From: Candidatus Levyibacteriota bacterium | Lineage (GTDB): Bacteria > Patescibacteriota > Microgenomatia > Levybacterales > UBA12049 | Reading direction: 5' to 3' | DNA: 64,000 nucleotides | Assembly: GCA_027459745.1 (NCBI GenBank) | Contig: DAIDHL010000002.1 | Coordinates: 125,656 to 189,655 of the forward strand | In this document: piece by piece, positions 1 through 64,000 of the stretch | Position numbering within the stretch: position 1 is the stretch's first letter | Layout of the letters: every line of letters begins with the position of its first letter | The notes under the pieces: model-generated | Seen by the model: the letters and a program-made list of their open reading frames with translations, nothing else | Databases searched by the model: none | Told to the model about the DNA's origin: nothing | Made by a program: the position numbers and the translations under genes

Positions 1-799
1 TTTTAAATATTCGCACAGATTCTAGGCCAGCAACAATATCTGTGAAATTAACATAAGAAAGTTCTCGTCCAGTTAGGCGTTGTAGTTTAATCAATGGTGA
101 GTTAGTTCTGGGTTCAAAATATACTGTCGCAGATTGATGCGGGTTTTCACCATAGCGCAGATTAATAGTTTTTCTTCCTGCTAGTGTGATTTCGTTAGGG
201 AACTTATCAGTATTTAAATAGTTAGCAATTTGACTATCATAAAAAGATAAATGGGCAAAAGCCTTAGCTGCCAATTGTTGTCTAAAAGTAAGAGGAATAT
301 TTTTTGTTTTTAGTTTACTAACTGTTTGTTCATAGTCAACCGGGTTTGTGATGACCAGCACGTTCTTAAAGTTTTTAGCAGCAGCTCTAACCATGGCTGG
401 TCCACCGACATCAATATTTTCAACTGCTTCATTTAAGTTAACTTTCGGTTTAGCAACAGTTTGTTCGAAAGGGTAGAGGTTGCATACGACTAAGTCGATA
501 GGCTTTATATTTAACGCGCTAGCTTCTTTAACATGTTTTTTATTAGTACGATCAAATAAGATTCCACTCTCAACCTGAAAGCTAATGGTCTTCATACGAC
601 CATCGAAACTTTCGGGGTTACCTGTAATTTCTTGAATTGGTATGATTTTTATTCCTGCTTCGGTTAATGTTTTGGCAGTACCACCGGTAGAGATGATTTG
701 AAAGCCTAATTGAGAGATTTGTTGGGCAAATTCAACGATACCAGTTTTATCAAACACACTGAGCAGGGCATAATAGGAAGGTTTTTTGCCTGTTGGCAT
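1..799 (-). CDS. purH: bifunctional AICAR transformylase / IMP cyclohydrolase PurH, 5' (N-terminal) portion; gene continues past window start
   Basis: Minus-strand translation from the ATG at 797-799 reads MPTGKKPSYYALLSVFDKTGIVEFAQQISQLGF... (MGS-like IMP cyclohydrolase domain) followed by an AICARFT-like region (LRYGENPHQ). There is no stop before position 1. It is absent from the ORF track because it is incomplete. Confidence 0.8.
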   Translation of the reverse strand, partial: MPTGKKPSYYALLSVFDKTGIVEFAQQISQLGFQIISTGGTAKTLTEAGIKIIPIQEITGNPESFDGRMKTISFQVESGILFDRTNKKHVKEASALNIKPIDLVVCNLYPFEQTVAKPKVNLNEAVENIDVGGPAMVRAAAKNFKNVLVITNPVDYEQTVSKLKTKNIPLTFRQQLAAKAFAHLSFYDSQIANYLNTDKFPNEITLAGRKTINLRYGENPHQSATVYFEPRTNSPLIKLQRLTGRELSYVNFTDIVAGLESVRIFK

Positions 800-843
800 A
801 AGCTATCTCTTTATAATTAACACACGAATGAAAGTCAAGAAGT

Positions 844-1734
844 TTATTGACTTTTATATCTATTAGCTTGTTCCTGGACAAGTATATTCAAATGATCATG
901 TAAAGTATGGTAATTATAAGTTATACCGGTATCTAATTTTATTTCCTCAGCTGCTTGTTCTAATTTCTTTTGTACTCCATCTCCACCTGACCAAGCGCTA
1001 ATATAAGCAGTAAGAACCTTTTGATCAAGTGTTGTGAGAGATGGATCGTTACGCACATCTGTAAAAAATTTATACATAAATTTTGCTTCAAAAGGAGACC
1101 AGGTTCCCAAGCTTCTGGGTGATAAATTATCGCCTAATAGCTTATAGAACATTTCAACCGTTGGGGTTTTACACCATTCAGCTGCTATTTTTCTATAAGC
1201 GTCTGGCTTGGTACCACGTAAGCTCAGAGAAAAAGTTGCTAAATATTGCTTAACAGATGATTCAAAACTACGTTGTACATTCGTAGAAATTGTGTGTTCT
1301 CTTCCAGCATAGATAAGTTCGACTCGCATTGATCTACGGAGACGATCTATACTATCGGCATCCATGTCTATATGTCGAGCTATTTGTTGAGTAAATCCTA
1401 AAGACACAAAACGCGAGGGGATCATCGCTTGGGGTTGTCTCACGAGTAGGCCTGTGGCAGCTATATTCCAAAATAAATTATTCTTTAATCTGGATGAGGG
1501 AGTTGGCTGTTCTTTTTGTCTAGCTGTAGACATTAAACGTTTGCCAAGTAAATATCCAGTTGGTTCGGGATTATTTCTCATTAGAGCAATGGTGTCTTCA
1601 TGGATTCTCAAACCAGCCTTAGATAAAGCTTCTTGGACGGGAGATAGTGACGTACCCGGATTTCCAAGTTGGCTCCGAACAATATCACCTAAAGCTGTTC
1701 TTAAATCATTGTCTTTATAGATCATAAACGACAA
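844..1734 (-). CDS. hypothetical protein (296 aa), no recognisable family
   Basis: Long ORF in the track. No motif I can assign. Divergent from the ser operon. Confidence 0.55.
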   Translation of the reverse strand: MSFMIYKDNDLRTALGDIVRSQLGNPGTSLSPVQEALSKAGLRIHEDTIALMRNNPEPTGYLLGKRLMSTARQKEQPTPSSRLKNNLFWNIAATGLLVRQPQAMIPSRFVSLGFTQQIARHIDMDADSIDRLRRSMRVELIYAGREHTISTNVQRSFESSVKQYLATFSLSLRGTKPDAYRKIAAEWCKTPTVEMFYKLLGDNLSPRSLGTWSPFEAKFMYKFFTDVRNDPSLTTLDQKVLTAYISAWSGGDGVQKKLEQAAEEIKLDTGITYNYHTLHDHLNILVQEQANRYKSQ

Positions 1735-1780
1735 TTATATGAATTTATGGCTGGTAACGCAAATATTATTAGGTTGTCCA

Positions 1781-1809
1781 TTGACATAAGAGAAGATTTG
1801 ATCTAAATT
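1781..1809 (+). promoter_or_regulatory. sigma70-like promoter (TTGACA - 17 nt - TAAATT) driving a leader transcript upstream of serB
   Basis: TTGACA at 1781-1786, a 17-nt spacer, and TAAATT at 1804-1809. Confidence 0.4.
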
Positions 1810-1835
1810 ACAGTTATGCTAAGGAGTAACTTATA

Positions 1836-1919
1836 ATGAATAGTCGTGTAATTGTTACAAATAATTTTTCGCCATCCTCTTGTTCCAGTGGAATTAAGGG
1901 GAGCGTTTTTGTGGTGTAA
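1836..1919 (+). CDS. candidate 27-aa Ser-rich leader peptide (MNSRVIVTNNFSPSSCSSGIKGSVFVV)
   Basis: Consensus SD AAGGAG at 1821-1826, 9 nt before the ATG at 1836. Seven of 27 codons are Ser, using both AGY and UCN codons, clustered as SPSSCSS. Stop TAA at 1917-1919. It lies between the promoter and an intrinsic terminator that abuts the serB start. Confidence 0.4.
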   Translation: MNSRVIVTNNFSPSSCSSGIKGSVFVV

Positions 1920-1945
1920 TATAGTTTATATAGAAGACAAAAATT

Positions 1946-1968
1946 GATCCCCGCAAGGGGATTTTTTA
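1946..1968 (+). terminator. intrinsic terminator / attenuator hairpin (GATCCCC-GCAA-GGGGAT followed by TTTTTT) 12 nt upstream of the serB ATG
   Basis: Perfect 6-7 bp GC-rich stem with a GCAA loop followed by a T6 run on the + strand. There is no upstream + strand protein gene for it to terminate. Confidence 0.5.
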
Positions 1969-1980
1969 ATGGATTAAAAT

Positions 1981-2640
1981 ATGGAAAATAAATATTTAAT
2001 TATTGATTTTGATAGTACATTTGTACAAGTAGAAGCTCTCGATGAGTTGGCAAAAATTGTACTTAAAAACCATCCGAAACAAAATGAACTCGTCAAACAA
2101 ATAGAACAAATTACTAATTTAGGAATGGAAGGTAAATTATCGTTTGCGGAATCATTAAAAAGACGGTTGGATTTGTTTCAACCAAGTGAAGAGCAAATAG
2201 ATAATTTGATTGAATTATTAAATACAAAGATTAGTAAATCTATTTTAGCAAATAGAAATTTTTTTCAACAATATAAACAGCAAATTTATATAATTTCGGG
2301 TGGATTCCAGGAATATATTTACCCGGTGGTAAAAGAATCTGGGTTGGCGATGAGTCATATACTAGCCAATCAGTTCTTATTTGACCAGAATGGCAATTAT
2401 CTGAGTTATGACAAAACCAAACCTTTAAGTCAAACAGGAGGGAAAATCATAGCAGTCAAACAATTGAGATTACCTGGAGAAGTTATCGTGATTGGTGATG
2501 GATATACAGATTACGAAATAAAGCAGGCTGGACTGGCTAAGACTTTTTATGCGTTTACCGAAAATATTTCACGCGAAAAAGTGAAAAAATTAGCTGATAA
2601 AGTCATGGCATCCTTTGATGAGGTTATAAGCAATATATGA
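1981..2640 (+). CDS. serB: phosphoserine phosphatase (HAD family)
   Basis: N-terminal DxDST motif (IIDFDSTF) and a C-terminal GDGxxD (VIGDGYTD) HAD signature. Overlaps serA by ATGA. Confidence 0.75.
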   Translation: MENKYLIIDFDSTFVQVEALDELAKIVLKNHPKQNELVKQIEQITNLGMEGKLSFAESLKRRLDLFQPSEEQIDNLIELLNTKISKSILANRNFFQQYKQQIYIISGGFQEYIYPVVKESGLAMSHILANQFLFDQNGNYLSYDKTKPLSQTGGKIIAVKQLRLPGEVIVIGDGYTDYEIKQAGLAKTFYAFTENISREKVKKLADKVMASFDEVISNI

Positions 2641-3599
2641 AACAAAATAAAGTTTTATTACTAGAAAATATTCATATAGTGGCAAAAGAATTGTTTGAAA
2701 ATAATAATTTTGTGGTGGAGCATCTGAAACATGCATTATCTGAGGAAGATTTGATAAGCAAATTAGACGGTGTAAGTATTCTGGGTATTCGTTCCAAAAC
2801 CCAAATTACTTCTAGAGTTCTAAAACAAGCTAACAAGTTAAAAATGATTGGGGCATATTGTATTGGGACCAATAATATCGATTTACAAACTTGTTTAGAT
2901 AAAAAAATTAATGTGCAGAATGCACCCTTTCAAAGTACACGAAGTGTTGCCGAATTAATAATCGGCGAAATTATTATGTTAGCAAGGAGAGTATTCGATA
3001 AAAGTAATTGTTTACATCAGGGGAGTTGGCTGAAAAGTGCTAAGGATAGTTTCGAGATCAGAGGGAAGAAATTGGGGATTATTGGTTATGGTCAGATTGG
3101 CACTCAATTGGGAGTCTTGGCTGAAGCGCTTGGGATGGAAGTTTATTATTACGATATGGTGAAAAAACTTACATTTGGTAATGCAAAAGCAGTGAATTCG
3201 TTAGAAGACTTACTAAAATTAGCAGATATTATTTCCATCCATGTAGATGGACGTAAAGAAAATCATGGTTTAATTGGAGAAAAAGAATTTGCTCAAATGA
3301 AAGACGGAGTATTATTTCTCAACGCTAGCCGGGGATTTATAGTCGAGATTGAAGCATTAGCCCAAGCTATTAAAATTGGCAAAGTAAGAGGTGCAGCAGT
3401 AGATGTCTTCCCCCAAGAGCCACATGCTAACGGAGATAAGTTTATTACGCCTTTACAGAGTTTATCCAACGTTATTTTAACTCCGCATATTGGAGCTGCC
3501 ACACTGGAGGCTCAAGAGCAAATCGGTCAATTTGTGACAGAGAAGGCGATTGAATATATGAATTTAGCTAAGTTATCCGTCATTGCGAGCATCGATTAG
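2637..3599 (+). CDS. serA: D-3-phosphoglycerate dehydrogenase (D-isomer 2-hydroxyacid dehydrogenase family)
   Basis: Rossmann motif GIIGYGQIGTQLG and the catalytic region of 2-hydroxyacid dehydrogenases. Translationally coupled to serB. Confidence 0.8.
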   Translation: MKQNKVLLLENIHIVAKELFENNNFVVEHLKHALSEEDLISKLDGVSILGIRSKTQITSRVLKQANKLKMIGAYCIGTNNIDLQTCLDKKINVQNAPFQSTRSVAELIIGEIIMLARRVFDKSNCLHQGSWLKSAKDSFEIRGKKLGIIGYGQIGTQLGVLAEALGMEVYYYDMVKKLTFGNAKAVNSLEDLLKLADIISIHVDGRKENHGLIGEKEFAQMKDGVLFLNASRGFIVEIEALAQAIKIGKVRGAAVDVFPQEPHANGDKFITPLQSLSNVILTPHIGAATLEAQEQIGQFVTEKAIEYMNLAKLSVIASID

Positions 3600-3674
3600 A
3601 TCGGTGCGTGGCAATCTGTTTTTGACAAGATTGCTTCGTCGTCCTTCGACAAGCTCAGGATTCCTCGCAATGAC
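3579..3674. repeat. small GC-rich structured element with perfect 11-bp terminal inverted repeats (GTCATTGCGAG ... CTCGCAATGAC), copy A
   Basis: IR arms at 3579-3589 and 3664-3674 flank 74 bp rich in CGAC/GACAAG repeats. The left arm overlaps the last codons of serA. Related motifs occur at 12588 and 30431. Confidence 0.45.
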
Positions 3675-3686
3675 AATTCAATAAAA

Positions 3687-4766
3687 ATGAAAAAAACATT
3701 TTTTACACCAGGACCGTCTCAACTTTATTCAACTGTTCCTCAGCATATGAAAACTGCACTTAAAGAGGATATTCTATCGATGACACATCGGGGTAAAAAG
3801 TTTCATGAGATATTAGAACAGTTACAAAATAACTTACGTGAGTTATTGCAAATACCAAAAGATTATCAAATATTTTTTGTGTCTTCGGGTACTGAAGCGA
3901 TGGAAGTAACGATTAGAAATTGTGTTATGCAGAACAGCTCACATCTTATTAATGGTGCCTTCTCTAAACGTTTTTGGGAAATTTCACAGCAGTTAGGTAA
4001 AAATGCTAAAGCAGAAATTATAGAAGCCAACGGCACCATTAATCCTTTAGAGCTGGAAGATAATAGTGAATTAATTTGTCTTACACATAATGAAACAAGT
4101 ACAGGGGCACAACTTCCTTTAGAATTTATTTACGATCTAAAAAAGAATAATCCTGATGTGTTGCTGGCGGTTGATACAGTCTCATCGATGCCTTATGTTG
4201 ATTTAGATTTTCGCTTAGTGGATATAGTTTTTTTCTCAGTACAAAAATGTTTTGGTTTGCCATCTGGATTGGGAGTAATAATAGTTAGCCCATCAGCCTT
4301 AGCGAAAAGCAAATATTTAGCAGAAAATAATTATGACGTGGGTGCTTCGCATAGTTTTGTTTCGTTACTAAAATCAGCAGAAAAATTTGAAACTGTAGAA
4401 ACGCCTAATGTTTTGGATTTATATTTGTTAGATAAAGTTACCCAAGATTTTCTTGATAGAGGAATTAAATTATTACGTAAAGCTACAGAAGAGAAAGCAA
4501 GAATTTTATATGATTTTTTTGCTAAGCAATCAGGTTTTAACGTTTTTATTAACCATAAAAATTACCGTTCACAAACAGTCATTGTAGTCGACGTCGAGGA
4601 TGAAAATTGGTCAGAAATAAGACAAATTGAATTAGAAAATAACTTAGTTATAGGTAGAGGATATGGCCAGTATAAAGATAAACAATTACGCATTGCCAAT
4701 TTTTTTGCTCACTCGGTTAGAGACGTAGAGAGATTGACATCTTTTTTAAGAGTTAGAAATTATTAA
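3687..4766 (+). CDS. serC: phosphoserine aminotransferase (class V aminotransferase)
   Basis: N-terminal FTPGPS motif typical of SerC. Its size and operon context with serB and serA support the call. Confidence 0.65.
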   Translation: MKKTFFTPGPSQLYSTVPQHMKTALKEDILSMTHRGKKFHEILEQLQNNLRELLQIPKDYQIFFVSSGTEAMEVTIRNCVMQNSSHLINGAFSKRFWEISQQLGKNAKAEIIEANGTINPLELEDNSELICLTHNETSTGAQLPLEFIYDLKKNNPDVLLAVDTVSSMPYVDLDFRLVDIVFFSVQKCFGLPSGLGVIIVSPSALAKSKYLAENNYDVGASHSFVSLLKSAEKFETVETPNVLDLYLLDKVTQDFLDRGIKLLRKATEEKARILYDFFAKQSGFNVFINHKNYRSQTVIVVDVEDENWSEIRQIELENNLVIGRGYGQYKDKQLRIANFFAHSVRDVERLTSFLRVRNY

Positions 4767-4803
4767 TTTAAGATTAATAATTGTATATTTTATATTTAAT
4801 ATA

Positions 4804-4832
4804 TTGACAATTAATATTAATGAGAATATATT
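4804..4832 (+). promoter_or_regulatory. promoter TTGACA - 17 nt - TATATT for the glutamine synthetase gene
   Basis: TTGACA at 4804-4809 and TATATT at 4827-4832. The ORF-track start at 4804 is the TTG of this -35 box, so the true start is probably the ATG at 4846. Confidence 0.4.
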
Positions 4833-4845
4833 GAATATATTCTTT

Positions 4846-6276
4846 ATGGATAGTACATCTAAGTTAAAAAACTTTTTAGAAATTCCCTACGACGAACTTG
4901 AAGAACTCAATTTAAAAGCTAAATCCAATAGTTTAGATCCGCAAAAAACCATCGCAGAGAGAAGAGCGTATTTAGAAAAAGAGAAAAGAATTAAAGCCAT
5001 TACACTTTGTTTTACAGATATTGAAGGTCGATTCCATATGCTGGATTACGATAAAAAATTCCTGCTTGCTTCTAGTGATAATTTAACTTTTGATGGATCT
5101 TCCATTCGTGGCTTCACCGTTCAGAGCGAATCAGATTTGCGTCTAAGTATTGATTGGAGCAGTTTCACTTGGTTGCCCTCAGATATTTTTGGTCCAGGTA
5201 AAGTGATTATGTTTGCCAATATCATGACACGTGATCGTAAACAATATGCTTCCGATTTTCGTGGTTTATTACAAGAATACATCCAGAAACTATTGGAGAA
5301 AGAGGATCTGACGGCCAATGTTTCGGCTGAGATAGAAGGTTTTATTGTGGAAGGAACAAATGCCGAACAAGCCTTTGAGGAAAACAGAGGTTTTAGTTTG
5401 ATATCCACCGGTGGATATTTCCATTCTTTGCCGATGGATAAACTACGTCAATTTATCGATGCCAGTGCTGAAGCACAAAGAGCCATGGGTTTTCAAAATG
5501 AAAAGGATCACCCGGAAGTAGCGCCGTCTCAATTCGAAATGAATTTTTCTTACCGTAGCTCCATTGCCGCGTGTGATCAGATTCAGTTATACAAACTAAT
5601 TTGTCGACAAATTGCCAATAAAATGGGTATGACAGCTACTTTTCTGCCGAAACCAATTATGGGAATTAATGGCAGTGGTATGCATACTAACCTATCCTTG
5701 GCCAAAGGTAAAAAGAATATTTTCTATGACAAAGCGGGCAAAGAAAATCTATCTCCTATAGCTTGGGATTTTATCTCTCGTGTGTTAAATCATGCCCCGG
5801 AGTTATGTTTGATTCTGAATTCCAGTGTGAACGCTTACCGAAGATTGGATCCCCACTTTGAAGCTCCCAATCAAATTAAAGTTTCCCCAGTAGATCGTGG
5901 ATCAATGATCAGAATTCCGGTAGGCAATGAAAGATCAGCACGCATTGAAGTACGCTCAGTAGCTCCCGATGCCAATCCTTATTTACTTGTTTATTCTTTG
6001 CTGAAAGCTGGTTTAACTGGTAAGAAATTGCAAAGAGATGCTGATAAACGTGAAAGGCTACGATTCTTGCCTGGAACAATCAATGAAGCACTGAGATTCT
6101 TCAAGGGTAGTGATTTTATAACTGAAATTTTGGGCGAAGAAAACAAAGAGAAATTCAGTCATTTTAAACAATTAGTAGCCGACCGTAGTCCTAGAGAGCT
6201 GGGAACTAAGATTAAGAATTCAGAAATTATTTTTCATCACGAAGTGACCAATCAAGCCCTCTGGAATACTTTTTAA
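4846..6276 (+). CDS. glnA: glutamine synthetase (GlnA-like)
   Basis: Beta-grasp DGSS motif (FDGSSIRGF) and catalytic NGSGMHTNLS motif. Start moved to the first ATG (MDSTSKL) downstream of the promoter. Confidence 0.8.
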   Translation: MDSTSKLKNFLEIPYDELEELNLKAKSNSLDPQKTIAERRAYLEKEKRIKAITLCFTDIEGRFHMLDYDKKFLLASSDNLTFDGSSIRGFTVQSESDLRLSIDWSSFTWLPSDIFGPGKVIMFANIMTRDRKQYASDFRGLLQEYIQKLLEKEDLTANVSAEIEGFIVEGTNAEQAFEENRGFSLISTGGYFHSLPMDKLRQFIDASAEAQRAMGFQNEKDHPEVAPSQFEMNFSYRSSIAACDQIQLYKLICRQIANKMGMTATFLPKPIMGINGSGMHTNLSLAKGKKNIFYDKAGKENLSPIAWDFISRVLNHAPELCLILNSSVNAYRRLDPHFEAPNQIKVSPVDRGSMIRIPVGNERSARIEVRSVAPDANPYLLVYSLLKAGLTGKKLQRDADKRERLRFLPGTINEALRFFKGSDFITEILGEENKEKFSHFKQLVADRSPRELGTKIKNSEIIFHHEVTNQALWNTF

Positions 6277-6286
6277 GAAATAAGAA

Positions 6287-7189
6287 TTATTTTGTGGAGA
6301 GAATATAGATACCCATAAAGATTAGTAAGATAGAAATTATTTTAATACCTAAAGTCTTTCTAGAAAGATCTTCTTTAATAATATGAGGGAACCAAACTGA
6401 AAGTATTATTCCTTCAACTAGAACAAAAAACGGTTGTACATCCGTTACTACCGCAACTAAGGCGACTGGTGCCAGTAAAGAGGCATAGAGATAAACAAAG
6501 CCAGCCAACCTATCGAGGATTTCATCGAGAGACAAAAAAAGCCAAACATTCTTTTGAAAAGTACGAATTTCCAAGAAAAAACTACGTCTAAGTCTGGGTA
6601 CTAATAGAAGAATTATTGCTCCGAACATACCACCTAATTCTTGGTAGGCAAAAGAGAGCCAATAATCATTGGGAACATGGGCATATTTAAATAGAATAGA
6701 TATTCCTGAGGCAAGTAGGCAGGCAAGCATCATATACCAGAACGACTTCCTTTGTCTAAATATACCTTCGGGACTTTTTTCCAGACTCAGTAAAATACCT
6801 CCTGTTAAAATAAAAATAAAAGACAAGAGCTGGAATTGGCTCAATTGTTCATGTAATAAAAAATAAGAGAGAATAAGTACAAAAATTGATAGAAATTGAA
6901 AAAGTGGAATTACTCGCGATGCATCATCGAGTGCTAAGGCTTTAAAATAGGGAATTAAATAAAACAATCCTAAAATACCGGAAATTATAAGTATTAGGAT
7001 TTGAGTTATATTTAGCAATACAAAACCATGTATTAAAAAAATAAGCAAAGATATAAAAAAAGATAATATTCCTCCTAGAATAACCAGATTAAGTGGATTT
7101 TTGATTTTTTTGTCAATCAAGAATTTCTCTAAATAATTAGTAAAACTATAAAGAAGAGGAGCTATTAGGGACAACAATATCCAACTCAT
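6287..7189 (-). CDS. DMT/EamA-like multi-pass membrane transporter
   Basis: 300 aa, about 10 predicted TM helices, duplicated-half architecture. Confidence 0.45.
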   Translation of the reverse strand: MSWILLSLIAPLLYSFTNYLEKFLIDKKIKNPLNLVILGGILSFFISLLIFLIHGFVLLNITQILILIISGILGLFYLIPYFKALALDDASRVIPLFQFLSIFVLILSYFLLHEQLSQFQLLSFIFILTGGILLSLEKSPEGIFRQRKSFWYMMLACLLASGISILFKYAHVPNDYWLSFAYQELGGMFGAIILLLVPRLRRSFFLEIRTFQKNVWLFLSLDEILDRLAGFVYLYASLLAPVALVAVVTDVQPFFVLVEGIILSVWFPHIIKEDLSRKTLGIKIISILLIFMGIYILSTK

Positions 7190-7213
7190 GCTTAGATTAT
7201 AGCAGTTAGGTGG

Positions 7214-7780
7214 TTATTTTTTAAAAGCTTTGCCTGGGAGCCAGGGGGTACCAAGAAGAGGTAGCAAGGCTCGATCAATACCGATCCAGCCGGCTACTCT
7301 CCAAGCCAAAATTAACAACAACTCAAGTAAAAAAAGTAAGGGATTGATACTCACAGTGCCAGAAAATAGATAATTCATATTCATAAATGCGCCAAAAAAA
7401 GCAGCTACTCCCGTGAAAGCCCCTACCAGTAAACCTACTCCTACCAGTAATTCTCCATACGACACCACATAAGAAAAAATTGCTGTATTTGGCAAAATAA
7501 AACCATGAAGAAATCCACCATACCAGCCTGTCACATCAGGGTGGGCACCATTAGTTTTTTGTAGTGCGCCTTGTATAAAACCAGCTAGAGCAGCACCTGC
7601 TTTGTCACCTGTCCAGACATTGCTGGTGACTTTTTCATAACCTGCTTCTAGCCACTGCCAGCTTACGTAGAGGCGTATGATTAACCATATCCAGGCAAGT
7701 TTGGTATTGGCAAAAATAAATTTGGAAATTGGAGGTTCGGGAATGGTGCTGACAAATTCTTGGGCAGATTTCTTAGCCAT
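7214..7780 (-). CDS. DoxX-family membrane protein
   Basis: 4-TM topology and sequence pattern typical of DoxX/DoxD. Confidence 0.6.
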   Translation of the reverse strand: MAKKSAQEFVSTIPEPPISKFIFANTKLAWIWLIIRLYVSWQWLEAGYEKVTSNVWTGDKAGAALAGFIQGALQKTNGAHPDVTGWYGGFLHGFILPNTAIFSYVVSYGELLVGVGLLVGAFTGVAAFFGAFMNMNYLFSGTVSINPLLFLLELLLILAWRVAGWIGIDRALLPLLGTPWLPGKAFKK

Positions 7781-7861
7781 ATATCTAGCCTAACAGATTA
7801 AAATAAAAATACAAGATTACATTTTTGACCTTCAGATTAGCTGTGCTAGAATATATCCCCT

Positions 7862-8332
7862 ATGATAGTTGAAACGAAATTAGGCCAAATAGAACCAAGA
7901 AATAAGCTACCAGTAAACCCTGGGAATCAGGTTTTAATGCCAGTAGAGTTTTTACGTAGTCTTTTAACAGATATTAGTCGGACTCGAGTAACTGATCCTG
8001 TATGGATAGAAAATTATAACATTGGTACCGGACATGGACCAGGAAGGATATTGCAGGAAGCATTGATAGCTTCTACGTGGGGAGCCGATGTAAGATTGCA
8101 ACCGAATTGGGCTATGGATCTACCTCTTGAAGAAAGTTCTCACATAGATGATGACATTAACCAGGCCGTTTTGCGTAAATCGTTTGCTGACCTGGAGGAT
8201 GCGGGAGGCATTGTTATACGTAGAGATCTTCCTTTTGGCCGGTTCACTAGAAGGGTACCTTTTAAATACATGCAACATAATCACAGCAAAGTTATAGTTG
8301 CTGGAGAGGTGGGATATATAGGAGGAATTTAA
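7862..8332 (+). pseudogene. N-terminal half of a PLD-superfamily protein ending in a degenerate HKD-like motif; likely frameshifted relative to the next ORF
   Basis: Ends ...HNHSKVIVAGEVGYIGGI*, which resembles HxKx4Dx6GSxN with D replaced by G. The downstream ORF (frame +1) is open from 8322 and overlaps the end of this ORF. Confidence 0.4.
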
Positions 8333-8360
8333 TCTATATGATATTGAAGGTTATTCTGGT

Positions 8361-9017
8361 TTGCATGCAGTAGACTTTATGTTGCGTACGACTAATCAGG
8401 GTATAGTAAGAGCTTTGAAGAATCAAGTTATAAAAACAGAAAATACCACAACATTTGCTGATTATATTGAAAAATGTGATGAAAACAATTGGTTGCATGT
8501 GGATGGAGGTAGGGTGGGTAGATCTAATATTATGCGACAAGGAATGGAGTTAATAGGAGGGGCACAGGATTCTATACTTTTCTATACGCAATTTCCTCCT
8601 TCCCCCATCGTGTCTGAATTGTTACGTCAAAAAGCAAAACAAGGAGTAGATATACAGGTGGTAATGTCTCAACTCGAGGATAGTCATATAGCTGGGAATA
8701 AATTCTATAAAAATTTTTATAGGCATTTTATTAACAGAATAAGTGATTATGATAATGTTAAGGTAATTCATTATCCTCAGGGTAAAGTACATGCAAAGTT
8801 ACTTGCTGTAGATCATAAGGTGGCTCTTGCAGGTTCACACAACTTACATGAAAGTGGTGTAATTATGGGTACTAGAGAAGTAATGTTAAGAAGTAGGGAT
8901 AAAGAGATAGTGCAGTGTTTGTACGGTTGGTCAAATCAGGTATTAGAATCTATTTCAGACCAGGCAAAAACTGAAGATAGGTATGGGTTGCCTCGCTTAG
9001 TTTTTGGCAAAAAATAA
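8361..9017 (+). CDS. PLD-superfamily (HKD) domain protein, C-terminal half; canonical HKD motif
   Basis: HAKLLAVDHKVALAGSHNL matches HxKx4Dx6GSxN. Track start is a TTG; the frame is open upstream to 8322. Confidence 0.6.
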   Translation: MHAVDFMLRTTNQGIVRALKNQVIKTENTTTFADYIEKCDENNWLHVDGGRVGRSNIMRQGMELIGGAQDSILFYTQFPPSPIVSELLRQKAKQGVDIQVVMSQLEDSHIAGNKFYKNFYRHFINRISDYDNVKVIHYPQGKVHAKLLAVDHKVALAGSHNLHESGVIMGTREVMLRSRDKEIVQCLYGWSNQVLESISDQAKTEDRYGLPRLVFGKK

Positions 9018-9067
9018 ATTTTGCTATACTATAAGTAGCTACATCTCACTTAATTTATAAAGTACTT

Positions 9068-9577
9068 ATGAATAAACTATACATTATGTGCGGAATTCCT
9101 TTTGCCGGCAAAACAACTCTAGCAAATGAGATTGTAAGATTAAAAAATTTTACTAAAATTGATCTCGACGGAGTTAAAATCGCTCTTTTTGGAGAAAGTG
9201 TTGAGGATCAACAGTTGCAAAAAAACGATTGGGATAGAATATATCAGCAAATGTATACTCATATTCAAAATTTTCTCTCTCAAGAGAAAACCGTACTGCA
9301 TGATACGGGTAATTTTACCCGGCATGAGCGTAGTAACGTGCGTAATATCGCGAATGTATTAGGTATAGAGGCGATAACCATTTATGTCGACACTTCAATT
9401 GAGGAGGCGAAGAAAAGGTTAGAAGCCAATCGTTTGAACAAAGAAAGATTCGACATTTCTGACCAGGCTTTTTTAGCAGCGACTGCTGAAATGGAAATTC
9501 CAGACGAAAGTGAGAAACCTTTAGTTTACCGTTGGGAATTTCCTACTGAGGAATGGATTAAGGAGCATATAATTTAA
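9068..9577 (+). CDS. P-loop NTPase, AAA_33/predicted kinase family
   Basis: Walker A GIPFAGKTT near the N-terminus. Small (169 aa) kinase-like fold. Confidence 0.55.
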   Translation: MNKLYIMCGIPFAGKTTLANEIVRLKNFTKIDLDGVKIALFGESVEDQQLQKNDWDRIYQQMYTHIQNFLSQEKTVLHDTGNFTRHERSNVRNIANVLGIEAITIYVDTSIEEAKKRLEANRLNKERFDISDQAFLAATAEMEIPDESEKPLVYRWEFPTEEWIKEHII

Positions 9578-9583
9578 GGTCAT

Positions 9584-11371
9584 CTACTTATATCCTCTGG
9601 CTTGGATTTCGAACAACTCTGCATATAAGCCTTTTTTCTTCATTAATTGTTCATGGTTCCCTTCTTCGACAATTTTTCCCTCATCTAAGACTAATATTCT
9701 GTCAGCATTTCTCACCGTGGAAAAACGATGAGAAATAATAATGACAGTTTTATCAGTTTGTAATTTTTGTACATTTTGAAATATCTCATATTCTGCTTTG
9801 GCATCAATGGCAGCCGTGGGTTCGTCCAAAATTAAAATTGGTGCATCACGGAAAAAAGCTCTCGCCAAAGCTAATTTTTGCCATTGTCCGCCGGATAAAT
9901 CAATGCCTCCTTCAAACATTTTTCCGACTGTTTGTTCAATACCTTTGGGTAAGTTGTCTAGATATTTATCTGCACCGGATTTAGAAATCGCCACTCTTAA
10001 TAATTTCTCGTTATCTTTTTCGGTGATATTTCCCAGATAAACATTTTCTTTAAAAGTAAATTGGTATTTAATGAAATCCTGAAATAGTGCACCAATATAA
10101 GTGTGCCATTCGTCCAAATTTAAATCTTTAATATTTACTCCATTAATTAAAATTTCTCCCGCTATTACATCATAGAAACGGAGTAGGAGTTTAATCAGAG
10201 TCGTTTTACCAGCCCCATTTTCTCCGACCAAGGCAATTTTCTCGCCCGGTTTAATGGTCAGATTAAAATTCTGCAAAATATTTCTGTCAGTTTTGGGATA
10301 AGCAAAAGAGACGTCTTTAAAGACTATCTCCGGGGGTGTGGGGTTGGAGGTAAGAGGTTTGGGAGACTCAGGGGAAGTAATTACCTTCTTGGTATTGAGA
10401 AATTGAAAGAACAGGTCGATATTCTCTGTACGCATGGAGATACTGGAATAACCACTGAGTAGATTTTCTACGCCAGTAGATAGAGACATAATTTGCTGAA
10501 AATACACTGTGAATTGGCCAATACTTAACATATTTTTTAGTACTGAGTTAATTAATAAATATAAAGCGTAAACAAACGCGGCAATTTGTAACAGATTAGC
10601 TCCAAATTGTTGATGAATTCCGCTTTCTGATGTTTTGTTAAAAGCTTGTATGTATCCAGTACTAGTAGAGTTGGCTTTGTTGCTCATCACATTACCTACT
10701 TTGAAAATAGCGGCTTCTTTAGATGTCGAATCAGCAGACAATAAAGTTTCAATATAATTTATAAGTCGAATCACATGAGTCCGTTTGTCAGAAAAAAATG
10801 GCCAAAGTTTAACTCTAAATTTGTCAGAGATCAAATAAAGGGGGATAGTAGAAACGATTACCACGGGAACGATAATGGGGAAGAGAGGGACGATAACAAT
10901 AGTAGCCACCACGACTTTGACGGCAGCATTAATGAGCATACTAACCCGGCTAAGCAGTACTACCATCACTCCAAAGGTACCTGTGACTTGACTAAGTAAA
11001 GACTGAAATTTTGCCTTTTCAAAAGTAGCTGGATCGAGTTCTGTTAATTTTTTTATCACTCTGCTATGTAGATATGTTTCTAATTTGCCTTGAAAATAAG
11101 CTTCTTTTAAACCCTGATAACTAGCTAGATAATAATTTAACGCACTGGCAAATGCATAAGCCAGTCCGATCCAGACAAAATCAGTTATCTGTAAATGAGT
11201 TTGCAGGGCATGAGTTAAAAGATCAATCACTTTGGCGAGTAATAAGAATTGAATTAAAGGGAAAAGGGTACTAGTATAGGCATCCGTAAAGAATAGTATC
11301 AGAACATAGACCCCATTAGCATGCCAGCAGATCTTAATAACATTCCAGGTAATATGGATATTTCTTTTCAT
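9584..11371 (-). CDS. ABC exporter, fused permease-ATPase (MsbA/multidrug type)
   Basis: N-terminal 6-TM domain. Walker A GENGAGKTT, signature LSGGQWQ, Walker B ILILDEPTAAID. Confidence 0.85.
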   Translation of the reverse strand: MKRNIHITWNVIKICWHANGVYVLILFFTDAYTSTLFPLIQFLLLAKVIDLLTHALQTHLQITDFVWIGLAYAFASALNYYLASYQGLKEAYFQGKLETYLHSRVIKKLTELDPATFEKAKFQSLLSQVTGTFGVMVVLLSRVSMLINAAVKVVVATIVIVPLFPIIVPVVIVSTIPLYLISDKFRVKLWPFFSDKRTHVIRLINYIETLLSADSTSKEAAIFKVGNVMSNKANSTSTGYIQAFNKTSESGIHQQFGANLLQIAAFVYALYLLINSVLKNMLSIGQFTVYFQQIMSLSTGVENLLSGYSSISMRTENIDLFFQFLNTKKVITSPESPKPLTSNPTPPEIVFKDVSFAYPKTDRNILQNFNLTIKPGEKIALVGENGAGKTTLIKLLLRFYDVIAGEILINGVNIKDLNLDEWHTYIGALFQDFIKYQFTFKENVYLGNITEKDNEKLLRVAISKSGADKYLDNLPKGIEQTVGKMFEGGIDLSGGQWQKLALARAFFRDAPILILDEPTAAIDAKAEYEIFQNVQKLQTDKTVIIISHRFSTVRNADRILVLDEGKIVEEGNHEQLMKKKGLYAELFEIQARGYK

Positions 11372-11524
11372 GTTCTAATTTAACTTTAGCACTTAGGGAG
11401 ATATTTTTTAAAAATATCACGATAGGTTGGAGCTTGAATAAGTTCTGAAGAGTTTTCGTTGGACATGCAAGTATTATAACAAGAGGAGCTAACTTCCAGC
11501 TAGTTTTTGGAGTAAAATAGAGAC

Positions 11525-12583
11525 ATGAAAAAGGTTTTATTAACATTGTTTATCTTGATTCTTTTGGCCACCTCTATTGGTGAAGGAATATATATCTGGC
11601 ATCAGCAAAATGGATTTAATGATTTGCTAATTTTATTACACCAAAAATCACCAGCTCCTCCCACACCGTTGCTAGCTTATTCTTTTGATAATCTCAAAAA
11701 GACCAAATTCCCTGTCACACAAATTAAGTTAGGCGACATTGTTACTTCTACCGACACTTATATTTCTCGTAAGTTTTATTATTCCGTACCACTCAAACCA
11801 GGTAGTGATAAATTAGAAAAAGTCAGTGGATTGATGAATTTACCAGTTAAAGCTGGCAATTATCCTGTGATCGTGATGTACAGAGGATATGTAGATCAGG
11901 ATATCTATAAACCGGGCGTTGGAACTGAACCTGTGGCCCAGGTCTTAGCTAAAAATGGATATATTACTTTAGCTCCGGACTTTTTGGGCTATGGGGAATC
12001 AGCTAGCCCATCGGCTGATCCGTTTGAAAACCGTTTTCAGACATATACCACTGCTCTAACGATGTTATCCTCACTACCAACTTTAAATTCTGGATTGAAC
12101 TCTGTTTATAACGGTACTATGAGTGCAGATATGACTAAAATTGGTATATGGGCGCACAGCAATGGAGGGCATATTGCCCTTTCCACCTTAGCCATAAGTG
12201 GTGTAACTTATCCAACAGTATTATGGGCGCCGGTTTCGACCTCATTTCCATATGACATTTTGTATTACACTGTGGAGTCAGATGATCAAGGCAAAGGCTT
12301 GAGAAAAGTATTAGCCAATTTTGAAATGGTTTATGATACTAATAAATTTTCTCCGCCACTTTATTACAAATGGATAAAAGCGCCCATAGAATTAGATCAG
12401 GGTACAGCAGATCACGAAGTTCCGTATTGGTGGTCAGATAATTTGGATGCTACTCTGCAAAAAGACAAAGTTGATATAACATATAATACTTATCCGGGAG
12501 CTGACCATAATTTATTGCCCAGTGGGTGGGCCCAAGCAGTGACGAATGATTTAGAGTTCTATACTAAAGAATTCAATAAATAG
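11525..12583 (+). CDS. secreted alpha/beta-hydrolase fold protein (esterase/peptidase-like)
   Basis: Signal peptide or TM at the N-terminus. Nucleophile elbow GIWAHSNGG. Confidence 0.55.
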   Translation: MKKVLLTLFILILLATSIGEGIYIWHQQNGFNDLLILLHQKSPAPPTPLLAYSFDNLKKTKFPVTQIKLGDIVTSTDTYISRKFYYSVPLKPGSDKLEKVSGLMNLPVKAGNYPVIVMYRGYVDQDIYKPGVGTEPVAQVLAKNGYITLAPDFLGYGESASPSADPFENRFQTYTTALTMLSSLPTLNSGLNSVYNGTMSADMTKIGIWAHSNGGHIALSTLAISGVTYPTVLWAPVSTSFPYDILYYTVESDDQGKGLRKVLANFEMVYDTNKFSPPLYYKWIKAPIELDQGTADHEVPYWWSDNLDATLQKDKVDITYNTYPGADHNLLPSGWAQAVTNDLEFYTKEFNK

Positions 12584-12587
12584 TGTT

Positions 12588-12682
12588 GTCATTTCGAGCG
12601 AACGTAGTGAGTCGAGGGATCTCTGGCGAATGCCAGGTCTCAAATAAATCGAGAAATTCCTCCAGGCGTTATTTCGTCATGT
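12588..12682. repeat. GC-rich hairpin-dense small element, copy B (starts GTCATTTCGAGCGAACG)
   Basis: Directly after the stop of the hydrolase gene. Shares 13/16 of the copy A terminus (GTCATTGCGAGCATCG), and has an internal CTGGCGAATGCCAG hairpin and TCGAG repeats. Confidence 0.35.
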
Positions 12683-12706
12683 GGTCGGAATAACATTAAT
12701 TTCTCT

Positions 12707-13477
12707 TTATAGTCCTTTGACATTGAAGAATCGACCGATAGAATAAGTCACAATCATTGCCAGTGCCCCTCCGGCTACTACTCTAAATGTAGCTTTGAGC
12801 ACGTTTGCCCCCCCGATTTTTGCACTAATAGTTCCGGTTATTGCCAGAGCGACAAGTACAGACACAAAAGTAACTGGAGTTTTCAACGTAGGTGGAAGAA
12901 TTATGATCGTAATCAGTGGAATAATAGCTCCTACCAAAAAAGAAGCCGCAGAAGCAATAGCTGCATGCCATGGATTAGTAAGGTTATTGGGATCAATGCC
13001 TAATTCAGCATCAAAATGAGCTTTGACTGGATCATGAGCTGTTAATTCTTTGGCTACTAACTCAGAGGTTTTTTTACTCAAACCTTTACCTTCATATATC
13101 CTAGCCAGCTCCTGCATTTCTTCTTCCGGATGATTGGCTAATTCTTCACGTTCTCGCTCCAATAAAGCTCTTTCAGTATCTCTCTGACTACTGACTGACA
13201 CATATTCACCAGCGGCCATAGAAATAGCACCAGCAATAATGCCTGCGATACCCGATGCAATTATTACAGAAACAGAATCAGTAGCCGCAGCAACTCCGAT
13301 GACCAGACCGGCAATAGATACAATACCATCATTAGCACCTAATACTGCAGCTCGTAACCAATTCAATTTAGCTGCATGATTAGATTTATCCTGTTGTGTT
13401 TTTAAATTATTTTTTTCTTTGGTCATATTTTTTGATAATTGATTGTATAATAATGTATTATTGTAATATTTTACCAA
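12707..13477 (-). CDS. VIT1/CCC1-family (DUF125) membrane protein, putative Fe/Mn transporter
   Basis: Motif LGANDGIVSIAGLVIGVAAA, followed by a hydrophilic acidic linker and C-terminal TM helices. Confidence 0.65.
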   Translation of the reverse strand: MVKYYNNTLLYNQLSKNMTKEKNNLKTQQDKSNHAAKLNWLRAAVLGANDGIVSIAGLVIGVAAATDSVSVIIASGIAGIIAGAISMAAGEYVSVSSQRDTERALLEREREELANHPEEEMQELARIYEGKGLSKKTSELVAKELTAHDPVKAHFDAELGIDPNNLTNPWHAAIASAASFLVGAIIPLITIIILPPTLKTPVTFVSVLVALAITGTISAKIGGANVLKATFRVVAGGALAMIVTYSIGRFFNVKGL

Positions 13478-14639
13478 ACATTTGTTTAAATTTGTGATTG
13501 CAAAAAGCTGCAGCTAACAGCGTTACGATAGGAACTGCTAGAAGTAACCCGGCAGTTCCACCAATAGCTTTAATAATCTCCTCACTAAAAGATTCACTAT
13601 TAATAATCACCCAGTAAGGCCATTGTTGCGGGTTAAATAAAAAGAAAATTAAAATGGCTAGTCCTGAGCCTGCGAATGCCAAAACAAGCGTATTAATAAT
13701 AGATATCGCATGTTCACGCCCAATCATAAAACTGCGTGCGAAAAGTTGCTTAAAAGACAAAGTTCTATTTTGGTTGGCTAACTCAAATACTGTATGGGCT
13801 TGAGTAACAGTCACATCGTTTAGCGCACCTAAGGTACTGATGATAATGCCTCCTAGTAAAATTCCTTTGAGACTAATAATACTGGTAGTGCCGAAATGTA
13901 AGTCTGTAGCATCAGAATTACCATAACCGTTTAGCAAAGTAAATTGTACTACCCAAATTGCGATTAAGTAAGTTATAAGTAAAGAAACTAAAGTAGAAAA
14001 AAGAGCTATGGTAGTTTGACGGGATATACCATGTGCAACATAAGTAGTTAAAAATAAAATTATAACCGATCCAATCATCGAAACTGTTAACGCATCAGCT
14101 CCGGCAATAATTTGCGGAATAATGTAACCAAAAATAACTGCCAGACTAATAATTAGTCCAAGAATTGACCCTAGTCCTTTCCAGCCCGCAATCAACATAA
14201 TTAAAATAAAGAAAGCAACCACGGCAATTATTATTTGTGGTAATCGATATTTATCGTTGACATAATATTGTATATGTCCACTAGAATCTGTTTCTTTGTT
14301 TAAAATTATAGTTTGTCCTACTTGCATACGTAAATCAGCCACATGTTGAGGATCGTAATTGACTTGGAGCTGTTTGCCTTTGCTTTGTCCATCAATCAAT
14401 TGTACGGTCATGTTCTGTGTACCGTTTGTGGCATTAGTTATATTTATAACAAGTGCTCTGAGATAAGTAATGTTTGGAGCACTAGCCGCACTTGGAGTAG
14501 AGGAAGTCTCTAAAGGTACCACTTGTGGCATGGCAGCTGAAGAAGAGATAGTAGAAGCATTTGCAGATATTGTAAATTTAAAACCTGTAAGTAGAATGAA
14601 AATTAAAATAACGATGACTTTTTTCATAACAAAGTACAC
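13458..14639 (-). CDS. multi-pass membrane protein with an N-terminal extracytoplasmic domain (YibE/F-like)
   Basis: Signal/TM, about 130-aa exported domain, then about 8 TM helices. The family assignment is tentative. Confidence 0.4.
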   Translation of the reverse strand: MYFVMKKVIVILIFILLTGFKFTISANASTISSSAAMPQVVPLETSSTPSAASAPNITYLRALVINITNATNGTQNMTVQLIDGQSKGKQLQVNYDPQHVADLRMQVGQTIILNKETDSSGHIQYYVNDKYRLPQIIIAVVAFFILIMLIAGWKGLGSILGLIISLAVIFGYIIPQIIAGADALTVSMIGSVIILFLTTYVAHGISRQTTIALFSTLVSLLITYLIAIWVVQFTLLNGYGNSDATDLHFGTTSIISLKGILLGGIIISTLGALNDVTVTQAHTVFELANQNRTLSFKQLFARSFMIGREHAISIINTLVLAFAGSGLAILIFFLFNPQQWPYWVIINSESFSEEIIKAIGGTAGLLLAVPIVTLLAAAFCNHKFKQMFGKILQ

Positions 14640-14773
14640 TGCCTACAAGCTACAAGATCATTGCTAACTAATAGGACAAATACAAAAAAACAGTGGGCGA
14701 AGCTTATTATACACTATCCAAACAACTTGGGTTACTCGTCATCTAACAAATAACCCAAGATTGCTTGCATCTA

Positions 14774-15247
14774 TTACTGAGATGGACTAGGTTGATTACC
14801 ATTCATCATCATACCCCCTCTGGGCCCGCCAAAAGTTGGATTTAGCGCAACATTTTCGGCTGTGACCGAACCATCAGAATTACTTGTGCCTAGAACTATT
14901 ACTACAGAACCTGTTTTTAAGTCACTAGTTGAACCGGTAGTTTGCTTGGAAATATTAACACTGCTTGGTAATATAACGATTTTACTGCTACCATCAGCTA
15001 ATTTTACTGTCATAGTGTCATTACTCACACTGAGGATTTGACCACGTACTGCTTGTGTGTTGGAAGTAGGGGAGCCTGCACCGCCCGCAAATTGTCTATA
15101 CATTCCAGCTCCAGCTCCAGCTCGTCCTGCGAAACCAACTCCTCTCTGGTTTTGTTGATATTTCATACCAGCATAAAAGCCGACTGCTGCCACTATAATG
15201 ACAAGGATAACTACGAGAATTATGTGGTTATTTTTCAATGTATTCAC
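14774..15247 (-). CDS. hypothetical membrane-anchored Gly-rich protein; last gene of the MacAB-type operon
   Basis: N-terminal TM, then a GAGAG-rich segment. Co-directional and tightly linked to the permease gene. Confidence 0.45.
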   Translation of the reverse strand: MNTLKNNHIILVVILVIIVAAVGFYAGMKYQQNQRGVGFAGRAGAGAGMYRQFAGGAGSPTSNTQAVRGQILSVSNDTMTVKLADGSSKIVILPSSVNISKQTTGSTSDLKTGSVVIVLGTSNSDGSVTAENVALNPTFGGPRGGMMMNGNQPSPSQ

Positions 15248-15294
15248 CCCCTCTCTGAATAAGTTTCTAAATTACAAAATTTTGCCCAGATTTT

Positions 15295-16506
15295 TTATTC
15301 ATATCTCAGAGCCTCGATGGGACTCAAACTTGCAGCCTTCTGGGCTGGATACCAACCAAAAAGTATACCTATACCTCCAGATACACCAATGGCTAAAAAG
15401 ATAGCGGAAGTAGATAGTACAAAGGGTAAACTGACCAAAGAAGAGACAATGGCAGAAACTAGAATGCCTAAAATCATACCCAGAAGTCCACCAATTATAG
15501 TAAGTAAAACTGCCTCGACTAAGAATTGGTAAATAATAGTCTTTTTCTTGGCGCCTAAGGCTTTTCTTAAACCGATTTCTCTAATTCTCTCAGTTACCGT
15601 GACTAACATTATATTCATAATCCCGATTCCTCCTACAATCAACGATATAGCAGCAATACCAGCTAGTAAACTTGTTAAAGTCCCGGTTACTGAGCTAGCG
15701 GCGCTCAAAATTTGTTGTTGGGACAAAATACTAAAATCAGCCTGAGTTGGATCAGTAATATGATGACGAGCTAGCAAAAAATATCCAACTTGATTTTCCG
15801 CGGTTGTCATAACATCTTGTGATTTAGCAGAGACAGTAATCGTATTTAAATACGAAGATCCGCTAACTTCCTGCTGATCAGTTAATAGCGGTATATAAAC
15901 TGTTGCATCAGGATTTTGGAATCCACTTCCTCCTTGTGAGGCAGTTACCCCAATTACCGTAAGGGTAGTGTTATTTATTCGTAGTTTTTGACCAATCGGG
16001 TCACCAGTAAACAAATCGGAGGCGACTTGTGCCCCAATGACAGCCACCTTACTAAGTGACTGAGAATTGCTGATAAAAGATCCTTCTTGCATTTGAATAT
16101 TATGGACAATGGCATAGGAAGGAGTTACACCTAAAATTGAATCATTTTCATTATTACCGTTGGCAATGACTTGTCCTCGAGATGAGACTTCAGGGGATAC
16201 TGCGCTAATCTCCGTCAATTGGGGAGAGTTAGCCATAGCGGTAGCATCAGCATTGGTAAGTGTTTGATTACTTCCTGCTGCCTGACGGACTCCCCCTGTA
16301 GTCTGCGCACCGGGAATAATTGTCAAAGTATTGGCACCTAGTGATTCAATTTGTTTCTGTACTGATTGTTGACTTGCTTGTCCTAATGAAATCAGGGCAA
16401 TAACCGAGCCGATACCGATGACGATGCCTAATGTGGCTAAGCCAGTTCTTAATTTATTTAAGGTTAATGCTTCTACAGCTGATAAAAATAGTTCTAGTAA
16501 ATCCAT
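15295..16506 (-). CDS. ABC transporter permease, MacB/FtsX family
   Basis: N-terminal TM, large periplasmic MacB_PCD-like domain, C-terminal FtsX 3-TM bundle. Confidence 0.8.
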   Translation of the reverse strand: MDLLELFLSAVEALTLNKLRTGLATLGIVIGIGSVIALISLGQASQQSVQKQIESLGANTLTIIPGAQTTGGVRQAAGSNQTLTNADATAMANSPQLTEISAVSPEVSSRGQVIANGNNENDSILGVTPSYAIVHNIQMQEGSFISNSQSLSKVAVIGAQVASDLFTGDPIGQKLRINNTTLTVIGVTASQGGSGFQNPDATVYIPLLTDQQEVSGSSYLNTITVSAKSQDVMTTAENQVGYFLLARHHITDPTQADFSILSQQQILSAASSVTGTLTSLLAGIAAISLIVGGIGIMNIMLVTVTERIREIGLRKALGAKKKTIIYQFLVEAVLLTIIGGLLGMILGILVSAIVSSLVSLPFVLSTSAIFLAIGVSGGIGILFGWYPAQKAASLSPIEALRYE

Positions 16507-16571
16507 ATTTTGAAAAAGTAAAGCTTTAAGGGTAAGGGTAAAGTTATTCTATCTTCGTTTACGTTTAACCC

Positions 16572-17255
16572 TTAGCCTTTATTTTTCTTGTCGTTTATTA
16601 ATTGCCCATCTTTAATTGTAATAATCCTTTTGGCATTGGCTGCAATATCCGGTTCGTGTGTAATCATGACGATAGTATGACCTTGTTTATTTAAGTCTTT
16701 GAAGATATCCATAATTTCATTAGCTTGAGAAGATGCGAGATTACCAGTAGGTTCATCTGCCAATAAAATTGCTGGATTCATGGCCAGTCCACGTGCTATA
16801 GCTACTCTCTGCTGTTGTCCTCCAGAAAGTTGGTTGGTAGTATGTTCAAGACGATCACCTAGTCCAACCAGAGTTAAGTATTTTTTTGCTCGTTCTTCTC
16901 GCTCTGCTTTGGGAATACCAGCATACATCATAGGTAACATGACGTTTTTCATAGTACTACGGCGGGGAAGTAGATTGAATGCCTGGAAAACAAAACCAAT
17001 TTTCCTATTTCTGATATCCGCCAGTTCATCATCAGTTAATTTACTAACATCTTCTCCATCAAGAATATATGTACCAGATGTAGGAGTGTCCAATGCTCCG
17101 ATCATGTGCATTAAGGTAGACTTACCGCTACCAGATGGTCCCATAATAGCCACAAACTCACCTCTGGCAACGTCAAAAGACACATCAGCTAATGCTATGG
17201 TCTCTGTAGTACCGACAAGGTATTTTTTGTATAGATGTGAAACATGAATTAACAT
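16572..17255 (-). CDS. ABC transporter ATP-binding protein (MacB/LolD type)
   Basis: Walker A GPSGSGKST, signature LSGGQQQRVAIARGL, Walker B ILLADEPTGNL. Confidence 0.9.
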   Translation of the reverse strand: MLIHVSHLYKKYLVGTTETIALADVSFDVARGEFVAIMGPSGSGKSTLMHMIGALDTPTSGTYILDGEDVSKLTDDELADIRNRKIGFVFQAFNLLPRRSTMKNVMLPMMYAGIPKAEREERAKKYLTLVGLGDRLEHTTNQLSGGQQQRVAIARGLAMNPAILLADEPTGNLASSQANEIMDIFKDLNKQGHTIVMITHEPDIAANAKRIITIKDGQLINDKKNKG

Positions 17256-17276
17256 ACATATAAAAAATCAAAGCTT

Positions 17277-18575
17277 TTATCCACCCCCGCCTACCCTGAC
17301 AGCTCCGCCACGGGCTGCTCCTCCACCAAAAATATTACGACTGAAAGGAGAAGATGTGTTACTTGAGGTGGTGGATGTGCTGGTACTGTAACCAATGGCC
17401 ACGATTTGACCTTCAGCCAGACCACTGACAACTTGAGTTTCTGTATCAGAGGATGCTCCAATTTGTACAGTGGTAGGCGTTACTACACCGTTATTAACCA
17501 CATTAACTGTAGATACATTTCCGATAGTCTGTACTGCTGCAGATGGAACCAATAAAACATTACTTAACACACCGGTAATGATATTAGCCGTAGCGCTCAT
17601 GTTTGGCAAAATTTGGTCATTCGGGACATCCAAAACAATTGTGGCAGGATAGGTAGTAACACCGGAAGTCACACTGCCTGTTGTGTTTATACCAATTACT
17701 TTTCCGGTGAAAGTTTGATTGGGCAAAGCGTCAAAGGTTATAGTAGCCTTCTGGCCTTCTTTCACTTTAGCTGCATCTACTTCAGATAAACTAACAGAAA
17801 TAACAGGGGTTCCACTGCTCTTTATACTGGCGATGGTGGTTTGACTGGTACTAGTAGTAGAAGTAGCAGCACTAGTGATCTGCATACCAGGAGCAATTAC
17901 TAAATCAGTAATTGTTCCACCCGAGGGTGCTGTAATTGTGGCGGATGATGCCTGATAACTAGTCAGCGCATTGCTCTCAGAAGCTTGATCTTGAGCTATA
18001 ACTATTTGTTGATTTTTATAAGCAGCCTCTGCAGCTAACCAGGCATCCTGGGTTGTAATGAATTGAGGTAATGTTCTATTTAATGTATTTGGTGTACCAT
18101 CAGAGTTTTGATAAGTTGCGTTAGTTGACAAGTCTAAGTATGTTTGCCAGGCATTAAACATATTTTCTTGTAAGGTATAAAGTTGTGCTTGAGCATTAGC
18201 TAAAGCAGATTGAGCCCCTAAATAAGCAGCATACGTCTGAGTTTGTCTCTGCTGGCCTGAATTATCCAGAGTTAAATCAGCTATGGTTTGGCCCGCTGCC
18301 ACCTGATCTCCATCTTTTACCACGACATCCTTGACGGTTCCACTGGCTTGAGTGGTGACTGCCAATCTGTTGGCAACTAAAACAGAACCTGACTCAGTAA
18401 CCGAGGTAACCAGCGTACCTTTGGTAACCTTTGTAGTTTGATAGGTAGCTATTTTTTGGCCACTGGGTAAATTCAAGGCTACGATAATTGCAATTATAAT
18501 TACAATGACTGTAAAAATTGTACGTTTGGTGGTTTTAAATAAGAAATTTTTTAAACCAAGAAGGAATTTTTTCAT
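17277..18575 (-). CDS. periplasmic adaptor (HlyD/MacA membrane-fusion protein family)
   Basis: N-terminal TM anchor, biotinyl/lipoyl-like hairpin region and beta-barrel-like C-terminus. Immediately upstream of the MacB-type ATPase. Confidence 0.65.
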   Translation of the reverse strand: MKKFLLGLKNFLFKTTKRTIFTVIVIIIAIIVALNLPSGQKIATYQTTKVTKGTLVTSVTESGSVLVANRLAVTTQASGTVKDVVVKDGDQVAAGQTIADLTLDNSGQQRQTQTYAAYLGAQSALANAQAQLYTLQENMFNAWQTYLDLSTNATYQNSDGTPNTLNRTLPQFITTQDAWLAAEAAYKNQQIVIAQDQASESNALTSYQASSATITAPSGGTITDLVIAPGMQITSAATSTTSTSQTTIASIKSSGTPVISVSLSEVDAAKVKEGQKATITFDALPNQTFTGKVIGINTTGSVTSGVTTYPATIVLDVPNDQILPNMSATANIITGVLSNVLLVPSAAVQTIGNVSTVNVVNNGVVTPTTVQIGASSDTETQVVSGLAEGQIVAIGYSTSTSTTSSNTSSPFSRNIFGGGAARGGAVRVGGGG

Positions 18576-18618
18576 AACTATTTCAGACTATATCGGTAAA
18601 TACTGAATACTGGCTGAA

Positions 18619-19641
18619 CTATTGTTTGGGCAGAATAGGCAATAAAACATTAAAAGTTGTACCTTTGCTGTTACTTTTAACAGATATTATTCCACTATGC
18701 AAAGTTACTATTTTTTTGGCGATTGATAAGCCGAGTCCATAACCTGAAATCTCCTGTTTAGTTCTGGAACTATCAGCTCGGTAGAAACGTTCGAAAATAT
18801 GAGGTAAGTCCTTGGTATTAATACCGATGCCTTGATCAGCGACTTTCAGCGAAATTTTATGGTCAATTTTTTCTGCTGTAACTTTGATCAAGGTATTATT
18901 ATTGCTGTATTTGACTGCATTATCAAGCAAGATTATCATTAGTTGAAGTAAACTATTTTTTTCTCCGAGAACTTGATAATTTTTTACCTCGCTTCTGATG
19001 GTTATTTCTTTCTTCTTAGCCTCAGAAGAAATCTTTTTTACGGCTTCTTCAATAACTTGTGAAACTGATACCTGGGTAAAAATATTTTGTCCTTTGGATT
19101 TTTCTAATTGAGTAAGCTGTAATAGATTATCTGAGAGTGATTGTAAATTTATTACCTCTTCTAAATTACTTTGTAATAGCTTTTTAGTTTCTTCTACGGA
19201 CAGATCTTTCGCTCTTAAGTTGACTTCAATTTCTGCTCTTAAAGCGGTGAGGGGTGTTCTTAGTTCGTGTGATGCATCAGTAATGAAGCGATTTTGTTCA
19301 TCTACCATGACTTGAATTGGTTTTAGTGTTCGGCCTGCTAAAAAATAACCGGCTCCTCCCGCAAGTACGAAAATTCCTAAGTTAAGTAAAATCAAAGCTA
19401 GTTTTATTCTATTTTCCTCATCACTGAGTAGTTCGGGGTCAATTTGCAGTTGACTAATATGTGGAGGTGCAGGGATTAACTCAGGGTTGTCAAAGTAGTA
19501 TAAACGGAACTGCTGTGCGTGCAAACTACGAACTAATTCAGATTTAGCACCATTGTAAATTGCTACGCTAAAGAGAATACTAATACTCATCAAAATGAGC
19601 AAATACCAGGCTGTAAGCTTAATACGTGCAGAGTGGAACAT
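18619..19641 (-). CDS. sensor histidine kinase
   Basis: Two TM helices, H-box HELRTPLTALRAEIE, and a HATPase_c C-terminal domain. Confidence 0.85.
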   Translation of the reverse strand: MFHSARIKLTAWYLLILMSISILFSVAIYNGAKSELVRSLHAQQFRLYYFDNPELIPAPPHISQLQIDPELLSDEENRIKLALILLNLGIFVLAGGAGYFLAGRTLKPIQVMVDEQNRFITDASHELRTPLTALRAEIEVNLRAKDLSVEETKKLLQSNLEEVINLQSLSDNLLQLTQLEKSKGQNIFTQVSVSQVIEEAVKKISSEAKKKEITIRSEVKNYQVLGEKNSLLQLMIILLDNAVKYSNNNTLIKVTAEKIDHKISLKVADQGIGINTKDLPHIFERFYRADSSRTKQEISGYGLGLSIAKKIVTLHSGIISVKSNSKGTTFNVLLPILPKQ

Positions 19642-19719
19642 GGGTAATTTAAAATTCCTAACTTATAATTACAGTTTAATTCCCCAGAGATTATGTATTT
19701 GTAATTTAATTAGAAATTT

Positions 19720-20403
19720 CTAGACCTCCTTATCACTTATCATATACCCAAATCCTCTTACAGTGCGAATAAGAGCCAATTTATCCGGGAAGATACGATC
19801 GACCTTGTTGCGTAGATGGGTCATATAAACTTCTACTGTATTGGGTAAGATATCAGTGTCATAGTTCCAGACATGGTTGATAATTTGATCTTTGGTAATG
19901 ACTTTATTGGCATGACGCATCAAGTATTCTAATAATGCAAACTCTTTTTGCGATAAAGTAATAGATTTAGTTCCTCTTTCAACCTGAAAAGTAGAGGTGT
20001 CTAAAGATAATTCTCCCACCGTCAATTTATTTTCAGCGGTTTTTTGTGGCCGGCGTAGTAGCGCTCTTACTCTTGCCAGTAGTTCCTCAAACGCAAATGG
20101 TTTTACTAAATAATCATCGGCTCCGGCATTTAAGCCTTCGACTCTGTCATTTAACTGACCTTTGGCTGTTAATAATAAGATAGGAATATGAATTTGTTTT
20201 TTGCGTAAAGTCGTGCAAATGGTCAAGCCATCCATACCTGGCAGCAGGCGATCGAGAATGATAAGGTCATAGTCTTCTCCTACTGCTAAGTCTAATCCTT
20301 GAGTCCCATCATAGGCGACATCAGTAACATAGTTTTCTTGTTCTAAGCCTTTTTTGATGGAGTTGGCGATTTTGTGCTCATCTTCGACTATTAGAATTTT
20401 CAC
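19720..20403 (-). CDS. OmpR-family response regulator
   Basis: Receiver domain (IVEDE...D...K) followed by a winged-helix OmpR/PhoB-type DNA-binding domain. Confidence 0.9.
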   Translation of the reverse strand: MKILIVEDEHKIANSIKKGLEQENYVTDVAYDGTQGLDLAVGEDYDLIILDRLLPGMDGLTICTTLRKKQIHIPILLLTAKGQLNDRVEGLNAGADDYLVKPFAFEELLARVRALLRRPQKTAENKLTVGELSLDTSTFQVERGTKSITLSQKEFALLEYLMRHANKVITKDQIINHVWNYDTDILPNTVEVYMTHLRNKVDRIFPDKLALIRTVRGFGYMISDKEV

Positions 20404-20450
20404 AGCTTGAGTATAACAGAACCAAGCTGAAAATTAGCTGATGCTGATAA

Positions 20451-21710
20451 CTATCTCTCAAAGAACTTTTTACCTTTGAGTTTGTCGGGTAAATAGGACT
20501 GTCCTTCCTCTAATCCTACATGTTTTTCACTCCAAGTATAACCTTGAGAATATTTTAGTTCTTTCATCAGTTTAGTCGGTGCGTTTCTCAAAGCTAGAGG
20601 AATGGGCAAAATAGGATCTTGAAAGATGGCTTGCTTAGTTTTCTCAATAGCATTGGGAACGGAGCGTGATTTTTTAGCTGTTGATAAATATAAGCAAGTA
20701 GAAGCAAGAATTAATTGCGCTTCAGGTAACCCTATCTTTTCGACAGCTTCAAAACAGCCGTTAGCCTGAATTAAAGCACCTCGGTCTGCCAAACCAATAT
20801 CTTCGGCGGCAAAAATTAGCATCCTTCTAGCAACAAAGATAGGATCCTCGCCGTTTTCCAGCATACGCAGCATATAATAAAGTGCTGCATCAGGATCAGA
20901 ACCTCTCATTGATTTGATAAAAGCGCTGATAGTATTGTAGTGTTCATCGGCTTTTTTGTCATAGATCCCGGCTGATTTATGTTGAAATACTTGTTCAATA
21001 ATTTCCGGAGTAATCGTCTTTTGTTTGTAGTTGGTGACTGCGATTTCCAATCCGTTGAGCATGATTCTGGCATCTCCACCAGAAAATTGTAATAATAGAT
21101 TCTTTGCTTCCGGTAGCAATGTCTTTTTATATTTTCCCAATCCTCGTTCTACATCAATCAAAGCCGTATCAATTAGTTTTTCTAAATTTTCCAAACTTAA
21201 ATTTTCCAATACAAAAACTCTACAACGAGAAAGTAGGGCATTATTAACTTCAAAGGAAGGATTGTCGGTAGTCGCGCCGATCAGAATGATGTCACCTTTT
21301 TCCACATATGGTAGTAAGGCATCTTGTTGCGATTTGCTCCAACGGTGAATTTCATCTAAAAATAGTATGGGGACTGGTTGTTTTGGATTGACTACTAATG
21401 GATGTTCCTCATTTTCGCTAGTATCAATAGCTATTGTAGGAGAATTGTTACCCATAACTTCTTTAATTATTTTCTGTAATTCAGATTTGCCGGCTTCCAC
21501 TGCGGATAGATGATAGAAATGTGCTTGTGTTTCGTTGGCTACTATCTGGGCGAGAGTGGTCTTGCCAGTTCCAGGTGGTCCCCATAAAATCATAGAAAAG
21601 ATATTTTTCTCTTCAATCATGCGACGTATGACTTTGCCGGTACCTACCAGGTGTTCCTGGCCGACAAATTCATTCAAGGTGCGTGGACGCAAGCGTGCAG
21701 CGAGGTTCAT
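20451..21710 (-). CDS. rarA: replication-associated recombination protein A (MgsA/RarA AAA+ ATPase)
   Basis: Walker A GPPGTGKTT, Walker B LFLDEIHR, and the C-terminal MgsA helical domain. Confidence 0.85.
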   Translation of the reverse strand: MNLAARLRPRTLNEFVGQEHLVGTGKVIRRMIEEKNIFSMILWGPPGTGKTTLAQIVANETQAHFYHLSAVEAGKSELQKIIKEVMGNNSPTIAIDTSENEEHPLVVNPKQPVPILFLDEIHRWSKSQQDALLPYVEKGDIILIGATTDNPSFEVNNALLSRCRVFVLENLSLENLEKLIDTALIDVERGLGKYKKTLLPEAKNLLLQFSGGDARIMLNGLEIAVTNYKQKTITPEIIEQVFQHKSAGIYDKKADEHYNTISAFIKSMRGSDPDAALYYMLRMLENGEDPIFVARRMLIFAAEDIGLADRGALIQANGCFEAVEKIGLPEAQLILASTCLYLSTAKKSRSVPNAIEKTKQAIFQDPILPIPLALRNAPTKLMKELKYSQGYTWSEKHVGLEEGQSYLPDKLKGKKFFER

Positions 21711-21755
21711 GCCATAATTTTAACATAGTAGAAAGATGGTGTAAACGATTGTTTA

Positions 21756-23273
21756 CTAAAATTTATTAGCTACATTGTAATTAAATTTTAATAAAGAAAG
21801 AGAGCCTTCAACAGTATGAATTTTATAGATTGAACTTGGATTACCAAATTGTTTTTGGATGTCTATAAGAGAACAGCCATTTAACTCAGGAGTTAACTTT
21901 TTATCAAAATCGATAAGTATAAAACTTTTTTTAATTTGATTGTCAGGCAAATACCATTGCTCAGAACTTACCCATAAATACGGATAAATTTTATGTTGAT
22001 AACAAGATACTTGTCTAAATTTTATCTTATTTTTTGACAAAAAAGTATTTATTCCGGCATTCCAATAACTAGTATATCCATAATTTAAATTAGTACTGTT
22101 AACCTCTGAGATAACTTGAGTATTGTATCTATATTTATTAATCTCACTAAGTGTATAGAATTTTGTATTAATTGTTACTACGTTAACTATTACAACTATT
22201 ATTAGTAATACTATTAAGACTGATCTAAGTCTATAAAATTTTAAGTTATTCAATACAAATAATAATCCTATTGGGCTGAGAAAAACTATCATTAATAGAT
22301 AACGACTTGTAAGAATATCTTGTCCAAGATAAGCTATTAAATAAGAAAGAGTGTTAAGCATTACAGATAAAAAGATGAAGATGGGAATTATTGTAGTTTC
22401 TTTAAAAAATTTTTTGGTAAACAAAAATATACCCAAAACAGATATTATAAATAAAACCAGTTGTATTAATGAGAGAAATGTGAGGTCATAACTGTTATCT
22501 ACTAGGTATAAGAAACCCTCTATTAATAAGAACATATTTTTGCCTAAATCTTGTAAAGAAATCATATTTTGACCTAAATTTGATATAAGAAATTGGCCAT
22601 TTAAATTAAAAATATATTTAATCACGAAGCTTAGGCATGTTATTAGAAAAACAAAGATTAATGGTAGTAAGTATTGCTTTGAGTGTCTATATTGTATGAA
22701 TATAGTCAATAATAAAGGTATGACAAATAAAAATAAAAAGTATGGATCAGAGATAATTTCTAACAATAAAATAAAATAGATTAACAAACTTAATGGGTTA
22801 TTTTTTTTAATTTTAAGAGGATTATCAAAATAAATTAGCAAGATAAAACATATTCCAAATTCTATATTTCTAATAAAACTATCAGCAATAAAGTGATAAA
22901 AGGCCCACGAAAAAGTTATAAAGAATAATAATGGAAGATGATAAACAAAACCTCTTTTTTTGATATATTTTTTCAGTATAAAATAATAAAAGATTGTAAA
23001 TAAGGTTAATGTGATGGATAAATTTAGAAAAGAAGTTATAAAAAGAGTATTAAATGAATATCCAAAAGTTTTTAATACTAAAAAAGCTATGGGGTAATGT
23101 AAAATGAATGTATCAGGAGCAAGATAGATTGAAGATTTAAGAAAATCACTAAAAAGTAAGTATCCCCACACGCTATCACTTGTATATTGATTTCCAGTTG
23201 ATGCGTAAAATGAATTAATTAGGATTATTAGTAATGTCAGAAAGAAATAGCGGTAATGCTTTATTATTTTCAT
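21756..23273 (-). CDS. polytopic membrane protein, GT-C-like glycosyltransferase candidate
   Basis: More than 12 TM helices and very AT-rich. Paired divergently with a GT2 polyprenyl-phosphate sugar synthase-like gene. The upstream extension to 23351 in the ORF track reads through a TATA-rich promoter-like stretch, so the start was placed at MKIIKHY. Confidence 0.45.
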   Translation of the reverse strand: MKIIKHYRYFFLTLLIILINSFYASTGNQYTSDSVWGYLLFSDFLKSSIYLAPDTFILHYPIAFLVLKTFGYSFNTLFITSFLNLSITLTLFTIFYYFILKKYIKKRGFVYHLPLLFFITFSWAFYHFIADSFIRNIEFGICFILLIYFDNPLKIKKNNPLSLLIYFILLLEIISDPYFLFLFVIPLLLTIFIQYRHSKQYLLPLIFVFLITCLSFVIKYIFNLNGQFLISNLGQNMISLQDLGKNMFLLIEGFLYLVDNSYDLTFLSLIQLVLFIISVLGIFLFTKKFFKETTIIPIFIFLSVMLNTLSYLIAYLGQDILTSRYLLMIVFLSPIGLLFVLNNLKFYRLRSVLIVLLIIVVIVNVVTINTKFYTLSEINKYRYNTQVISEVNSTNLNYGYTSYWNAGINTFLSKNKIKFRQVSCYQHKIYPYLWVSSEQWYLPDNQIKKSFILIDFDKKLTPELNGCSLIDIQKQFGNPSSIYKIHTVEGSLSLLKFNYNVANKF

Positions 23274-23339
23274 GGACGTAAATGTTTTAGCAGTTGTAAT
23301 ATTTATATATAGTATATAATATATAAATACATTTGTTCT

Positions 23340-24065
23340 ATGAGTAAACATAAAAGAATAATTGTTGTTTTACCAGCATATAACGCTGAAAAGACTTTAA
23401 AGAGAACAGTAGAAGAGATACCTCAAAATGCTTATGACGAAATTATATTGGTAGATGATGCTTCTTCGGATTACACAATAAATGTAGCAAAAAGAATGAA
23501 ACTTAACGTCATTAAGCATGAAAAGAATAAAGGTTACGGTGGTAATCAGAAAACATGTTATGATAATGCTTTAAGATTAGGAGCAGATATTGTTGTAATG
23601 TTACATCCCGATTATCAATATGACCCTAAAATATTACCTAGCTTAACAGCGCCTTTGATATATGATTATGCAGATATAGTCCTAGCATCAAGAATGCTGG
23701 GTGATCCACATAAAGGAGGTGCATTACAAGGGGGTATGCCTGTATATAAATATATATCAAATCGTTTTTTGACTACATTCCAAAATATAATTTTCAGAAT
23801 GCATCTATCAGAATATCATACAGGGTATAGGGCATACTCTCGTAAATTTCTTCAAACGATTAATTATAAAAGTTTTTCTGATGATTTTATTTTCGACAAT
23901 GAACTTTTGATTGCAGGCATTCGTAATAGAATGAGATTTATGGAAGTTCCTGTTAAAACACGTTATTTCAAAGAAGCATCTTCAATAAATCTTCTAAGTA
24001 GTATCAAGTATGGAATAGCTGTAATTAATAAAACATTAAACTACAAACCTAAACGGAAATTATAG
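23340..24065 (+). CDS. family 2 glycosyltransferase (dolichyl/polyprenyl-phosphate sugar synthase-like)
   Basis: N-terminal VVLPAYNAE and DDASSD (DxD-type) motifs of GT2. Confidence 0.8.
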   Translation: MSKHKRIIVVLPAYNAEKTLKRTVEEIPQNAYDEIILVDDASSDYTINVAKRMKLNVIKHEKNKGYGGNQKTCYDNALRLGADIVVMLHPDYQYDPKILPSLTAPLIYDYADIVLASRMLGDPHKGGALQGGMPVYKYISNRFLTTFQNIIFRMHLSEYHTGYRAYSRKFLQTINYKSFSDDFIFDNELLIAGIRNRMRFMEVPVKTRYFKEASSINLLSSIKYGIAVINKTLNYKPKRKL

Positions 24066-24108
24066 TTTTATATGATTAACATTTTATTTTTAAAGTAACC
24101 ACTAATTA

Positions 24109-25272
24109 ATGAAAAAAATACAGTATTTGGAAGGATTAAGAGGGGTTGCTGCTTTAATAGTTATTGTACATCATATGGCTTGTGCATTTTTCCCTTCAAT
24201 AATATTTGGTAATTGGGCTCAAGAGCATTCAGCTTTAGAACAATATATATATACTACTCCTGTAAATATATTATTTGCTGGAAACTTTGCGGTTTGTGTT
24301 TTTTTTGTTTTAAGTGGTTTTGTCTTAAGTTATTCTTTCTTAAAGAAATCTTATGTTTTTAGTTTTAAGAAGTTGATTTTCCTTTTTTTCAGAAGATACT
24401 TGCGTCTTATGGTTCCTATACTTACTTCTGTATATATCGCATATCTTTTATTGCAGAATAACTTAATACTAAACAACAATGAGGTTATAAAATCTACATA
24501 TTCATATCTATGGTTAAATCAATACTATAGATTTCATCCTGATTTTTCGAGCATGTTGTATCAAGGTACAATAGGTATATTTATGAGCCCTAATGAAACT
24601 AGTTATAACAATGTGCTTTGGGCAATGTATTACGAGTATATTGGCTCATGTTTTGTATATATATTTCTTATGTTATTTAAAAATAATAAATATCGATATA
24701 TAGCTTATTTATTATTTTTTATTGTTTTTCTTAAAACGTACTATTTAGCTTTTCTTTTAGGAATATTATTATATGACCTTTACAAGCATTCCGATATTTT
24801 AATTAGGTTCTTTTCATTTAAATTCAATAACTTAATTATTTTAATTACAATTATTGTATTTGGAGGTTATCCGATCGCAGGGTGGTATGCAATTGATTAT
24901 CCATTAATCAAATTTTCTAATTTTTCTCTTTCTGAAATGTCAGTTTTATATCACATTTTAGGTGCCGTGTTTCTTATCGGTTATATTCTCTATACAAGAA
25001 AGGTTTCATCTTGGCTATCAACCAAATATCTCTCATTTATAGGTAGAATTTCATTTTCTTTATATCTATTACATCCGCTAGTGATATTCTCTTTTTCTTT
25101 ATTTATTTATTCTTTTATAATCAAGTACTTTAATTATAACATAACAGCATTAATTACTATACTTTTATCTATAATATTAATTATACCAATTGCTTATTTG
25201 TTCTATAAATATATTGATCAGAATAATGCTAAGGTATCTTACGCATTATTTAATATTCTATCTAAAACTTAA
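24109..25272 (+). CDS. acyltransferase family 3 membrane protein (O-acyltransferase)
   Basis: 10-11 TM helices. N-terminal LEGLRGVAALIVIVHH motif with the conserved His of acyl_transf_3. Confidence 0.7.
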   Translation: MKKIQYLEGLRGVAALIVIVHHMACAFFPSIIFGNWAQEHSALEQYIYTTPVNILFAGNFAVCVFFVLSGFVLSYSFLKKSYVFSFKKLIFLFFRRYLRLMVPILTSVYIAYLLLQNNLILNNNEVIKSTYSYLWLNQYYRFHPDFSSMLYQGTIGIFMSPNETSYNNVLWAMYYEYIGSCFVYIFLMLFKNNKYRYIAYLLFFIVFLKTYYLAFLLGILLYDLYKHSDILIRFFSFKFNNLIILITIIVFGGYPIAGWYAIDYPLIKFSNFSLSEMSVLYHILGAVFLIGYILYTRKVSSWLSTKYLSFIGRISFSLYLLHPLVIFSFSLFIYSFIIKYFNYNITALITILLSIILIIPIAYLFYKYIDQNNAKVSYALFNILSKT

Positions 25273-25274
25273 TA

Positions 25275-25835
25275 TTAAGAGGGGTGTATATACTCTTCTT
25301 TAACTTTATCTCCGTACTTTTCCAATAATTTGTGGACTTTTGGGCTTATGACAAATTGACAGTAAGGTGCTGATCCATTGCGATTAAAATAATTTTGGTG
25401 GTAACCTTCTGCCGGATAAAACTCTTTTAACTCTTCTATTTTTGTCACAATAGGATCAGAGAACTCTTTGGTTTTCTCTAAAGCAGCTTTTGACTCTTCG
25501 GCCAACTTTTTTTGTTCTTCATCAGCATAAAAAATTGCTGACCGATACTGTGTACCTACATCGTTACCTTGACGATTCAGAGTCGTGGGATTATGTGTAT
25601 GCCAAAAAACATCCAACAAAGTTGCATAAGAAATAACTTGTGGATCAAATTCTATTTGTAAAGATTCAGCATGACCTGTTTCACCACTACTTACTTGTTC
25701 ATAGGTCGGATTGGGGACAGTGCCTCCGCTATAACCAGACTTAACCGAGTTAATGCCTTTTAGTCTTTGGAAGATGGCTTCTGTGCACCAAAAACAGCCA
25801 TTGGCAAAAGTTGCAGTTTGTAAATTTGTCGACAT
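25275..25835 (-). CDS. msrA: peptide methionine sulfoxide reductase MsrA
   Basis: Active-site motif GCFWCTE. Confidence 0.85.
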   Translation of the reverse strand: MSTNLQTATFANGCFWCTEAIFQRLKGINSVKSGYSGGTVPNPTYEQVSSGETGHAESLQIEFDPQVISYATLLDVFWHTHNPTTLNRQGNDVGTQYRSAIFYADEEQKKLAEESKAALEKTKEFSDPIVTKIEELKEFYPAEGYHQNYFNRNGSAPYCQFVISPKVHKLLEKYGDKVKEEYIHPS

Positions 25836-25926
25836 AAAAAGATTATAACGGATTCTTGATTATTTGTCTCAAAGGTTTTTTCATGAGCTTGCAGAAAAAA
25901 ATAAACTATGACATTATGTTTTCACT

Positions 25927-26358
25927 ATGTTGAACGTAGGAGAGCTAGCACCAGATTTTTCTTTGACCGATCAAAATGGCGATTTACACCAACTAAATGA
26001 CTATCAAGGTAAGTGGGTGTTGCTCTATTTTTATCCCAAAGACGATACACCTGGTTGTACAGTCGAGGCATGTGCTTTGCGTGATAACTATGATAAATTA
26101 GAAAAACTGGCTGTAGTTCTGGGTGTGAGTGCCGATAGTATAGACAGCCATAAAAAGTTTGTGGAAAAGTATCATCTGCCATTTACATTGCTTGCCGACC
26201 CCCCAAAAAAAGTAATTGAAAAATATGGAGCCAAAGGAACTCCTTTTAATAAAAGAATTTCTTATTTGATTAATCCACAAGGCGTGATTACCAAAGTTTA
26301 TCCTAAGGTAGATCCATCTCAACACGCGGGGGAAATTCTAAAAGATCTCCCAGTTTAG
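25927..26358 (+). CDS. bcp: thiol peroxidase / peroxiredoxin Bcp
   Basis: FYPKDDTPGCT motif with the peroxidatic Cys. Confidence 0.85.
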   Translation: MLNVGELAPDFSLTDQNGDLHQLNDYQGKWVLLYFYPKDDTPGCTVEACALRDNYDKLEKLAVVLGVSADSIDSHKKFVEKYHLPFTLLADPPKKVIEKYGAKGTPFNKRISYLINPQGVITKVYPKVDPSQHAGEILKDLPV

Positions 26359-26411
26359 GACGTAAGTATAAAATTTAAGGCAATAACCCTAATTAGTTAT
26401 TCCTTTAAGCT

Positions 26412-27410
26412 TTATAGAGCTTTACTCGCGGTCCAGTCTGACTCAAAGGTTTGATTAATTTTGTCTACAATATCTGGTTTACTAATAATAATCCCCAACT
26501 CTCGATTTTCATCCAAACTTGCTGTAGTAAAGTTAATTGATCCTACATATACGCGTTGATCGTCTACCATAATCATTTTGGCATGAATATATGGATGTTT
26601 AAGGGTGTGAATTTGTACACCTGCATTTTTAAGTAACTGTGCTTGACTTTGGTTACTGGTATCACTATTCATGTCGGGAAGAATTAGCTCTATTGGAATC
26701 GTCTTGGCTTTGGTTGTCAAAATTGACTCAATCTGTTTATCATCAATGACTTCCATTTCAATCTCCAACGATTTAGTTGCACTATTCAGCAATGTTTCTA
26801 ATTTAGGTCGGGAAGTCAGTGGGCTGATAACTAAGTTTGTTTGAGTAGGAGTAAAATTAATTCTTTGCCAATCCGCTATGAAAATATTTTTTATTTCTGC
26901 AACATCCTGTGGATTAGTATCTGCAATATCGTATTCGCGATTACTCTTAAAAGAGGCAGCAGTTAGATTTTGGCTTAAGATTAAAGCTTCATTATCATCA
27001 ATTAATATACATTTTTCATGAGTTAGAGCAAAGGTAGGATTAGCCCATTCAACTTTTACCCCAGCTTGTTCTAGCTCTTGCTTGGTTTTGGGATTTAGAG
27101 AGCCCCCGCCAAAAGGATGTTGTTCTAACATTACTTCAACATCTACATTTCTTTTTTGAGCTTGTTCTAGTGCGCTGATGACTGCCTTATCAGAAAGTAG
27201 GTAGTCTTCGACTAAAATATCTTTTTTAGCCTGGTTGATGACATTAACAATGGGATCTTCTCCTGCTTCCGGTTGGATAATTAAGGCCAAATTGGAACTA
27301 CTACCTAACACATCCTGTGATGTATAATGTGGCTTATTATATTGTTGAAACCACATCACACTGGCCAAAACAGCAATAGTTAGAAGATAATAAATAATTT
27401 TCTTTAACAT
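26412..27410 (-). CDS. PLD-superfamily protein with two HKD motifs (cardiolipin synthase/phospholipase D-like), N-terminal membrane anchor
   Basis: HEKCILIDDNEALILSQN and HAKMIMVDDQRVYVGSINFT both fit HxKx4Dx6G(S)xN. Confidence 0.7.
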   Translation of the reverse strand: MLKKIIYYLLTIAVLASVMWFQQYNKPHYTSQDVLGSSSNLALIIQPEAGEDPIVNVINQAKKDILVEDYLLSDKAVISALEQAQKRNVDVEVMLEQHPFGGGSLNPKTKQELEQAGVKVEWANPTFALTHEKCILIDDNEALILSQNLTAASFKSNREYDIADTNPQDVAEIKNIFIADWQRINFTPTQTNLVISPLTSRPKLETLLNSATKSLEIEMEVIDDKQIESILTTKAKTIPIELILPDMNSDTSNQSQAQLLKNAGVQIHTLKHPYIHAKMIMVDDQRVYVGSINFTTASLDENRELGIIISKPDIVDKINQTFESDWTASKAL

Positions 27411-27489
27411 GAAGTGCTAATTTATAGTAGAGAGTTTTAGTAATTTAGACAAGTTTGACTGTGAATATGGCGCGTGAGATACTTCAGTT

Positions 27490-27951
27490 ATGAAAGAGTT
27501 TATCAAAAATTTGTCTAAATCAGAATCTTTTCCTCAATTGCTAGTGTTGATTAGCTTTTTAGTTACATTTGGTATCACCAGGGCAATTACTCATTTACAA
27601 AAGGTTGGGTTATGGCCAAATCAGCATGGCGCCCTACACATACATCATTTAGTGCCGGGAATATTTTTGCTACTGATCAGCGGATATTTGGGTATTTCCT
27701 TTTGGTCAAAGGGAAAAATACGTTTAATTGTGGCTATTTTATTTGGCATTGGAGCAGCTTTAACTATTGACGAATTCGCTTTGTGGCTATATTTACAGGA
27801 TGTCTACTGGGAGAAACAGGGTCGCGATAGCGTAGACGCAATAATCATTGTAGCCACTATTTTTGCTATCGCGTATGTTTTTAGTAGCATGCATAAGCAT
27901 GCTTTTTTTTGCAAAATAAAAGATTGGATACAAAGCAGAATAAAAGAATAA
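27490..27951 (+). CDS. hypothetical small membrane protein (4 TM)
   Basis: ORF with four hydrophobic helices. Confidence 0.45.
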   Translation: MKEFIKNLSKSESFPQLLVLISFLVTFGITRAITHLQKVGLWPNQHGALHIHHLVPGIFLLLISGYLGISFWSKGKIRLIVAILFGIGAALTIDEFALWLYLQDVYWEKQGRDSVDAIIIVATIFAIAYVFSSMHKHAFFCKIKDWIQSRIKE

Positions 27952-27989
27952 CAACTCTATTAACTTCTTGTTAATTTAAATCACTTTAC

Positions 27990-28925
27990 TTAAGGATTGA
28001 TAGCGTTGGAGGAGGGTGCTGAAGAACTAGTTGCAGGAGGGTTAGCCATGCTATTTGCTTGTCCTTGCGGCATATGCATGGATGGCATCGCACTGGCACT
28101 ACTATTATTTTGCGTAGCATTAGGTAAAATTAAAGTTTTAAACAAGGGTCTCATCTGGCTAATATCCGTGCGAATTTTATTTAAGGCAGTTCGAATGGTC
28201 GTACTTACATCACTTCTGACTTGAGCGAAGGTCGCCTTGGCAGTTGATTCAGACGAAATAGACACACCTTCAATGGTAGTAGTATCACTAGTTAAGGTAG
28301 TACTGATAGTACTCAATTGATTATTGATATCAGTTACTAAGGCTTGTAATTGCATGGTATCCTTACCTTGTCCATAGGTAGTAATTAAATTTTGCAATTG
28401 TGGAACTGTAGCCTGTAATTGAGTAACCACAGTGTTCAGGTTATTTAAAACAATTAACATATCTGTTTTGGGTTCATAGACTGCAAAAATATAGTAGTTA
28501 GTGATTATTTGTTTGGTATCTGCCAAAGCAGTCGTAGCATCGGTATCAGCATCAATTTTGGTTTTAAGAGTTTGCAGACTGCTAATTTGATTTTGAATAT
28601 CAGTAGTTAAATTGGTTTTTTCCGTGTCGGTTAGCCGCGAATCATTTTGAACTTTAGTTGATAAAGTTTGTAGAGCAGTTACACGAGTAGTAATCATAGT
28701 GTCTGCGCGAGCAACAATCGATGTAAGACGACTTTGCGACACAGCAGCGGCTTTACTTGCCATACGATTAACATCTTGTACCAGTTTTGGAGCACCGAGC
28801 GTATAGTTGCCAGCCTGTTCCGTAGAAGTAACGGTAGAGGTGGTTTGAGCCAAAGCTGGAATTACAGATTGAGAAATCAAGCTAAGACCTATAATTAAAG
28901 AAATAATTATTTTTTTATTTTGCAT
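27990..28925 (-). CDS. secreted Thr/Ser/Gln-rich coiled-coil protein, hypothetical
   Basis: Signal peptide, T/S/Q-rich repetitive sequence, and a Pro/Ser-rich C-terminus. Confidence 0.45.
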   Translation of the reverse strand: MQNKKIIISLIIGLSLISQSVIPALAQTTSTVTSTEQAGNYTLGAPKLVQDVNRMASKAAAVSQSRLTSIVARADTMITTRVTALQTLSTKVQNDSRLTDTEKTNLTTDIQNQISSLQTLKTKIDADTDATTALADTKQIITNYYIFAVYEPKTDMLIVLNNLNTVVTQLQATVPQLQNLITTYGQGKDTMQLQALVTDINNQLSTISTTLTSDTTTIEGVSISSESTAKATFAQVRSDVSTTIRTALNKIRTDISQMRPLFKTLILPNATQNNSSASAMPSMHMPQGQANSMANPPATSSSAPSSNAINP

Positions 28926-28926
28926 A

Positions 28927-29448
28927 TTAATTTACAGAATTAGGATTATCTTGTGAACTGTTAATTTGATCCATACTGTTCATATCTGTCGTCGCTTGTT
29001 GCAGGGACTGATCAATATTTGTCTCAGTATTATTTAAGCTTTGATCTGCATTTTGTGGAGTAATGGGAGAAATTACGGGAGTTGGGGAGGGCATTACGGT
29101 AGGAGAGATTGGTGCTGTTGTAGGTATAACTTGAGCTGATTGGTTAGCCTGAGGATTGGCTGTCCGGGTTAAAAGTACCCATGCTCCTCCGCCGACTAAA
29201 ATCAACAGAGCAATGGCAATAACTACATATAACAACCATGAAGAATGACCGGAGTGGTTGGCGACAGCTGGAGTGGCATTAGCTACTGCAGGCATGGGTT
29301 GAGTAGTTGGTTGGGTAGGAATTCCAGCTGTAGCAGATGGATTTGTATTCACGGGCGCCTCTGGTGCCATATTCATAGTTGGTACAGTGGGTTGAGAATT
29401 TGCCGCATCAGGAGTTTCAGACGCGGGAGCAGTAGGATTATTGTCCAT
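28927..29448 (-). CDS. Pro/Thr-rich membrane-anchored protein, hypothetical
   Basis: P/T-rich N-terminus, a single TM, and a low-complexity C-terminus. Immediately upstream of the secreted protein. Confidence 0.45.
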   Translation of the reverse strand: MDNNPTAPASETPDAANSQPTVPTMNMAPEAPVNTNPSATAGIPTQPTTQPMPAVANATPAVANHSGHSSWLLYVVIAIALLILVGGGAWVLLTRTANPQANQSAQVIPTTAPISPTVMPSPTPVISPITPQNADQSLNNTETNIDQSLQQATTDMNSMDQINSSQDNPNSVN

Positions 29449-29505
29449 GTATTAAAGGTAACATAAAAATCAAATGTCTGTCAACCTTTTTGGGAGTTAA
29501 ATTAA

Positions 29506-29534
29506 TGGCGTGAAACCTATTTTGGTTGTATAAT
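29506..29534 (+). promoter_or_regulatory. extended -10 promoter (TGTATAAT) for tRNA-Ser
   Basis: TGnTATAAT at 29527-29534, 19 nt upstream of the tRNA 5' end. Confidence 0.4.
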
Positions 29535-29553
29535 CATTCGCAGTATTAAGCCA

Positions 29554-29641
29554 GGAGAGTGGGCCGGACGGTAAGGCACAGGTTTGCTAAACCTGCAGGG
29601 TCTTAAACAATCCTGAGTGGGTTCGACCCCCACACTCTCCG
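29554..29641 (+). tRNA. tRNA-Ser (anticodon GCU), class II with a long variable arm
   Basis: Acceptor GGAGAGT/ACTCTCC with discriminator G. Anticodon loop UUGCUAA. Variable arm CAGGGUCUUAAACAAUCCUGAG. T-arm GUGGG-UUCGACC-CCCAC. No encoded CCA. Confidence 0.85.
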
Positions 29642-29685
29642 CAGATATTTAATTACTTATGCAGGTTCTGTTACACTAAATATAC

Positions 29686-30381
29686 ATGGATCTGCTGAGC
29701 TTGTTGTTTCCTAAATATTGTTTGGGTTGCAAAAAAATGGGTGATTACATCTGTGCTAACTGCTTTGCTTCGATAAAATTCCAAGATGAAGACAAGTGTT
29801 TGGTTTGCAATAAGCCGTCAATCGACAGTAAAACTCATCCTGGTTGTGTCAGCAACTATAGCATAGACGGCTCAAGTTCAGCTTTAGTTTATAAAAGTAT
29901 AGTCAAAAAATTAGTCTACTCATTCAAATATGAACCTAATTTGACGAATCTAAGGCAAAATATGATTGATTTGTTGTATGAGGGTTTAATTCAGAAAGAA
30001 AGTTTACAAACAGTCTTGCAGCAGGACTGTGTTTTGGTGCCTATACCCTTGCATGCAGTTAAAATGCGTCAACGAGGATATAATCAAGCTAAATTGCTAG
30101 CTGAAGGATTGGTTAAATATTGGCACATACCTATAGTGGATTGTTTACGGAGACTTAAAACCACTCATTCTCAGTATCAATTAAGTAGAGTGGAGCGTTT
30201 AAACAATCTTAAAGGAGCATTCTCTATTAATTCTAAGCATATTGATAAAATTAAAGATAAAACTATATTGTTGGTTGATGATTTAATCACTTCCGGAGCA
30301 ACGATGAATGAAGCGACTAAAGTTTTAAAGCATAATGGAGCTCAGGGGGTGTGGGGAATTGCGTTTGCCCATGGGCAGTAG
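29686..30381 (+). CDS. comFC: ComF-family protein (competence protein ComFC, phosphoribosyltransferase domain)
   Basis: N-terminal CxxC...CxxC zinc finger and C-terminal PRTase motif LLVDDLITSGATM. Confidence 0.75.
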   Translation: MDLLSLLFPKYCLGCKKMGDYICANCFASIKFQDEDKCLVCNKPSIDSKTHPGCVSNYSIDGSSSALVYKSIVKKLVYSFKYEPNLTNLRQNMIDLLYEGLIQKESLQTVLQQDCVLVPIPLHAVKMRQRGYNQAKLLAEGLVKYWHIPIVDCLRRLKTTHSQYQLSRVERLNNLKGAFSINSKHIDKIKDKTILLVDDLITSGATMNEATKVLKHNGAQGVWGIAFAHGQ

Positions 30382-30430
30382 TTAATAGAGAGTAATAAGA
30401 ATTATGAATTGAGGAGGGAGTTATCATGCT

Positions 30431-30520
30431 TGGAAGCCAAGTCTGACTTGGCGACTCCAGGATTAAATTGATTCTGGAGTCGCATCCCCGCTAAGCGGGG
30501 TCGCTTGCCAAAATGACGAC
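30431..30520. repeat. GC-rich triple-hairpin element, copy C (ends AAATGACGAC; the reverse complement starts GTCGTCATTTTGGCAAGCGAC)
   Basis: Three consecutive perfect hairpins (CCAAGTC/GACTTGG, GACTCCAG/CTGGAGTC, ATCCCCGC/GCGGGGT) between comFC and the TPR gene. The terminus resembles copies A and B. Confidence 0.35.
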
Positions 30521-30587
30521 TTCTTTAACGTATTATTAGAACAATTTGCTGGTATAATAGCGTAAAATTAAGAGCTTTTGTTAAATA

Positions 30588-31250
30588 ATGGATAAGCAAC
30601 AACAATTTCAATTAGCACAACAGAAACGAGATAACGGTCAATTCGACCTAGCCATAGCAGATTATCAACAGATTCGTTTGGCGGCTATGTCGAGTGGCAA
30701 TGATTGGTTGGCGGGCGAATGCTTGCATATGATTGGTGTAGCTTATTATCAACAAAATGAATTTACTATGGCTGATGATTATTACCAACAGGCTTTGGAA
30801 ATTTTTCAGCGGACTGATAACAAAGATTTTGTAGCTATTGTTAAAAGAGATTTAGGTTTGTCTGTATATAAACAACAAGATTTTGCTAAAGCCAAAGAGT
30901 ATTTATTACAAAGTGTATCAAGTTTAAAAGATAGCAAATTGGCAGATCAGTATGCAATTTCTCAAGCCAAGTTAGGCTTTGTACGGGCTATACAGGGAGA
31001 AGTTAAAGAGGGGGTTGAGTTAATGCAAGAAGCGATTGGATTACTTGAGCAAAGTGAGGAAAAGTTTTTCCTAGTCATAGCATTCTTTGATTTAGCCAGA
31101 ATTTATCAGGCTGCCAACATGATTGAGGATGCTAAGCAAGCTGTGGAACGTTCATTAGCAGTCTTAAACTCATTTAGTAAAGAGGATCAATTTGTACAAA
31201 AAAGAAAAGACATAGCTGAATTGCAGCAGAGTTTAGCTGAGAAAAAATAG
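30588..31250 (+). CDS. tetratricopeptide-repeat protein
   Basis: Repeated 34-residue TPR-like units (W-LG-Y-A-F-P pattern). Confidence 0.65.
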   Translation: MDKQQQFQLAQQKRDNGQFDLAIADYQQIRLAAMSSGNDWLAGECLHMIGVAYYQQNEFTMADDYYQQALEIFQRTDNKDFVAIVKRDLGLSVYKQQDFAKAKEYLLQSVSSLKDSKLADQYAISQAKLGFVRAIQGEVKEGVELMQEAIGLLEQSEEKFFLVIAFFDLARIYQAANMIEDAKQAVERSLAVLNSFSKEDQFVQKRKDIAELQQSLAEKK

Positions 31251-31265
31251 ACAGGAAGGAGGTAC

Positions 31266-31529
31266 ATGGACGAGGAAAAACAAGCACAAGCCAATATTAA
31301 TCTTAATCTGGAAAACACGCCTGTTTTATATGCGGACAATATTTTTTGGAATATCAGTCCGGATGGAGTGATGTTGAATTTTGGACAATCTATCATGGGG
31401 TCTGGTGGAGTAAAAGTTGTCAGCCGGGTGGGGATGAGTAGGGAATTTGTGAAGAGATTTATCGCCGATCTGGGTAAGAATTTAGCACTCACGGAAGGTC
31501 ATGGCCAGACAGGCAAAGCCAAGAGTTAA
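31266..31529 (+). CDS. small hypothetical protein (DUF3467-like)
   Basis: 87 aa. YADNIFWNISPDGVMLNFG resembles the DUF3467 core. Tentative. Confidence 0.4.
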   Translation: MDEEKQAQANINLNLENTPVLYADNIFWNISPDGVMLNFGQSIMGSGGVKVVSRVGMSREFVKRFIADLGKNLALTEGHGQTGKAKS

Positions 31530-31531
31530 AA

Positions 31532-32569
31532 TTATCTATATAAAGCACGTAATTGGTTACCTGGCATGTACGTTACAACTTCATCAACTAACCTTCCATC
31601 AGTTATAGTTTGTTGCATAGCTGGACGAATAGGCAAGCCAAGTTGACGAGCAGTATCAGTAACAATTGTTCTTCCAAGGTTGCCAGCTACCGACATTACC
31701 CTGCGATTAGTTGCATTAGAGTAGCCAAAAACTACATCTACATCATCTCTGGCTGCTAATTCACGCAATAGTTGATGTGATAAAGCTGTATAAATACCTC
31801 GTCCTTCCATTTCTGGACGAACCTTGGCACCCATGACTTCAAAAGTACTTAATTTTACATTCTTTCCATGTCTGCGAAGTGTATCTGCATCGTTACTAGC
31901 GTAAACTGTTCCTATAACCCTTGGTTTACCTCTGTATAAAGTTGTCGCTGCCAGGGCGACAGAATCTTCGTCAGCTATAACCTCTCTAATTTCACTGTCT
32001 TCATCTCCAAACGAGCCGGAGATGAGTTTTACAAACTGCTTTTTTATTTTAGGGTCACTTTCCTCAGTTAATCTTTGGATGGTTATACCTTCTGGGACAG
32101 GAGTTATAATTCCTGATTCTCTACGTATTTGACCTGCTTGGAAAGCACCTGTGGCCTCTGCTAGTTCTTGTGTAATAACCTCAGGCGGTGTTTGTCGACT
32201 ATCTGCATTGCGCGAAAATATAGCTTGATAACAATCAGCCAGATCTGCATTGCCAGACTCAGCAAGAGAGATAAGCACTTCCAAATCGGGTAATAGAGGT
32301 CTTAGAGCATCAGGGAGATTTCTTAGTAAGTCTGCTGTCATGACTACTCTAGCCATGTTTCTGGTAAGTTCAGATGTAAAAGGTGTGTTGAGGATATCCG
32401 AGATAGCAGTTAATTTATGGGGAGATTCTACAACATCACGTACAATGCCTATGCGCCAACTAAAACCGTCATCTGGATATTCATAGCCAGCCACGTCTGG
32501 TCGTAGGTGCCAATTTTCATCAGGGTCACGTTCATAAGGTTGTTCAGTTGGATTCAGAAACTCACTCAT
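31532..32569 (-). CDS. hypothetical protein with C-terminal GNAT-like acetyltransferase fold; in higher-GC region
   Basis: C-terminal VRPEMEGRGIYTALSHQL resembles GNAT motif A. Codon usage is visibly more GC-rich than the flanking genes. Confidence 0.5.
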   Translation of the reverse strand: MSEFLNPTEQPYERDPDENWHLRPDVAGYEYPDDGFSWRIGIVRDVVESPHKLTAISDILNTPFTSELTRNMARVVMTADLLRNLPDALRPLLPDLEVLISLAESGNADLADCYQAIFSRNADSRQTPPEVITQELAEATGAFQAGQIRRESGIITPVPEGITIQRLTEESDPKIKKQFVKLISGSFGDEDSEIREVIADEDSVALAATTLYRGKPRVIGTVYASNDADTLRRHGKNVKLSTFEVMGAKVRPEMEGRGIYTALSHQLLRELAARDDVDVVFGYSNATNRRVMSVAGNLGRTIVTDTARQLGLPIRPAMQQTITDGRLVDEVVTYMPGNQLRALYR

Positions 32570-32694
32570 AAAAGAATTATAACAAAAAAGAATAAATTAA
32601 TCAACCTATAGTATGGATTTGTTGTTTTTCGTCCTCTTTTAGTGACGCACCTGGTTGACAGGGTTTTTGCTGAGTTATATGATCAGATAGTTGT

Positions 32695-34098
32695 ATGTCA
32701 GCACCCAAATTAACGCTTCAACAGGCTCTAGATGACGCCCCTCTGAGCCTCTTTCATTACAAAGCTATGATAACGGCCGGCATCGGTTTTTTCACTGACG
32801 CCTATGATTTGTTTGTCATTGGTACAGCGATAACTTTGATCAAAGAACAATGGCATCTGTCTCCAGTACAAGTCGGTTTTTTGGGCAGTAGTACCTTGAT
32901 CGCGACATTTGCAGGTGCATTTATCTTCGGACACTTGGCTGATAAATTAGGCCGCAAGGCTGTGTATGGTTTGGAAGCGCTAATTATGGCCATTTCTGCT
33001 TTTGCTTCGGCGCTAGCACCCAATTTTTTAAGCCTCGTCATTTTGCGTATTATTTTAGGTTTTGGTATTGGCGGTGATTATCCGGTCAGCGGAGTCATCA
33101 TGAGTGAGTATTCCAACAAAGCTAACAGAGGCAGAATGGTAAGTCTCGTTTTTTCCATGCAAGCTTTAGGATTGATTATTGGGCCGGTCGTGGCACTTAC
33201 CTTATTGGCTTCAGGTATCAATCATGAATTGGCTTGGCGAATAATGCTAGGTATTGGAGCGTTGCCAGCCTTAGCCATTATTTATTTTAGGCGTCAACTA
33301 CCTGAGTCGCCGCGGTTTTTGGCGAGTGTAAAGGGTAAAGCTAATTTAGCTGCCGAACACATGCATAAATTAAGTGGAGGTGTGATTCAAGCGAGCACTG
33401 TTACGCAGCGAAAAGTAAAACATACCTTTCGCGCATTTATTACCAAGCGTCAGAATCTTCGTTACTTGTTAGGTACGGCTGGTGCCTGGTTTTTGCTTGA
33501 TTATGCTTACTATGGCAATACGATTTCTACACCTTTGGTATTGAAAACAGTTGCGCCGAGTTCGGCACTTATTCAATCCACCGCCTGGAGCTTGATTATC
33601 TTTGCTATTGCGGCTGCACCCGGTTATGTAGCGTCTTTCAGTTTTATCGATAAAATCGGACATCGTAAATTGCAATGGATAGGCTTTGTAGTGATGGGAA
33701 TTTGTTTTAGTCTGATCGGACTTATTCCTGGTCTCATTCATAGTGTGTTACCTTTTCTGTTGCTGTACGGTTTGAGTTATTTCTTCACCGAATTTGGTCC
33801 CAATGTGACAACTTTTGTTATTCCGACGGAAATTTTTGCTGTCAATGGCCGGACAACTGGACATGGAATATCAGCGGGAATTGGGAAAATAGGGGCGTTT
33901 ATCGGCGTATTTGCCTTCCCTCTATTGACAGCGAATTTAGGTTTGGCCGGCACATTGTTATTATCGGCTGGATTTTCTTTTGCCGGTGCTTTATTAACTT
34001 TTATTCTGCCTGAACCAGCCAGAAGGAGCTTGGAAGAAACATATGAAGAAAATGCCTTAGATCGAGCAAGCAAACCAGCATATCTGACAACAAAATAG
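32695..34098 (+). CDS. MFS transporter (phosphate/metabolite:H+ symporter-like)
   Basis: 12 TM helices. The D-x-x-GRK motif between TM2 and TM3 (LADKLGRKAVYG) is typical of the MFS sugar/phosphate porter group. Higher GC. Confidence 0.75.
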   Translation: MSAPKLTLQQALDDAPLSLFHYKAMITAGIGFFTDAYDLFVIGTAITLIKEQWHLSPVQVGFLGSSTLIATFAGAFIFGHLADKLGRKAVYGLEALIMAISAFASALAPNFLSLVILRIILGFGIGGDYPVSGVIMSEYSNKANRGRMVSLVFSMQALGLIIGPVVALTLLASGINHELAWRIMLGIGALPALAIIYFRRQLPESPRFLASVKGKANLAAEHMHKLSGGVIQASTVTQRKVKHTFRAFITKRQNLRYLLGTAGAWFLLDYAYYGNTISTPLVLKTVAPSSALIQSTAWSLIIFAIAAAPGYVASFSFIDKIGHRKLQWIGFVVMGICFSLIGLIPGLIHSVLPFLLLYGLSYFFTEFGPNVTTFVIPTEIFAVNGRTTGHGISAGIGKIGAFIGVFAFPLLTANLGLAGTLLLSAGFSFAGALLTFILPEPARRSLEETYEENALDRASKPAYLTTK

Positions 34099-34218
34099 CA
34101 AGGGCGGAGTGTGAACATTGAGAATAAGATTTGAAACCGGCCTGAAGAGTATATTTTGCGATAGCTTACGATACTTCAGAGGAGCTGTGCATTTGTCCAC
34201 ATTATTTTAAAAATAAGG

Positions 34219-34971
34219 CTAGATATAGGCCACAACGGCTATGTGATCAGAGGACGTAGCATTACGCGGTAACGCTTCAACTGTTGCCTGTTCGAGATCG
34301 GGAGTTACCAGAACCCGATCAAATGTCTTTTTCCCAGGATCAGATAATCGCTCCATTATCCCCGGATATTTTTTATATGTAGCCACACCTTGTGGAGGGC
34401 CTGCATATCGAAGTCCAGTCTCTTTCTCAACAATGCGAATCTCTTCCGCTGTAAGATAAGGCAGATTCGTATCATAAACCGCTATTCCTGAAGAGTGATG
34501 AGCAAAAGCAGCATCTCGGGTAATTTGACCTCCTTCAACCAGTTGTCTCAACCTTCCAGATTTAAGTGCTAAAAGATTTGATGCATGCCCATTTGCGACG
34601 ACTAACCCCGCTTCACCTTCGGCTGCAGGAAATAATCGTACTTCTAACAGTCGATTTCCTCTAGGGTTAATGGTAAGAAATTCAGTTACTTTCGTTGGAG
34701 TCAGGGGATGAGATGATACGCGAGCAGTTCTCCATCTCTGAGGATTATAATAGGTTGCCAACCCAACACGATGATGCCCCAATAACATGGTATGCGCAGC
34801 CAAAAGTAACCCTCCAAGAGCATCGGGGATATCTGTACCTGCTTCTTGAAGACATGCTATGTCGATGTTGTGAGCCTTGACTATATGACCTAATTCAGGT
34901 GTTGCTTTATTAAACAACACATTATGAGTTAATACCTTGATGTCAAGTCTTCTGGGTGCGAGTTCTTTCAT
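34219..34971 (-). CDS. endonuclease/exonuclease/phosphatase (EEP) family protein
   Basis: DIACLQEA motif near the N-terminus and a C-terminal SDH motif. Start placed at MKELAP; the track start at 35028 adds an AT-rich extension. Confidence 0.65.
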   Translation of the reverse strand: MKELAPRRLDIKVLTHNVLFNKATPELGHIVKAHNIDIACLQEAGTDIPDALGGLLLAAHTMLLGHHRVGLATYYNPQRWRTARVSSHPLTPTKVTEFLTINPRGNRLLEVRLFPAAEGEAGLVVANGHASNLLALKSGRLRQLVEGGQITRDAAFAHHSSGIAVYDTNLPYLTAEEIRIVEKETGLRYAGPPQGVATYKKYPGIMERLSDPGKKTFDRVLVTPDLEQATVEALPRNATSSDHIAVVAYI

Positions 34972-35181
34972 AGGTAATATATGAGCGGCAGGTTTAAAGA
35001 GAAAATTTTGTATGAAGAAGTATACCAAAATACAGTATAAATGTAAACTTATAGTAATTGAAGGTGACGTTATTTTTTCAGGAAATGTTTATTACGGAAG
35101 GCGAGGCCAGATTGGGTCTTTAGATAATCTTCAAATCTTGCTGCTAACTGCTTACCAGTAAAAGCAGCATAAAACACTAAA

Positions 35182-35424
35182 TTAACAGGTCTGAGATTTT
35201 TTTGTAGACAAGACTAGTCCACCTTCATGATCTTTTATCCTAGCTTTTAAATCACTAGAACTCCCATGGTAATATGTTTTATCCCTTAATTGAAGAATGT
35301 AGGTGTAGTACACGGCTTTATAATAACAAAAAGTCCCTCTTCGCTCCAATAAATTGGAGTTTCGAAGGGACACTCTTCTTGTTTTGTTTTCAAGCAGATT
35401 ATTTTTAGAAGTGTGGCTTGCCAC
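35182..35424 (-). CDS. GIY-YIG nuclease-superfamily small protein
   Basis: YYTYILQ...KTYYHGSSSDLKARIKDHEGG matches GIY-YIG (URI) motifs. GTG start. Sits at the junction between the tmRNA 3' end and the higher-GC block. Confidence 0.55.
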   Translation of the reverse strand: MASHTSKNNLLENKTRRVSLRNSNLLERRGTFCYYKAVYYTYILQLRDKTYYHGSSSDLKARIKDHEGGLVLSTKKSQTC

Positions 35425-35431
35425 TTCGTAG

Positions 35432-35453
35432 CCAGGTGCAATACTGTACCTGG
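35432..35453 (-). terminator. hairpin (CCAGGU...ACCUGG) immediately 3' of the tmRNA; termination/processing structure
   Basis: Perfect 6-bp inverted repeat 8 nt downstream of the tmRNA discriminator base. No U-run follows. Confidence 0.35.
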
Positions 35454-35460
35454 CGAAGAG

Positions 35461-35882
35461 TGGAGATGTCGAGCTATGAACTCGAGTCCGAAAAATGTTA
35501 ATAAAAACGTCTACAAGCGTAGTTTATCTTTGAAATGTCCTTTTATTCTTTTCCGATAAACAGGAAAATAAAAGTAAGAACTCTTTTTAACCAATAATAG
35601 GGGAATTCAATCCCTATTATCTGTTTCCCAACTGTGTTATGCCCATATCATCCCGTTGGGGAAGACAATATGAACAGGCTTCTCAAACCTTATGCAGCGA
35701 GTGCATATGCAGGAGCGAATCCTGCGTTTGAGCGACCACCGTCAGCCAACACCGAGGTGGTGAACTGGCGGATGCGTTGGCTAATGCCATCAGCATTTAT
35801 ATTTTGATTCTATTTTACGGCTGTGAATCATCGCCGGCTTGCAGTTGTTAAAGAGCACTTAACGTCGAATCAAATCATCCCC
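35461..35882 (-). ncRNA. ssrA: tmRNA (SsrA), standard one-piece, about 422 nt
   Basis: The 5' end GGGGAUGAUUUGAUUCGACG matches the tmRNA 5' consensus. The 3' end carries a T-arm UCGAG-UUCAUAG-CUCGA followed by CAUCUCC-A. The acceptor GGGGAUG/CAUCUCC contains a G3-U70 wobble (the alanine identity element). An internal ORF ends ...GCU CCU GCA UAU GCA CUC GCU GCA UAA (..APAYALAA-stop). It lies directly downstream of smpB on the same strand. Confidence 0.85.
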
Positions 35883-35963
35883 CTTCGTCCAGCAAAGCTG
35901 GACTTCGGGGGACAGGTCCCCCTGATCTAGCATTGGCTATTAAACACAGGCGAATATTGATTA

Positions 35964-36398
35964 CTAACCTCTAAATTCTTGCTCCAGTTCTCGGTCTAAA
36001 TCTTGCCTCTTGATAGCCTCACGTTTTTGATATTCTTTTTTACCTTTTCCGAGGCCAAGTTGGACTTTGATGTAGCGTCTTGTAGTATAAAGCGAAAGTG
36101 GCACCAAAGTCAAGCTCTGCCCATCCATTTTGGACTTCAAAGCTAGTAGTTGAGCCTTATGCAGGAGGAGCTTACGTGTGCGTGTAGGCTCGTAGTCTTC
36201 TGGTCGTGCATACGAATAAGGCAAAATTTTAGCATTGACCAAATAAGCTTCACTGCCAATGATTCGTGCGTAACTACCCTTGAGATCGACATGACCAAGC
36301 CTGACAGCCTTGACTTCGGCGCCATTTAAATTGATTCCAGCCTCCAAAGATTCCAGAATTCTATAATCATAAAATGCCCTAGAATTAGTGATTTTCAT
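35964..36398 (-). CDS. smpB: SsrA-binding protein SmpB
   Basis: The whole 144-aa sequence fits SmpB (GAEVKA...KLLLHK...). Adjacent to ssrA. Confidence 0.9.
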   Translation of the reverse strand: MKITNSRAFYDYRILESLEAGINLNGAEVKAVRLGHVDLKGSYARIIGSEAYLVNAKILPYSYARPEDYEPTRTRKLLLHKAQLLALKSKMDGQSLTLVPLSLYTTRRYIKVQLGLGKGKKEYQKREAIKRQDLDRELEQEFRG

Positions 36399-36452
36399 GA
36401 GGTTATGATACTAAATAATAATAGAATAAACAAATAATCTGCTAGTTACTGT

Positions 36453-38261
36453 TTATTTTAAGTCTATACTCTTAATTCCCTCTGGTGTGAGGAAGAAGAT
36501 CTTCTTGTTACTCTCCTGTACGTCAATATCCGTGGCTTTATTTAATGCGTCGGCTGCATACTGAGCCTCATAAGTTCCATCTTTACCTAACTGTACAATT
36601 CTACTGTTGCCATTATCTAGTACATACACACTGTTCAAGTCAGGGGTGGTAAAAAGGCGCGTAGGATTAGACAGTGGTTTGTCTAGCCCTTTGATATTAA
36701 AGCTATCAACCTCACCCTTGGTATATTTAATAACCGTTCCATCTGAAGAAAGAACATAGATAGAACTATCAATGGACATACTGACTGCTTTACTAAAATC
36801 TGGGGAGACATCACTTTTTAAATAGGAACTCTTACCATAGCCATCGCTGCCGGCTACATACTTAAGAATATTATTTTTTTTGTCCAATATATACAAGTTA
36901 CCATAATAGACACTAAAACCAGCTAACTGAGTCCAATCGCCTTTATTGCTTACTAACGCGGTCGAAGAACCATTTTGATATATGCCGGTGTTGTTAATAT
37001 AATAAATTTTGTTTTGCTCACTGCTCACATACTGCACTCCCTGTTTTTGTTCAGCAGCGAGCAGAGGTGAATCGCTAGCACTGGCATCACTAACAGTTAC
37101 AGTTTGAATATTCTGAGTCTGCGAGAGTTTCGCATCTACCTGGGTAAGTAAGGTATTGACTTGAGTCGTTTCAGTAGACTTGGCAGGAAGTAATTGTAAT
37201 GCCTGCTTCAATAAGGAATCCGCTTTTTTAAACGCGCTCTCTGCACTGGGAGATACCGGATTAACAGCAATAATGCCATTACCGCTTTCATATTCTCTCT
37301 CAGCGGCGTCGTAATATTGGTGGAAAACTTGTTGATTTTTGGCCTCTTGTCGTTGTGATTTTATGCCTAAAATACTAAAGATGATGAAAATCAAGACGAT
37401 GAATGCAACCACAATACCAATACGTGATTTAATACTTAAGTTCAATTTGGGTAAAAATGACAGATTGAGATGAGGCAATTTAACTAACTTAAAAGCATTA
37501 ATTATACTGGGTAAAGAATGAGATTCAGACTTGGGTTGGGAGGAAGTAGAATAAACATCATCAGTATCCCTGGAGGAAATCGCAGTATCTACTTCTGTTT
37601 CTGTCTTAGTTAGGTTAACAGAGGGCTGCACGCTTAATTCACTGGGGGTGGCATAGGTGGCTGGAGTTAAAAATCCTTCTACCTTAAGAATTATGCTAGC
37701 CGCTCCGCTATTTTCGGTAGACTCTAATTGTCCAGTGATTACTTCCGCCATTTCATTTGGGATACTATCCTTGACAGTTTGTAATTTACTTGGAGTTATA
37801 TGCTGAGCAAAATCTGCTGTCTCGAGAAAAAACAAGTCATTTGGTTCGATATAGCCGGAAGAGATTTCTATATGATGGGTTCCGTCATTAGCAATATGTA
37901 TAAGTGGTGCTAGCTTGTCTTGACGCTTTAGCAGTATAGACCCACTATCAGACACAAACAAATAGGCGATATTTTCTTTAATATATGCAGCTGCTAGAGA
38001 ATGAACGATGCTATCTGGTATTTGTTTTAAAGCCTCTTCGATTACAGTTTTTACGGCAGGCAAAGTCTTGTCCTCCAGAGAAAAGAAATTAGTCTCTAGA
38101 TTAGCAAAAAGCTCCTTACCTACGGTATGCACATCCTGATTAACGTCGGCAGTGTTAAGAGAAATAACGGCAAAAAAACTTCCAGCAGTATATGTATGTA
38201 CCGCCATAGTCGCAGTTGGTGGGAAAACAATCTTCGTAAAGCTTAATTGTGGGGTAGGCAT
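36453..38261 (-). CDS. membrane protein with cytoplasmic N-terminal domain, one TM, and extracytoplasmic C-terminal beta-propeller-like (NHL/YVTN-type) repeats
   Basis: TM at about residue 285. Repeated motifs (iYVLDngN.rIvqlgkdG) in the C-terminal 230 aa. A degenerate PP2C-like N-terminal domain is possible but not confirmed. Confidence 0.5.
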   Translation of the reverse strand: MPTPQLSFTKIVFPPTATMAVHTYTAGSFFAVISLNTADVNQDVHTVGKELFANLETNFFSLEDKTLPAVKTVIEEALKQIPDSIVHSLAAAYIKENIAYLFVSDSGSILLKRQDKLAPLIHIANDGTHHIEISSGYIEPNDLFFLETADFAQHITPSKLQTVKDSIPNEMAEVITGQLESTENSGAASIILKVEGFLTPATYATPSELSVQPSVNLTKTETEVDTAISSRDTDDVYSTSSQPKSESHSLPSIINAFKLVKLPHLNLSFLPKLNLSIKSRIGIVVAFIVLIFIIFSILGIKSQRQEAKNQQVFHQYYDAAEREYESGNGIIAVNPVSPSAESAFKKADSLLKQALQLLPAKSTETTQVNTLLTQVDAKLSQTQNIQTVTVSDASASDSPLLAAEQKQGVQYVSSEQNKIYYINNTGIYQNGSSTALVSNKGDWTQLAGFSVYYGNLYILDKKNNILKYVAGSDGYGKSSYLKSDVSPDFSKAVSMSIDSSIYVLSSDGTVIKYTKGEVDSFNIKGLDKPLSNPTRLFTTPDLNSVYVLDNGNSRIVQLGKDGTYEAQYAADALNKATDIDVQESNKKIFFLTPEGIKSIDLK

Positions 38262-38264
38262 TAG

Positions 38265-38504
38265 CTATAGTATAGCAAGAGTTACAAGAAAAAGAAAAAT
38301 GGCGAATACTAACTGCACGATGCTCAAGATCTGAATAATTCGAGAAGAGTGAGCTGGCTGAATAAAGAATAATTTATTCAACGAGCTTACTTGATTTACG
38401 ACTATGATACTAAAGGCAATAAACAAAGCTTCCAAAATTAAGAAAGCAACTTTTAAAATTAGATTGCCGCCATTGGATTGAAAGAAAAAACTTAAATCTA
38501 TCAT
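38265..38504 (-). CDS. small 2-TM membrane protein, hypothetical
   Basis: 79-aa ORF, overlapping the upstream gene by 4 nt. Confidence 0.4.
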   Translation of the reverse strand: MIDLSFFFQSNGGNLILKVAFLILEALFIAFSIIVVNQVSSLNKLFFIQPAHSSRIIQILSIVQLVFAIFLFLVTLAIL

Positions 38505-39271
38505 TCGTTGAGTACCTCCCTGATTTGTAAGATAATATCAGTAACTTTTCCTGGTTCGGGGATTTTTACAAAATCAATTTTTGGATTAATGCCTTCAGTT
38601 TGCACTGACACTGTACCGTAATCAAAAAAAGTTTGAGAAAATCCTTGTTGAGAAAAATCGATATCTGCAACTTCTTGCAGAGGGGTAGTAGAAATATTTT
38701 TGTAAGTAACATCAGAAAACTGTACGCCGATAATGTGCTTATTGGTAACGATACCTACATTATAAAACCAGTACATAAAGCTAATAAAAGCATAGCTAAA
38801 AACTAGCAGATAGTAAAAATATAAAATGATAAAATTAGCCTGCGGGTTAAGCATAGCAAGAGATAGATTGACCATAGGAGCTAATATAACAAAAAGAATG
38901 GGCACGAATACCAAGAATATGGTTGCAAAGATCCAAAAGGTATTAGTGATAAAATCGGCGCGAAAGAATAGGATAACATTTTCATTGGGATCTTGATTAG
39001 CAAAGTTTACACCTTGGGGTTTGATGGATAAGGTAGAAAATAAATTCATTGCCGTCTGGGGCATATTAGCAATGTTTTGAGCAGCGATGGAGGCTTTCGT
39101 TAGAGGTCCGGCAGGAGTGGAGGAGGTGTTTGAAGGAGTAGGCGTACTCGTATTTTGTACTGCCGGAGTTGAGGTAGTGGAGGCAGTAGTTTTATTAGAG
39201 TTAGATTGGAATATGTCAGGCATATGATGTTGGTATCTATGCAATTGTTTTGTCCCAATTGACCATGGCAA
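38501..39271 (-). CDS. membrane protein with 2 TM helices and C-terminal bacterial PH-like (DUF304/bPH_2-type) domain
   Basis: S/T/P-rich N-terminus, a hairpin of two TM helices, and a C-terminal domain of about 90 aa with a bPH_2-like pattern. Confidence 0.45.
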   Translation of the reverse strand: MPWSIGTKQLHRYQHHMPDIFQSNSNKTTASTTSTPAVQNTSTPTPSNTSSTPAGPLTKASIAAQNIANMPQTAMNLFSTLSIKPQGVNFANQDPNENVILFFRADFITNTFWIFATIFLVFVPILFVILAPMVNLSLAMLNPQANFIILYFYYLLVFSYAFISFMYWFYNVGIVTNKHIIGVQFSDVTYKNISTTPLQEVADIDFSQQGFSQTFFDYGTVSVQTEGINPKIDFVKIPEPGKVTDIILQIREVLNE

Positions 39272-39331
39272 TTATACAGGATTTACTATGATATTTGAAG
39301 TAAAGAAGAGCTGTAGAGGCTAAGTTATATT

Positions 39332-41104
39332 TTAGGAGTGTTGTTCAATGTTGAATAAGGGGCCTACGATATTGATATTGGAAGGGGCACGTAAATTGAA
39401 GTAATTCTTAAAATCACTACCGCTGAATGTCTGTTGTCCACCGTCTCCGTTAACCGTGACACTGGTGGTAACACCATTACCGAAGTCGGCACTGACGGAA
39501 ACGCTAGAAATGTTTGTAAAGGATTTTATTCCACGGCTTTGTAATTCTTGTTGTACTTTGTTGGCATCCCAGGTATCTGTTCCGTCTGGATTAGGCTTAT
39601 CAGTTTGCGATAAATGAGTTTGTGTACTGCTGTCCGCTTTTGCAAGCAAAATTACATTTACGATATCCGCTAGCTCGCTTGGCTGCAACCAGGCGGTGTT
39701 GTTATATTGACTTCTGCCTCCCCAATCGCAGTAAAACCAGGGAGAATTTTTGTCATAGGCATTGTTTTGCAAGTCTGACCAATTATTAATTTGTCCAGAC
39801 GCATCTTGGGCATCTTTGGTGAAAGAAGTAGCTGACCAGCCAATAGAAGCTGAAGAATGTACATATCCGCCATGCGTTGAGGAGAACCAGGCTTTCACGA
39901 CTTGACCGCCTTGAACCATGACCTGGTTGGAGGTTTGACTAACAGCGGAATCCCAATTACCGCCCTTTGGATTTGTCTGAAAAACCTGACAATTTTGATT
40001 AGCGCAGATAGACATGGCACCATTATTAGTAGCAGCGACAGCATAGGAGCGGGCAGCAATTGCTTGGGCCTTGAGCGCCTCCATGGGCCAGCTATCAGGG
40101 ACTTCATAAATCCTTTTAACATAATCATCTAAGCTGCCGCTCCAGATAATATTACCCGTATTAAAACCATTGCCATCGTTTACGTTAATAGTAATATTCT
40201 CATTTTGATAACCATCAAAATTATAATATGCGTGTAAGATGGTATCGGAATTTTGCCCAGCCTGGGCTCTACCTAAGGCTCCATATTGATTCAAGCCTAC
40301 CCGATTAGGTACTCCATAAGTGAAAAAAGCAAATTTTGTCCCTCCAAAACCTGGGTCTTTGTAAGGATTAATATCGCTTGAACAACCTCCTTGGGTGTTA
40401 TAGGCATACAAAGGAATATCCAAACTGGCTAACTTTGCCGCTAATAACTGCTGTTGTTTAGCTGTCAGTGAAGCAATCTGGTTGTTTAAGTTAGCCTGAT
40501 AAGCCTGTGCGCCGGCAATGACTTGATTCAATTTAGCAGTTTGTGCATCCAAATTGGCTTTGGTAGCAATTAATTGAGTTTCTTCTGTGTTGAGTTCCTG
40601 TCTTTGCTGTTGCAGGTCGGTGATAGCCAATACTAAATTGGTAATAATAGATTTATCTTGATCTTGAGTAGCTTTCTGGTAAGCTAACTGCTGGGTCATA
40701 TTACTAGCAGTATTGCTGGACAGCAAGATTAATAAAGGTGAATTACTATAACTTTTGATATATAAATCGCGTACAGTCGCATTTAAGATTTGTTCTTTAG
40801 TGGTTAGATCAGCAAAGCCTTTATCGATTTGTTGCTTTTTGATAACTAAATCCTGCTCTATAGTTGCCACATTTTGTTTAATCTGTTCAACCTGAGCTTG
40901 CATTGATGAGACTTGAGATTGGAGAGGTTTTGTGGCGGCAATAGATTGATTCAAGGCGTTAGTGAGGTCAGAGATCTGTTTATTAACACAATCGAGATTA
41001 TCTCCGCAGTCGACTGGTTGGGAATCAGCATAAAGTGTTTGTCCCCACATAAGAAAAAATATGCCGACAAACAATGTTAAAAAAAATATGAGCAGTGCTT
41101 TCAT
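39332..41104 (-). CDS. SpoIID/LytB-domain protein with a long N-terminal coiled-coil region
   Basis: Signal/TM, then about 230 aa of heptad-rich coiled coil. The SpoIID/LytB signature EALKAQAIAARSYA lies in the C-terminal domain. Confidence 0.65.
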   Translation of the reverse strand: MKALLIFFLTLFVGIFFLMWGQTLYADSQPVDCGDNLDCVNKQISDLTNALNQSIAATKPLQSQVSSMQAQVEQIKQNVATIEQDLVIKKQQIDKGFADLTTKEQILNATVRDLYIKSYSNSPLLILLSSNTASNMTQQLAYQKATQDQDKSIITNLVLAITDLQQQRQELNTEETQLIATKANLDAQTAKLNQVIAGAQAYQANLNNQIASLTAKQQQLLAAKLASLDIPLYAYNTQGGCSSDINPYKDPGFGGTKFAFFTYGVPNRVGLNQYGALGRAQAGQNSDTILHAYYNFDGYQNENITINVNDGNGFNTGNIIWSGSLDDYVKRIYEVPDSWPMEALKAQAIAARSYAVAATNNGAMSICANQNCQVFQTNPKGGNWDSAVSQTSNQVMVQGGQVVKAWFSSTHGGYVHSSASIGWSATSFTKDAQDASGQINNWSDLQNNAYDKNSPWFYCDWGGRSQYNNTAWLQPSELADIVNVILLAKADSSTQTHLSQTDKPNPDGTDTWDANKVQQELQSRGIKSFTNISSVSVSADFGNGVTTSVTVNGDGGQQTFSGSDFKNYFNLRAPSNINIVGPLFNIEQHS

Positions 41105-41198
41105 GGACTCTTTTTATTATAGCAAATGCTAACATTCTGATAAGTTTGCAATTTGAGCGTAGTATGCTAAACTTAAGATGCCTGCCTAAGCATAAATT

Positions 41199-41768
41199 AT
41201 GACTTGGCAGAAGAGATATTATATGAAAGATGAAGGAGATTTATTTGCGGTAGATGAAACTCCATCTAATAAGCCTAAAATAATCGCTTTTATAGTGGTA
41301 TTTCTGTTGCTAATGGTGGCTTTAGGCTTTGCTGCTAATTATTTCTTAAACAAAAAATCTATTTTCAATAAACAGATAGTTATTACTCCTACAGCGACGC
41401 AAGCGCCAATTCAAACCCCCACTATTGTTGCCAGTAGTTCTGCAAGTGTTACACCTACTGGCAAGATTACACCTAGTCCTAGTATCTCCAAATCCTCCAT
41501 TACTATTCAGGTGTTAAATGGTAGTGGTGCTGCCGGAGTGGCAGGTAAAATGGCTGCCTCTCTCAAGGATTTAGGTTACACTGTAAGTAGTACAGGTAAT
41601 GCCCAGTCATTTGATTATTCTAATATTGTAATTGAAGTTAAAAAATCAGAACCAAATGTATTGTCCGAATTAAAAATTGATCTAAGTAAAGATTATACTC
41701 TAGGAACTGCTTCAGCTACCTTAAGTTCTGCTAGTAGCACAGATGCAATTGTTATCGTGGGTAAATAG
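41199..41768 (+). CDS. LytR_C (LytR/CpsA/Psr C-terminal) domain membrane protein
   Basis: N-terminal TM, T/S-rich linker, and the LytR_C pattern IQVLNGSGAAGVAGKMAASLKDLGY. Confidence 0.55.
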   Translation: MTWQKRYYMKDEGDLFAVDETPSNKPKIIAFIVVFLLLMVALGFAANYFLNKKSIFNKQIVITPTATQAPIQTPTIVASSSASVTPTGKITPSPSISKSSITIQVLNGSGAAGVAGKMAASLKDLGYTVSSTGNAQSFDYSNIVIEVKKSEPNVLSELKIDLSKDYTLGTASATLSSASSTDAIVIVGK

Positions 41769-41837
41769 GTGACTACTATTGACATGTCTAATAAAAATGA
41801 GTATGGTGAGAAGAAGAGTTAGTTGGCTAGATATATT

Positions 41838-42320
41838 ATGAGTACGCCAAACTTACGTCCACAAATTTTCCTCGGAGCGGATCACCGTGGTTTCAAACTG
41901 GCTGAAGCATTGATGGTCTGGGCAAAAGATAATGATTTACCTATTTTTCATTTAGGAGCGCTATCACTAGACCCAGAAGATGATTATGTGGATTATGCGG
42001 TGGCAGTAGCCAATAGGGTACGCGATGAGATTGAATCACAACGTCCAGCTTTAGGTATCTTGGTTTGCGGGAGCGGAGTAGGGGTTGATATTGTGGCTAA
42101 CAAAACCTTGCATATACGTTCATGTTTAGGTTTCAGCGAAGATCAAGTACGTAGAGCCCGCAGCGATGATGACGTTAACGTGTTATCTTTGGGCGCAGAT
42201 TATATAGATATTGAATTGGCAAAAAAACTTGTAATGCTTTTTTTAAGTACCCCTTTTAATACCCAAGAAGAAAGATATGGCAGGAGACTAAGAAAGATAG
42301 AAGATTTATCTGTCTTATAA
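41838..42320 (+). CDS. rpiB: ribose-5-phosphate isomerase B
   Basis: IFLGADHRGF and GILVCGSGVGVDIVANK motifs of RpiB/LacAB. The track start at 41823 is a TTG; the first ATG is at 41838. Confidence 0.8.
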   Translation: MSTPNLRPQIFLGADHRGFKLAEALMVWAKDNDLPIFHLGALSLDPEDDYVDYAVAVANRVRDEIESQRPALGILVCGSGVGVDIVANKTLHIRSCLGFSEDQVRRARSDDDVNVLSLGADYIDIELAKKLVMLFLSTPFNTQEERYGRRLRKIEDLSVL

Positions 42321-42331
42321 CTTCTTTAAAT

Positions 42332-43003
42332 ATGAATGAAAACGCTCTAATTAATGAAATTATTCCTGGTGTTTTAGAGACTGAGTGGCAAGAAATAGAG
42401 AAGAAACTTGAACTACTCAAACCTGTTGCCAAAACGGTACATATCGATCTGATCGATGATAAATTTGCTCATAACCAAACTTTTTTTGATCCTCAGCCAT
42501 TTAAAAAATATGCAGATTACTTTTTTTTGGAGTTACATATGATGGTGGATGATCCTTTAAAATATATCAAGAGCTGGTCAGAAGTAGGTTTTAAACGTTT
42601 TATAGGACAGATTGAACGTATGCCTGACCCTGTTAAGTTTATTGCCGATAGTCAATTGGTGGGTGAAGTTGGCTTGGCTTTGGATACTCAGACTTCTGTA
42701 GAGCAGTTCAAAAACTTAAACATAGATACTCTTGATTTGGATTGTATATTAGTTATGACAGTAAAGGCAGGCTTTTCTGGTCAGCAATTTATGCCAGAAA
42801 TGTTAGATAAAGTGAAAGATTTACGTGCTTTGAGCGATACATTATGTATTGAAGTGGATGGAGGGTTAAATGAACAAACTATAAGGGCAGTTTGGGAAGC
42901 AGGTGCAAATAGATTTGTTACGACCAGTAGTCTATTTGAAGCTGAGGACATAAAAAAACAATTTATTACACTTCAAAAAAAGATTACAACTCAGAATGGA
43001 TAA
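42332..43003 (+). CDS. rpe: ribulose-phosphate 3-epimerase
   Basis: HIDLIDDKF, HMMVDDP, and VDGGLN motifs of Rpe. Confidence 0.8.
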   Translation: MNENALINEIIPGVLETEWQEIEKKLELLKPVAKTVHIDLIDDKFAHNQTFFDPQPFKKYADYFFLELHMMVDDPLKYIKSWSEVGFKRFIGQIERMPDPVKFIADSQLVGEVGLALDTQTSVEQFKNLNIDTLDLDCILVMTVKAGFSGQQFMPEMLDKVKDLRALSDTLCIEVDGGLNEQTIRAVWEAGANRFVTTSSLFEAEDIKKQFITLQKKITTQNG

Positions 43004-43427
43004 ACGAATATTAGACGTTCTCCAAAGCCAGCATTTATGTACGATATCCACTGTTAACCAGGAGGATAAATCCGAATCTGCTTTGATTGGATTTGCTGAA
43101 ATGCCAAATTTATCATTAATATTTGGAACAGCTAGCACTTCGCGAAAATACCATAACTTAAGGCAAAATACTTCTGTAGCCTTGGTATTTAATTTGATTA
43201 ATGGACAACAAAAATTAAGTATTCAATATGAAGGCACAGCTGAACAATTAACAGGAGATGAGTTAGTTAAACTTAAAGAGATATTTTTTGCCAAAAACCC
43301 ACAGGCTAAAAGTTATGATTTAGATCCGCATCAGGTTTTCTTTAAAGTTACTCCAATCTGGATACGTTATTCCGATTATTCTGTTAATCCACATGAAATA
43401 TTTGAATTAGCTGCCTTTAGTGATTAG
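42996..43427 (+). CDS. pyridoxamine 5'-phosphate oxidase-like FMN-binding split-barrel protein
   Basis: 143 aa, PNPOx-like family pattern. Overlaps rpe by 8 nt. Confidence 0.5.
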   Translation: MDKRILDVLQSQHLCTISTVNQEDKSESALIGFAEMPNLSLIFGTASTSRKYHNLRQNTSVALVFNLINGQQKLSIQYEGTAEQLTGDELVKLKEIFFAKNPQAKSYDLDPHQVFFKVTPIWIRYSDYSVNPHEIFELAAFSD

Positions 43428-45720
43428 GGGTCGGCGTTGGCGTACCTGAAGGATAAGGAATATAATTACAATTAACGCTATTTTCTGTACCTCTGACAAA
43501 AAATTCAGGTTTTCCATAACAAGTTTTTTGTATAACATCTGCAGGTATAGTCGGCAATGGATTGGGTTTACCTTGTAATAGATTGGTCATAATTTGATGC
43601 CAAATAGGTGCTGCGCCTGTAATGCCTGATACTAATCCATTATTCATGGGAGAATTATTATTGTTTCCGACCCAGGTTATGACTACATCACTAGGAGTAT
43701 AACCATCAGTCCAGTTATCCCTGATATCATTAGTTGTTCCAGTTTTTACTGGCACATAATATCCAGGTATATATAGAGGAGAATTGGGGCCGAATTCCAT
43801 AGAACGGGCATTGTTATCAGCTAGTATGTTGCCAATAATAAAAGCAATGCCAGGATCTAATACAGTTCTTTTACTTATGGTTGCTGAGTTTTTTTGTTCT
43901 ATGACGTTACCTTTAGAGTCAGTGATTTCTAAGATGGGATTCAGACCTACTTCGGTCCCCTCATTGGCTAAAGTGCCATATACTCTGGCCATATCCAGCA
44001 TGGTGACATCAGCAGAACCTAAAGTTAAAGATAATCCATACTGACTTGGATCACCCCAACTATGAATCCCCATTTTTTTGGCCATATCGACCATGTTAGA
44101 TACACCAGTATACTGATTTAAAACTTTAACAGCAGGAATATTTAGTGAATTGGCCAAGGCAGTACGCACTGTCACAGGTCCATGAAATCTGCCGTCGTAA
44201 TTAACTGGTGTGTAAGAATTTCCCCATTGATCAGTAAAGGTAATAGGAACGTCATTTATTATGCTGGCAGCTGTCAGACCGCGTTCGAAGGCCGCACTAT
44301 AATTCACTACTTTAATTGATGATCCGGGTTGACGCAGAGAAGTCGTTAAATTTACATTCCCCCCATTGGGATCGTTAAAATCATGACTCCCCACCATGGC
44401 TAAAATATCTCCAGTACTTGGATTAGTAATCAATGCCGCTCCATTGGTCAAGTTTAAATAATTATCTCTATCTACTTCACTACTCACGACGTCTTGAGCC
44501 ATATTTTGTGTGTTTAAATCTAAAGTTGTGCGTACGATGAGTCCTCCTTTTTCAACTTCGGCTACTCCGTACTTTTGTTCCAGCAAATTGATCACATAAT
44601 TGACAAAATGAGGGGCAAGATAAGGTTCTTTTTGCGGCTCAAAGGTTAGTGTTTCTTTGGCTGCGGCGTCTGCTTGTTGCTGGGTGATAAATTTAGCAAT
44701 TACCATTTGTTGCAAAACCTCTAGCTGCCTTTTTTTCCAGATAGTTGGATAGGGTCCATATGGTGAATAAGTAGATGGTGAAGATGTTAAACCAGCTAAA
44801 AAAGCACACTGTGCCAAGTCTAAATTCTGAACATGTTTATTAAAATATAATTCACTTGCCGCTTCAATACCCCAGGCTGTTCCGCCATATGGTACTTGGT
44901 TAAGATACATCTCTAGAATTTGGTTTTTAGTATAGATTCTTTCAGCCCAAAAGGCTAAGATTACCTCCTTAAATTTACGATAAAGAGTTTGCTTAGGAGT
45001 AAGTAGAGAGGATTTTATTAATTGCTGGGTTATAGTTGATCCACCCTCTAATGGCTTGCCGCTTAAATCGTTAATAGCAGCCCGTAAAATAGACATAACA
45101 TCAAAACCAGGATGAGTATAAAAAGTCTTATCTTCAATGGCGATAGTTGCATGTTGTAGACTGAGCGGTACATCCTTAAGAGGAACTAAGGTACGATTTT
45201 GTTGAGCATAAAGTTGATATAGTAAATGTCCATTACGATCGTATATTTTTGTGGTTTGGGGTATGGGATTGAGAGTTAATTCATTGGGATTAGGCAGATC
45301 TTGAATAAATACAATAGCCACTAAAGGTAAAAAAATAAAAAAGAAAGAAAAAATACAACCGGCGATAACATATTTTAATTTAGCTAAGAACGAAATATAA
45401 ATAGGACGCTTCTTACGTTGTTTACCAACCTTTTTTTCATATTGACGATAGTTAAATACAGTAGCTTTATGCTTTTTCTTAAAAATACTTTTTCTGCCTT
45501 TATTCATTAGATACTGAATATTTCTGGTTAACAGGTTAGCCGTAGAAGATAAGGCTTTGATTACTTGTCGAACTAACTTAACTAAGATTAAAAACAGCCA
45601 AATAACTGTATCGCCAATAAAAATTAAAGTTGCAGGGATTAACTGCAAGACGTGATATAAAAACACAAAAAATAACTCAGCATTTTTATGCCGCTTTTGA
45701 GAACGGTTAGACTTTTTCAT
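43417..45720 (-). CDS. class A penicillin-binding protein (PBP1A-type, bifunctional glycosyltransferase/transpeptidase), paralog 1
   Basis: GT51 motifs (IAIEDKTFYTHPGFD, GGSTITQQL), transpeptidase SxxK (GSSIK), and KTGT. N-terminal TM. C-terminal PTPTPTP tail. Confidence 0.9.
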   Translation of the reverse strand: MKKSNRSQKRHKNAELFFVFLYHVLQLIPATLIFIGDTVIWLFLILVKLVRQVIKALSSTANLLTRNIQYLMNKGRKSIFKKKHKATVFNYRQYEKKVGKQRKKRPIYISFLAKLKYVIAGCIFSFFFIFLPLVAIVFIQDLPNPNELTLNPIPQTTKIYDRNGHLLYQLYAQQNRTLVPLKDVPLSLQHATIAIEDKTFYTHPGFDVMSILRAAINDLSGKPLEGGSTITQQLIKSSLLTPKQTLYRKFKEVILAFWAERIYTKNQILEMYLNQVPYGGTAWGIEAASELYFNKHVQNLDLAQCAFLAGLTSSPSTYSPYGPYPTIWKKRQLEVLQQMVIAKFITQQQADAAAKETLTFEPQKEPYLAPHFVNYVINLLEQKYGVAEVEKGGLIVRTTLDLNTQNMAQDVVSSEVDRDNYLNLTNGAALITNPSTGDILAMVGSHDFNDPNGGNVNLTTSLRQPGSSIKVVNYSAAFERGLTAASIINDVPITFTDQWGNSYTPVNYDGRFHGPVTVRTALANSLNIPAVKVLNQYTGVSNMVDMAKKMGIHSWGDPSQYGLSLTLGSADVTMLDMARVYGTLANEGTEVGLNPILEITDSKGNVIEQKNSATISKRTVLDPGIAFIIGNILADNNARSMEFGPNSPLYIPGYYVPVKTGTTNDIRDNWTDGYTPSDVVITWVGNNNNSPMNNGLVSGITGAAPIWHQIMTNLLQGKPNPLPTIPADVIQKTCYGKPEFFVRGTENSVNCNYIPYPSGTPTPTPNH

Positions 45721-45846
45721 ATTTGGAAATTGGTTCCGGCAGGGGATTTCGTTTAGAATTATACAAAAAACAAGGCTAAATTGAAAGAGTAAAATCTACT
45801 TTAATGTATTTTAAGAACAAATTTTATGTTCATTTATGTATTTAAT

Positions 45847-48027
45847 TTAGGGGGTAGGCGTTGGGGTAGGAGAAGGATGAGGACAGTCAAGGCAATATTT
45901 GTCACCTGTAGGATCCGTAATGACCACATGCGGTTTTAACTCAAGATTATTCGTTTGTCCCTGTGCTGGTAAATCTTGGGTGGTCTTATCAACCCATACA
46001 TTTTGTTGTCCTGGGTCTGTTTGGGTAGGTGCGGTGCCTTTAAGGAAATATTCATAGCGTGAGCTACAAGTAGGATCAGGGTGAGCTGGAACAAGTAATC
46101 CAGATGGATTGCAAATAATTTTACCTATGACATTGTCCGGCATAGCAGGTGGAACGGCTTTTTTGCCATCTAATAGATGACTCATTAAGGAGTGCCAGAT
46201 AGGGGCTGCACCGGTGATTCCGGAGGCAATACTACTCATCGGTGTATGGTTATTATTACCTACCCATACTGCTACAACATAGGCTGGAGAGGTAGTATAT
46301 CCTATGGTCCAGTTATCGCGAAAACTGTTGGTCGTACCCGTTTTAGCAGCTACAGCCTGTCCAGGGATTAGCAGTGATGAATCAGAACCAAAATCAATAT
46401 AACGGGCGCTGTTATCCATGAGCATTTGTGTCATGATATAGCTAACTCCAGAAGGTAGAACGTGAGTACCAAAAATGGGGCTGGAAGGCGGGTTGTATTG
46501 CTCCAGGACTTTACCGGTAGAGTCTGTAACCTTAAGTATAGGATGCAAATTAATACGATATCCTTGGTTAGCTAATACACCATATACAGTAGCCATATCG
46601 GTCATTTTTACCTCTGCACTTCCTAATGTCAGTGATAAGCCATAAATACTCGGATCATTAAAGGTAGTAATACCTAGAGCAGAAGCAGTAGCTAGGAAGT
46701 CGGGAATTGTGTCTAGTTTTAACATTTTTATAGCCGGAATATTGAATGAATTGCCTAAGGCATAACGCATTTGTACCGCTCCATGCCACTTATTGTCGTA
46801 ATTATGTGGGCAGTAAGGAGGATTACCAGGAAAACAGGTAGCATCATCGATAAACGGAGTGGCAGCTGTATAGCCTTTAGTTAGTCCCAGAGAGTAAGTT
46901 ATGGGCTTAATAGACGATCCAGGTTGTAACAGAGCGGTAGTCATGTTGACATTTCCATAGCCTGGGGTGCTGTAACCGATGCTACCTACCATAGCTAAAA
47001 TTTCCCCTGTGTTAGGATCAGTTATTAAGGCAGCTCCATTCGTAACATGATCAGGAATCATAATTCTATTGATCTCGGCTGCCACAGTTGCTTGTGCATA
47101 ATTTTGTAAATCTAAATCCAGTGAGGTTACGACTTTAAGTCCACCCTGTTCCACGGTCTGTACTCCGTATTTTTGCTCCAAAAGATTTTTGATGTAGAAA
47201 ACGAAGTGAGGGGCTAAGATATTGTCTGAGATTTTTTTAAATTTCAATTGTTCATTTTCTGCCTGTGTTAACTGCTGCTTATTTATGTATTTTTGACTGT
47301 ACATCGCATTAAGAACTTCAACTTGTCTTTGTTTGCCTAAGGTAGGATCACTACCATAAGGAGAATATTCACTAGGTGCTTGAGGTAATCCAGCTAAAAA
47401 TGCAGCTTGAGCTAAATCTAAATTTTGTACATTTTTACCAAAGTATGTTTGACTGGCAGCTTCAACTCCATAAGCTGTACCTCCATAAGGAATTTGGTTT
47501 AAATACATTTCTAAAATTTTATTTTTGGGATAAACTGCTTCAGTCAAAAAAGCCAGGATGACTTCCTTAACTTTACGTTGGATAGTACGATCTGGAGTCA
47601 ATAAGGAATTTTTAACTAATTGCTGTGTCAAAGTAGATCCGCCTTGTAGGTTCTGATGTGATAAATCAGCCAACATAGCTCTAGCAATACCGGTGAAGTC
47701 AATAGCACCGTGGGTATAAAAATACCTATCCTCAATAGCGATTGTGGCCTCCTGCATATAGGAGGGAATCTGAGAAAGCGGCACAAAAGATTGGTTTCTG
47801 TTAGCATAAATTGTATAAAGCAACTTGCCGTTGCGGTCGAATATTTGGGTTGATTGTGGATAGGAGGTCGAGCTTAGTTCGCTAGGCGAAGGAAGATCAT
47901 GCAAGATGTATTGATAGAATAAGCCCGCGCCGACTATAATAACTATCAAGACCAGGAGCCAACGGAGCTTAAGAAAGCGTTTGGTTTTTTTATTAACTAA
48001 TTTTGTAATGAGAGTCTTTTTTACCAT
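45847..48027 (-). CDS. class A penicillin-binding protein (PBP1A-type), paralog 2
   Basis: Same motif set (IAIEDRYFYTH, GGSTLTQQL, GSSIK, KTGT). About 60-65% identical to paralog 1 over the GT domain by eye. C-terminal PSPTPTPTP tail. Confidence 0.9.
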   Translation of the reverse strand: MVKKTLITKLVNKKTKRFLKLRWLLVLIVIIVGAGLFYQYILHDLPSPSELSSTSYPQSTQIFDRNGKLLYTIYANRNQSFVPLSQIPSYMQEATIAIEDRYFYTHGAIDFTGIARAMLADLSHQNLQGGSTLTQQLVKNSLLTPDRTIQRKVKEVILAFLTEAVYPKNKILEMYLNQIPYGGTAYGVEAASQTYFGKNVQNLDLAQAAFLAGLPQAPSEYSPYGSDPTLGKQRQVEVLNAMYSQKYINKQQLTQAENEQLKFKKISDNILAPHFVFYIKNLLEQKYGVQTVEQGGLKVVTSLDLDLQNYAQATVAAEINRIMIPDHVTNGAALITDPNTGEILAMVGSIGYSTPGYGNVNMTTALLQPGSSIKPITYSLGLTKGYTAATPFIDDATCFPGNPPYCPHNYDNKWHGAVQMRYALGNSFNIPAIKMLKLDTIPDFLATASALGITTFNDPSIYGLSLTLGSAEVKMTDMATVYGVLANQGYRINLHPILKVTDSTGKVLEQYNPPSSPIFGTHVLPSGVSYIMTQMLMDNSARYIDFGSDSSLLIPGQAVAAKTGTTNSFRDNWTIGYTTSPAYVVAVWVGNNNHTPMSSIASGITGAAPIWHSLMSHLLDGKKAVPPAMPDNVIGKIICNPSGLLVPAHPDPTCSSRYEYFLKGTAPTQTDPGQQNVWVDKTTQDLPAQGQTNNLELKPHVVITDPTGDKYCLDCPHPSPTPTPTP

Positions 48028-48086
48028 ATACTTAAATGATAGCTATTATTATTTATGAGCACTAGTTAGTGACTCATTACCATTAT

Positions 48087-49115
48087 ATGTTTAATATTGA
48101 TTTAGTGCAAAAGCTACTTTCTTATAGTTGGTTTGGTATCAATTGGACAGACATAGTAATTTTGATCGTCATGTGGTTCTATGTAGTGGAGGGCTATGAT
48201 TTGGGTTTCACACTAGCTGCTTTTGATTTTGCAAGCTTTGTTGTCTCCTTCTTATTAGCTTTACGTTTTTATAGTTTAGCGGCTCATCTTTTACTAGTCT
48301 TTTTCCCACTTCCTTTGGGTCTAAGTAATGCCATAGGGTTCTTTTTAATTGCTTTGATAACGGAAGTAATAATGAGTATAGCGCTAAGACGGTTTGTTTA
48401 TCCTCGCTTACCTATACCGCTCACCACAAAAGGAGTAAAAATATATCACGTCACCGATCACGTTTTAGGTATGCTGCCTGGTCTTGCCTCAGGATTGGTG
48501 GTAATTGCATTTTTATTAACATTAATTCTTTCCTTGCCTGTGTCACCTTTTTTAAAGGATATGGTAGCAAACTCTCTGCTAGGCTCTCATATTGTGTCAT
48601 TTACTACTAGTTTTGAAGGTAAGCTAGGAAATATTTTTGACGGAGCATTGCAGGACACCATGAGTTACTTAACGATTGAACCGCAAAGTAATGAATCGAT
48701 TAAGCTACATTTCACAGTCAACAATGGAGTAGTTGATAAAAATGCAGAACAGACTATGCTGACAGATATTAACCAACAGCGCAAGCTGCATGGAGTTTCG
48801 TCTTTACAAGGAGATGAACACTTAACTAAATTGGCCGAAACTTATGCCAACAATATGTTTGAATATGGCTATTTTTCTCATTATGACCAAAATGGTTTAT
48901 CACCTTTTGAGCGTATGAATAATGCTGGAATTAGCTATACTTCAGCGGGGGAGAACTTGGCGTTGGCTGCAAATGTAGATTTAGCTATGCAGGGTCTAAT
49001 GAACAGTCCCGGGCATCGAGCCAATATTCTTTCAACCAGTTTCCATAAAGTCGGTGTTGGAGTAGTAGATGGCGGGATTTATGGGGAAATGTTTGTACAA
49101 GAGTTTACAAATTAG
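48087..49115 (+). CDS. CvpA-like membrane domain fused to a C-terminal CAP/SCP (PR-1-like) domain
   Basis: N-terminal 4-TM CvpA-like region. The C-terminal CAP domain carries the HYTQVVW-type motifs SPGHRANIL and HKVGVGV. The track start at 48069 is a GTG; the first ATG is at 48087. Confidence 0.6.
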   Translation: MFNIDLVQKLLSYSWFGINWTDIVILIVMWFYVVEGYDLGFTLAAFDFASFVVSFLLALRFYSLAAHLLLVFFPLPLGLSNAIGFFLIALITEVIMSIALRRFVYPRLPIPLTTKGVKIYHVTDHVLGMLPGLASGLVVIAFLLTLILSLPVSPFLKDMVANSLLGSHIVSFTTSFEGKLGNIFDGALQDTMSYLTIEPQSNESIKLHFTVNNGVVDKNAEQTMLTDINQQRKLHGVSSLQGDEHLTKLAETYANNMFEYGYFSHYDQNGLSPFERMNNAGISYTSAGENLALAANVDLAMQGLMNSPGHRANILSTSFHKVGVGVVDGGIYGEMFVQEFTN

Positions 49116-49175
49116 AGTCTAAAATCTAGAAGTTAGTATTTATAAATTAGAACAAAATCTAATTTCAGGGCATGA

Positions 49176-49685
49176 TCACTTTATTAACATTCCCATTTGG
49201 TAGACGTCATGCTCATTGCCATCGCCTAATATCATTTTATAGTGTTTAATAATTTTAAATCCTAAATTTTTATATAGATTCAGAGCTGCATGTTGTTGGG
49301 GATTTACATCAACTATTATTTTTTTTATCCAGGAATTCCTTTTTATTCTGTTCAATAAATCACGCATCAAGTCCTTTGAAATGCCATTGCCTCTTGCCTC
49401 TGGCACAACATAGACAGAGATTATATGTGCAACATCAGGCTCTTTTTCAGCAAATGCACCGACCATCCCAACTAGGTGATTATCTGATTTGGCAAAAACT
49501 AACCATTGAGTTTTTTCTTGTATTGCATCTAATAGTCTCTGTTTCCAAAATTCTTCAGGTTTAGTAGAGTTTTCTGCATAACTAGAGCCATACGCTTGTG
49601 GTTCTTCTTTGAGTGCTCGAAGCCGTAAGTTTTTATACTTTGTCCATTCATCAGGCATTATGCTAGTAATAGTAATGTTGTCCAT
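49176..49685 (-). CDS. GNAT-family N-acetyltransferase
   Basis: Motif A VPEARGNGISKDLMRDLL. Confidence 0.75.
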   Translation of the reverse strand: MDNITITSIMPDEWTKYKNLRLRALKEEPQAYGSSYAENSTKPEEFWKQRLLDAIQEKTQWLVFAKSDNHLVGMVGAFAEKEPDVAHIISVYVVPEARGNGISKDLMRDLLNRIKRNSWIKKIIVDVNPQQHAALNLYKNLGFKIIKHYKMILGDGNEHDVYQMGMLIK

Positions 49686-49755
49686 AGAGGGATTATAACA
49701 GTGCTGAAGGCATAAACAATATTTAGAGATAACCAGACTGACAGAAAAAATGAAA

Positions 49756-51387
49756 TTATGTCAATTCTTCTTTTGGTTTTTGGGTCTTAAATTTGGCTAT
49801 AAGTTGATTGGTGGAGCTATCATGTGTTAAGTCTGCATTTTTTGTCTTTAATTCTGTCAAAATATTTTTGGCTAATACTTTACCCAGTTCTACACCCCAT
49901 TGATCAAATGAATCAACATTCCAAATTACTCCTTGGACGAAGACCTTGTGTTCATAAAGGGCGATTAATTCACCTAAAGAAAAAGGTGTCAGTTGGTCAA
50001 TTAATATTGTGTTAGTCGGACGATTGCCTAAAAAAGTTTTATGATTAAGTAAATTTGTCGACACATGTTCTGTCTCTAATTGTTCTTTGGTTTTACCAAA
50101 CGCCAAAGCTTCTGTTTGTGCGAATACGTTAGCTAATAATTTTTCGTGATGATCGCCTAGTGGGTTAAGAGCGTGGATAAAAGCAATAAAGTCACAGGGA
50201 ATCATCTTCCTGCCTTGGTGAATTAGCTGATAGAAGGCATGTTGACCATTAGTACCAGGTTCTCCCCACAGAATAGGGCCAGTTTGATAGTCAACCCACT
50301 CATCATTAAGAGTTACTGATTTACCATTACTTTCCATATCCAATTGTTGTAAATAAGCCGGGAAACGGTGTAAATACTGTTCATAGGGTAAAATAGCGTA
50401 GGTTTGTGCTGCATAAAAATTGTTATACCAAATGCCTAATAATGCTAAAATAATGGGCATATTTTTTTCTATAGGAGCTTTAAGAAAGTGCTGGTCCATC
50501 GCATTAAAACCAGCTAACAATTGATCAAAATTATCAGGACCAATAGCGATCATCAAAGACAAACCAATGGCACTGGTTAAAGAGTATCTACCTCCCACAA
50601 AATCCCAGAATTGGAACATATTACTTTCTGCAATACCAAATTCTTTGACTTTTTCTGTATTGGTAGATAAAGCTACAAAGTGATGGGCAATTGCTTTTTC
50701 ATCTTTTAATTTTTTTAACAACCATTGCCTGGCTGATAAAGCATTGGTAATAGTTTCTTCGGTAGTAAAAGTTTTAGACGCAATAATGAATAAAGTTTCT
50801 TCGGGATTTAAATCCCGTGTTGTTTCTACTAGGTGAGTTGAATCAATGTTTGAGACAAATTTGAAAATTAAGTTCTTATCAGCGTAAGCCTTCAGTGCTT
50901 CATAAGCCATCACTGGTCCCAAATCTGAACCACCAATGCCGATATTTATAATATTTTTTATTCTCTTGCCTGTAAAACCTCTCCATTCTCCATTGCGAAT
51001 TTGGGTGGAAAAAGTGTGCATGTGTTTGCGTACTGCAAGTATTTCCGGCATGATATTTTGTCCATCAAGTTCAACAGGTATATTTTTTATATTGCGTAAA
51101 GCAGTGTGCAAAACAGCTCGATTCTCAGTGAGATTTATTTTCTCTCCCTTAAACATTGCTTTAGCTTTAATTTGAACATCAACATTTTTTGCCAGGTTAA
51201 AAAGCAAAGCCATAGTTTCTGAGGTTACCAGATTTTTAGAATAATCAAGGAAAATATCGTTAAATTGCAGAGATAAGGTCTTAGCTCGTTGTGGATCTTC
51301 TGAAAATAGTTGATAAAGGCTAAATTTCTCCGCTTTCGTCTTATGTTCTTGTAGATTCTTCCATGCAGACGTTTTGCTGATTAGCAT
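49756..51387 (-). CDS. pgi: glucose-6-phosphate isomerase
   Basis: Full-length PGI pattern including the SIS domains (GIGGSDLGP, catalytic region [11 protein letters not shown]). Confidence 0.9.
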
Positions 51388-51474
51388 ATTTATTTCCCGT
51401 AGTATGCCACTTTTGTTTTAAATTGGCAAGTTAAAGAGCTTCTTTTATCTTTTGCTTTTTGCTACAGTAATAAT

Positions 51475-52467
51475 ATGGACTTAACCTGGAAAGATAAGCT
51501 ATCGTACTATTCCCAGGAGTGGCGCAATAAATTGCCTTATGCAGGTAATCCTAAAAAGCAAAATGTCTTACTGATTTTTTGTGGAGTGTCTGTGATATTC
51601 CTCTTAACGGCAAGTTTGTCATTGCTAGCAAGCAGTAGTGGAAATAAAAAAGATTTTAATAATTCAACTCAAATATCCAATAATAGTGGGAATAAAAACG
51701 CCCAGAACGGACAATGGCCTTCTCCAACTACTTCAGCAGTGGGGGACAAGTTAAATGGAGTTGGAAGTGTATTAAAAGGATCTGCACCTTCAAAATATTC
51801 CCAAATATTGAAAGGCGCTATTCCTTCTCCCCAAGTTTTATTTCCTAACTTAGCAAGTTCATCTGCAGGAGCAAATAGTGTTAATAGTCCTACTCAAAAT
51901 GGTTCTGCTTCCTCTGGCTCTATTCAAAATAAACAAAATAGCGGAACTGGATCAAATAAACCCAGTAATACCGATTTGTCAAATGTCACGCTATACTTTC
52001 AAGATCCGAATGGTAACTTACAGCCATATGTGGCACCTACTGCTCCGCCTGCTAATTTAAGCTGGGAGACATATGTTAATACCAATGATCATTATACGAT
52101 TGAGATTCCCGTTGGTTGGCAGGTGGTGAGAACTCTTTATGATGGGCATGAAGGAGTGTCTATCTATCCTCCTGGAATGAATATAAATACCTCATTGCAG
52201 GATGGGTTAGTTGCTATAGGATTCGGTGTTTCCCAATATGATTATCAAGTTCCTTATATTAATCAGTCTCAGGCATCTTCTATTGCCCCTATTACGATTG
52301 ATGGATACTCAGGTACTATCTATACTCAAGGTTCTTTTGGAATGAATACGGTAGCAGCTATTCTCAAGTATGGTAATTACTATTTCGGTATTGGTGGTAC
52401 AGCCAATTCAATTGATACAATATATATTTTTCAACATATGTTAGAATCCTTACAATTATATGGTTAG
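51475..52467 (+). CDS. secreted/membrane-anchored Ser/Asn-rich protein, hypothetical
   Basis: N-terminal TM or signal, a long low-complexity S/N/G-rich region, and a C-terminal globular domain. Confidence 0.45.
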   Translation: MDLTWKDKLSYYSQEWRNKLPYAGNPKKQNVLLIFCGVSVIFLLTASLSLLASSSGNKKDFNNSTQISNNSGNKNAQNGQWPSPTTSAVGDKLNGVGSVLKGSAPSKYSQILKGAIPSPQVLFPNLASSSAGANSVNSPTQNGSASSGSIQNKQNSGTGSNKPSNTDLSNVTLYFQDPNGNLQPYVAPTAPPANLSWETYVNTNDHYTIEIPVGWQVVRTLYDGHEGVSIYPPGMNINTSLQDGLVAIGFGVSQYDYQVPYINQSQASSIAPITIDGYSGTIYTQGSFGMNTVAAILKYGNYYFGIGGTANSIDTIYIFQHMLESLQLYG

Positions 52468-52537
52468 GAATGTTTAATTTGTAGAAAAAAATATTTCTCC
52501 TCTTGTCTAATTTTTGGTTGATGTATATACTGATAGT

Positions 52538-53590
52538 ATGCTTCGAGTTGCGATAAATGGTTATGGCCGTATTGGCCGCATGGCACATCGTATTATTATT
52601 CAGTGGCATAGTGAAGAAATTGAAGTGGTAGCGATCAATGCAGGTTCCTCTACTGATTTAAAAGGGTGGATGTATTTACTTAAATATGATACTGTGTACG
52701 GCCCATTGGATACAGACATGAGTATCACTCCTAATACTGACGAGAATAAAAAGGATTTTTTGGGACAATTAATTGTAAGCAATAAATCGATATCAGTCTT
52801 TTCTCAAAAAGATCCAACTTTACTTCCCTGGAAAGATTTAAATGTAGATTTAGTTATAGAATCAACGGGACATTTCACTACTAGTGAGAAGATGCAGTCA
52901 CATATTGCAGCAGGTGCGAAATCAGTAGTTCTTTCCGCTCCGGCTAAGGATAATACGCCAACCTATGTAATCTCTGTTAATGATGATAAGTATCAGGGTG
53001 AAAAAATAGTGAATAATGCTTCTTGTACTACTAATTGTATTACACCGGTGGCTAGAATCATTGAGGAAGCATTTGGTATTCAAAAAGCCATGATGACTAC
53101 GATTCATGGATATACTTCGGATCAACGCTTACAAGATGGTGGACATAAAGATTATCGTCGTGCCAGAGCAGCTACAGAAAATATTGTACCTACTAGTACA
53201 GGAGCGACTATTGCTGCGGGGAAGGCCTTACCTGCTTTACAAAATAAATTTGCAGGTTTATCTATAAGAGTGCCTGTACCTGTTGGGTCTTTGTCAGATT
53301 TTACTTTCTTATTAAATAAAGATGTTACAGTTGAAGAGGTTAACAATACATTGGAACAGGCAGCTCAACAACCGAACTATCAAGGAGTACTGATGACTAC
53401 TCACGACCCCATTGTTTCTTCCGATATCATCGGTAATTCACATTCCTCAATCGCTGATTTATCTCTAACCCAGGTTGTAGGAGGAAATATGTTGAAAGTT
53501 ATTGCCTGGTATGATAATGAGTATGGTTATGCTAATCGTTTAGTAGAATTATGTCTATTAGTGGGCAGTCAACTAAACCCAAGTGAATAA
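52538..53590 (+). CDS. gap: glyceraldehyde-3-phosphate dehydrogenase
   Basis: MLRVAINGYGRIGR N-terminus and active site ASCTTNC. The track start at 52514 is a TTG 8 codons upstream. Confidence 0.9.
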   Translation: MLRVAINGYGRIGRMAHRIIIQWHSEEIEVVAINAGSSTDLKGWMYLLKYDTVYGPLDTDMSITPNTDENKKDFLGQLIVSNKSISVFSQKDPTLLPWKDLNVDLVIESTGHFTTSEKMQSHIAAGAKSVVLSAPAKDNTPTYVISVNDDKYQGEKIVNNASCTTNCITPVARIIEEAFGIQKAMMTTIHGYTSDQRLQDGGHKDYRRARAATENIVPTSTGATIAAGKALPALQNKFAGLSIRVPVPVGSLSDFTFLLNKDVTVEEVNNTLEQAAQQPNYQGVLMTTHDPIVSSDIIGNSHSSIADLSLTQVVGGNMLKVIAWYDNEYGYANRLVELCLLVGSQLNPSE

Positions 53591-53661
53591 ACAAATAGTA
53601 CTTACAGATTATAGTAAATTATTCTATTTGTTTATTCCTTTTTTTTGTTTAAATCATAATT

Positions 53662-54243
53662 ATGGCAACTGAATTCCCTGATATTCGCAATATTACAGTA
53701 ACGGGTAGAATTGCTACTGGTGCAACTACATTAGCTAAACAACTAGCGGAAATTTTGCAATGGAAGTTTTTGGATGGGAGCCAATACAACGACGAGTTTT
53801 TTAAAAAAATAGGACAGGACGAAACCAATGTCAACCTGCGTCCAGATGATTTGGATAGGGAATTTGATGAACATATGCAGCATATTTTGCGCTATGATCA
53901 ACATTATGTAGTGCAATCACATCTAGCAGGCTTTAAAGCTCAAGGCATTGAAGGAGTGTATAAAATTTTAACACTTTGTAATGATAAAGAGGGAAAAGAT
54001 CAGACAGAAATTAGAGTAGACCGCTTAGTGAATCGTAAAAGTATTTCTGTGCATGATGCAAAAAAAGAAATTAAAGAAAGAGAAGCAGGTAATTTACAAA
54101 AATGGCGCAGAATGTATGTACCCCATGATCCTGATTGGGTATATTGGGATAAAAGATACTATGATTTGATAGTAAATACCTATTTTCTTAATAGACAGGA
54201 TAGTTTGGAATATGTTCTACAACATATCGGCTTCCACTCTTAG
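53662..54243 (+). CDS. P-loop NTPase, cytidylate-kinase-like family
   Basis: Degenerate P-loop ITVTGRIATGATT. Size and pattern are consistent with (d)CMP kinase-like proteins. Confidence 0.45.
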   Translation: MATEFPDIRNITVTGRIATGATTLAKQLAEILQWKFLDGSQYNDEFFKKIGQDETNVNLRPDDLDREFDEHMQHILRYDQHYVVQSHLAGFKAQGIEGVYKILTLCNDKEGKDQTEIRVDRLVNRKSISVHDAKKEIKEREAGNLQKWRRMYVPHDPDWVYWDKRYYDLIVNTYFLNRQDSLEYVLQHIGFHS

Positions 54244-54275
54244 ATATCTTGTGATAAATTATTTTTTGAAGCTGG

Positions 54276-54632
54276 TTAATAAATGATGAGGTTTGAAATC
54301 GTGTCCAGCATATACAAATTCGGCTGCAAAAATTTATATTTATTTAAACAATCCAAATAAATCCTATCTCCTGGATATAAGTCTATATTAGCTAAATTAG
54401 CATTATTTACCCAAGTAAAATGACCTTTTCGACCATCTTTAATTGTGCCTTGATAACGATTTGTTATAAATACATACGCCACTTCATCATTTTTATTAAT
54501 ACCGAAATTTCTGAAATAAATAATAGCCCGTAATTCTATGTTTGTGACGATAATATCTGCTTCTTCTTTTACTTCCCGTCTAGCACATTCTTCAATGCTT
54601 TCATCATCTTCTACATTACATTGAAATATGTA
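54276..54632 (-). pseudogene. NUDIX hydrolase remnant lacking its N-terminus
   Basis: The minus-strand frame is open from 54632 and reads ...ECARREVKEEADI (Nudix box REx2EEx) through MAYVFITNRYQGTIKDGRKGHFTW to the stop at 54276. There is no start codon upstream of the Nudix box, and the frame is cut by the start region of the + strand gene at 54663. Confidence 0.45.
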
Positions 54633-54662
54633 AGGTTCTAGAGTATACTTGGCTCAGTACTC

Positions 54663-55229
54663 ATGAAATATCTTAGATTAATTATCGCATTGTTTATATT
54701 ATTTGGGGTGGGAAGTAAGATAACTTTTGCTCAAACTCCTTCAGTGGTAGTTTCTTTACCGATCATGATGACTCCTTCTCCTACCCCAGTAGATTACACA
54801 TTGCCTTATCCGGGAATATTACCAGATAATCCTTTATATTTTTTAAAGTCTCTAAGAGACAATATTTATAGCCTGATGATCTCAGATCCTCTAAAAAAAA
54901 CTGAATTTGATCTTTTGATGGCTAATAAAAGATTGCAGATGGGTGTATTCCTGCTACAGGAAAGTAAAAGTAACGCAGTTCTAGCATTATCTACGATTTC
55001 CAAAGGGGAGAATTATATGACTGATGCACTCTCTAAAGTGCAGTCAGCTAAATCTCAAGGAGAAAATACTAACGATGTAATAAAGAGTCTTAACTTAGCT
55101 ACCAGGAAGCACGAAGAGGTATTACATAGTTTAGATCATACAATTCCCCTATCTCAGCAGCAAGAGTTAAAGACTTTAGAACAGAATGTGTCCCAACTTA
55201 TTCGTCAAGCTAGTTCCCTAACCAAATAA
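54663..55229 (+). CDS. secreted hypothetical protein
   Basis: Signal peptide MKYLRLIIALFILFGVGSKITFAQ. Confidence 0.5.
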   Translation: MKYLRLIIALFILFGVGSKITFAQTPSVVVSLPIMMTPSPTPVDYTLPYPGILPDNPLYFLKSLRDNIYSLMISDPLKKTEFDLLMANKRLQMGVFLLQESKSNAVLALSTISKGENYMTDALSKVQSAKSQGENTNDVIKSLNLATRKHEEVLHSLDHTIPLSQQQELKTLEQNVSQLIRQASSLTK

Positions 55230-55427
55230 TTTTAAGCAAAGAATTAACACCCATAATAATTTTCTTACATTTTTTATTACTTAACTGAAGCTGAATAGTT
55301 GGGCATAGATAAAAAAGATACATTCTGATCTATTGACTGTTTACCAGTAGTGCAATATCCTATTTGTGGACACTAAATAGATGAATTCACAATTTGGAGT
55401 TCAGGGTTCAAAATAAGGTAGGTAATT

Positions 55428-55919
55428 TTGAATTCTAAATTACTTATGCACTGCCCATATTGCGGATATATAAAATCTGAGGTGATTGAGACAAGAGATA
55501 ACGAAGACAACGACACTATTCGACGCAGAAGGCTTTGTTTGCAATGTGACAAGAGATATACAAGTTACGAAAGAGTTGAAAATATTCATTTGACTGTAAT
55601 TAAGAGAGACGGGAAAAAAGAACCGTATAATATTGAAAAACTACGTTCGGGAATAATTAAAGCCTGTGGTAAGACAACAATCGGTATTGAAGAAATAAAC
55701 AAGTTGGTGGCAGATGTTACGAGAGAATTAAGAAGTGGAGATAGTGTAGAAATTGATAGCAGATTGATTGGTAAATTAGTAGCAAAGCGTCTTAAAGCAT
55801 TGGATAAAGTAGCATATATTCGTTTTGCTAGCGTATTCAAACGTTTTGTAGATGCAGAAGATTTTGAAAAAGAATTACAAGTATTTAGTAAAAGGAATAA
55901 ATTAATTAAAAAAAACTAA
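55428..55919 (+). CDS. nrdR: transcriptional repressor NrdR (zinc ribbon + ATP-cone)
   Basis: CPYCG...CLQCDKR zinc ribbon followed by an ATP-cone. The TTG at 55428 is preceded by AGGTAGGT at SD distance. An alternative ATG at 55446 (MHCPYCG) gives the canonical NrdR N-terminus. Confidence 0.8.
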   Translation: MNSKLLMHCPYCGYIKSEVIETRDNEDNDTIRRRRLCLQCDKRYTSYERVENIHLTVIKRDGKKEPYNIEKLRSGIIKACGKTTIGIEEINKLVADVTRELRSGDSVEIDSRLIGKLVAKRLKALDKVAYIRFASVFKRFVDAEDFEKELQVFSKRNKLIKKN

Positions 55920-55920
55920 T

Positions 55921-58371
55921 ATGATAAAACTTGATGGTATCAGAGGAAAAGTATTTTTAGATCGTTATGCTCTTAAAGATAAAGAGGGTAATTTGATAGA
56001 ACATACTCCAGAAGAAACTTGGAGAAGAGTCGCCAGAGGAATTGCTCAAAGCGAAAAAGCCAAGGATCGAGAGTACTGGGAGGAAGAATTTTATAAAGCC
56101 ATGGCAGATTTCAAATTTGTGCCAGGTGGTCGTATTCTGTCTGGCGCAGGTACAGGTTTTCAGGTAACATATTTCAATTGTTTTGTTATTCCCTCACCTA
56201 AAGATTCTCGCCATGGTATTTTGGAATCACTTGGTCAACTAGTAGAAATTCAGGCACGCTCGGGAGGGGTAGGTTTAAATCTTTCTTCGTTACGTCCTAA
56301 GGGTGCTCGTGTAAAAAAGGTCAATGGTACTTCTTCTGGGCCCGTTAATTGGGCTACGCTTTTCTCAGTCGCTACTCATGATATTGTGCAGCAAGGTGGA
56401 TCACGTCGTGGTGCAACCATGTTGATGTTAAATGACTGGCATCCAGATATTGAAGAATTTATTACCGTCAAAGAAGATTTGACAAAAATCAGTGGTGCTA
56501 ATTTATCAGTCTGTATTTCAGATGCGTTTATGGAGGCTGTGAAAGCAGATAAAAGTTGGGAGTTAGTTTATCCTGATACTAGTGATCCAGATTACGATGA
56601 AAAATGGAATGGTGAATTGGACCAATGGAAAGCCTTGGGTAAAGAAGTTAAAGTATTCAAGACTGTAAAAGCGCGTGAATTGTGGGATCTTATCTGCACA
56701 GCTGCTTGGAGATCAGCCGAGCCAGGTCTACATTTCCTAGAGAGATCCAATAAGCGTTCTAATACTTGGTATTTCGAAAGATTGGTCGCTACTAACCCTT
56801 GCGGAGAACAACCTCTCAGTGGTTGGGCTGTTTGTAATCTAGGAGCTATGAATTTGTCAGCATATGTTAAAGATGCAGATTTAGCTAATGAGAAAGCTGG
56901 TTGGTTTGATTACAAGTCTTTTGCTCAGGATGTAAAAGTCGCCATGCGTTTTATGGATAATGTCATTGACCAGACACACTACTTTTTCCCAGAAAATGAG
57001 AAGGTTGCTAAGGATATTCGCAGAACTGGTCTGGGTATCATGGGGTTAGGAGATACTTTAATCAAAATGCACATTCGTTATGGTTCTGAGGAATCAATCC
57101 CCGTAGTAGAAAAGATCTTTCAAACCTTGCGTGATAGTGCATACGAAGCTTCTAGTGATATAGCTGCAGAGAAGGGTAGTTTCCCCAAATTTGATAAAGA
57201 TAAATATTTACAAGGTTACTTTATAAAAGCTTTGCCCAAGAAGTTACGTGACAAGATTCGTGATCAAGGAATTCGCAATGGAGTATTGCTTACTGTAGCT
57301 CCCACTGGTACCACAAGTTTAGTGGCTGGCGTATCGTCGGGTATTGAGCCTGTCTATGAGTTTTCTTTTTTGCGCAAATGGAGAGGTGGAGAAGAAGTGA
57401 TGTATCATCCGCTTTATGACGCCTGGATCAAAAATCATCCAACAGCAGCTAAACCAGATTATTTTTGTAGTACCAATGATTTAACTCCTTTAGAACATGC
57501 CAAGGTGCAGGCTGTGGCCCAAGAATATATTGATTCTAGTATCTCAAAAACGGTTAATGCTCCTAAAAATCATACAGTCGATGATGTGAAGACACTCTAT
57601 ATGTTGGCCTATGATATGGGTTTGAAAGGTATTACTTATATGCGGGATGGTTCACGCCAAGGTGTGTTGGAAAGAATAGAAGAGAAAAAAGAAGAAAAGA
57701 AAGAAGAAGTTAAACCTGCTATTCCAGCTACTCCGCGGGTAGCTCGTCCGATGATGCTGATGGGTACCACTTACAAAACTGAAAGTCCAGTTGGTAATAC
57801 TTACATTACCATCAATCACGATGAGAAGAGTGATCCATTTGAAGTATTTATTAGTAATGGAAAATCTGGATCAGATGTTTCAGCTATGGCAGATGCTTTA
57901 GGTAGAATGATTTCCTTTATTCTGCGTATTCATAGTTCTGTGCCTCAACGTGAACGTGTACGCGAAATAGTGTCTGAATTGACAGGTATTGGCGGAGCAC
58001 GTACTGTTGGCTTTGGACCTAATCGTGTACGCTCATTACCTGATGCAGTAGCCAAGATTTTGGCTCGACATTTTGAGTTTAGAGTTAACGGAAAAGTAGA
58101 AGATAAAGAAGTCATTGCCGCGGTAAAAGCCGAGCCCATTCTGGCTGCTTCGGCTAGCTTAACTAATGGACATGCTGCAGTAATAACTCAGCCAGTAGAT
58201 ATGCCAGCTACACCAGTAGCTCAACAATTGACTTTGACGGCTGATGCTCCAGTACAAATGGAACATAGTACAACTAATTTATTTGATATGTGTCCTGAAT
58301 GTCAGACATATAGTTTTGCTTACGAAGAAGGTTGCAAAAAATGCTATAGCTGTGGCTATAGTGAGTGTTAA
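55921..58371 (+). CDS. nrdJ: adenosylcobalamin-dependent (class II) ribonucleotide reductase NrdJ
   Basis: FVPGGRILSGAGTG and TNPCGEQPL active-site motifs. C-terminal CxxC...CxxC zinc ribbon. 2 nt downstream of nrdR. Confidence 0.9.
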   Translation: MIKLDGIRGKVFLDRYALKDKEGNLIEHTPEETWRRVARGIAQSEKAKDREYWEEEFYKAMADFKFVPGGRILSGAGTGFQVTYFNCFVIPSPKDSRHGILESLGQLVEIQARSGGVGLNLSSLRPKGARVKKVNGTSSGPVNWATLFSVATHDIVQQGGSRRGATMLMLNDWHPDIEEFITVKEDLTKISGANLSVCISDAFMEAVKADKSWELVYPDTSDPDYDEKWNGELDQWKALGKEVKVFKTVKARELWDLICTAAWRSAEPGLHFLERSNKRSNTWYFERLVATNPCGEQPLSGWAVCNLGAMNLSAYVKDADLANEKAGWFDYKSFAQDVKVAMRFMDNVIDQTHYFFPENEKVAKDIRRTGLGIMGLGDTLIKMHIRYGSEESIPVVEKIFQTLRDSAYEASSDIAAEKGSFPKFDKDKYLQGYFIKALPKKLRDKIRDQGIRNGVLLTVAPTGTTSLVAGVSSGIEPVYEFSFLRKWRGGEEVMYHPLYDAWIKNHPTAAKPDYFCSTNDLTPLEHAKVQAVAQEYIDSSISKTVNAPKNHTVDDVKTLYMLAYDMGLKGITYMRDGSRQGVLERIEEKKEEKKEEVKPAIPATPRVARPMMLMGTTYKTESPVGNTYITINHDEKSDPFEVFISNGKSGSDVSAMADALGRMISFILRIHSSVPQRERVREIVSELTGIGGARTVGFGPNRVRSLPDAVAKILARHFEFRVNGKVEDKEVIAAVKAEPILAASASLTNGHAAVITQPVDMPATPVAQQLTLTADAPVQMEHSTTNLFDMCPECQTYSFAYEEGCKKCYSCGYSEC

Positions 58372-58424
58372 GTAAATGAGAATTTATTAATAATTAGAAA
58401 TTGTAAATTAAAAATTAAATGGTT

Positions 58425-58593
58425 ATCTAGGTAATAGAGGTGTAATTCCTCATCAGTGCCGCTACTGTGACCCCACTTCGCGTAAAGTTACGCGGAGCAG
58501 GGAAGACAGAAAACTAGGTAATTTTATCTTTATCCCGAGCAGGAATTTTTGTTTCTCATCAGATAAAAGTTCTCGCTTAGGAGAACTTTTTTT
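58425..58593 (+). promoter_or_regulatory. cobalamin (AdoCbl) riboswitch, compact variant, with expression-platform hairpin
   Basis: In order: GGUGUAAUUCC (GGUGnAAnUCC), GCCGCUACUGUGA (CCGCnACUGUnA), CCCCACUU (B12-box-like CCACU), and GGGAAGAC (GGGAAG). A hairpin AAGUUCUC-GCUUAG-GAGAACUU plus U7 overlaps the AGGAGA SD just before the ATG at 58594. Confidence 0.6.
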
Positions 58594-59145
58594 ATGAGAA
58601 TATTACTTCGAGCAAAGCAGTTAATAAATAACGTAATAAAACTAAACCCACTGTTATATGTTGGATTATTTGTAGCTGCTCGTTTATTGCCACATCCGGC
58701 TAATCTGTCGCCAGTTGATGCCATGGTACTATTTGCCGGGGTCTATTTAAATAGACGTTATGCGTTAATAGCTCCTTTGGTAGCCTTATTTATCTCCGAT
58801 ATGTTTTTAGGGTTTTACTGGCAAATGCCCTTCGTTTACGGGAGCTTTATCATTACTGGTTTATTGGGTTTATGGCTTAGACATCATAAGTCTATTACTA
58901 ATATCTTAGGTTTTTGTTTATTGTCGTCAGTACAATTTTTTGTTATTTCTAATTTTGGTGTTTGGTTAACTACTAGTTTTTATATTCATACTTTGAGTGG
59001 TCTAATTAATTGCTATGTGATGGCATTACCATTTTTCCGCAATAGTCTGATAGGTGATCTGGTTTATACAAGCTTATTCTTTGGAAGTTATGAGTTTATA
59101 GTTTTTAAGCTGATTAAGTACAAGCAAGTCTTAAATAAGGAATGA
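58594..59145 (+). CDS. small 5-6 TM transporter component, ECF S-component/BtuM-like (candidate cobalamin uptake protein)
   Basis: 183 aa, all-membrane. Sits between a cobalamin riboswitch and a PduO-type adenosyltransferase. Confidence 0.5.
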   Translation: MRILLRAKQLINNVIKLNPLLYVGLFVAARLLPHPANLSPVDAMVLFAGVYLNRRYALIAPLVALFISDMFLGFYWQMPFVYGSFIITGLLGLWLRHHKSITNILGFCLLSSVQFFVISNFGVWLTTSFYIHTLSGLINCYVMALPFFRNSLIGDLVYTSLFFGSYEFIVFKLIKYKQVLNKE

Positions 59146-59212
59146 CGTAATAGGTATAAGGGTTAAGAGAATTTCCTTATACCCTTACTACTAACTACTT
59201 AGACCTATTTTT

Positions 59213-59776
59213 ATGAAAACCAAGATTTATACCAAAACAGGAGATAAAGGTAAAACATCATTAGTCGGTGGTAAAAGAGTAAACAAATTCGATTTACGAG
59301 TGGAAACCTATGGCACGGTGGATGAGCTTAATTGTGCTACTGGAATCGTTATCGCTCAAATTAAAAATTCAAAATTAAAAATTAAAAATGAAAAATCATT
59401 AATTATAAGTTATTTGGAAGAGATTCAGAATGATTTATTTACTATTGGATCAACATTAGCAAATCCCAATAATCCAGCATTACCACAATTAGAAAAGCGC
59501 ATTAAAGAATTGGAAAAGATAATTGATCAAATGACTGAACATTTACCCGAATTAAAAAATTTTATTTTACCTGGGGGTAGTCTGACTGGTGCACAATTAC
59601 ATTTGGCTAGAACTATTTGTCGAAGAGCTGAACGCAGGGTTGTTGAATTAAAACAGACAGAAGAAATTGATGATTTAATTGTAAGTTATTTCAATCGTTT
59701 ATCAGATTTTCTATTTACCGCTGCCAGATATGCCAATCATCTGAAAAATAAAAAAGAAACAATTTGGAGAACTTAA
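59213..59776 (+). CDS. PduO-type ATP:cob(I)alamin adenosyltransferase
   Basis: N-terminal IYTKTGDKGKTSL signature of the PduO family. Confidence 0.85.
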   Translation: MKTKIYTKTGDKGKTSLVGGKRVNKFDLRVETYGTVDELNCATGIVIAQIKNSKLKIKNEKSLIISYLEEIQNDLFTIGSTLANPNNPALPQLEKRIKELEKIIDQMTEHLPELKNFILPGGSLTGAQLHLARTICRRAERRVVELKQTEEIDDLIVSYFNRLSDFLFTAARYANHLKNKKETIWRT

Positions 59777-59779
59777 GAT

Positions 59780-60955
59780 ATGCTGCAAGCAGTTGAGATG
59801 GGGCGACAGTTGCCTCAAAATATTGAGATTCAAAAAAATAATCATTTATCGTTCAATCTATCCCATGAGAGAGATCGTGCCTTGGAAGCAAGTCGTACAG
59901 GCAATAGAGAACAAATGAAATTAGCTCGTGATGGCTTTATACAAAACACGCAATATTGGGCCAAAGAATATATAGGTGGCATACAAACTACACATTATCT
60001 TTGGCACATTGTTGATGATGGAGGTAAGACTCGTTTATATCATCCCTCTTTCGGTTATGCGGATGATGCTTCGCAGCGCGCTTTAGAACAGAATGTACCT
60101 GAGTATGAAAAAAAGAGAAGGCAAGTTGAACATAACGTGACTAAGCAGTTTTCTCAAGTATTAAAAGATGCCCACAAAGGCGATGTTTTCGTCTGGACTA
60201 GTCCTCCTCCTGAAGTAAAGGGAATTGAAAAAGGAGTATATGGTGGATATACTATGACTCACTTATATGAGGTCGATGAGGTTACACTTAATGAAGGCGG
60301 AAAAACAAAATCTGTCAAGATTCTCAAAGGTAGAGATGTAAAAAATTACTTAAAAAATGAAGAACATAAAGAGTTACTCGAGACTTTAGGTGAACAAAAA
60401 ATTTTTGAAGGTATACCATCTTCTCTGGATCTTTTAGCAACTTTAGTAAAAGTTAAATATGGAACTTCCAGTCGTGATGTAGAAACAAAAATAAAACAAA
60501 TAGAAAAATATTTAGGACCGTCAGAAAATGAAACAAAAGTTAAAGAATTTGAAAAAATTTTGCAGGATAATGAATGGATGTTAGAACGTATATTCCAAAT
60601 GTTGATTTTGGAAGATGTTAATATTTCACAAGCTTTTATAACTAATTATTTTAAACAATACGCACAAGCAATTGAGCTGGCACAAAGCAAAGGTTCAGAT
60701 AAAACATTGGACGCACTGGGTTTTGTAGCACATGTCGCGGCAGGTGGCAGTTGTGGCGCAGGTGTGGGATTTGGAGATGCAGCTAAAAATGCTTTTGGTT
60801 ATCAGCCCACTGCGCTGGCCGCAAGCTTAAGTGGTGAAAGAACCTTAAAGTGTAAAGAATGTCCCTTATGTAAGAGCAAAGATATAGAGGCAGTTATTAA
60901 AGATGGTAAAATTCAATGTCCTTCTTGTATGGGTTCTGCCGAATATGCTTGTTAG
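59780..60955 (+). CDS. hypothetical 391-aa protein with C-terminal 4-Cys zinc ribbon; last gene of the riboswitch-controlled operon
   Basis: No family assignable. C-terminus CKECPLC...CPSC. Starts 3 nt after the PduO stop. Confidence 0.5.
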   Translation: MLQAVEMGRQLPQNIEIQKNNHLSFNLSHERDRALEASRTGNREQMKLARDGFIQNTQYWAKEYIGGIQTTHYLWHIVDDGGKTRLYHPSFGYADDASQRALEQNVPEYEKKRRQVEHNVTKQFSQVLKDAHKGDVFVWTSPPPEVKGIEKGVYGGYTMTHLYEVDEVTLNEGGKTKSVKILKGRDVKNYLKNEEHKELLETLGEQKIFEGIPSSLDLLATLVKVKYGTSSRDVETKIKQIEKYLGPSENETKVKEFEKILQDNEWMLERIFQMLILEDVNISQAFITNYFKQYAQAIELAQSKGSDKTLDALGFVAHVAAGGSCGAGVGFGDAAKNAFGYQPTALAASLSGERTLKCKECPLCKSKDIEAVIKDGKIQCPSCMGSAEYAC

Positions 60956-61005
60956 GTTGGCGATAATTATTTGTTGTTTACTTTTCTACATGTTAAGATA
61001 AATAT

Positions 61006-61653
61006 ATGGACGATAGTACACAACAAAATAATAATTCACAGCAGGCTGCCAATGGTTCATCTGATGATCAGGTAACTCTAGTCCCTGTAGCAGATAATGC
61101 ACAACATACAAGAGAACAAGTTCTCTTAGAACAGAGAGATGAAGATGCAGCTACTCAACCATCTTCTACTACAGTAAGCCAAGATGATCGTATTAAGCAA
61201 CTTAATATAGCACAATCTCAAGCCAAACCTGCGCAATCTTATCATCCAGTGAGTTCGTTGCATAAAGAACAAGCACCAGTTCGTGCAAACGAGACAATGC
61301 GTTCCTCAGAGCCAGGAGAAAGTCAACCAGAAATAAGCGCTGAGTTGAAGGAAATTGGTATAGAAGAATCACAGGATGAAGAACAGCTCAAACTATCTGC
61401 AGAGCAAGAATTAGCCGGTTTGGAACCTGCTAAAGAATCTGTTCCTATGAACTCGCATATAACAGCTAATATGAAGTTCCCTCAACAGCCATTTACAGCC
61501 AATGAGGCGGATGATATAATCAAAACCACTTCACCCGATGAGTCGAAACACTGGCTGGCTGTATTGGTGCTATCGATTCTACACAAACTTCATATTAAAG
61601 AATTGCGTAAAAAGGAAGAATCAAAGTTGTCCTTAGTAGAAAAAGCTGCTTGA
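61006..61653 (+). CDS. acidic Gln/Glu-rich hypothetical protein with hydrophobic C-terminal helix
   Basis: Low-complexity Q/E/S-rich N-terminal region. C-terminal WLAVLVLSILHKLHI. Confidence 0.45.
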   Translation: MDDSTQQNNNSQQAANGSSDDQVTLVPVADNAQHTREQVLLEQRDEDAATQPSSTTVSQDDRIKQLNIAQSQAKPAQSYHPVSSLHKEQAPVRANETMRSSEPGESQPEISAELKEIGIEESQDEEQLKLSAEQELAGLEPAKESVPMNSHITANMKFPQQPFTANEADDIIKTTSPDESKHWLAVLVLSILHKLHIKELRKKEESKLSLVEKAA

Positions 61654-61660
61654 TTAAATT

Positions 61661-64000
61661 ATGGATGTGGTAAGTTCATTTCTAGCTGGAGATCCGACAG
61701 GACTATTAATAGGTCTAGTGGTTTTTTCTGTGGTTTTTTTATTGTTTTTCGCTTTAGTAGCCGTTTTGGGTTATATATTTTTCTTATGGTATAAATATAG
61801 ACATCGAGAAGAAGAAGCTTTAAATTCAACTTTACTTCAGGTAGCAGTCCCACGCGATAATGAGATTAAAATAGATGCAGCAGAACAGCTTTTTTCTAGT
61901 TTGTCAGCTATAAAAAAAAGTGGGAGATTGCATTTTCTACATCCTCAACCGCATATATCTTTCGAAATAGTAGGTATGCCGGGTGATATACGTTACTATA
62001 TTCATGTTCCCAATAAAATTCGTGATTTTGTAGAAAAACAGATTAATGGTTCTTATCCCGATGCGCAAATTGTTGAAGTTGGAGACTCAGCTGCACATCA
62101 GAGAACAGATTCTGTTTTAGGCGGTGAGTACAATATTTTTTCTGAAACTGGTAAAGTCGCTTATGCGTCTTTGAAGCTCAAAGCTGCATCCTATTATCCA
62201 ATTAAAGTATTTAAAGATTTCCCGGTAGATCCGATGGCATCGATTACTTCTACATTAGCTAAAATGGGTGAGGGTGAAGGAGTAGCTATACAAGTCTTAA
62301 TAAGTCCGGCGGACAAGCATTGGAAATCGCAAGGAAAAGCTTATATTTCTAAAACTAAAAAAAGTGAGTCTAATCCTGAGACAGCTAAGTATTCAGTAGA
62401 TAGTAAAGAGTTAGAAGGGATTGAAAATAAGATTTCTAAACCAGGTTTTGATACAACGATTAGAGTAGTTGTATCTTCTAGCTCTACAGAAGCTGCCAAT
62501 ATGCATTTGTCCAATATTATCAATGGTTTTAGTCAATATAGTGGCTCAAATGAATTTAAGAAACTTAAAATACGTATGAAAGGTGCATTTATTACAGATT
62601 TTGTTTATCGCTATTGGCCGCTTTGGGATCATACTTCTGTGCTATCTAGTGAAGAGCTGGCAACGATTTTCCATTTTCCCAATAAAGGCGTAGCAACTCC
62701 TGGAATTCATTGGGTTAATTCTAAAAGAGCTCCTGCGCCTTCTAATTTGCCGCCTAGTGGTTTGTTTATTGGGAAAAGTGTATTTAGAGGTATCAGCAGA
62801 CCAATTTATATGAGTAAGTTTGATCGTCAGCGGCATATGTATATTATTGGTAAAACAGGTACTGGAAAATCTGAGTTTTTGAAAGAAATGATTATGCAGG
62901 ATATTCGAGCAGGAGAGGGATTAGCCGTGGTGGATCCGCATGGGGATTTAGTCGAAGATATTTTGCAGCTTATACCTCCGCAAAGAGCTGAAGATGTGAT
63001 TTTATTTGATCCCTCAGATATTGAGCGGCCGATGGGTATGAATATGTTAGAAGCGCAATCGGAAGATCAGAAACATATGGTAGTTACGTCAATTATTGGT
63101 TTGATGTATAAATTATTTGATCCGAACAAAACTGGTATTATTGGCCCCAGATTTGAGCATGCTGTACGTAACGCTATGTTGACAGTGATGGCTGAACCTG
63201 GGAATACATTTATTGAAGTTATGCGTGTATTGACTGACCCTTCATTTGTGCAGGAATTATTGCCTAAAGTTGATGATCCGATTGTTCGTCGTTATTGGAC
63301 AGATCAGATTGCGCAGACTAGTGATTTTCACAAATCTGAAGTTTTGGATTATATTACTTCTAAGTTTGGACGTTTCGTTACTAACAAGATGATTCGCAAT
63401 ATAATAGGACAGTCGTACAGTGCTTTTCAATTTAGAGATGTGATGGATAACAGAAAGATTTTATTAATTAATCTTTCTAAGGGACGCATTGGCGAAGAGA
63501 ATTCTAGTTTCTTGGGTTTAATCATTGTGCCCAAGATTCTGGTAGCCGCGATGAGTCGACAGGATATACCTAAAGAACAACGTAAAGATTTTTATTTATA
63601 TGTTGATGAGTTCCAAAATTTTGCTACACCTGATTTTGCGCAAATTTTATCAGAGGCAAGAAAGTATAAACTTAATTTGACAGTTGCCAATCAGTTTATT
63701 GGACAGATGGATGAAGAAATTAAGAACGCTATCTTTGGTAATGTGGGAACTATTGTATCTTTCCGTGTGGGCGTAACTGATGCCAATTATTTACAGCATG
63801 AATTTACACCCACTTTTACTGAAGCTGATTTAATTAATATCGATCGATTCAATGCATATATTAGGACCGGTGTAGATGGTGAACCTGCCCCACCATTTTC
63901 TTTAGACTTAACAAAAGATACTTCACAAGAAGAGAAAATGAAGAACTCTCGTGTAGCTGAATTAGTTAAAGAACTTTCACGACTTAAATATGGTAGAGAT
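61661..64000 (+). CDS. membrane-anchored VirB4/TraE-like (AAA_10/DUF87, FtsK-HerA superfamily) secretion/conjugation ATPase; 3' end beyond window
   Basis: Open frame from the ATG at 61661 to the window end. Not in the ORF track because there is no stop within the window. N-terminal TM, about 400-aa N-domain, Walker A IIGKTGTGKSEF, Walker B/DE LYVDEFQNF. Confidence 0.6.
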   Translation, partial: MDVVSSFLAGDPTGLLIGLVVFSVVFLLFFALVAVLGYIFFLWYKYRHREEEALNSTLLQVAVPRDNEIKIDAAEQLFSSLSAIKKSGRLHFLHPQPHISFEIVGMPGDIRYYIHVPNKIRDFVEKQINGSYPDAQIVEVGDSAAHQRTDSVLGGEYNIFSETGKVAYASLKLKAASYYPIKVFKDFPVDPMASITSTLAKMGEGEGVAIQVLISPADKHWKSQGKAYISKTKKSESNPETAKYSVDSKELEGIENKISKPGFDTTIRVVVSSSSTEAANMHLSNIINGFSQYSGSNEFKKLKIRMKGAFITDFVYRYWPLWDHTSVLSSEELATIFHFPNKGVATPGIHWVNSKRAPAPSNLPPSGLFIGKSVFRGISRPIYMSKFDRQRHMYIIGKTGTGKSEFLKEMIMQDIRAGEGLAVVDPHGDLVEDILQLIPPQRAEDVILFDPSDIERPMGMNMLEAQSEDQKHMVVTSIIGLMYKLFDPNKTGIIGPRFEHAVRNAMLTVMAEPGNTFIEVMRVLTDPSFVQELLPKVDDPIVRRYWTDQIAQTSDFHKSEVLDYITSKFGRFVTNKMIRNIIGQSYSAFQFRDVMDNRKILLINLSKGRIGEENSSFLGLIIVPKILVAAMSRQDIPKEQRKDFYLYVDEFQNFATPDFAQILSEARKYKLNLTVANQFIGQMDEEIKNAIFGNVGTIVSFRVGVTDANYLQHEFTPTFTEADLINIDRFNAYIRTGVDGEPAPPFSLDLTKDTSQEEKMKNSRVAELVKELSRLKYGRD

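Follow-up and report, generated by a model that had tools for sequence, protein, structure and literature searches.

The B12 salvage block occupies positions 58406-60955 of the window (the whole stretch of 64,000 nucleotides analyzed here) and lies just 3' of nrdR and nrdJ. It comprises a predicted cobalamin riboswitch, a gene for a DUF6580 membrane protein of 183 aa (58594..59145, + strand; PF20221), a gene for a PduO-type ATP:cob(I)alamin adenosyltransferase of 187 aa (59213..59776, + strand; PF01923, TIGR00636), and a gene for a 391-aa protein of an undescribed family (59780..60955, + strand), referred to here as X. The ATG of X lies 3 nt after the pduO stop, and its ORF is intact, with neither a stop nor a frameshift inside. 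The three ORFs, with their coordinates and lengths, and the place of X in the operon directly behind pduO had been proposed in a first-pass annotation of this DNA and were confirmed.

Upstream of the salvage block, nrdR (55422..55916, + strand) is the first gene of a conserved block of nrdR, nrdJ, riboswitch, and salvage genes, and its product carries the Pfam Zn_ribbon_NrdR and ATP-cone domains. It is followed by nrdJ (55921..58371, + strand), which encodes an adenosylcobalamin-dependent class II ribonucleotide reductase (RNR) with the Pfam domains Ribonuc_red_lgC and TSCPD. NrdJ scored 588.6 bits against the equivalog model TIGR02504 (cut-off 399.95), which assigns it to class II RNR. PduO scored 203.5 bits against PF01923 (cut-off 24), with profile positions 1-171 of 171 covered, and 192 bits against TIGR00636 PduO_Nterm (cut-off 108.45), which assigns it to the PduO type; both enzymes had been named correctly at first reading. 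In the window, NrdJ ends in a C-terminal six-Cys zinc domain (CPEC-x10-CKKC-x2-C-x4-C-end), and it is presumably the consumer of the AdoCbl made by the salvage operon. The same gene order was found in L001, L002, L003, L006, L014, L016, and L018. The syntenic block of this region (DUF5667, nrdR, nrdJ ... DUF8128) is generally conserved in these genomes.

The riboswitch aptamer (58406..58550, + strand) has a Cbl-II (RF01689)-like core that carries a 32-nt inserted hairpin and is followed by a small conserved CCCGAGCAGG hairpin. The Rfam search of the window returned no cobalamin riboswitch at gathering level, and RF01482 matched the element at 30.7 bits (GA 50, E 0.011). The element aligned base for base with the orthologous elements of L009 and L001, except for the 32-nt hairpin present in the window, and these two passed the RF01689 gathering score (GA 36.5) with 53.4 and 46.8 bits, respectively, as did the orthologous elements of L014, L006, and L003. 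The aptamer core of the window, with its B12 box (GCCxxxACUG) and P1 and P3 helices, is homologous to these threshold-passing elements. A covariance model, R1, was built from nine related riboswitches outside the window. R1 gave a sole match in the 64 kb (58409-58530, 67.6 bits, E 1.3e-16), and its matches in 209 kb were all upstream of the transporter, PduO, or X (18/18). In the riboswitch alignment (A6), the paired positions covary.

Between the aptamer and the first gene lies a 10-bp hairpin (58565..58590, + strand; dG -14.8 kcal/mol, z -4.4), which contains a GGAG Shine-Dalgarno (SD) sequence and is followed by a U-run and then by the ATG of the DUF6580 gene. Judged by its predicted fold, this expression platform is an intrinsic terminator combined with ribosome-binding site sequestration, and the two arms of its stem vary jointly, with pairing kept, in L009 and L001. 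The terminator was overlooked by a simple terminator scan and was revealed by folding. The window element thus has the core sequence and structure of Cbl-II riboswitches and the terminator/SD platform expected of them, but differs from them in its inserted hairpin and in scoring under the Rfam thresholds. These results support the earlier proposal that a cobalamin riboswitch (Rfam clan CL00101) controls the operon, with ligand binding and repression predicted.

The DUF6580 protein matched PF20221 with 170 bits (E 6.5e-50) and ECF-ribofla_trS with 23.8 bits, under the cut-off of 26.7. A profile of five DUF6580 sequences had a sole match in the PDB, 6FNP chain A, which was marginal (E 8.5e-4, about 90 residues) and restricted to the N-terminal half. 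From its length of 182 aa, we take this chain to be CbrT. The 6FNP entry is the ECF-CbrT vitamin B12 transporter, and solitary CbrT gave no B12 uptake in Escherichia coli (PMC5997447). Both CbrT and the DUF6580 protein are membrane proteins of about 180 aa in a B12 context, but the latter has no EcfA/A'/T genes nearby or elsewhere in the 64-kb window, in line with the first-pass annotation, and the ABC ATPases of the window belong to a MacB-type system and a fused exporter, with no others.

BtuM is a solitary S-component-like B12 transporter with a cobalt-ligating Cys. The DUF6580 protein is likewise small, solitary, encoded in a B12 locus, and free of an ECF module, but neither Cys of the window protein is conserved among the five DUF6580 orthologues, in which RLxPHxxN, SD, NFG, and PFFxN are invariant. 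The BtuM chain in the PDB did not match it either by phmmer, which gave no PDB match at all, or by profile. The initial suggestion of an S-component or a BtuM-type transporter was therefore kept in its first part and rejected in its second. Because there is no conserved Cys, we call the transporter CbrT-like rather than BtuM-like; it is presumed from these matches to be a distant CbrT-like ECF-type S-component and a putative corrinoid uptake protein.

Protein X contains the motifs HYLWHIVDDGG, VFVWTSPPPE, and CKECPLC...CPSC, as previously noted, and is laid out as an alpha/beta plus helical domain (residues 24-305), a flexible Gly-rich loop, a C4 zinc ribbon, and a C-terminal Cys. The loop, GGSCGAGVGF (60743..60772, + strand), was delimited from alignments A1-A3 and conservation counts, and its Cys325 (60752-60754) is invariant in 85/85 aligned family members. 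The zinc ribbon (Cys361, Cys364, Cys380, and Cys383) and the C-terminal Cys391 span 60860..60952 (+ strand). The four ribbon cysteines form two CxxC knuckles and are kept in 84-85 of the 85 members, beta strands are predicted for residues 354-388, and the family profile matched PDB zinc ribbons of eL43/L37Ae (E 2.8e-4). By this sequence evidence, the C-terminal module is a C4 zinc ribbon with a predicted metal. A rubredoxin-like Fe centre was also considered for the ribbon, but the family profile points to zinc ribbons of ribosomal proteins, and the knuckle spacing is highly variable. The tail reads C-x2-C-x15-C-x2-C-x7-C. The invariant Cys stands 36 residues ahead of the ribbon, which is predicted to have flexible segments on either side. 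A further Cys after the loop Cys is present in 83/85 members, usually 6-8 residues past the last Zn ligand.

The N-terminal 320-aa domain of X is Cys-poor, with E63, R113, E/D117, and S141-P142 conserved. We found no signal peptide, transmembrane segment, or P-loop in X, which is best read as a cytoplasmic protein. X and its 85 relatives belong to no family in Pfam, NCBIfam, PADLOC, or PHROGs, and searches of the PDB by sequence and profile gave generic zinc-ribbon matches only. The N-terminal domain thus has no known fold when set against PDB fold space, and the earlier statement that the 391-aa protein lacks a recognizable family was borne out. No sequence or fold similarity was found to CblC, CblD, PduS, CobR, CobA, EutT, BtuM, or the B12-binding Rossmann domain, and no likeness to RNR, nucleoside kinase, or deoxyribosyltransferase folds. 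X showed no motif or fold for binding flavin, NAD, or Fe-S, which leaves its cysteines as the sole candidate redox groups. A glycyl-radical-like or self-cleaving (Ntn/pyruvoyl) role for the GGSCG loop was considered and set aside, as there is no matching motif, with no conserved Arg two residues upstream. Literature searches on DUF6580, on CPR cobalamin and riboswitches, and on PduO partners with a zinc ribbon yielded no description of X.

The family was then compared across relatives. In each of the 13 independent loci whose flanking DNA suffices for the comparison (the window, L001, L002, L003 with two loci, L005, L006, L007, L009, L013, L014, L016, and L018), X adjoins PduO and/or the DUF6580 transporter, and this linkage spans relatives down to about 22% identity. 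X and pduO are separated by 1 nt in L001, by 3 nt in both L009 and the window, and by 17 nt in L014; in L013, X directly follows the transporter. In seven loci, a complete cobalamin riboswitch with a terminator/SD hairpin lies immediately upstream of X itself. The element of L003 (7861-7949) passed RF01689 (41.7 bits, above GA), and that of L005 reached 36.1 bits (GA 36.5) and scored 58.5 bits with R1, although L005 is among the R1 training sequences; the others were matched by R1 in L018 (50.7 bits), L003b (46.4 bits), L011 (41.1 bits), L016 (40.5 bits), and L002 (38.0 bits). The expression platform preceding X in L002, L003, L005, and L016 has the architecture seen in the window. In L011, which lies outside the syntenic block, X is solitary, and the nearest 4.9 kb contain no pduO. 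The family thus occurs in cobalamin contexts in these loci, contrary to the refuting condition of the first-pass annotation, namely an occurrence mostly outside such contexts. That the family is confined to small-genome B12 auxotrophs is plausible on indirect evidence: all neighborhoods look CPR-like, and the one relative that carries a name is Candidatus Levyibacteriota.

X diverges much faster than its neighbors, and divergent subtypes are swapped between loci. In L016 and L018, NrdJ is 74-75% identical to that of the window and X only 22-24%, and L003 carries two X genes without BLAST similarity to each other beside PduO copies that are 93% identical.

Cobalamin riboswitches are usually OFF switches. 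If those before X are of this kind, the cell requires their products under B12 shortage, which points to acquisition or activation of the cofactor rather than to its use. B12 salvage is generally regarded as well charted. X is of interest for two gaps in this picture, namely the processing and reduction of cob(III)/cob(II)alamin for PduO-type adenosyltransferases in organisms that lack the known reductases, and the operation of solitary S-components where an ECF module is missing. The X operons contain no reductase or deligase genes. Together with a transporter that has no BtuM-type Cys, this leaves a step between uptake and adenosylation without an assigned gene. The X family sits behind B12 riboswitches, is tied to pduO over deep divergence, is absent from Pfam and PDB fold space, and has one invariant Cys on a flexible arm; these traits make X a concrete, clonable candidate for the missing B12-activation step.

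The model that we favor is that X acts in the cytoplasm as a partner of PduO and handles cobalamin through thiols, within a B12-repressed CPR salvage operon feeding NrdJ, and we consider its prospects evenly balanced. Context and regulation, rather than a homology link to cobalamin binding, suggest that X binds cobalamin, carries out thiol chemistry, and partners PduO. When cobalamin is scarce, the riboswitch would permit transcription and translation, the CbrT-like S-component would bring in corrinoid, and PduO would adenosylate it to AdoCbl for NrdJ. X would be an accessory factor of the PduO step, in which the novel N-terminal domain may bind corrinoid or PduO, and Cys325 on its flexible Gly-rich arm, with the C-terminal Cys beside the structural zinc ribbon, may act on cobalt. 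The thiols could serve in Co-S ligation, in displacement of the upper ligand, and/or as a source of electrons (Co(III) to Co(II), aiding Co(I) formation in PduO), and X would then pass the base-off cofactor to PduO. Two points count against this model. Dithiols have little reducing power against the Co(II)/Co(I) couple, and the fast divergence and subtype swapping are unusual for a housekeeping enzyme.

In this role, X would stand in for CblC/CblD or a PduS/flavodoxin-type reductase without kinship to any of them. The proposed position in the pathway is that of eukaryotic CblC (MMACHC) and CblD (MMADHC), between import and a PduO-type adenosyltransferase (MMAB), and the proposed chemistry, a thiol or thiolate acting on cobalt, is also the same, with no shared ancestry. 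A Co-S bond from a CblD cysteine has been reported. The genes of PduS, CobR, and flavodoxin-type reductases, like X, adjoin and are co-regulated with the adenosyltransferase, and X would fill their reduction step; X differs in having no detected flavin, NAD, or Fe-S motifs or folds.

A bolder form of the PduO-partner model, which is possible but doubtful, makes X a new-fold class of cobalamin-trafficking protein. Here, a thiol-armed extractor would pull corrinoid from the ECF-less S-component by Co-S ligation, strip or reduce its upper-ligand state, and load PduO. If so, metabolic trapping would drive uptake in minimal CPR cells, cobalamin would be reduced there with no partner of the flavodoxin type, and the swapped divergent X subtypes would tune specificity to the corrinoids of different hosts.

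The divergence of X could also be explained if X were a corrinoid-specificity or remodeling factor, or a passive binding, storage, or escort protein, without redox or ligand-exchange chemistry and with subtypes recognizing different corrinoids. Divergent subtypes are exchanged at a fixed position of the locus, independently of NrdJ and PduO divergence, and L003 harbors two subtypes that do not align with each other, a pattern typical of specificity modules; riboswitch control fits this explanation equally well. However, no other nucleotide-loop assembly genes (CobU/S/T/C, CbiB/Z) were found in the loci examined, and an absolutely invariant Cys with a second conserved Cys suggests chemistry over passive binding, so we regard this explanation as rather unlikely.

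It is improbable that X serves NrdJ instead of PduO, as a reductant, adaptor, or maintenance factor that re-reduces NrdJ or its Cys-rich domain or extracts damaged cob(II)alamin. X always lies in the nrdR-nrdJ neighborhood where contigs are long enough, and nrdJ is 1.4 kb upstream in the window. The role of the Cys-rich C-terminal domain of such class II RNRs has been described, and its physiological electron donor was reported as unidentified (PMC5704485). X resembles this domain (PMC5704485), of exactly the type that the window NrdJ carries, in combining a C4 zinc site with a flexible tail and with a redox-type Cys at the end, and the layout of its tail, a zinc ribbon with a last-residue Cys 8 positions later, is like that of the window NrdJ. 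The X tail does not have the array C-x2-C-x9-10-C-x2-C-x2-C-x4-5-C found at the extreme C-terminus of NrdJ, however, and X is a separate protein with its own 300-aa domain. The two tails show no sequence similarity (BLASTP E 0.43), on which grounds homology was rejected, and the ribbon type varies in X whereas the NrdJ tail is constant. B12 repression has the wrong sign for a factor required while NrdJ is active. Furthermore, the riboswitch lies downstream of nrdJ and does not govern it, and the coupling of X is to pduO rather than nrdJ. In L011, X has only a riboswitch beside it, and in L013 it comes right behind the transporter. Cys-rich NrdJ is also widespread, whereas X is apparently restricted to CPR.

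B12 riboswitches classically also repress B12-independent isozymes, and a dedicated riboswitch precedes X, with nrdJ nearby, so that a B12-sparing or bypass function, repressed by B12 like MetE or alternative RNRs and providing, for example, a B12-independent route to deoxynucleotides, might be imagined. We consider this very unlikely, as in several loci X shares a transcript with pduO and the transporter gene at close spacing, and a protein of about 390 aa with no RNR, nucleoside kinase, or deoxyribosyltransferase fold and no nucleotide-binding motif is an improbable RNR substitute. That X is a fast-evolving CPR-specific protein unrelated to B12, as its very high divergence, its lack of a known domain, and the region-wide conserved synteny might suggest, is hardly credible given riboswitches with complete platforms directly before X in seven independent loci, one of them (L011) outside the syntenic block.

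A role of X as partner of PduO would provide a functional assignment within the large "dark" proteome of CPR/Patescibacteria, and it bears on the dependence of epibionts on host-derived cofactors for DNA synthesis. An exact-match query with the protein of the window returned no recorded contig. In the diverse alignment of X (A2), no stretch is conserved enough for pattern scanning. Scans with close-clade patterns added only one X locus from genome contigs and two from metagenome contigs.

The three genes of the operon were intact and lay exactly where the first-pass annotation had placed them, all on the forward strand: gene 1, which encodes a 183-aa DUF6580 membrane protein (58594–59145), pduO (187 aa, 59213–59776), and the gene for a 391-aa protein, here called X (59780–60955). 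The ATG of X lies 3 nt past the pduO stop codon, and its ORF has no stop or frameshift. The pduO product matched ATP:cob(I)alamin adenosyltransferase over its full length (PF01923, 203.5 bits; TIGR00636, 192 bits against a cut-off of 108), as had been proposed. Directly upstream of the operon region are nrdR and nrdJ, the latter encoding the adenosylcobalamin-dependent class II ribonucleotide reductase NrdJ (TIGR02504, 588.6 bits against a cut-off of 400). The C-terminus of NrdJ (58292–58371) carries the six-Cys array CPEC-x10-CKKC-x2-C-x4-C, which is nearly invariant in all related loci.

At the Rfam gathering level, only a tmRNA (35458–35882, reverse strand, 112 bits) and an 88-nt tRNA (29554–29641, forward strand) were retrieved from the whole window, and the riboswitch was missed. 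With relaxed Rfam settings, the element at 58406–58550 scored 30.7 bits with RF01482 (gathering score 50; E 0.011). Orthologous elements in the same position in two related loci from other contigs pass RF01689 (AdoCbl-II; 53.4 bits in L009 and 46.8 bits in L001). The window element aligns with them base for base except for an inserted 32-nt hairpin (58472–58503), which separates the B12 box from the 3′ half of the core and explains the low Rfam score of this element. A covariance model (R1) was built from nine related cobalamin riboswitches of CPR bacteria (Patescibacteria), none from the window; the element scored 67.6 bits with R1 (E 1e-16) and was the sole match in 64 kb. A 10-bp hairpin on the same strand at 58565–58590 (dG −14.8 kcal/mol, z −4.4 by folding) includes a GGAG Shine–Dalgarno (SD) sequence and is directly followed by a U-run and the ATG. 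Both of its arms covary in the orthologues, so that the pairing is kept, and the hairpin is predicted to be a combined terminator and RBS-sequestering platform. Judged from sequence and folding, the cobalamin riboswitch is genuine; the R1 score, the alignment to above-threshold orthologues, and the SD/terminator hairpin support the proposed riboswitch control of the operon.

Hairpin insertions in otherwise near-identical Cbl-II-type aptamers are lineage specific and occur at two different sites: those of the window and L006 (about 7095–7140) separate the B12 box from the 3′ core, and that of L005 (about 2095–2125) is in the P3 loop. The elements with insertions fall below the Rfam thresholds because of them, and their ligand selectivity might be changed.

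In the related loci, a spacer of 120–200 nt between pduO and X usually holds a second cobalamin riboswitch, the sole exception being the 137-nt spacer of L006, which gave no riboswitch match. The elements of L003 (7872–7943; 41.7 bits, above gathering) and L005 (2781–2836; 36.1 bits against 36.5) are given with their RF01689 scores because both were in the R1 training set. The others are independent of that set and were scored with R1: L018 (7866–7945, 50.7 bits), L003b, the second block on the L003 contig (14018–14107, 46.4 bits), L016 (6827–6932, 40.5 bits), and L002 (7845–7952, 38.0 bits). The elements of L002, L003, L005, and L016 fold into the same platform as the window element, in the order small CCGAGCAG hairpin, CCUC...GAGG hairpin hiding the SD, U-run, and AUG. 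Across 209 kb (window and loci), all 18 R1 matches were upstream of the transporter, pduO, or X, and X itself is therefore predicted to belong directly to the B12 regulon. L011 has a riboswitch directly before an X gene (41.1 bits with R1; 31.9 bits with RF01689) that has no pduO within 4.9 kb and stands beside a relaxase-like gene. The neighbors of this X (1621–6122) are a Replic_Relax-family gene and unknown ORFs, not pduO or nrdJ; it may reside on a mobile element, which would suit a cassette-like exchange of X subtypes.

The gene neighborhood was compared in 13 independent loci with enough flanking DNA (the window, L001, L002, L003a, L003b, L005, L006, L007, L009, L013, L014, L016, and L018). 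X followed PduO and/or the DUF6580 transporter in all 13, with its own B12 riboswitch in several, so the co-occurrence that the first-pass annotation proposed to look for was found. On long-enough contigs, the gene order was nrdR-nrdJ-riboswitch-(DUF4430)-(DUF6580)-pduO-X, and the linkage was retained in relatives merely 22–25% identical to the window X. Of the named relatives, a Candidatus Levyibacteriota MAG (Patescibacteria/Microgenomates) is closest to the locus, with NrdJ 94% and X 70% identical to the window proteins. This one named MAG and the CPR-typical neighbors (DUF5667, DUF8128, and smpB/tmRNA synteny) suggest that X is confined to CPR.

X matched nothing in Pfam, NCBIfam, PADLOC, or PHROGs, in agreement with the earlier view that it has no recognizable family. 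A word-indexed search of 5.8 billion proteins retrieved only 13 relatives and a profile search of 1.84 billion cluster representatives about 130, nearly all of 350–520 aa and matched full length. When 85 aligned members were compared with Pfam, stray zinc-ribbon matches were obtained and no other domain. An hhalign comparison of two subtypes that have diverged deeply showed homology along their entire length (probability 99.9%, E 1.5e-36, 353 columns), and no fold relative of X was found in the PDB. X thus represents a previously undescribed family that is coherent, very divergent, and of no known fold, and the complete operon is a variation on an already known type of system.

Among the 85 sequences (window residue numbering), Cys325 in a [GN][SG]CGxGxGF loop and Cys361, Cys380, and Cys383 were each present in 85/85, Cys364 in 84/85, Glu63 in 84/85, Arg113 in 79/85 (Lys in four more), Glu/Asp117 in 82/85, Ser141 in 84/85, and Pro142 in 80/85. 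At least one additional Cys past the loop Cys was found in 83 of the 85, usually 6–8 residues beyond the last zinc ligand and most often as the final residue. Conserved Cys are absent from the 320-aa N-terminal part, which often contains no Cys at all. AlphaFold, given the alignment of all 85 sequences, produced a confident model (pLDDT 85.9, pTM 0.79). Residues 24–305 combine a helical hairpin with an antiparallel sheet of five strands, which is flanked by helices, and with a domain of four helices; next come a flexible Gly-rich segment with Cys325, a disordered linker, and the zinc ribbon. X has no signal peptide, transmembrane segment, or P-loop, indicating that it is cytoplasmic and not an ATPase.

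X diverges far faster than its neighbor genes and out of step with them. Identities to the window were 74–75% for NrdJ, 55–58% for PduO, and 22–24% for X in L016 and L018, and 57, 52, and 41%, respectively, in L002. One contig, L003 (3509–7075, forward, and 14894–17199, reverse), holds two convergent nrdJ-riboswitch-pduO-riboswitch-X-comF-like blocks around smpB/tmRNA, and their junction is backed by a second assembly, L004. Their PduO proteins are 93% and their NrdJ proteins 80–93% identical, and no similarity between the two X proteins was detectable by BLAST. The decoupled divergence and the L003 pair suggest that divergent X subtypes act as exchangeable cassettes at a fixed position; the exchange could reflect different corrinoid substrates. 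The first L003 NrdJ contains an intein (Intein_splicing and LAGLIDADG), and the second, which is intein-free, is divided between two ORFs and is about 160 residues short.

Cobalamin riboswitches with a terminator or SD-sequestering platform are usually OFF switches. X would therefore be produced under B12 shortage along with the uptake protein and the adenosyltransferase, and nrdJ itself lies outside riboswitch control. This points to a part in obtaining or activating the cofactor rather than in using it. In these minimal operons, no gene is assigned to the stage between import and adenosylation, at which the upper ligand would be removed or exchanged, Co(III)/Co(II) reduced, and cob(II)alamin presented to PduO in its base-off form. 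Cys325 on its flexible arm, the tail-end Cys at a structural zinc ribbon, and the conserved polar Glu63/Arg113/Glu117/Ser141 cluster of the novel domain look like a thiol-based device reaching into a partner or onto a bound ligand. X might bind the corrinoid, ligate or reduce cobalt through Cys325, have its partner Cys re-reduced by a thiol system, and pass the corrinoid on to PduO. It would then be a functional analogue, without homology, of CblC/CblD and of PduS-type reductases. The genomic evidence linking X to cobalamin, regulatory and syntenic, is unusually strong and supports the corrinoid-handling factor suggested in the first-pass annotation, whose biochemical role we infer. We give about even chances to the broad claim that X is an accessory factor of the PduO step acting on the corrinoid, and lower ones to the specific thiol chemistry.

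The uneven divergence and cassette-like exchange of subtypes would also fit a protein for specificity, remodeling, or storage that performs no redox chemistry. Alternatively, X could be a reductant or repair factor directed at NrdJ, the tail of which resembles that of X in layout and belongs to a Cys-rich zinc domain type with a physiological electron donor reported as unidentified (PMC5704485). However, the regulatory sign is wrong for such a factor, X is coupled to pduO instead, the two tails are not similar in sequence (E 0.43), and X has variable ribbon types whereas the NrdJ tail is constant. A B12-sparing bypass function is unlikely in view of the cotranscription with pduO and the lack of a relevant fold, and a hitch-hiker without a B12 link is effectively excluded by the dedicated riboswitches before X.

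Gene 1 had been described as an S-component or BtuM-like transporter, and the comparisons favor only the first part of this description. The protein is a clear DUF6580 member (E 6.5e-50) that also matches the riboflavin ECF S-component family below threshold, and a profile of five orthologues matched a single PDB chain, 6FNP_A (E 8.5e-4). The 6FNP entry is ECF-CbrT, a vitamin B12 transporter of Lactobacillus delbrueckii (PMC5997447), and chain A (182 aa, deposited as "Membrane protein") is, by its size, taken to be CbrT. The invariant residues among orthologues are RLxPHxxN, SD, NFG, and PFFxN; both Cys of the window protein fall outside this set, and the BtuM identity was rejected for lack of the conserved Cys that the first-pass annotation had proposed as a check. 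From these comparisons, the transporter is predicted to be CbrT-like, not BtuM-like. No ECF module was found near the operon, as noted earlier for EcfA/EcfT, or elsewhere in the 64-kb window, where the ABC ATPases are a MacB system and a fused exporter. In L002 (6360–6737) and L018 (6320–6709), a small DUF4430 protein, missing from the window, is encoded between the riboswitch and the DUF6580 transporter. DUF4430 is a B12-binding domain type related to transcobalamin; the protein is probably an extracellular B12-binding domain, and its position ahead of the transporter would fit extracellular corrinoid capture. In L001, a close relative, the transporter gene (7126–7407) encodes 93 aa only with a weak DUF6580 match (E 6e-10), which may mean that the S-component is truncated or in decay; this locus nevertheless has an intact riboswitch, pduO, and X.

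Directly 3′ of X on the forward strand is an ORF for a 215-aa acidic, Gln/Ser/Glu-rich low-complexity protein (61006–61653) with a hydrophobic segment close to the C-terminus, for which a family assignment was sought and none was found; an ORF of similar size takes this position in L009 (9237–9863), and other loci hold different small ORFs. Next on the same strand is a large TrwB/TraG/DUF87-like (DUF8128-type) coupling-ATPase homologue (61658–64000) that continues beyond the window end. In L001, L016, and L018 the ATPase is conserved a few genes past X on its downstream side; an ORF in L009 matches it in size and position, and in L002 it lies several kb away on the opposite strand. It belongs to the CPR synteny, and its membership of the B12 module is not obvious. 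In several relatives, the DNA just downstream of the X locus carries tmRNA and smpB as a pair.

Follow-up and report, generated by a model that had tools for sequence, protein, structure and literature searches.

The window analysed here, a stretch of 64,000 nucleotides from the genome of a Candidatus Levyibacteriota bacterium, ends within the gene of a membrane-anchored ATPase, which starts with an ATG at position 61661 on the + strand and continues for 780 codons without a stop to position 64000. The database protein P0284, with a length of 794 aa, is identical at 780/780 of the residues encoded in the window; missing from the window are 14 codons, with the stop codon 42 nt past its end. The original prediction had recognized this long open frame. 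It was also right that the frame is lacking in the list of open reading frames because it is incomplete; its continuation past the last position of the window is the sole reason for the omission. The system was, however, thought to lie largely outside the window, whereas 780/794 of the ATPase codons are inside. We classify the gene (61661..64000, +, codons 1–780 of 794) as encoding a long-form ATPase of the type IV coupling-protein (T4CP) type, with a probable DUF8128 N-domain in front of a VirD4/TraD-like motor.

The protein starts with a single transmembrane (TM) helix at approximately aa 12–45 (61694..61795, +), in line with the TM segment originally noted; the KD19 maximum is 3.16 and AF2 places a helix at residues 12–45. 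This helix is followed by the basic stretch KYRHR and, because of the positive-inside rule, an N-out/C-in topology is predicted, with the rest of the protein in the cytoplasm. The N-domain (aa 46–385; 61796..62815, +) has a VirB4-NTD-like alpha/beta fold and comprises about 340 aa after the TM helix rather than the 400 aa first proposed. The Walker A motif or P-loop, IIGKTGTGKSEF, occupies aa 395–406 (62843..62878, +), and not the vicinity of residue 435 where it had been placed; the residues G397, K398, T399, G400, G402, and K403 do not vary among 68 homologues. An all-helical insertion in the nucleotide-binding domain (NBD; aa ~468–596; 63062..63448, +) occupies the site where coupling proteins have their all-alpha domain. 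The Walker B strand and catalytic acids, FYLYVDEFQNF, follow at aa 644–654 (63590..63622, +), with Y647 through F654 invariant in the same 68 homologues. This includes the previously recognized DEFQNF box (aa 649–654, nt 63605–63622).

The stop codon of the gene immediately upstream (61006..61653, +), which encodes a 215-aa acidic low-complexity protein, lies 7 nt before the ATPase start. Members of its family are found directly upstream of the ATPase in 71/78 related loci, mostly with gaps of −4 to +10 nt. Since a database search also recovered over 6,000 ATPase homologues, this pair of open reading frames cannot be attributed to chance. The acidity reported earlier for the 215-aa protein is confirmed (pI 4.80, net charge −16), aa 1–170 having a pI of 4.36 and the C-terminal 45 aa a pI of 9.5. 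In an alignment of the family, the MDD N-terminus and a basic amphipathic helix at the C-terminus stand out as conserved. For this helix, HWLAVLVLSILHKLHIKEL, an amphipathic and a TM nature had both been considered; with a KD19 of only 1.02 it is amphipathic and not transmembrane. No match to the 215-aa protein was obtained in Pfam, NCBIfam, PADLOC, or PHROG. A family HMM detected neither the small acidic or Q/P-rich proteins encoded upstream of distant ATPase homologues nor the C-terminal extensions of long ATPase paralogues, and the 215-aa protein corresponds to these only in position and composition. That it might stand in, in trans, for the acidic tail of T4CPs meets with only mixed support, because the extensions of long-form ATPases are acidic in many clusters and basic in others. 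The cagZ gene is located close to that of Cag-beta. Cag-beta (VirD4) and the small ATPase regulator CagZ (title of PDB 8dol) provide an analogy for the 215-aa protein that concerns the presence of a small dedicated partner. The 215-aa protein itself looks disordered and acidic.

Further upstream, a gene for a 391-aa protein (59780..60955, +) encodes a conserved W-SPP motif, a GGSCG motif, and a zinc-ribbon-like CxxC...CxxC C-terminal end. This family occurs in about 52 related loci, usually second upstream of the ATPase, and is a frequent neighbour in that position in Levyibacteriota. It is fast-evolving, has 13 database relatives only and none in Pfam or PDB, and was not encountered beside distant ATPase homologues in the neighbourhoods inspected. 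It is a doubtful member of the ATPase module. Among the sigma-70-like sites of the region, the best one combines TTTACA and TATAAT, 17 nt apart and with TG upstream (11/12 matches; 61492..61520, +). It is embedded in the 3′-terminal part of the 215-aa gene and precedes the ATPase start by 140 nt; an identical site is present at equal distance in the related locus L001. It may represent an internal promoter but constitutes weak evidence, because the number of such sites does not exceed that in shuffled sequences and the site is located in conserved coding sequence. The promoter and terminator scans as a whole were no richer than shuffles.

The context beyond position 64000 was read from the nearest relative, whose ATPase has 96% amino-acid and 82% nucleotide identity, and from 80 other related loci. 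In the genome of the nearest relative, the ATPase gene is followed by genes for an Fe-SOD, a histidine kinase, UDG, a ClpB-like protein, and other housekeeping genes; neither a Xer nor a DivIC gene is present downstream. In the 80 loci of related species, the order CobAT, 391-aa family, 215-aa family, ATPase is conserved. In synteny with the block are NrdR, ribonucleotide reductase (RNR), and CobAT on the upstream side and, in many cases, XerC/D-like, DivIC, and MurD genes on the downstream side. This sample comes mostly from one phylum-level group, and synteny breaks down around distant homologues. The ATPase gene is present in essentially all relatives, and its median identity over 81 loci (70.5%) can be compared with 69.8% for GAPDH, 66% for RNR, and 61% for NrdR of the same block. 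The GC content at the ATPase locus (0.37) is typical of the window. An origin from an integrative or conjugative element or a genomic island, for which a compositional check had been proposed, was rejected on the basis of this ordinary GC content and the conservation of gene order across species.

No genes for VirB4, VirB6, VirB8, or a relaxase, nor any other T4SS gene family, recur within 8 kb of the ATPase in the 80 related loci. In the window itself, no open reading frame resembles VirB4, VirB6, TcpC, TcpE, or a relaxase and, apart from the ATPase, none is T4SS-like. According to the original prediction, a type IV secretion or conjugation system begins with the ATPase, and its remaining components would be encoded past position 64000. 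The downstream regions of the relatives contradict this, and a lack of secretion genes there had been named in advance as refuting it. The ATPase stands alone, away from secretion genes in nearly all Patescibacteria and, consequently, is not the border gene of a secretion or conjugation island.

The profile searches group the motor with coupling proteins and not with the VirB4 class that had been preferred over VirD4. In Pfam, the ATPase exceeds the gathering scores of TrwB_AAD_bind (33.8 vs. 20.5 bits), T4SS-DNA_transf (29.7 vs. 20.1), and TraG-D_C (25.6 vs. 22), although these T4CP-family matches extend only over the Walker A and the Walker B/C-terminal regions; DUF87 (28.8 vs. 23.2) matches the P-loop region only. 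AAA_10, to which the protein was earlier thought to belong, and CagE_TrbE_VirB gave no match at E ≤ 0.1. The top NCBIfam matches are VirD4-like CD1115 and SXT TraD, both at about 7e-14, whereas the VirB4 models reach 2e-3 to 7e-3 and one of them, TIGR00929, gives 14.6 bits where 643 would be required. The curated NCBIfam cut-offs are, however, far from attained for CD1115 (51.5/250 bits) and SXT_TraD (51.1/366 bits) as well, and the ATPase forms a separate and more remote clade. DotL and TrwB are the top sequence matches in PDB, and the motor, a RecA-like NBD with Walker A and B motifs and an all-alpha insertion, can be superposed on both.

In TrwB and VirD4, the motor comes immediately after two TM helices. 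The ATPase shares with TrwB (R388), VirD4, TraD, and DotL/IcmO the RecA-like motor, the helical insertion, and an N-terminal membrane anchor, but differs in having one TM helix, followed by a 340-aa VirB4-NTD-like domain, and in lacking an acidic C-terminal tail and linked relaxase or MPF genes. Its identity to canonical coupling proteins is only 13–17%. The single TM helix, vs. the usual two, and the low NCBIfam scores argue against its identity as a T4CP. Profiles of VirB4/TrwK (R388; PDB 7o42, 8rtd), on the other hand, barely register on the protein, and VirB3, VirB6, and VirB8 genes are not adjacent. The N-domain probably corresponds to PF26449 (DUF8128), an assignment made via the homologues: PF26449 is precomputed for all of the best 120 of the more than 6,000 homologues and for the 96%-identical P0001. 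A search with the N-domain yielded 2,315 clusters at E ≤ 1e-3. We conclude that DUF8128 is folded like the N-terminal domain of VirB4 and that the ATPase combines a VirB4-type N-domain with a C-terminal motor. A literature search on the name DUF8128 gave no match, and the CPR protein-family paper does not mention the ATPase.

Distant homologues with the same two domains occur in mobile elements. On the conjugative plasmid NZ_CP012476 of Shouchella clausii (Bacillaceae), WP_248290882.1 is 26% identical over 698 aa (E 8e-46), covering N-domain and motor. Its gene lies directly upstream of that of a Replic_Relax relaxase, and the plasmid also encodes TcpC, TcpE, and a separate, true VirB4 (AAA_10, 1e-115). 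This protein, annotated as “DUF87 domain-containing protein,” differs from the window ATPase in lacking an N-terminal TM helix and in possessing an acidic C-terminal tail of ~140 aa; the ATPase, in turn, has none of the relaxase, TcpC, TcpE, and VirB4 neighbours of this long-form T4CP. The match to gp156 of Bacillus phage G extends over aa 96–733 (E 4e-40), and phrog_5156, which comprises gp156 and VirD4-like proteins of the SPO1 group, matches at 6.5e-87. In phage G, the gp156 gene comes after TrbL/VirB6-like and VirB4-like genes. In contrast to the chromosomal ATPase of the window, these proteins are phage-encoded; a scan of IMG/VR viral contigs revealed no relative of the ATPase. Plasmid pHTS138 of Haloterrigena carries the N-domain and the T4CP as split open reading frames within a pilin/conjugal-transfer cluster. 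All non-Patescibacterial homologues for which the context was inspected are thus part of a T4SS or conjugation cluster, and the two-domain family holds the position of the coupling protein in conjugative elements of Firmicutes and archaea.

For the Patescibacteria, ultra-small CPR bacteria that include the Levyibacteriota (Microgenomates), 5,713 T4CP homologues have been reported from 2,918 of 3,035 genomes (about 96%), only 148 of them near virB4. VirB4 itself was detected in 2,417 genomes and is reported to be encoded next to TrsD, at a separate site (Quinonero-Coronel et al., 2025; PMC12102498). Relaxases are nearly absent (109 in 103 genomes; PMC12102498), so that the canonical DNA substrate is missing and no substrate is known. 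Two Levybacteria genomes each contain one VirB2/TrsD/VirB4 cluster and one T4CP hit hundreds of CDS away (PMC12102498). Almost certainly, the window ATPase is one of these catalogued homologues far from virB4: both belong to the same phylum and the t4cp1/VirD4-like HMM class, are chromosomal, are not near virB4, have no relaxase, and occur at about one or two per genome. The single t4cp1 hit of the published Levybacteria genomes would then represent the ATPase family. In the T4CP sections of that study, the family is treated as a generic T4CP hit, and neither the N-domain nor the partner gene is mentioned. To that account our analysis adds the DUF8128 N-domain with its VirB4-NTD fold, the translational coupling to an acidic partner, an exceptionally high conservation, and the Firmicutes, archaeal, and phage homologues in T4CP position.

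Gene structure, family, fold, conservation, and gene order of the ATPase, as well as the absence of neighbouring T4SS genes, were established here. We consider it probable that the gene pair represents an orphan chromosomal long-form T4CP of Levyibacteriota with a small acidic partner, which likely serves a T4SS encoded elsewhere; most likely, the ATPase would feed substrates to that system. Coupling ATPases in the conjugative elements of monoderms and archaea are the probable ancestors of the family, which in Patescibacteria is a near-universal and very slowly evolving core gene, unlinked from virB4, other T4SS genes, and relaxases. A membrane-anchored hexamer would use ATP to engage a macromolecule, i.e., protein, or DNA where a relaxase exists, and would hand it to an MPF-FATA-like T4SS elsewhere on the chromosome, with the VirB4-like N-domain docking onto an inner-membrane platform of the VirB3/VirB8/TrsD type. 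The translationally coupled, acidic and disordered protein would be an adaptor, a regulator, or a cargo that works through the conserved helix at its C-terminus.

Several observations do not fit easily with a role in feeding a T4SS. In Southlakia epibionticum, the T4CP homologue, which may or may not be of the DUF8128 type, is reported to be dispensable in Tn-seq, whereas the T4SS genes are essential (PMC12102498). The homologues, furthermore, are more widespread than VirB4 and were never located beside T4SS genes in our 80 loci, and a conservation equal to or exceeding that of core enzymes, in stable synteny with the housekeeping genes listed above, is unusual for a secretion accessory. These data would favour an exapted, T4SS-independent housekeeping translocase of Patescibacteria, formed by the ATPase and its acidic partner without a tie to the virB4 cluster, that moves, for example, DNA or unfolded protein at the membrane in scavenging, division, or host contact. 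Exaptation of the Patescibacterial homologues was also raised by the authors of the catalogue (PMC12102498). We regard this explanation as rather unlikely, however. Apart from the restricted sampling of the synteny and its loss around distant homologues, the ATPase has no com, fts, or repair gene as a regular neighbour, transformation in Saccharibacteria is already accounted for by ComEC, and all inspected homologues outside the Patescibacteria point to T4SS or conjugation. One TM helix per subunit cannot form a channel alone and, therefore, an exapted translocase would still need a partner.

A DNA translocase of the FtsK/SpoIIIE or HerA type, functioning in chromosome segregation or repair, is very unlikely. 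The shared FtsK-HerA superfamily, weak matches to FtsK_SpoIIIE and HerA profiles, and the XerC/D-like and DivIC genes often present a few genes downstream in relatives could be taken to suggest it, but these genes are missing in the nearest relative, FtsK_SpoIIIE scores 19 bits (gathering score 24), and HerA of NCBIfam 13.5 bits (cut-off 970). Neither FtsK nor HerA is the best match, an outcome that would have refuted the original prediction. The N-domain is VirB4-like and not a barrel, and a HAS-barrel, gamma domain, four-TM anchor, and NurA neighbour are all lacking. Even less probable is the VirB4/TraE/TcpF-class ATPase at the edge of a T4SS or conjugative island: its layout of a TM helix, a long N-domain, and then an ATPase and the fold of its N-domain are indeed those of VirB4, but only 14 codons separate the window end from the end of the gene, the profile scores, the downstream genes, the 80 loci free of T4SS genes, and the ordinary composition described above speak against it, and the true VirB4 is a different protein where an element has both. 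An ATPase of an anti-phage defence system (MADS mad8-like, DndH/DptH-like, or HerA-like) is hardly conceivable, as the matches are confined to the shared P-loop motor, the neighbourhoods contain no methyltransferase, nuclease, Sir2, or other defence partner, and a near-universal, single-copy gene in a fixed housekeeping position under strong purifying selection is the opposite of how defence islands behave; it was rejected, as was the FtsK/HerA type.

Our results are thus corrective in that no secretion island is hidden past the window edge, which instead holds a nearly complete copy of a catalogued family. About 96% of Patescibacteria genomes encode this family (PMC12102498). Its conservation equals or surpasses that of GAPDH and RNR in the same block, and it is unlinked from the T4SS that is essential in cultivated Saccharibacteria. 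The DUF8128 fold, the coupled acidic partner, and the coupling-protein position of the homologues in Firmicutes and archaeal elements provide handles for distinguishing service to a T4SS from exaptation. Tentatively, and with considerable doubt, it may be envisaged that a coupling ATPase of conjugation was domesticated in Patescibacteria and now forms a core machine of nearly all of them that is non-conjugative, possibly T4SS-independent, still provided with a VirB4-type docking domain, and equipped with a dedicated acidic, disordered partner. Equally doubtful is the suggestion that such a machine moves, for example, proteins or nucleic acids through the membrane, or along it, in epibiotic exchange with a host. 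If true, domestication would explain why the ATPase is conserved as strongly as central enzymes, and the 215-aa protein could be cargo or could correspond, as a product of a separate gene, to the acidic tail that classical T4CPs carry.

The frame at the end of the window opens with an ATG at 61661 and runs without a stop codon to 64000, i.e., over 780 codons (three forward frames read from 61501). As the original prediction had supposed, it was missed in the ORF listing because it runs past the window end. The database protein P0284 (794 aa) is identical to it at 780 out of 780 residues and, consequently, only 14 codons are lacking, which leaves little room for the idea that the system of interest lies largely outside the window. 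The transmembrane segment expected at its start is indeed present as a helix of high hydrophobicity (aa ~12-45; KD19 peaking at 3.16), followed by the basic residues KYRHR, which according to the positive-inside rule would leave the N-terminus outside and most of the protein in the cytoplasm. The Walker A motif (IIGKTGTGKSEF, aa 395-406) is situated near residue 400 instead of 435, and the DEFQNF box at aa 649-654.

The ATPase scores above the Pfam gathering threshold in TrwB_AAD_bind, T4SS-DNA_transf, TraG-D_C and DUF87, whereas FtsK_SpoIIIE stays under threshold and neither AAA_10 nor CagE_TrbE_VirB is matched. The best NCBIfam models are the VirD4-like conjugal protein of the CD1115 family and SXT TraD (both about 7e-14), while VirB4 models reach just 2e-3 to 7e-3 and HerA 0.019, all of these scores being far under the curated cut-offs. 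A PDB search with a profile of 15 homologues ranked DotL/IcmO and TrwB first. The sequence evidence, therefore, points to coupling proteins, and the earlier preference for VirB4/TraE/TcpF (AAA_10) over VirD4 is not borne out. Comparison of the motor structures gave 28.4 for the C-terminal domain of VirB4 (4ag5), 27.6 for the DptH/DndH C-domain, 25.5 for TrwB, 23.2 for HerA, 22.8 for DotL, 19.9 for Cag-beta and 16.2 for FtsK. The modelled motor thus falls in the VirB4/VirD4/HerA clade and not with FtsK; structure does not separate VirB4 from VirD4, but sequence does, favoring VirD4/T4CP. Judged by its motifs and family matches, the protein is a motor that is anchored in the membrane, catalytically intact and, by sequence, of the VirD4 class.

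The N-terminal 340 aa of the ATPase homologues correspond to Pfam PF26449 (DUF8128), of which we found no mention in our literature search. When aa 46-385 were modeled alone (pLDDT 85.7, pTM 0.82), Foldseek placed 14 TrwK chains on top (E 8e-9 to 8e-6, probability 1.0), the next family following at 1.3e-3. When the full ATPase model was compared, the alignment to the same TrwK chain (about 368 residues) ran through the motor; since the N-domain query has no P-loop domain, its match must be to the VirB4 N-terminal domain. In the model, a VirB4-NTD-like domain thus sits between the membrane anchor and the motor. The VirB4-like layout predicted originally holds, therefore, for architecture and fold but not for sequence, as none of the (Pfam) sequence profiles detects the relation. 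In the Haloterrigena plasmid pHTS138 a 399-aa N-domain ORF (phmmer 1.2e-15 to aa 56-357) is followed directly by a T4CP-like ORF of 1,034 aa; a pilin and a ‘conjugal transfer protein’ of 1,099 aa belong to the same cluster. The two ORFs (7758-12051 of the plasmid) overlap at the start of the second. The occurrence of the N-domain as an ORF of its own in haloarchaeal plasmids shows that it is a separable module.

The protein search yielded >6,000 relatives of the ATPase, the best 120 of which all derive from Patescibacteria (Levybacteria, Levyibacteriota or ‘Patescibacteria group’) and measure 782-813 aa, except for one 689-aa fragment. With the N-domain alone, 2,315 clusters were obtained (E<=1e-3, clustering at 50% identity), most of about 780-870 aa and some of 1,000-2,006 aa, the C-terminal extensions of the latter containing no Pfam domain. 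For those of 1,400-2,006 aa (P0258, P0213, P0237, P0241, P0245, P0250) these extensions comprise 600-1,200 aa, and most of them are acidic (pI 4-5). The closest genome that could be retrieved, GCA_027459725.1, encodes an ATPase with 96% identity, at a DNA identity of about 82%. When window proteins were compared with their counterparts in related loci, identities to the nearest relative and medians were 96 and 70.5% for the ATPase (81 loci), 94 and 69.8% for GAPDH, 94 and 66% for the ribonucleotide reductase (RNR), 90 and 61% for NrdR, 77 and 55% for the cobalamin adenosyltransferase (CobAT), 71 and 33% for the 215-aa protein encoded upstream, and 70 and 35% for the 391-aa protein preceding it. 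Across 68 ATPase sequences, no variation occurs in the Walker motifs or in extended segments of the motor. Many loci (e.g., L006, L009, and L010) are titled ‘uncultured Gammaproteobacteria bacterium,’ ‘Methylomirabilota’ or ‘Limnocylindrales’; these contigs are clearly patescibacterial (ATPase 65-73% identical, same synteny) and the titles look like placeholders or wrong labels on bulk MAG submissions.

Genomic context was examined in 80 related loci (ATPase identity 65-96%, one genome per species), for which ORFs were called in the 8-kb flanks and clustered. The 215-aa family lies directly upstream of the ATPase in 71 of 78 loci, mostly with gaps of -4 to +10 nt. Further neighbors are PduO-type CobAT (58 loci), the 391-aa family (about 45-52), class II RNR (49), DUF5667 (38), NrdR (37) and DUF6580 (24), with XerC/D-like (46), DivIC-like (39) and MurD (19) genes downstream. 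VirB4, VirB6, VirB8, TcpC, TcpE and relaxase families are absent from these flanks. In GCA_027459725.1 the ATPase is followed by an Fe-SOD gene on the opposite strand, a GAF histidine kinase, UDG, an S24 peptidase, HxlR and a ClpB-like gene, and in a second genome (ATPase 77% identical) by a XerC/D-like recombinase, DivIC and MurD. Within the window, no ORF matches reference VirB4, VirB6/TrbL, TcpC, TcpE or relaxase proteins at E<=0.01, the other large ORFs encoding PBPs, PGI, GlnA, MFS, ABC and HlyD-type proteins. GC content at 60-64 kb (0.37) is as elsewhere in the window and gives no compositional hint of an integrative element. The original prediction placed the ATPase at the edge of a secretion or conjugation system and named a downstream region devoid of other secretion components as evidence against this; that is what the relatives display. 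The ATPase is tightly coupled to its acidic partner gene and unlinked to T4SS genes, and we consider its identity and context to be established with high confidence. In most relatives (L002, 12863-16763, and 46 other loci) the XerC/D-like recombinase (286 aa) is encoded on the opposite strand, one to four genes downstream, accompanied by a DivIC-like and often a MurD gene; as it is not so placed in the nearest relative (L001), this probably reflects synteny rather than function.

The partner gene (61006-61653) ends 7 nt before the ATPase start. Its 215-aa product is very acidic, as predicted (pI 4.8, net charge -16): an acidic stretch of low complexity (aa 1-170, pI 4.36) is followed by 45 residues that are basic (pI 9.5). 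Its helix HWLAVLVLSILHKLHIKEL, for which an amphipathic or transmembrane nature had been proposed, is amphipathic and not transmembrane (KD19 1.02). The family retains an MDD start, short acidic repeats and a C-terminal W-hydrophobic-basic helix, while the middle drifts. Distant DUF8128 proteins (N-domain 32-37% identity) are again preceded by a small acidic or Q/P-rich low-complexity protein, directly upstream or, in locus L085, two genes upstream. One of these proteins has a hydrophobic C-terminal helix; the 215-aa family HMM reveals no connection to them. The 391-aa protein (59780-60955; identical to database protein P0271) contains two invariant motifs, W-SPP and GGSCG, and a zinc-ribbon-like CxxC...CxxC at its C-terminus. 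It evolves fast and, exclusively in Levyibacteriota, is usually encoded between the genes for CobAT and the acidic protein. Neither Pfam nor the PDB yielded a relative, and it was not found beside distant ATPase homologues; its membership of the module is uncertain.

The region's best sigma-70-like site (61492-61520; TTTACA, 17-nt spacer, TATAAT, extended -10 TG) falls within the 3' end of the 215-aa gene and precedes the ATPase start by 140 nt. It recurs unchanged in relative L001 (82% identity; 9832-9860) and may be an internal promoter or simply conserved coding sequence. Further upstream (55428-59776), NrdR, class II RNR (B12-dependent type, TSCPD), DUF6580 (a weak ECF S-component-like match) and PduO-type CobAT form a block syntenic across Levyibacteriota, which looks like a self-contained module for adenosylcobalamin-dependent dNTP synthesis, possibly including a cobalamin uptake component. 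Elsewhere in the window, 22001-26000 is low in GC (0.26-0.29 vs. about 0.36-0.41) and contains genes for a family-2 glycosyltransferase and an acyltransferase (Acyl_transf_3), probably representing a variable surface-polysaccharide islet. Two class A penicillin-binding proteins of 767 and 726 aa (transglycosylase plus transpeptidase) are encoded in tandem at 43417-48027 (-) and a SpoIID-domain protein at 39332-41104; the ORFs at 21756-23351 (-; 530 aa) and 36453-38261 (602 aa) have no Pfam match.

Homologues also occur on mobile elements. A tblastn search against plasmids gave 324 records, of which 40 covered 80% or more of the query, with Bacillaceae, Streptomyces, haloarchaea and Sulfolobus as sources. 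A 31-kb plasmid of Shouchella clausii encodes an 883-aa homologue (26% identity over 698 aa across both domains, E 8e-46) directly upstream of a Replic_Relax relaxase, together with TcpC, TcpE and a genuine VirB4 (AAA_10, 1e-115). With a separate true VirB4 and an adjoining relaxase, this homologue must be the second ATPase of the element, in the position of a coupling protein; unlike the window ATPase, it has no transmembrane helix and ends in an acidic tail of roughly 140 aa. Gp156 of Bacillus phage G is homologous over aa 96-733 (E 4e-40) and comes after gp153 and gp155. The gene row of this jumbo phage (JN638751.1, 87772-93336) resembles a miniature T4SS: gp153 (TrbL/VirB6-like), the small gp154, gp155 (VirB4-like; P-loop_TraG, AAA_10) and gp156, the DUF8128 T4CP homologue. 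SPO1-group phages have VirD4-like relatives of about 900 aa, and the PHROGs entry of the family is phrog_5156 (6.5e-87). A 946-kb ENA metagenome scaffold (8001-13811 of locus L086) encodes in tandem two DUF8128/T4CP-like ATPases of 834 and 899 aa, separated by a 189-aa ORF. Upstream of them lie the genes for an acidic protein of 123 aa, with an overlap of 4 nt, and for a 957-aa protein lacking a Pfam match; the ATPase pair agrees with the published figure of roughly two T4CP matches per genome in the phylum.

T4CPs are hexameric receptors for substrates, either relaxase-DNA complexes or effector proteins, which they pass on to the VirB4/VirB3/VirB6/VirB8 complex of the inner membrane; in R388 structures the VirB4 N-terminal domain touches VirB3 and the tails of VirB8. 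The window ATPase might, according to this scheme, work in trans with a chromosomal T4SS, onto which its VirB4-like N-domain would dock, with the acidic partner (disordered body, conserved basic C-terminal helix) as adaptor, regulator or cargo. The survey of Patescibacteria by Quinonero-Coronel et al. (2025; PMC12102498) reports VirB4, in a clade nested in MPF-FATA, for 2,417 of 3,035 genomes and just 109 relaxases; because relaxases are nearly absent, a protein substrate would be likelier than DNA. We put this mechanism forward tentatively, giving it slightly less than an even chance. The same survey reports 5,713 VirD4-type T4CP homologues in 2,918 genomes, only 148 of them near virB4, and its Table S3 lists two Levybacteria genomes, each of which has one VirB2/TrsD/VirB4(/VirB1) cluster and, hundreds of CDS away from it, just one t4cp1 match. 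We infer that the window ATPase is one of these orphan T4CPs. The T4SS cluster of Southlakia epibionticum is described as having no recognizable coupling and relaxase proteins (Wang et al., 2023).

The main rival explanation, an exapted ATPase function independent of the T4SS, seems to us rather improbable, albeit far from negligible. Speaking for it are a T4CP distribution wider than that of VirB4 and a conservation of housekeeping grade, as well as the reported dispensability of the S. epibionticum T4CP homologue, as opposed to its essential T4SS, for which reason Quinonero-Coronel et al. (2025) keep exaptation possible.

The family as such is already known: NCBI annotates it as ‘type IV secretion system DNA-binding domain-containing protein,’ Pfam holds it as DUF8128, and it was counted in the 2025 survey. 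Four aspects were not found described in the publications consulted, i.e., that DUF8128 has a VirB4-NTD fold, that the acidic partner is conserved, that the ATPase is conserved above the level of core enzymes of the same block, and that the family is linked to long-form T4CPs encoded by phage G and by plasmids of Firmicutes and archaea. They extend the knowledge of the family modestly and in ways that can be tested, and do not amount to a new kind of system.
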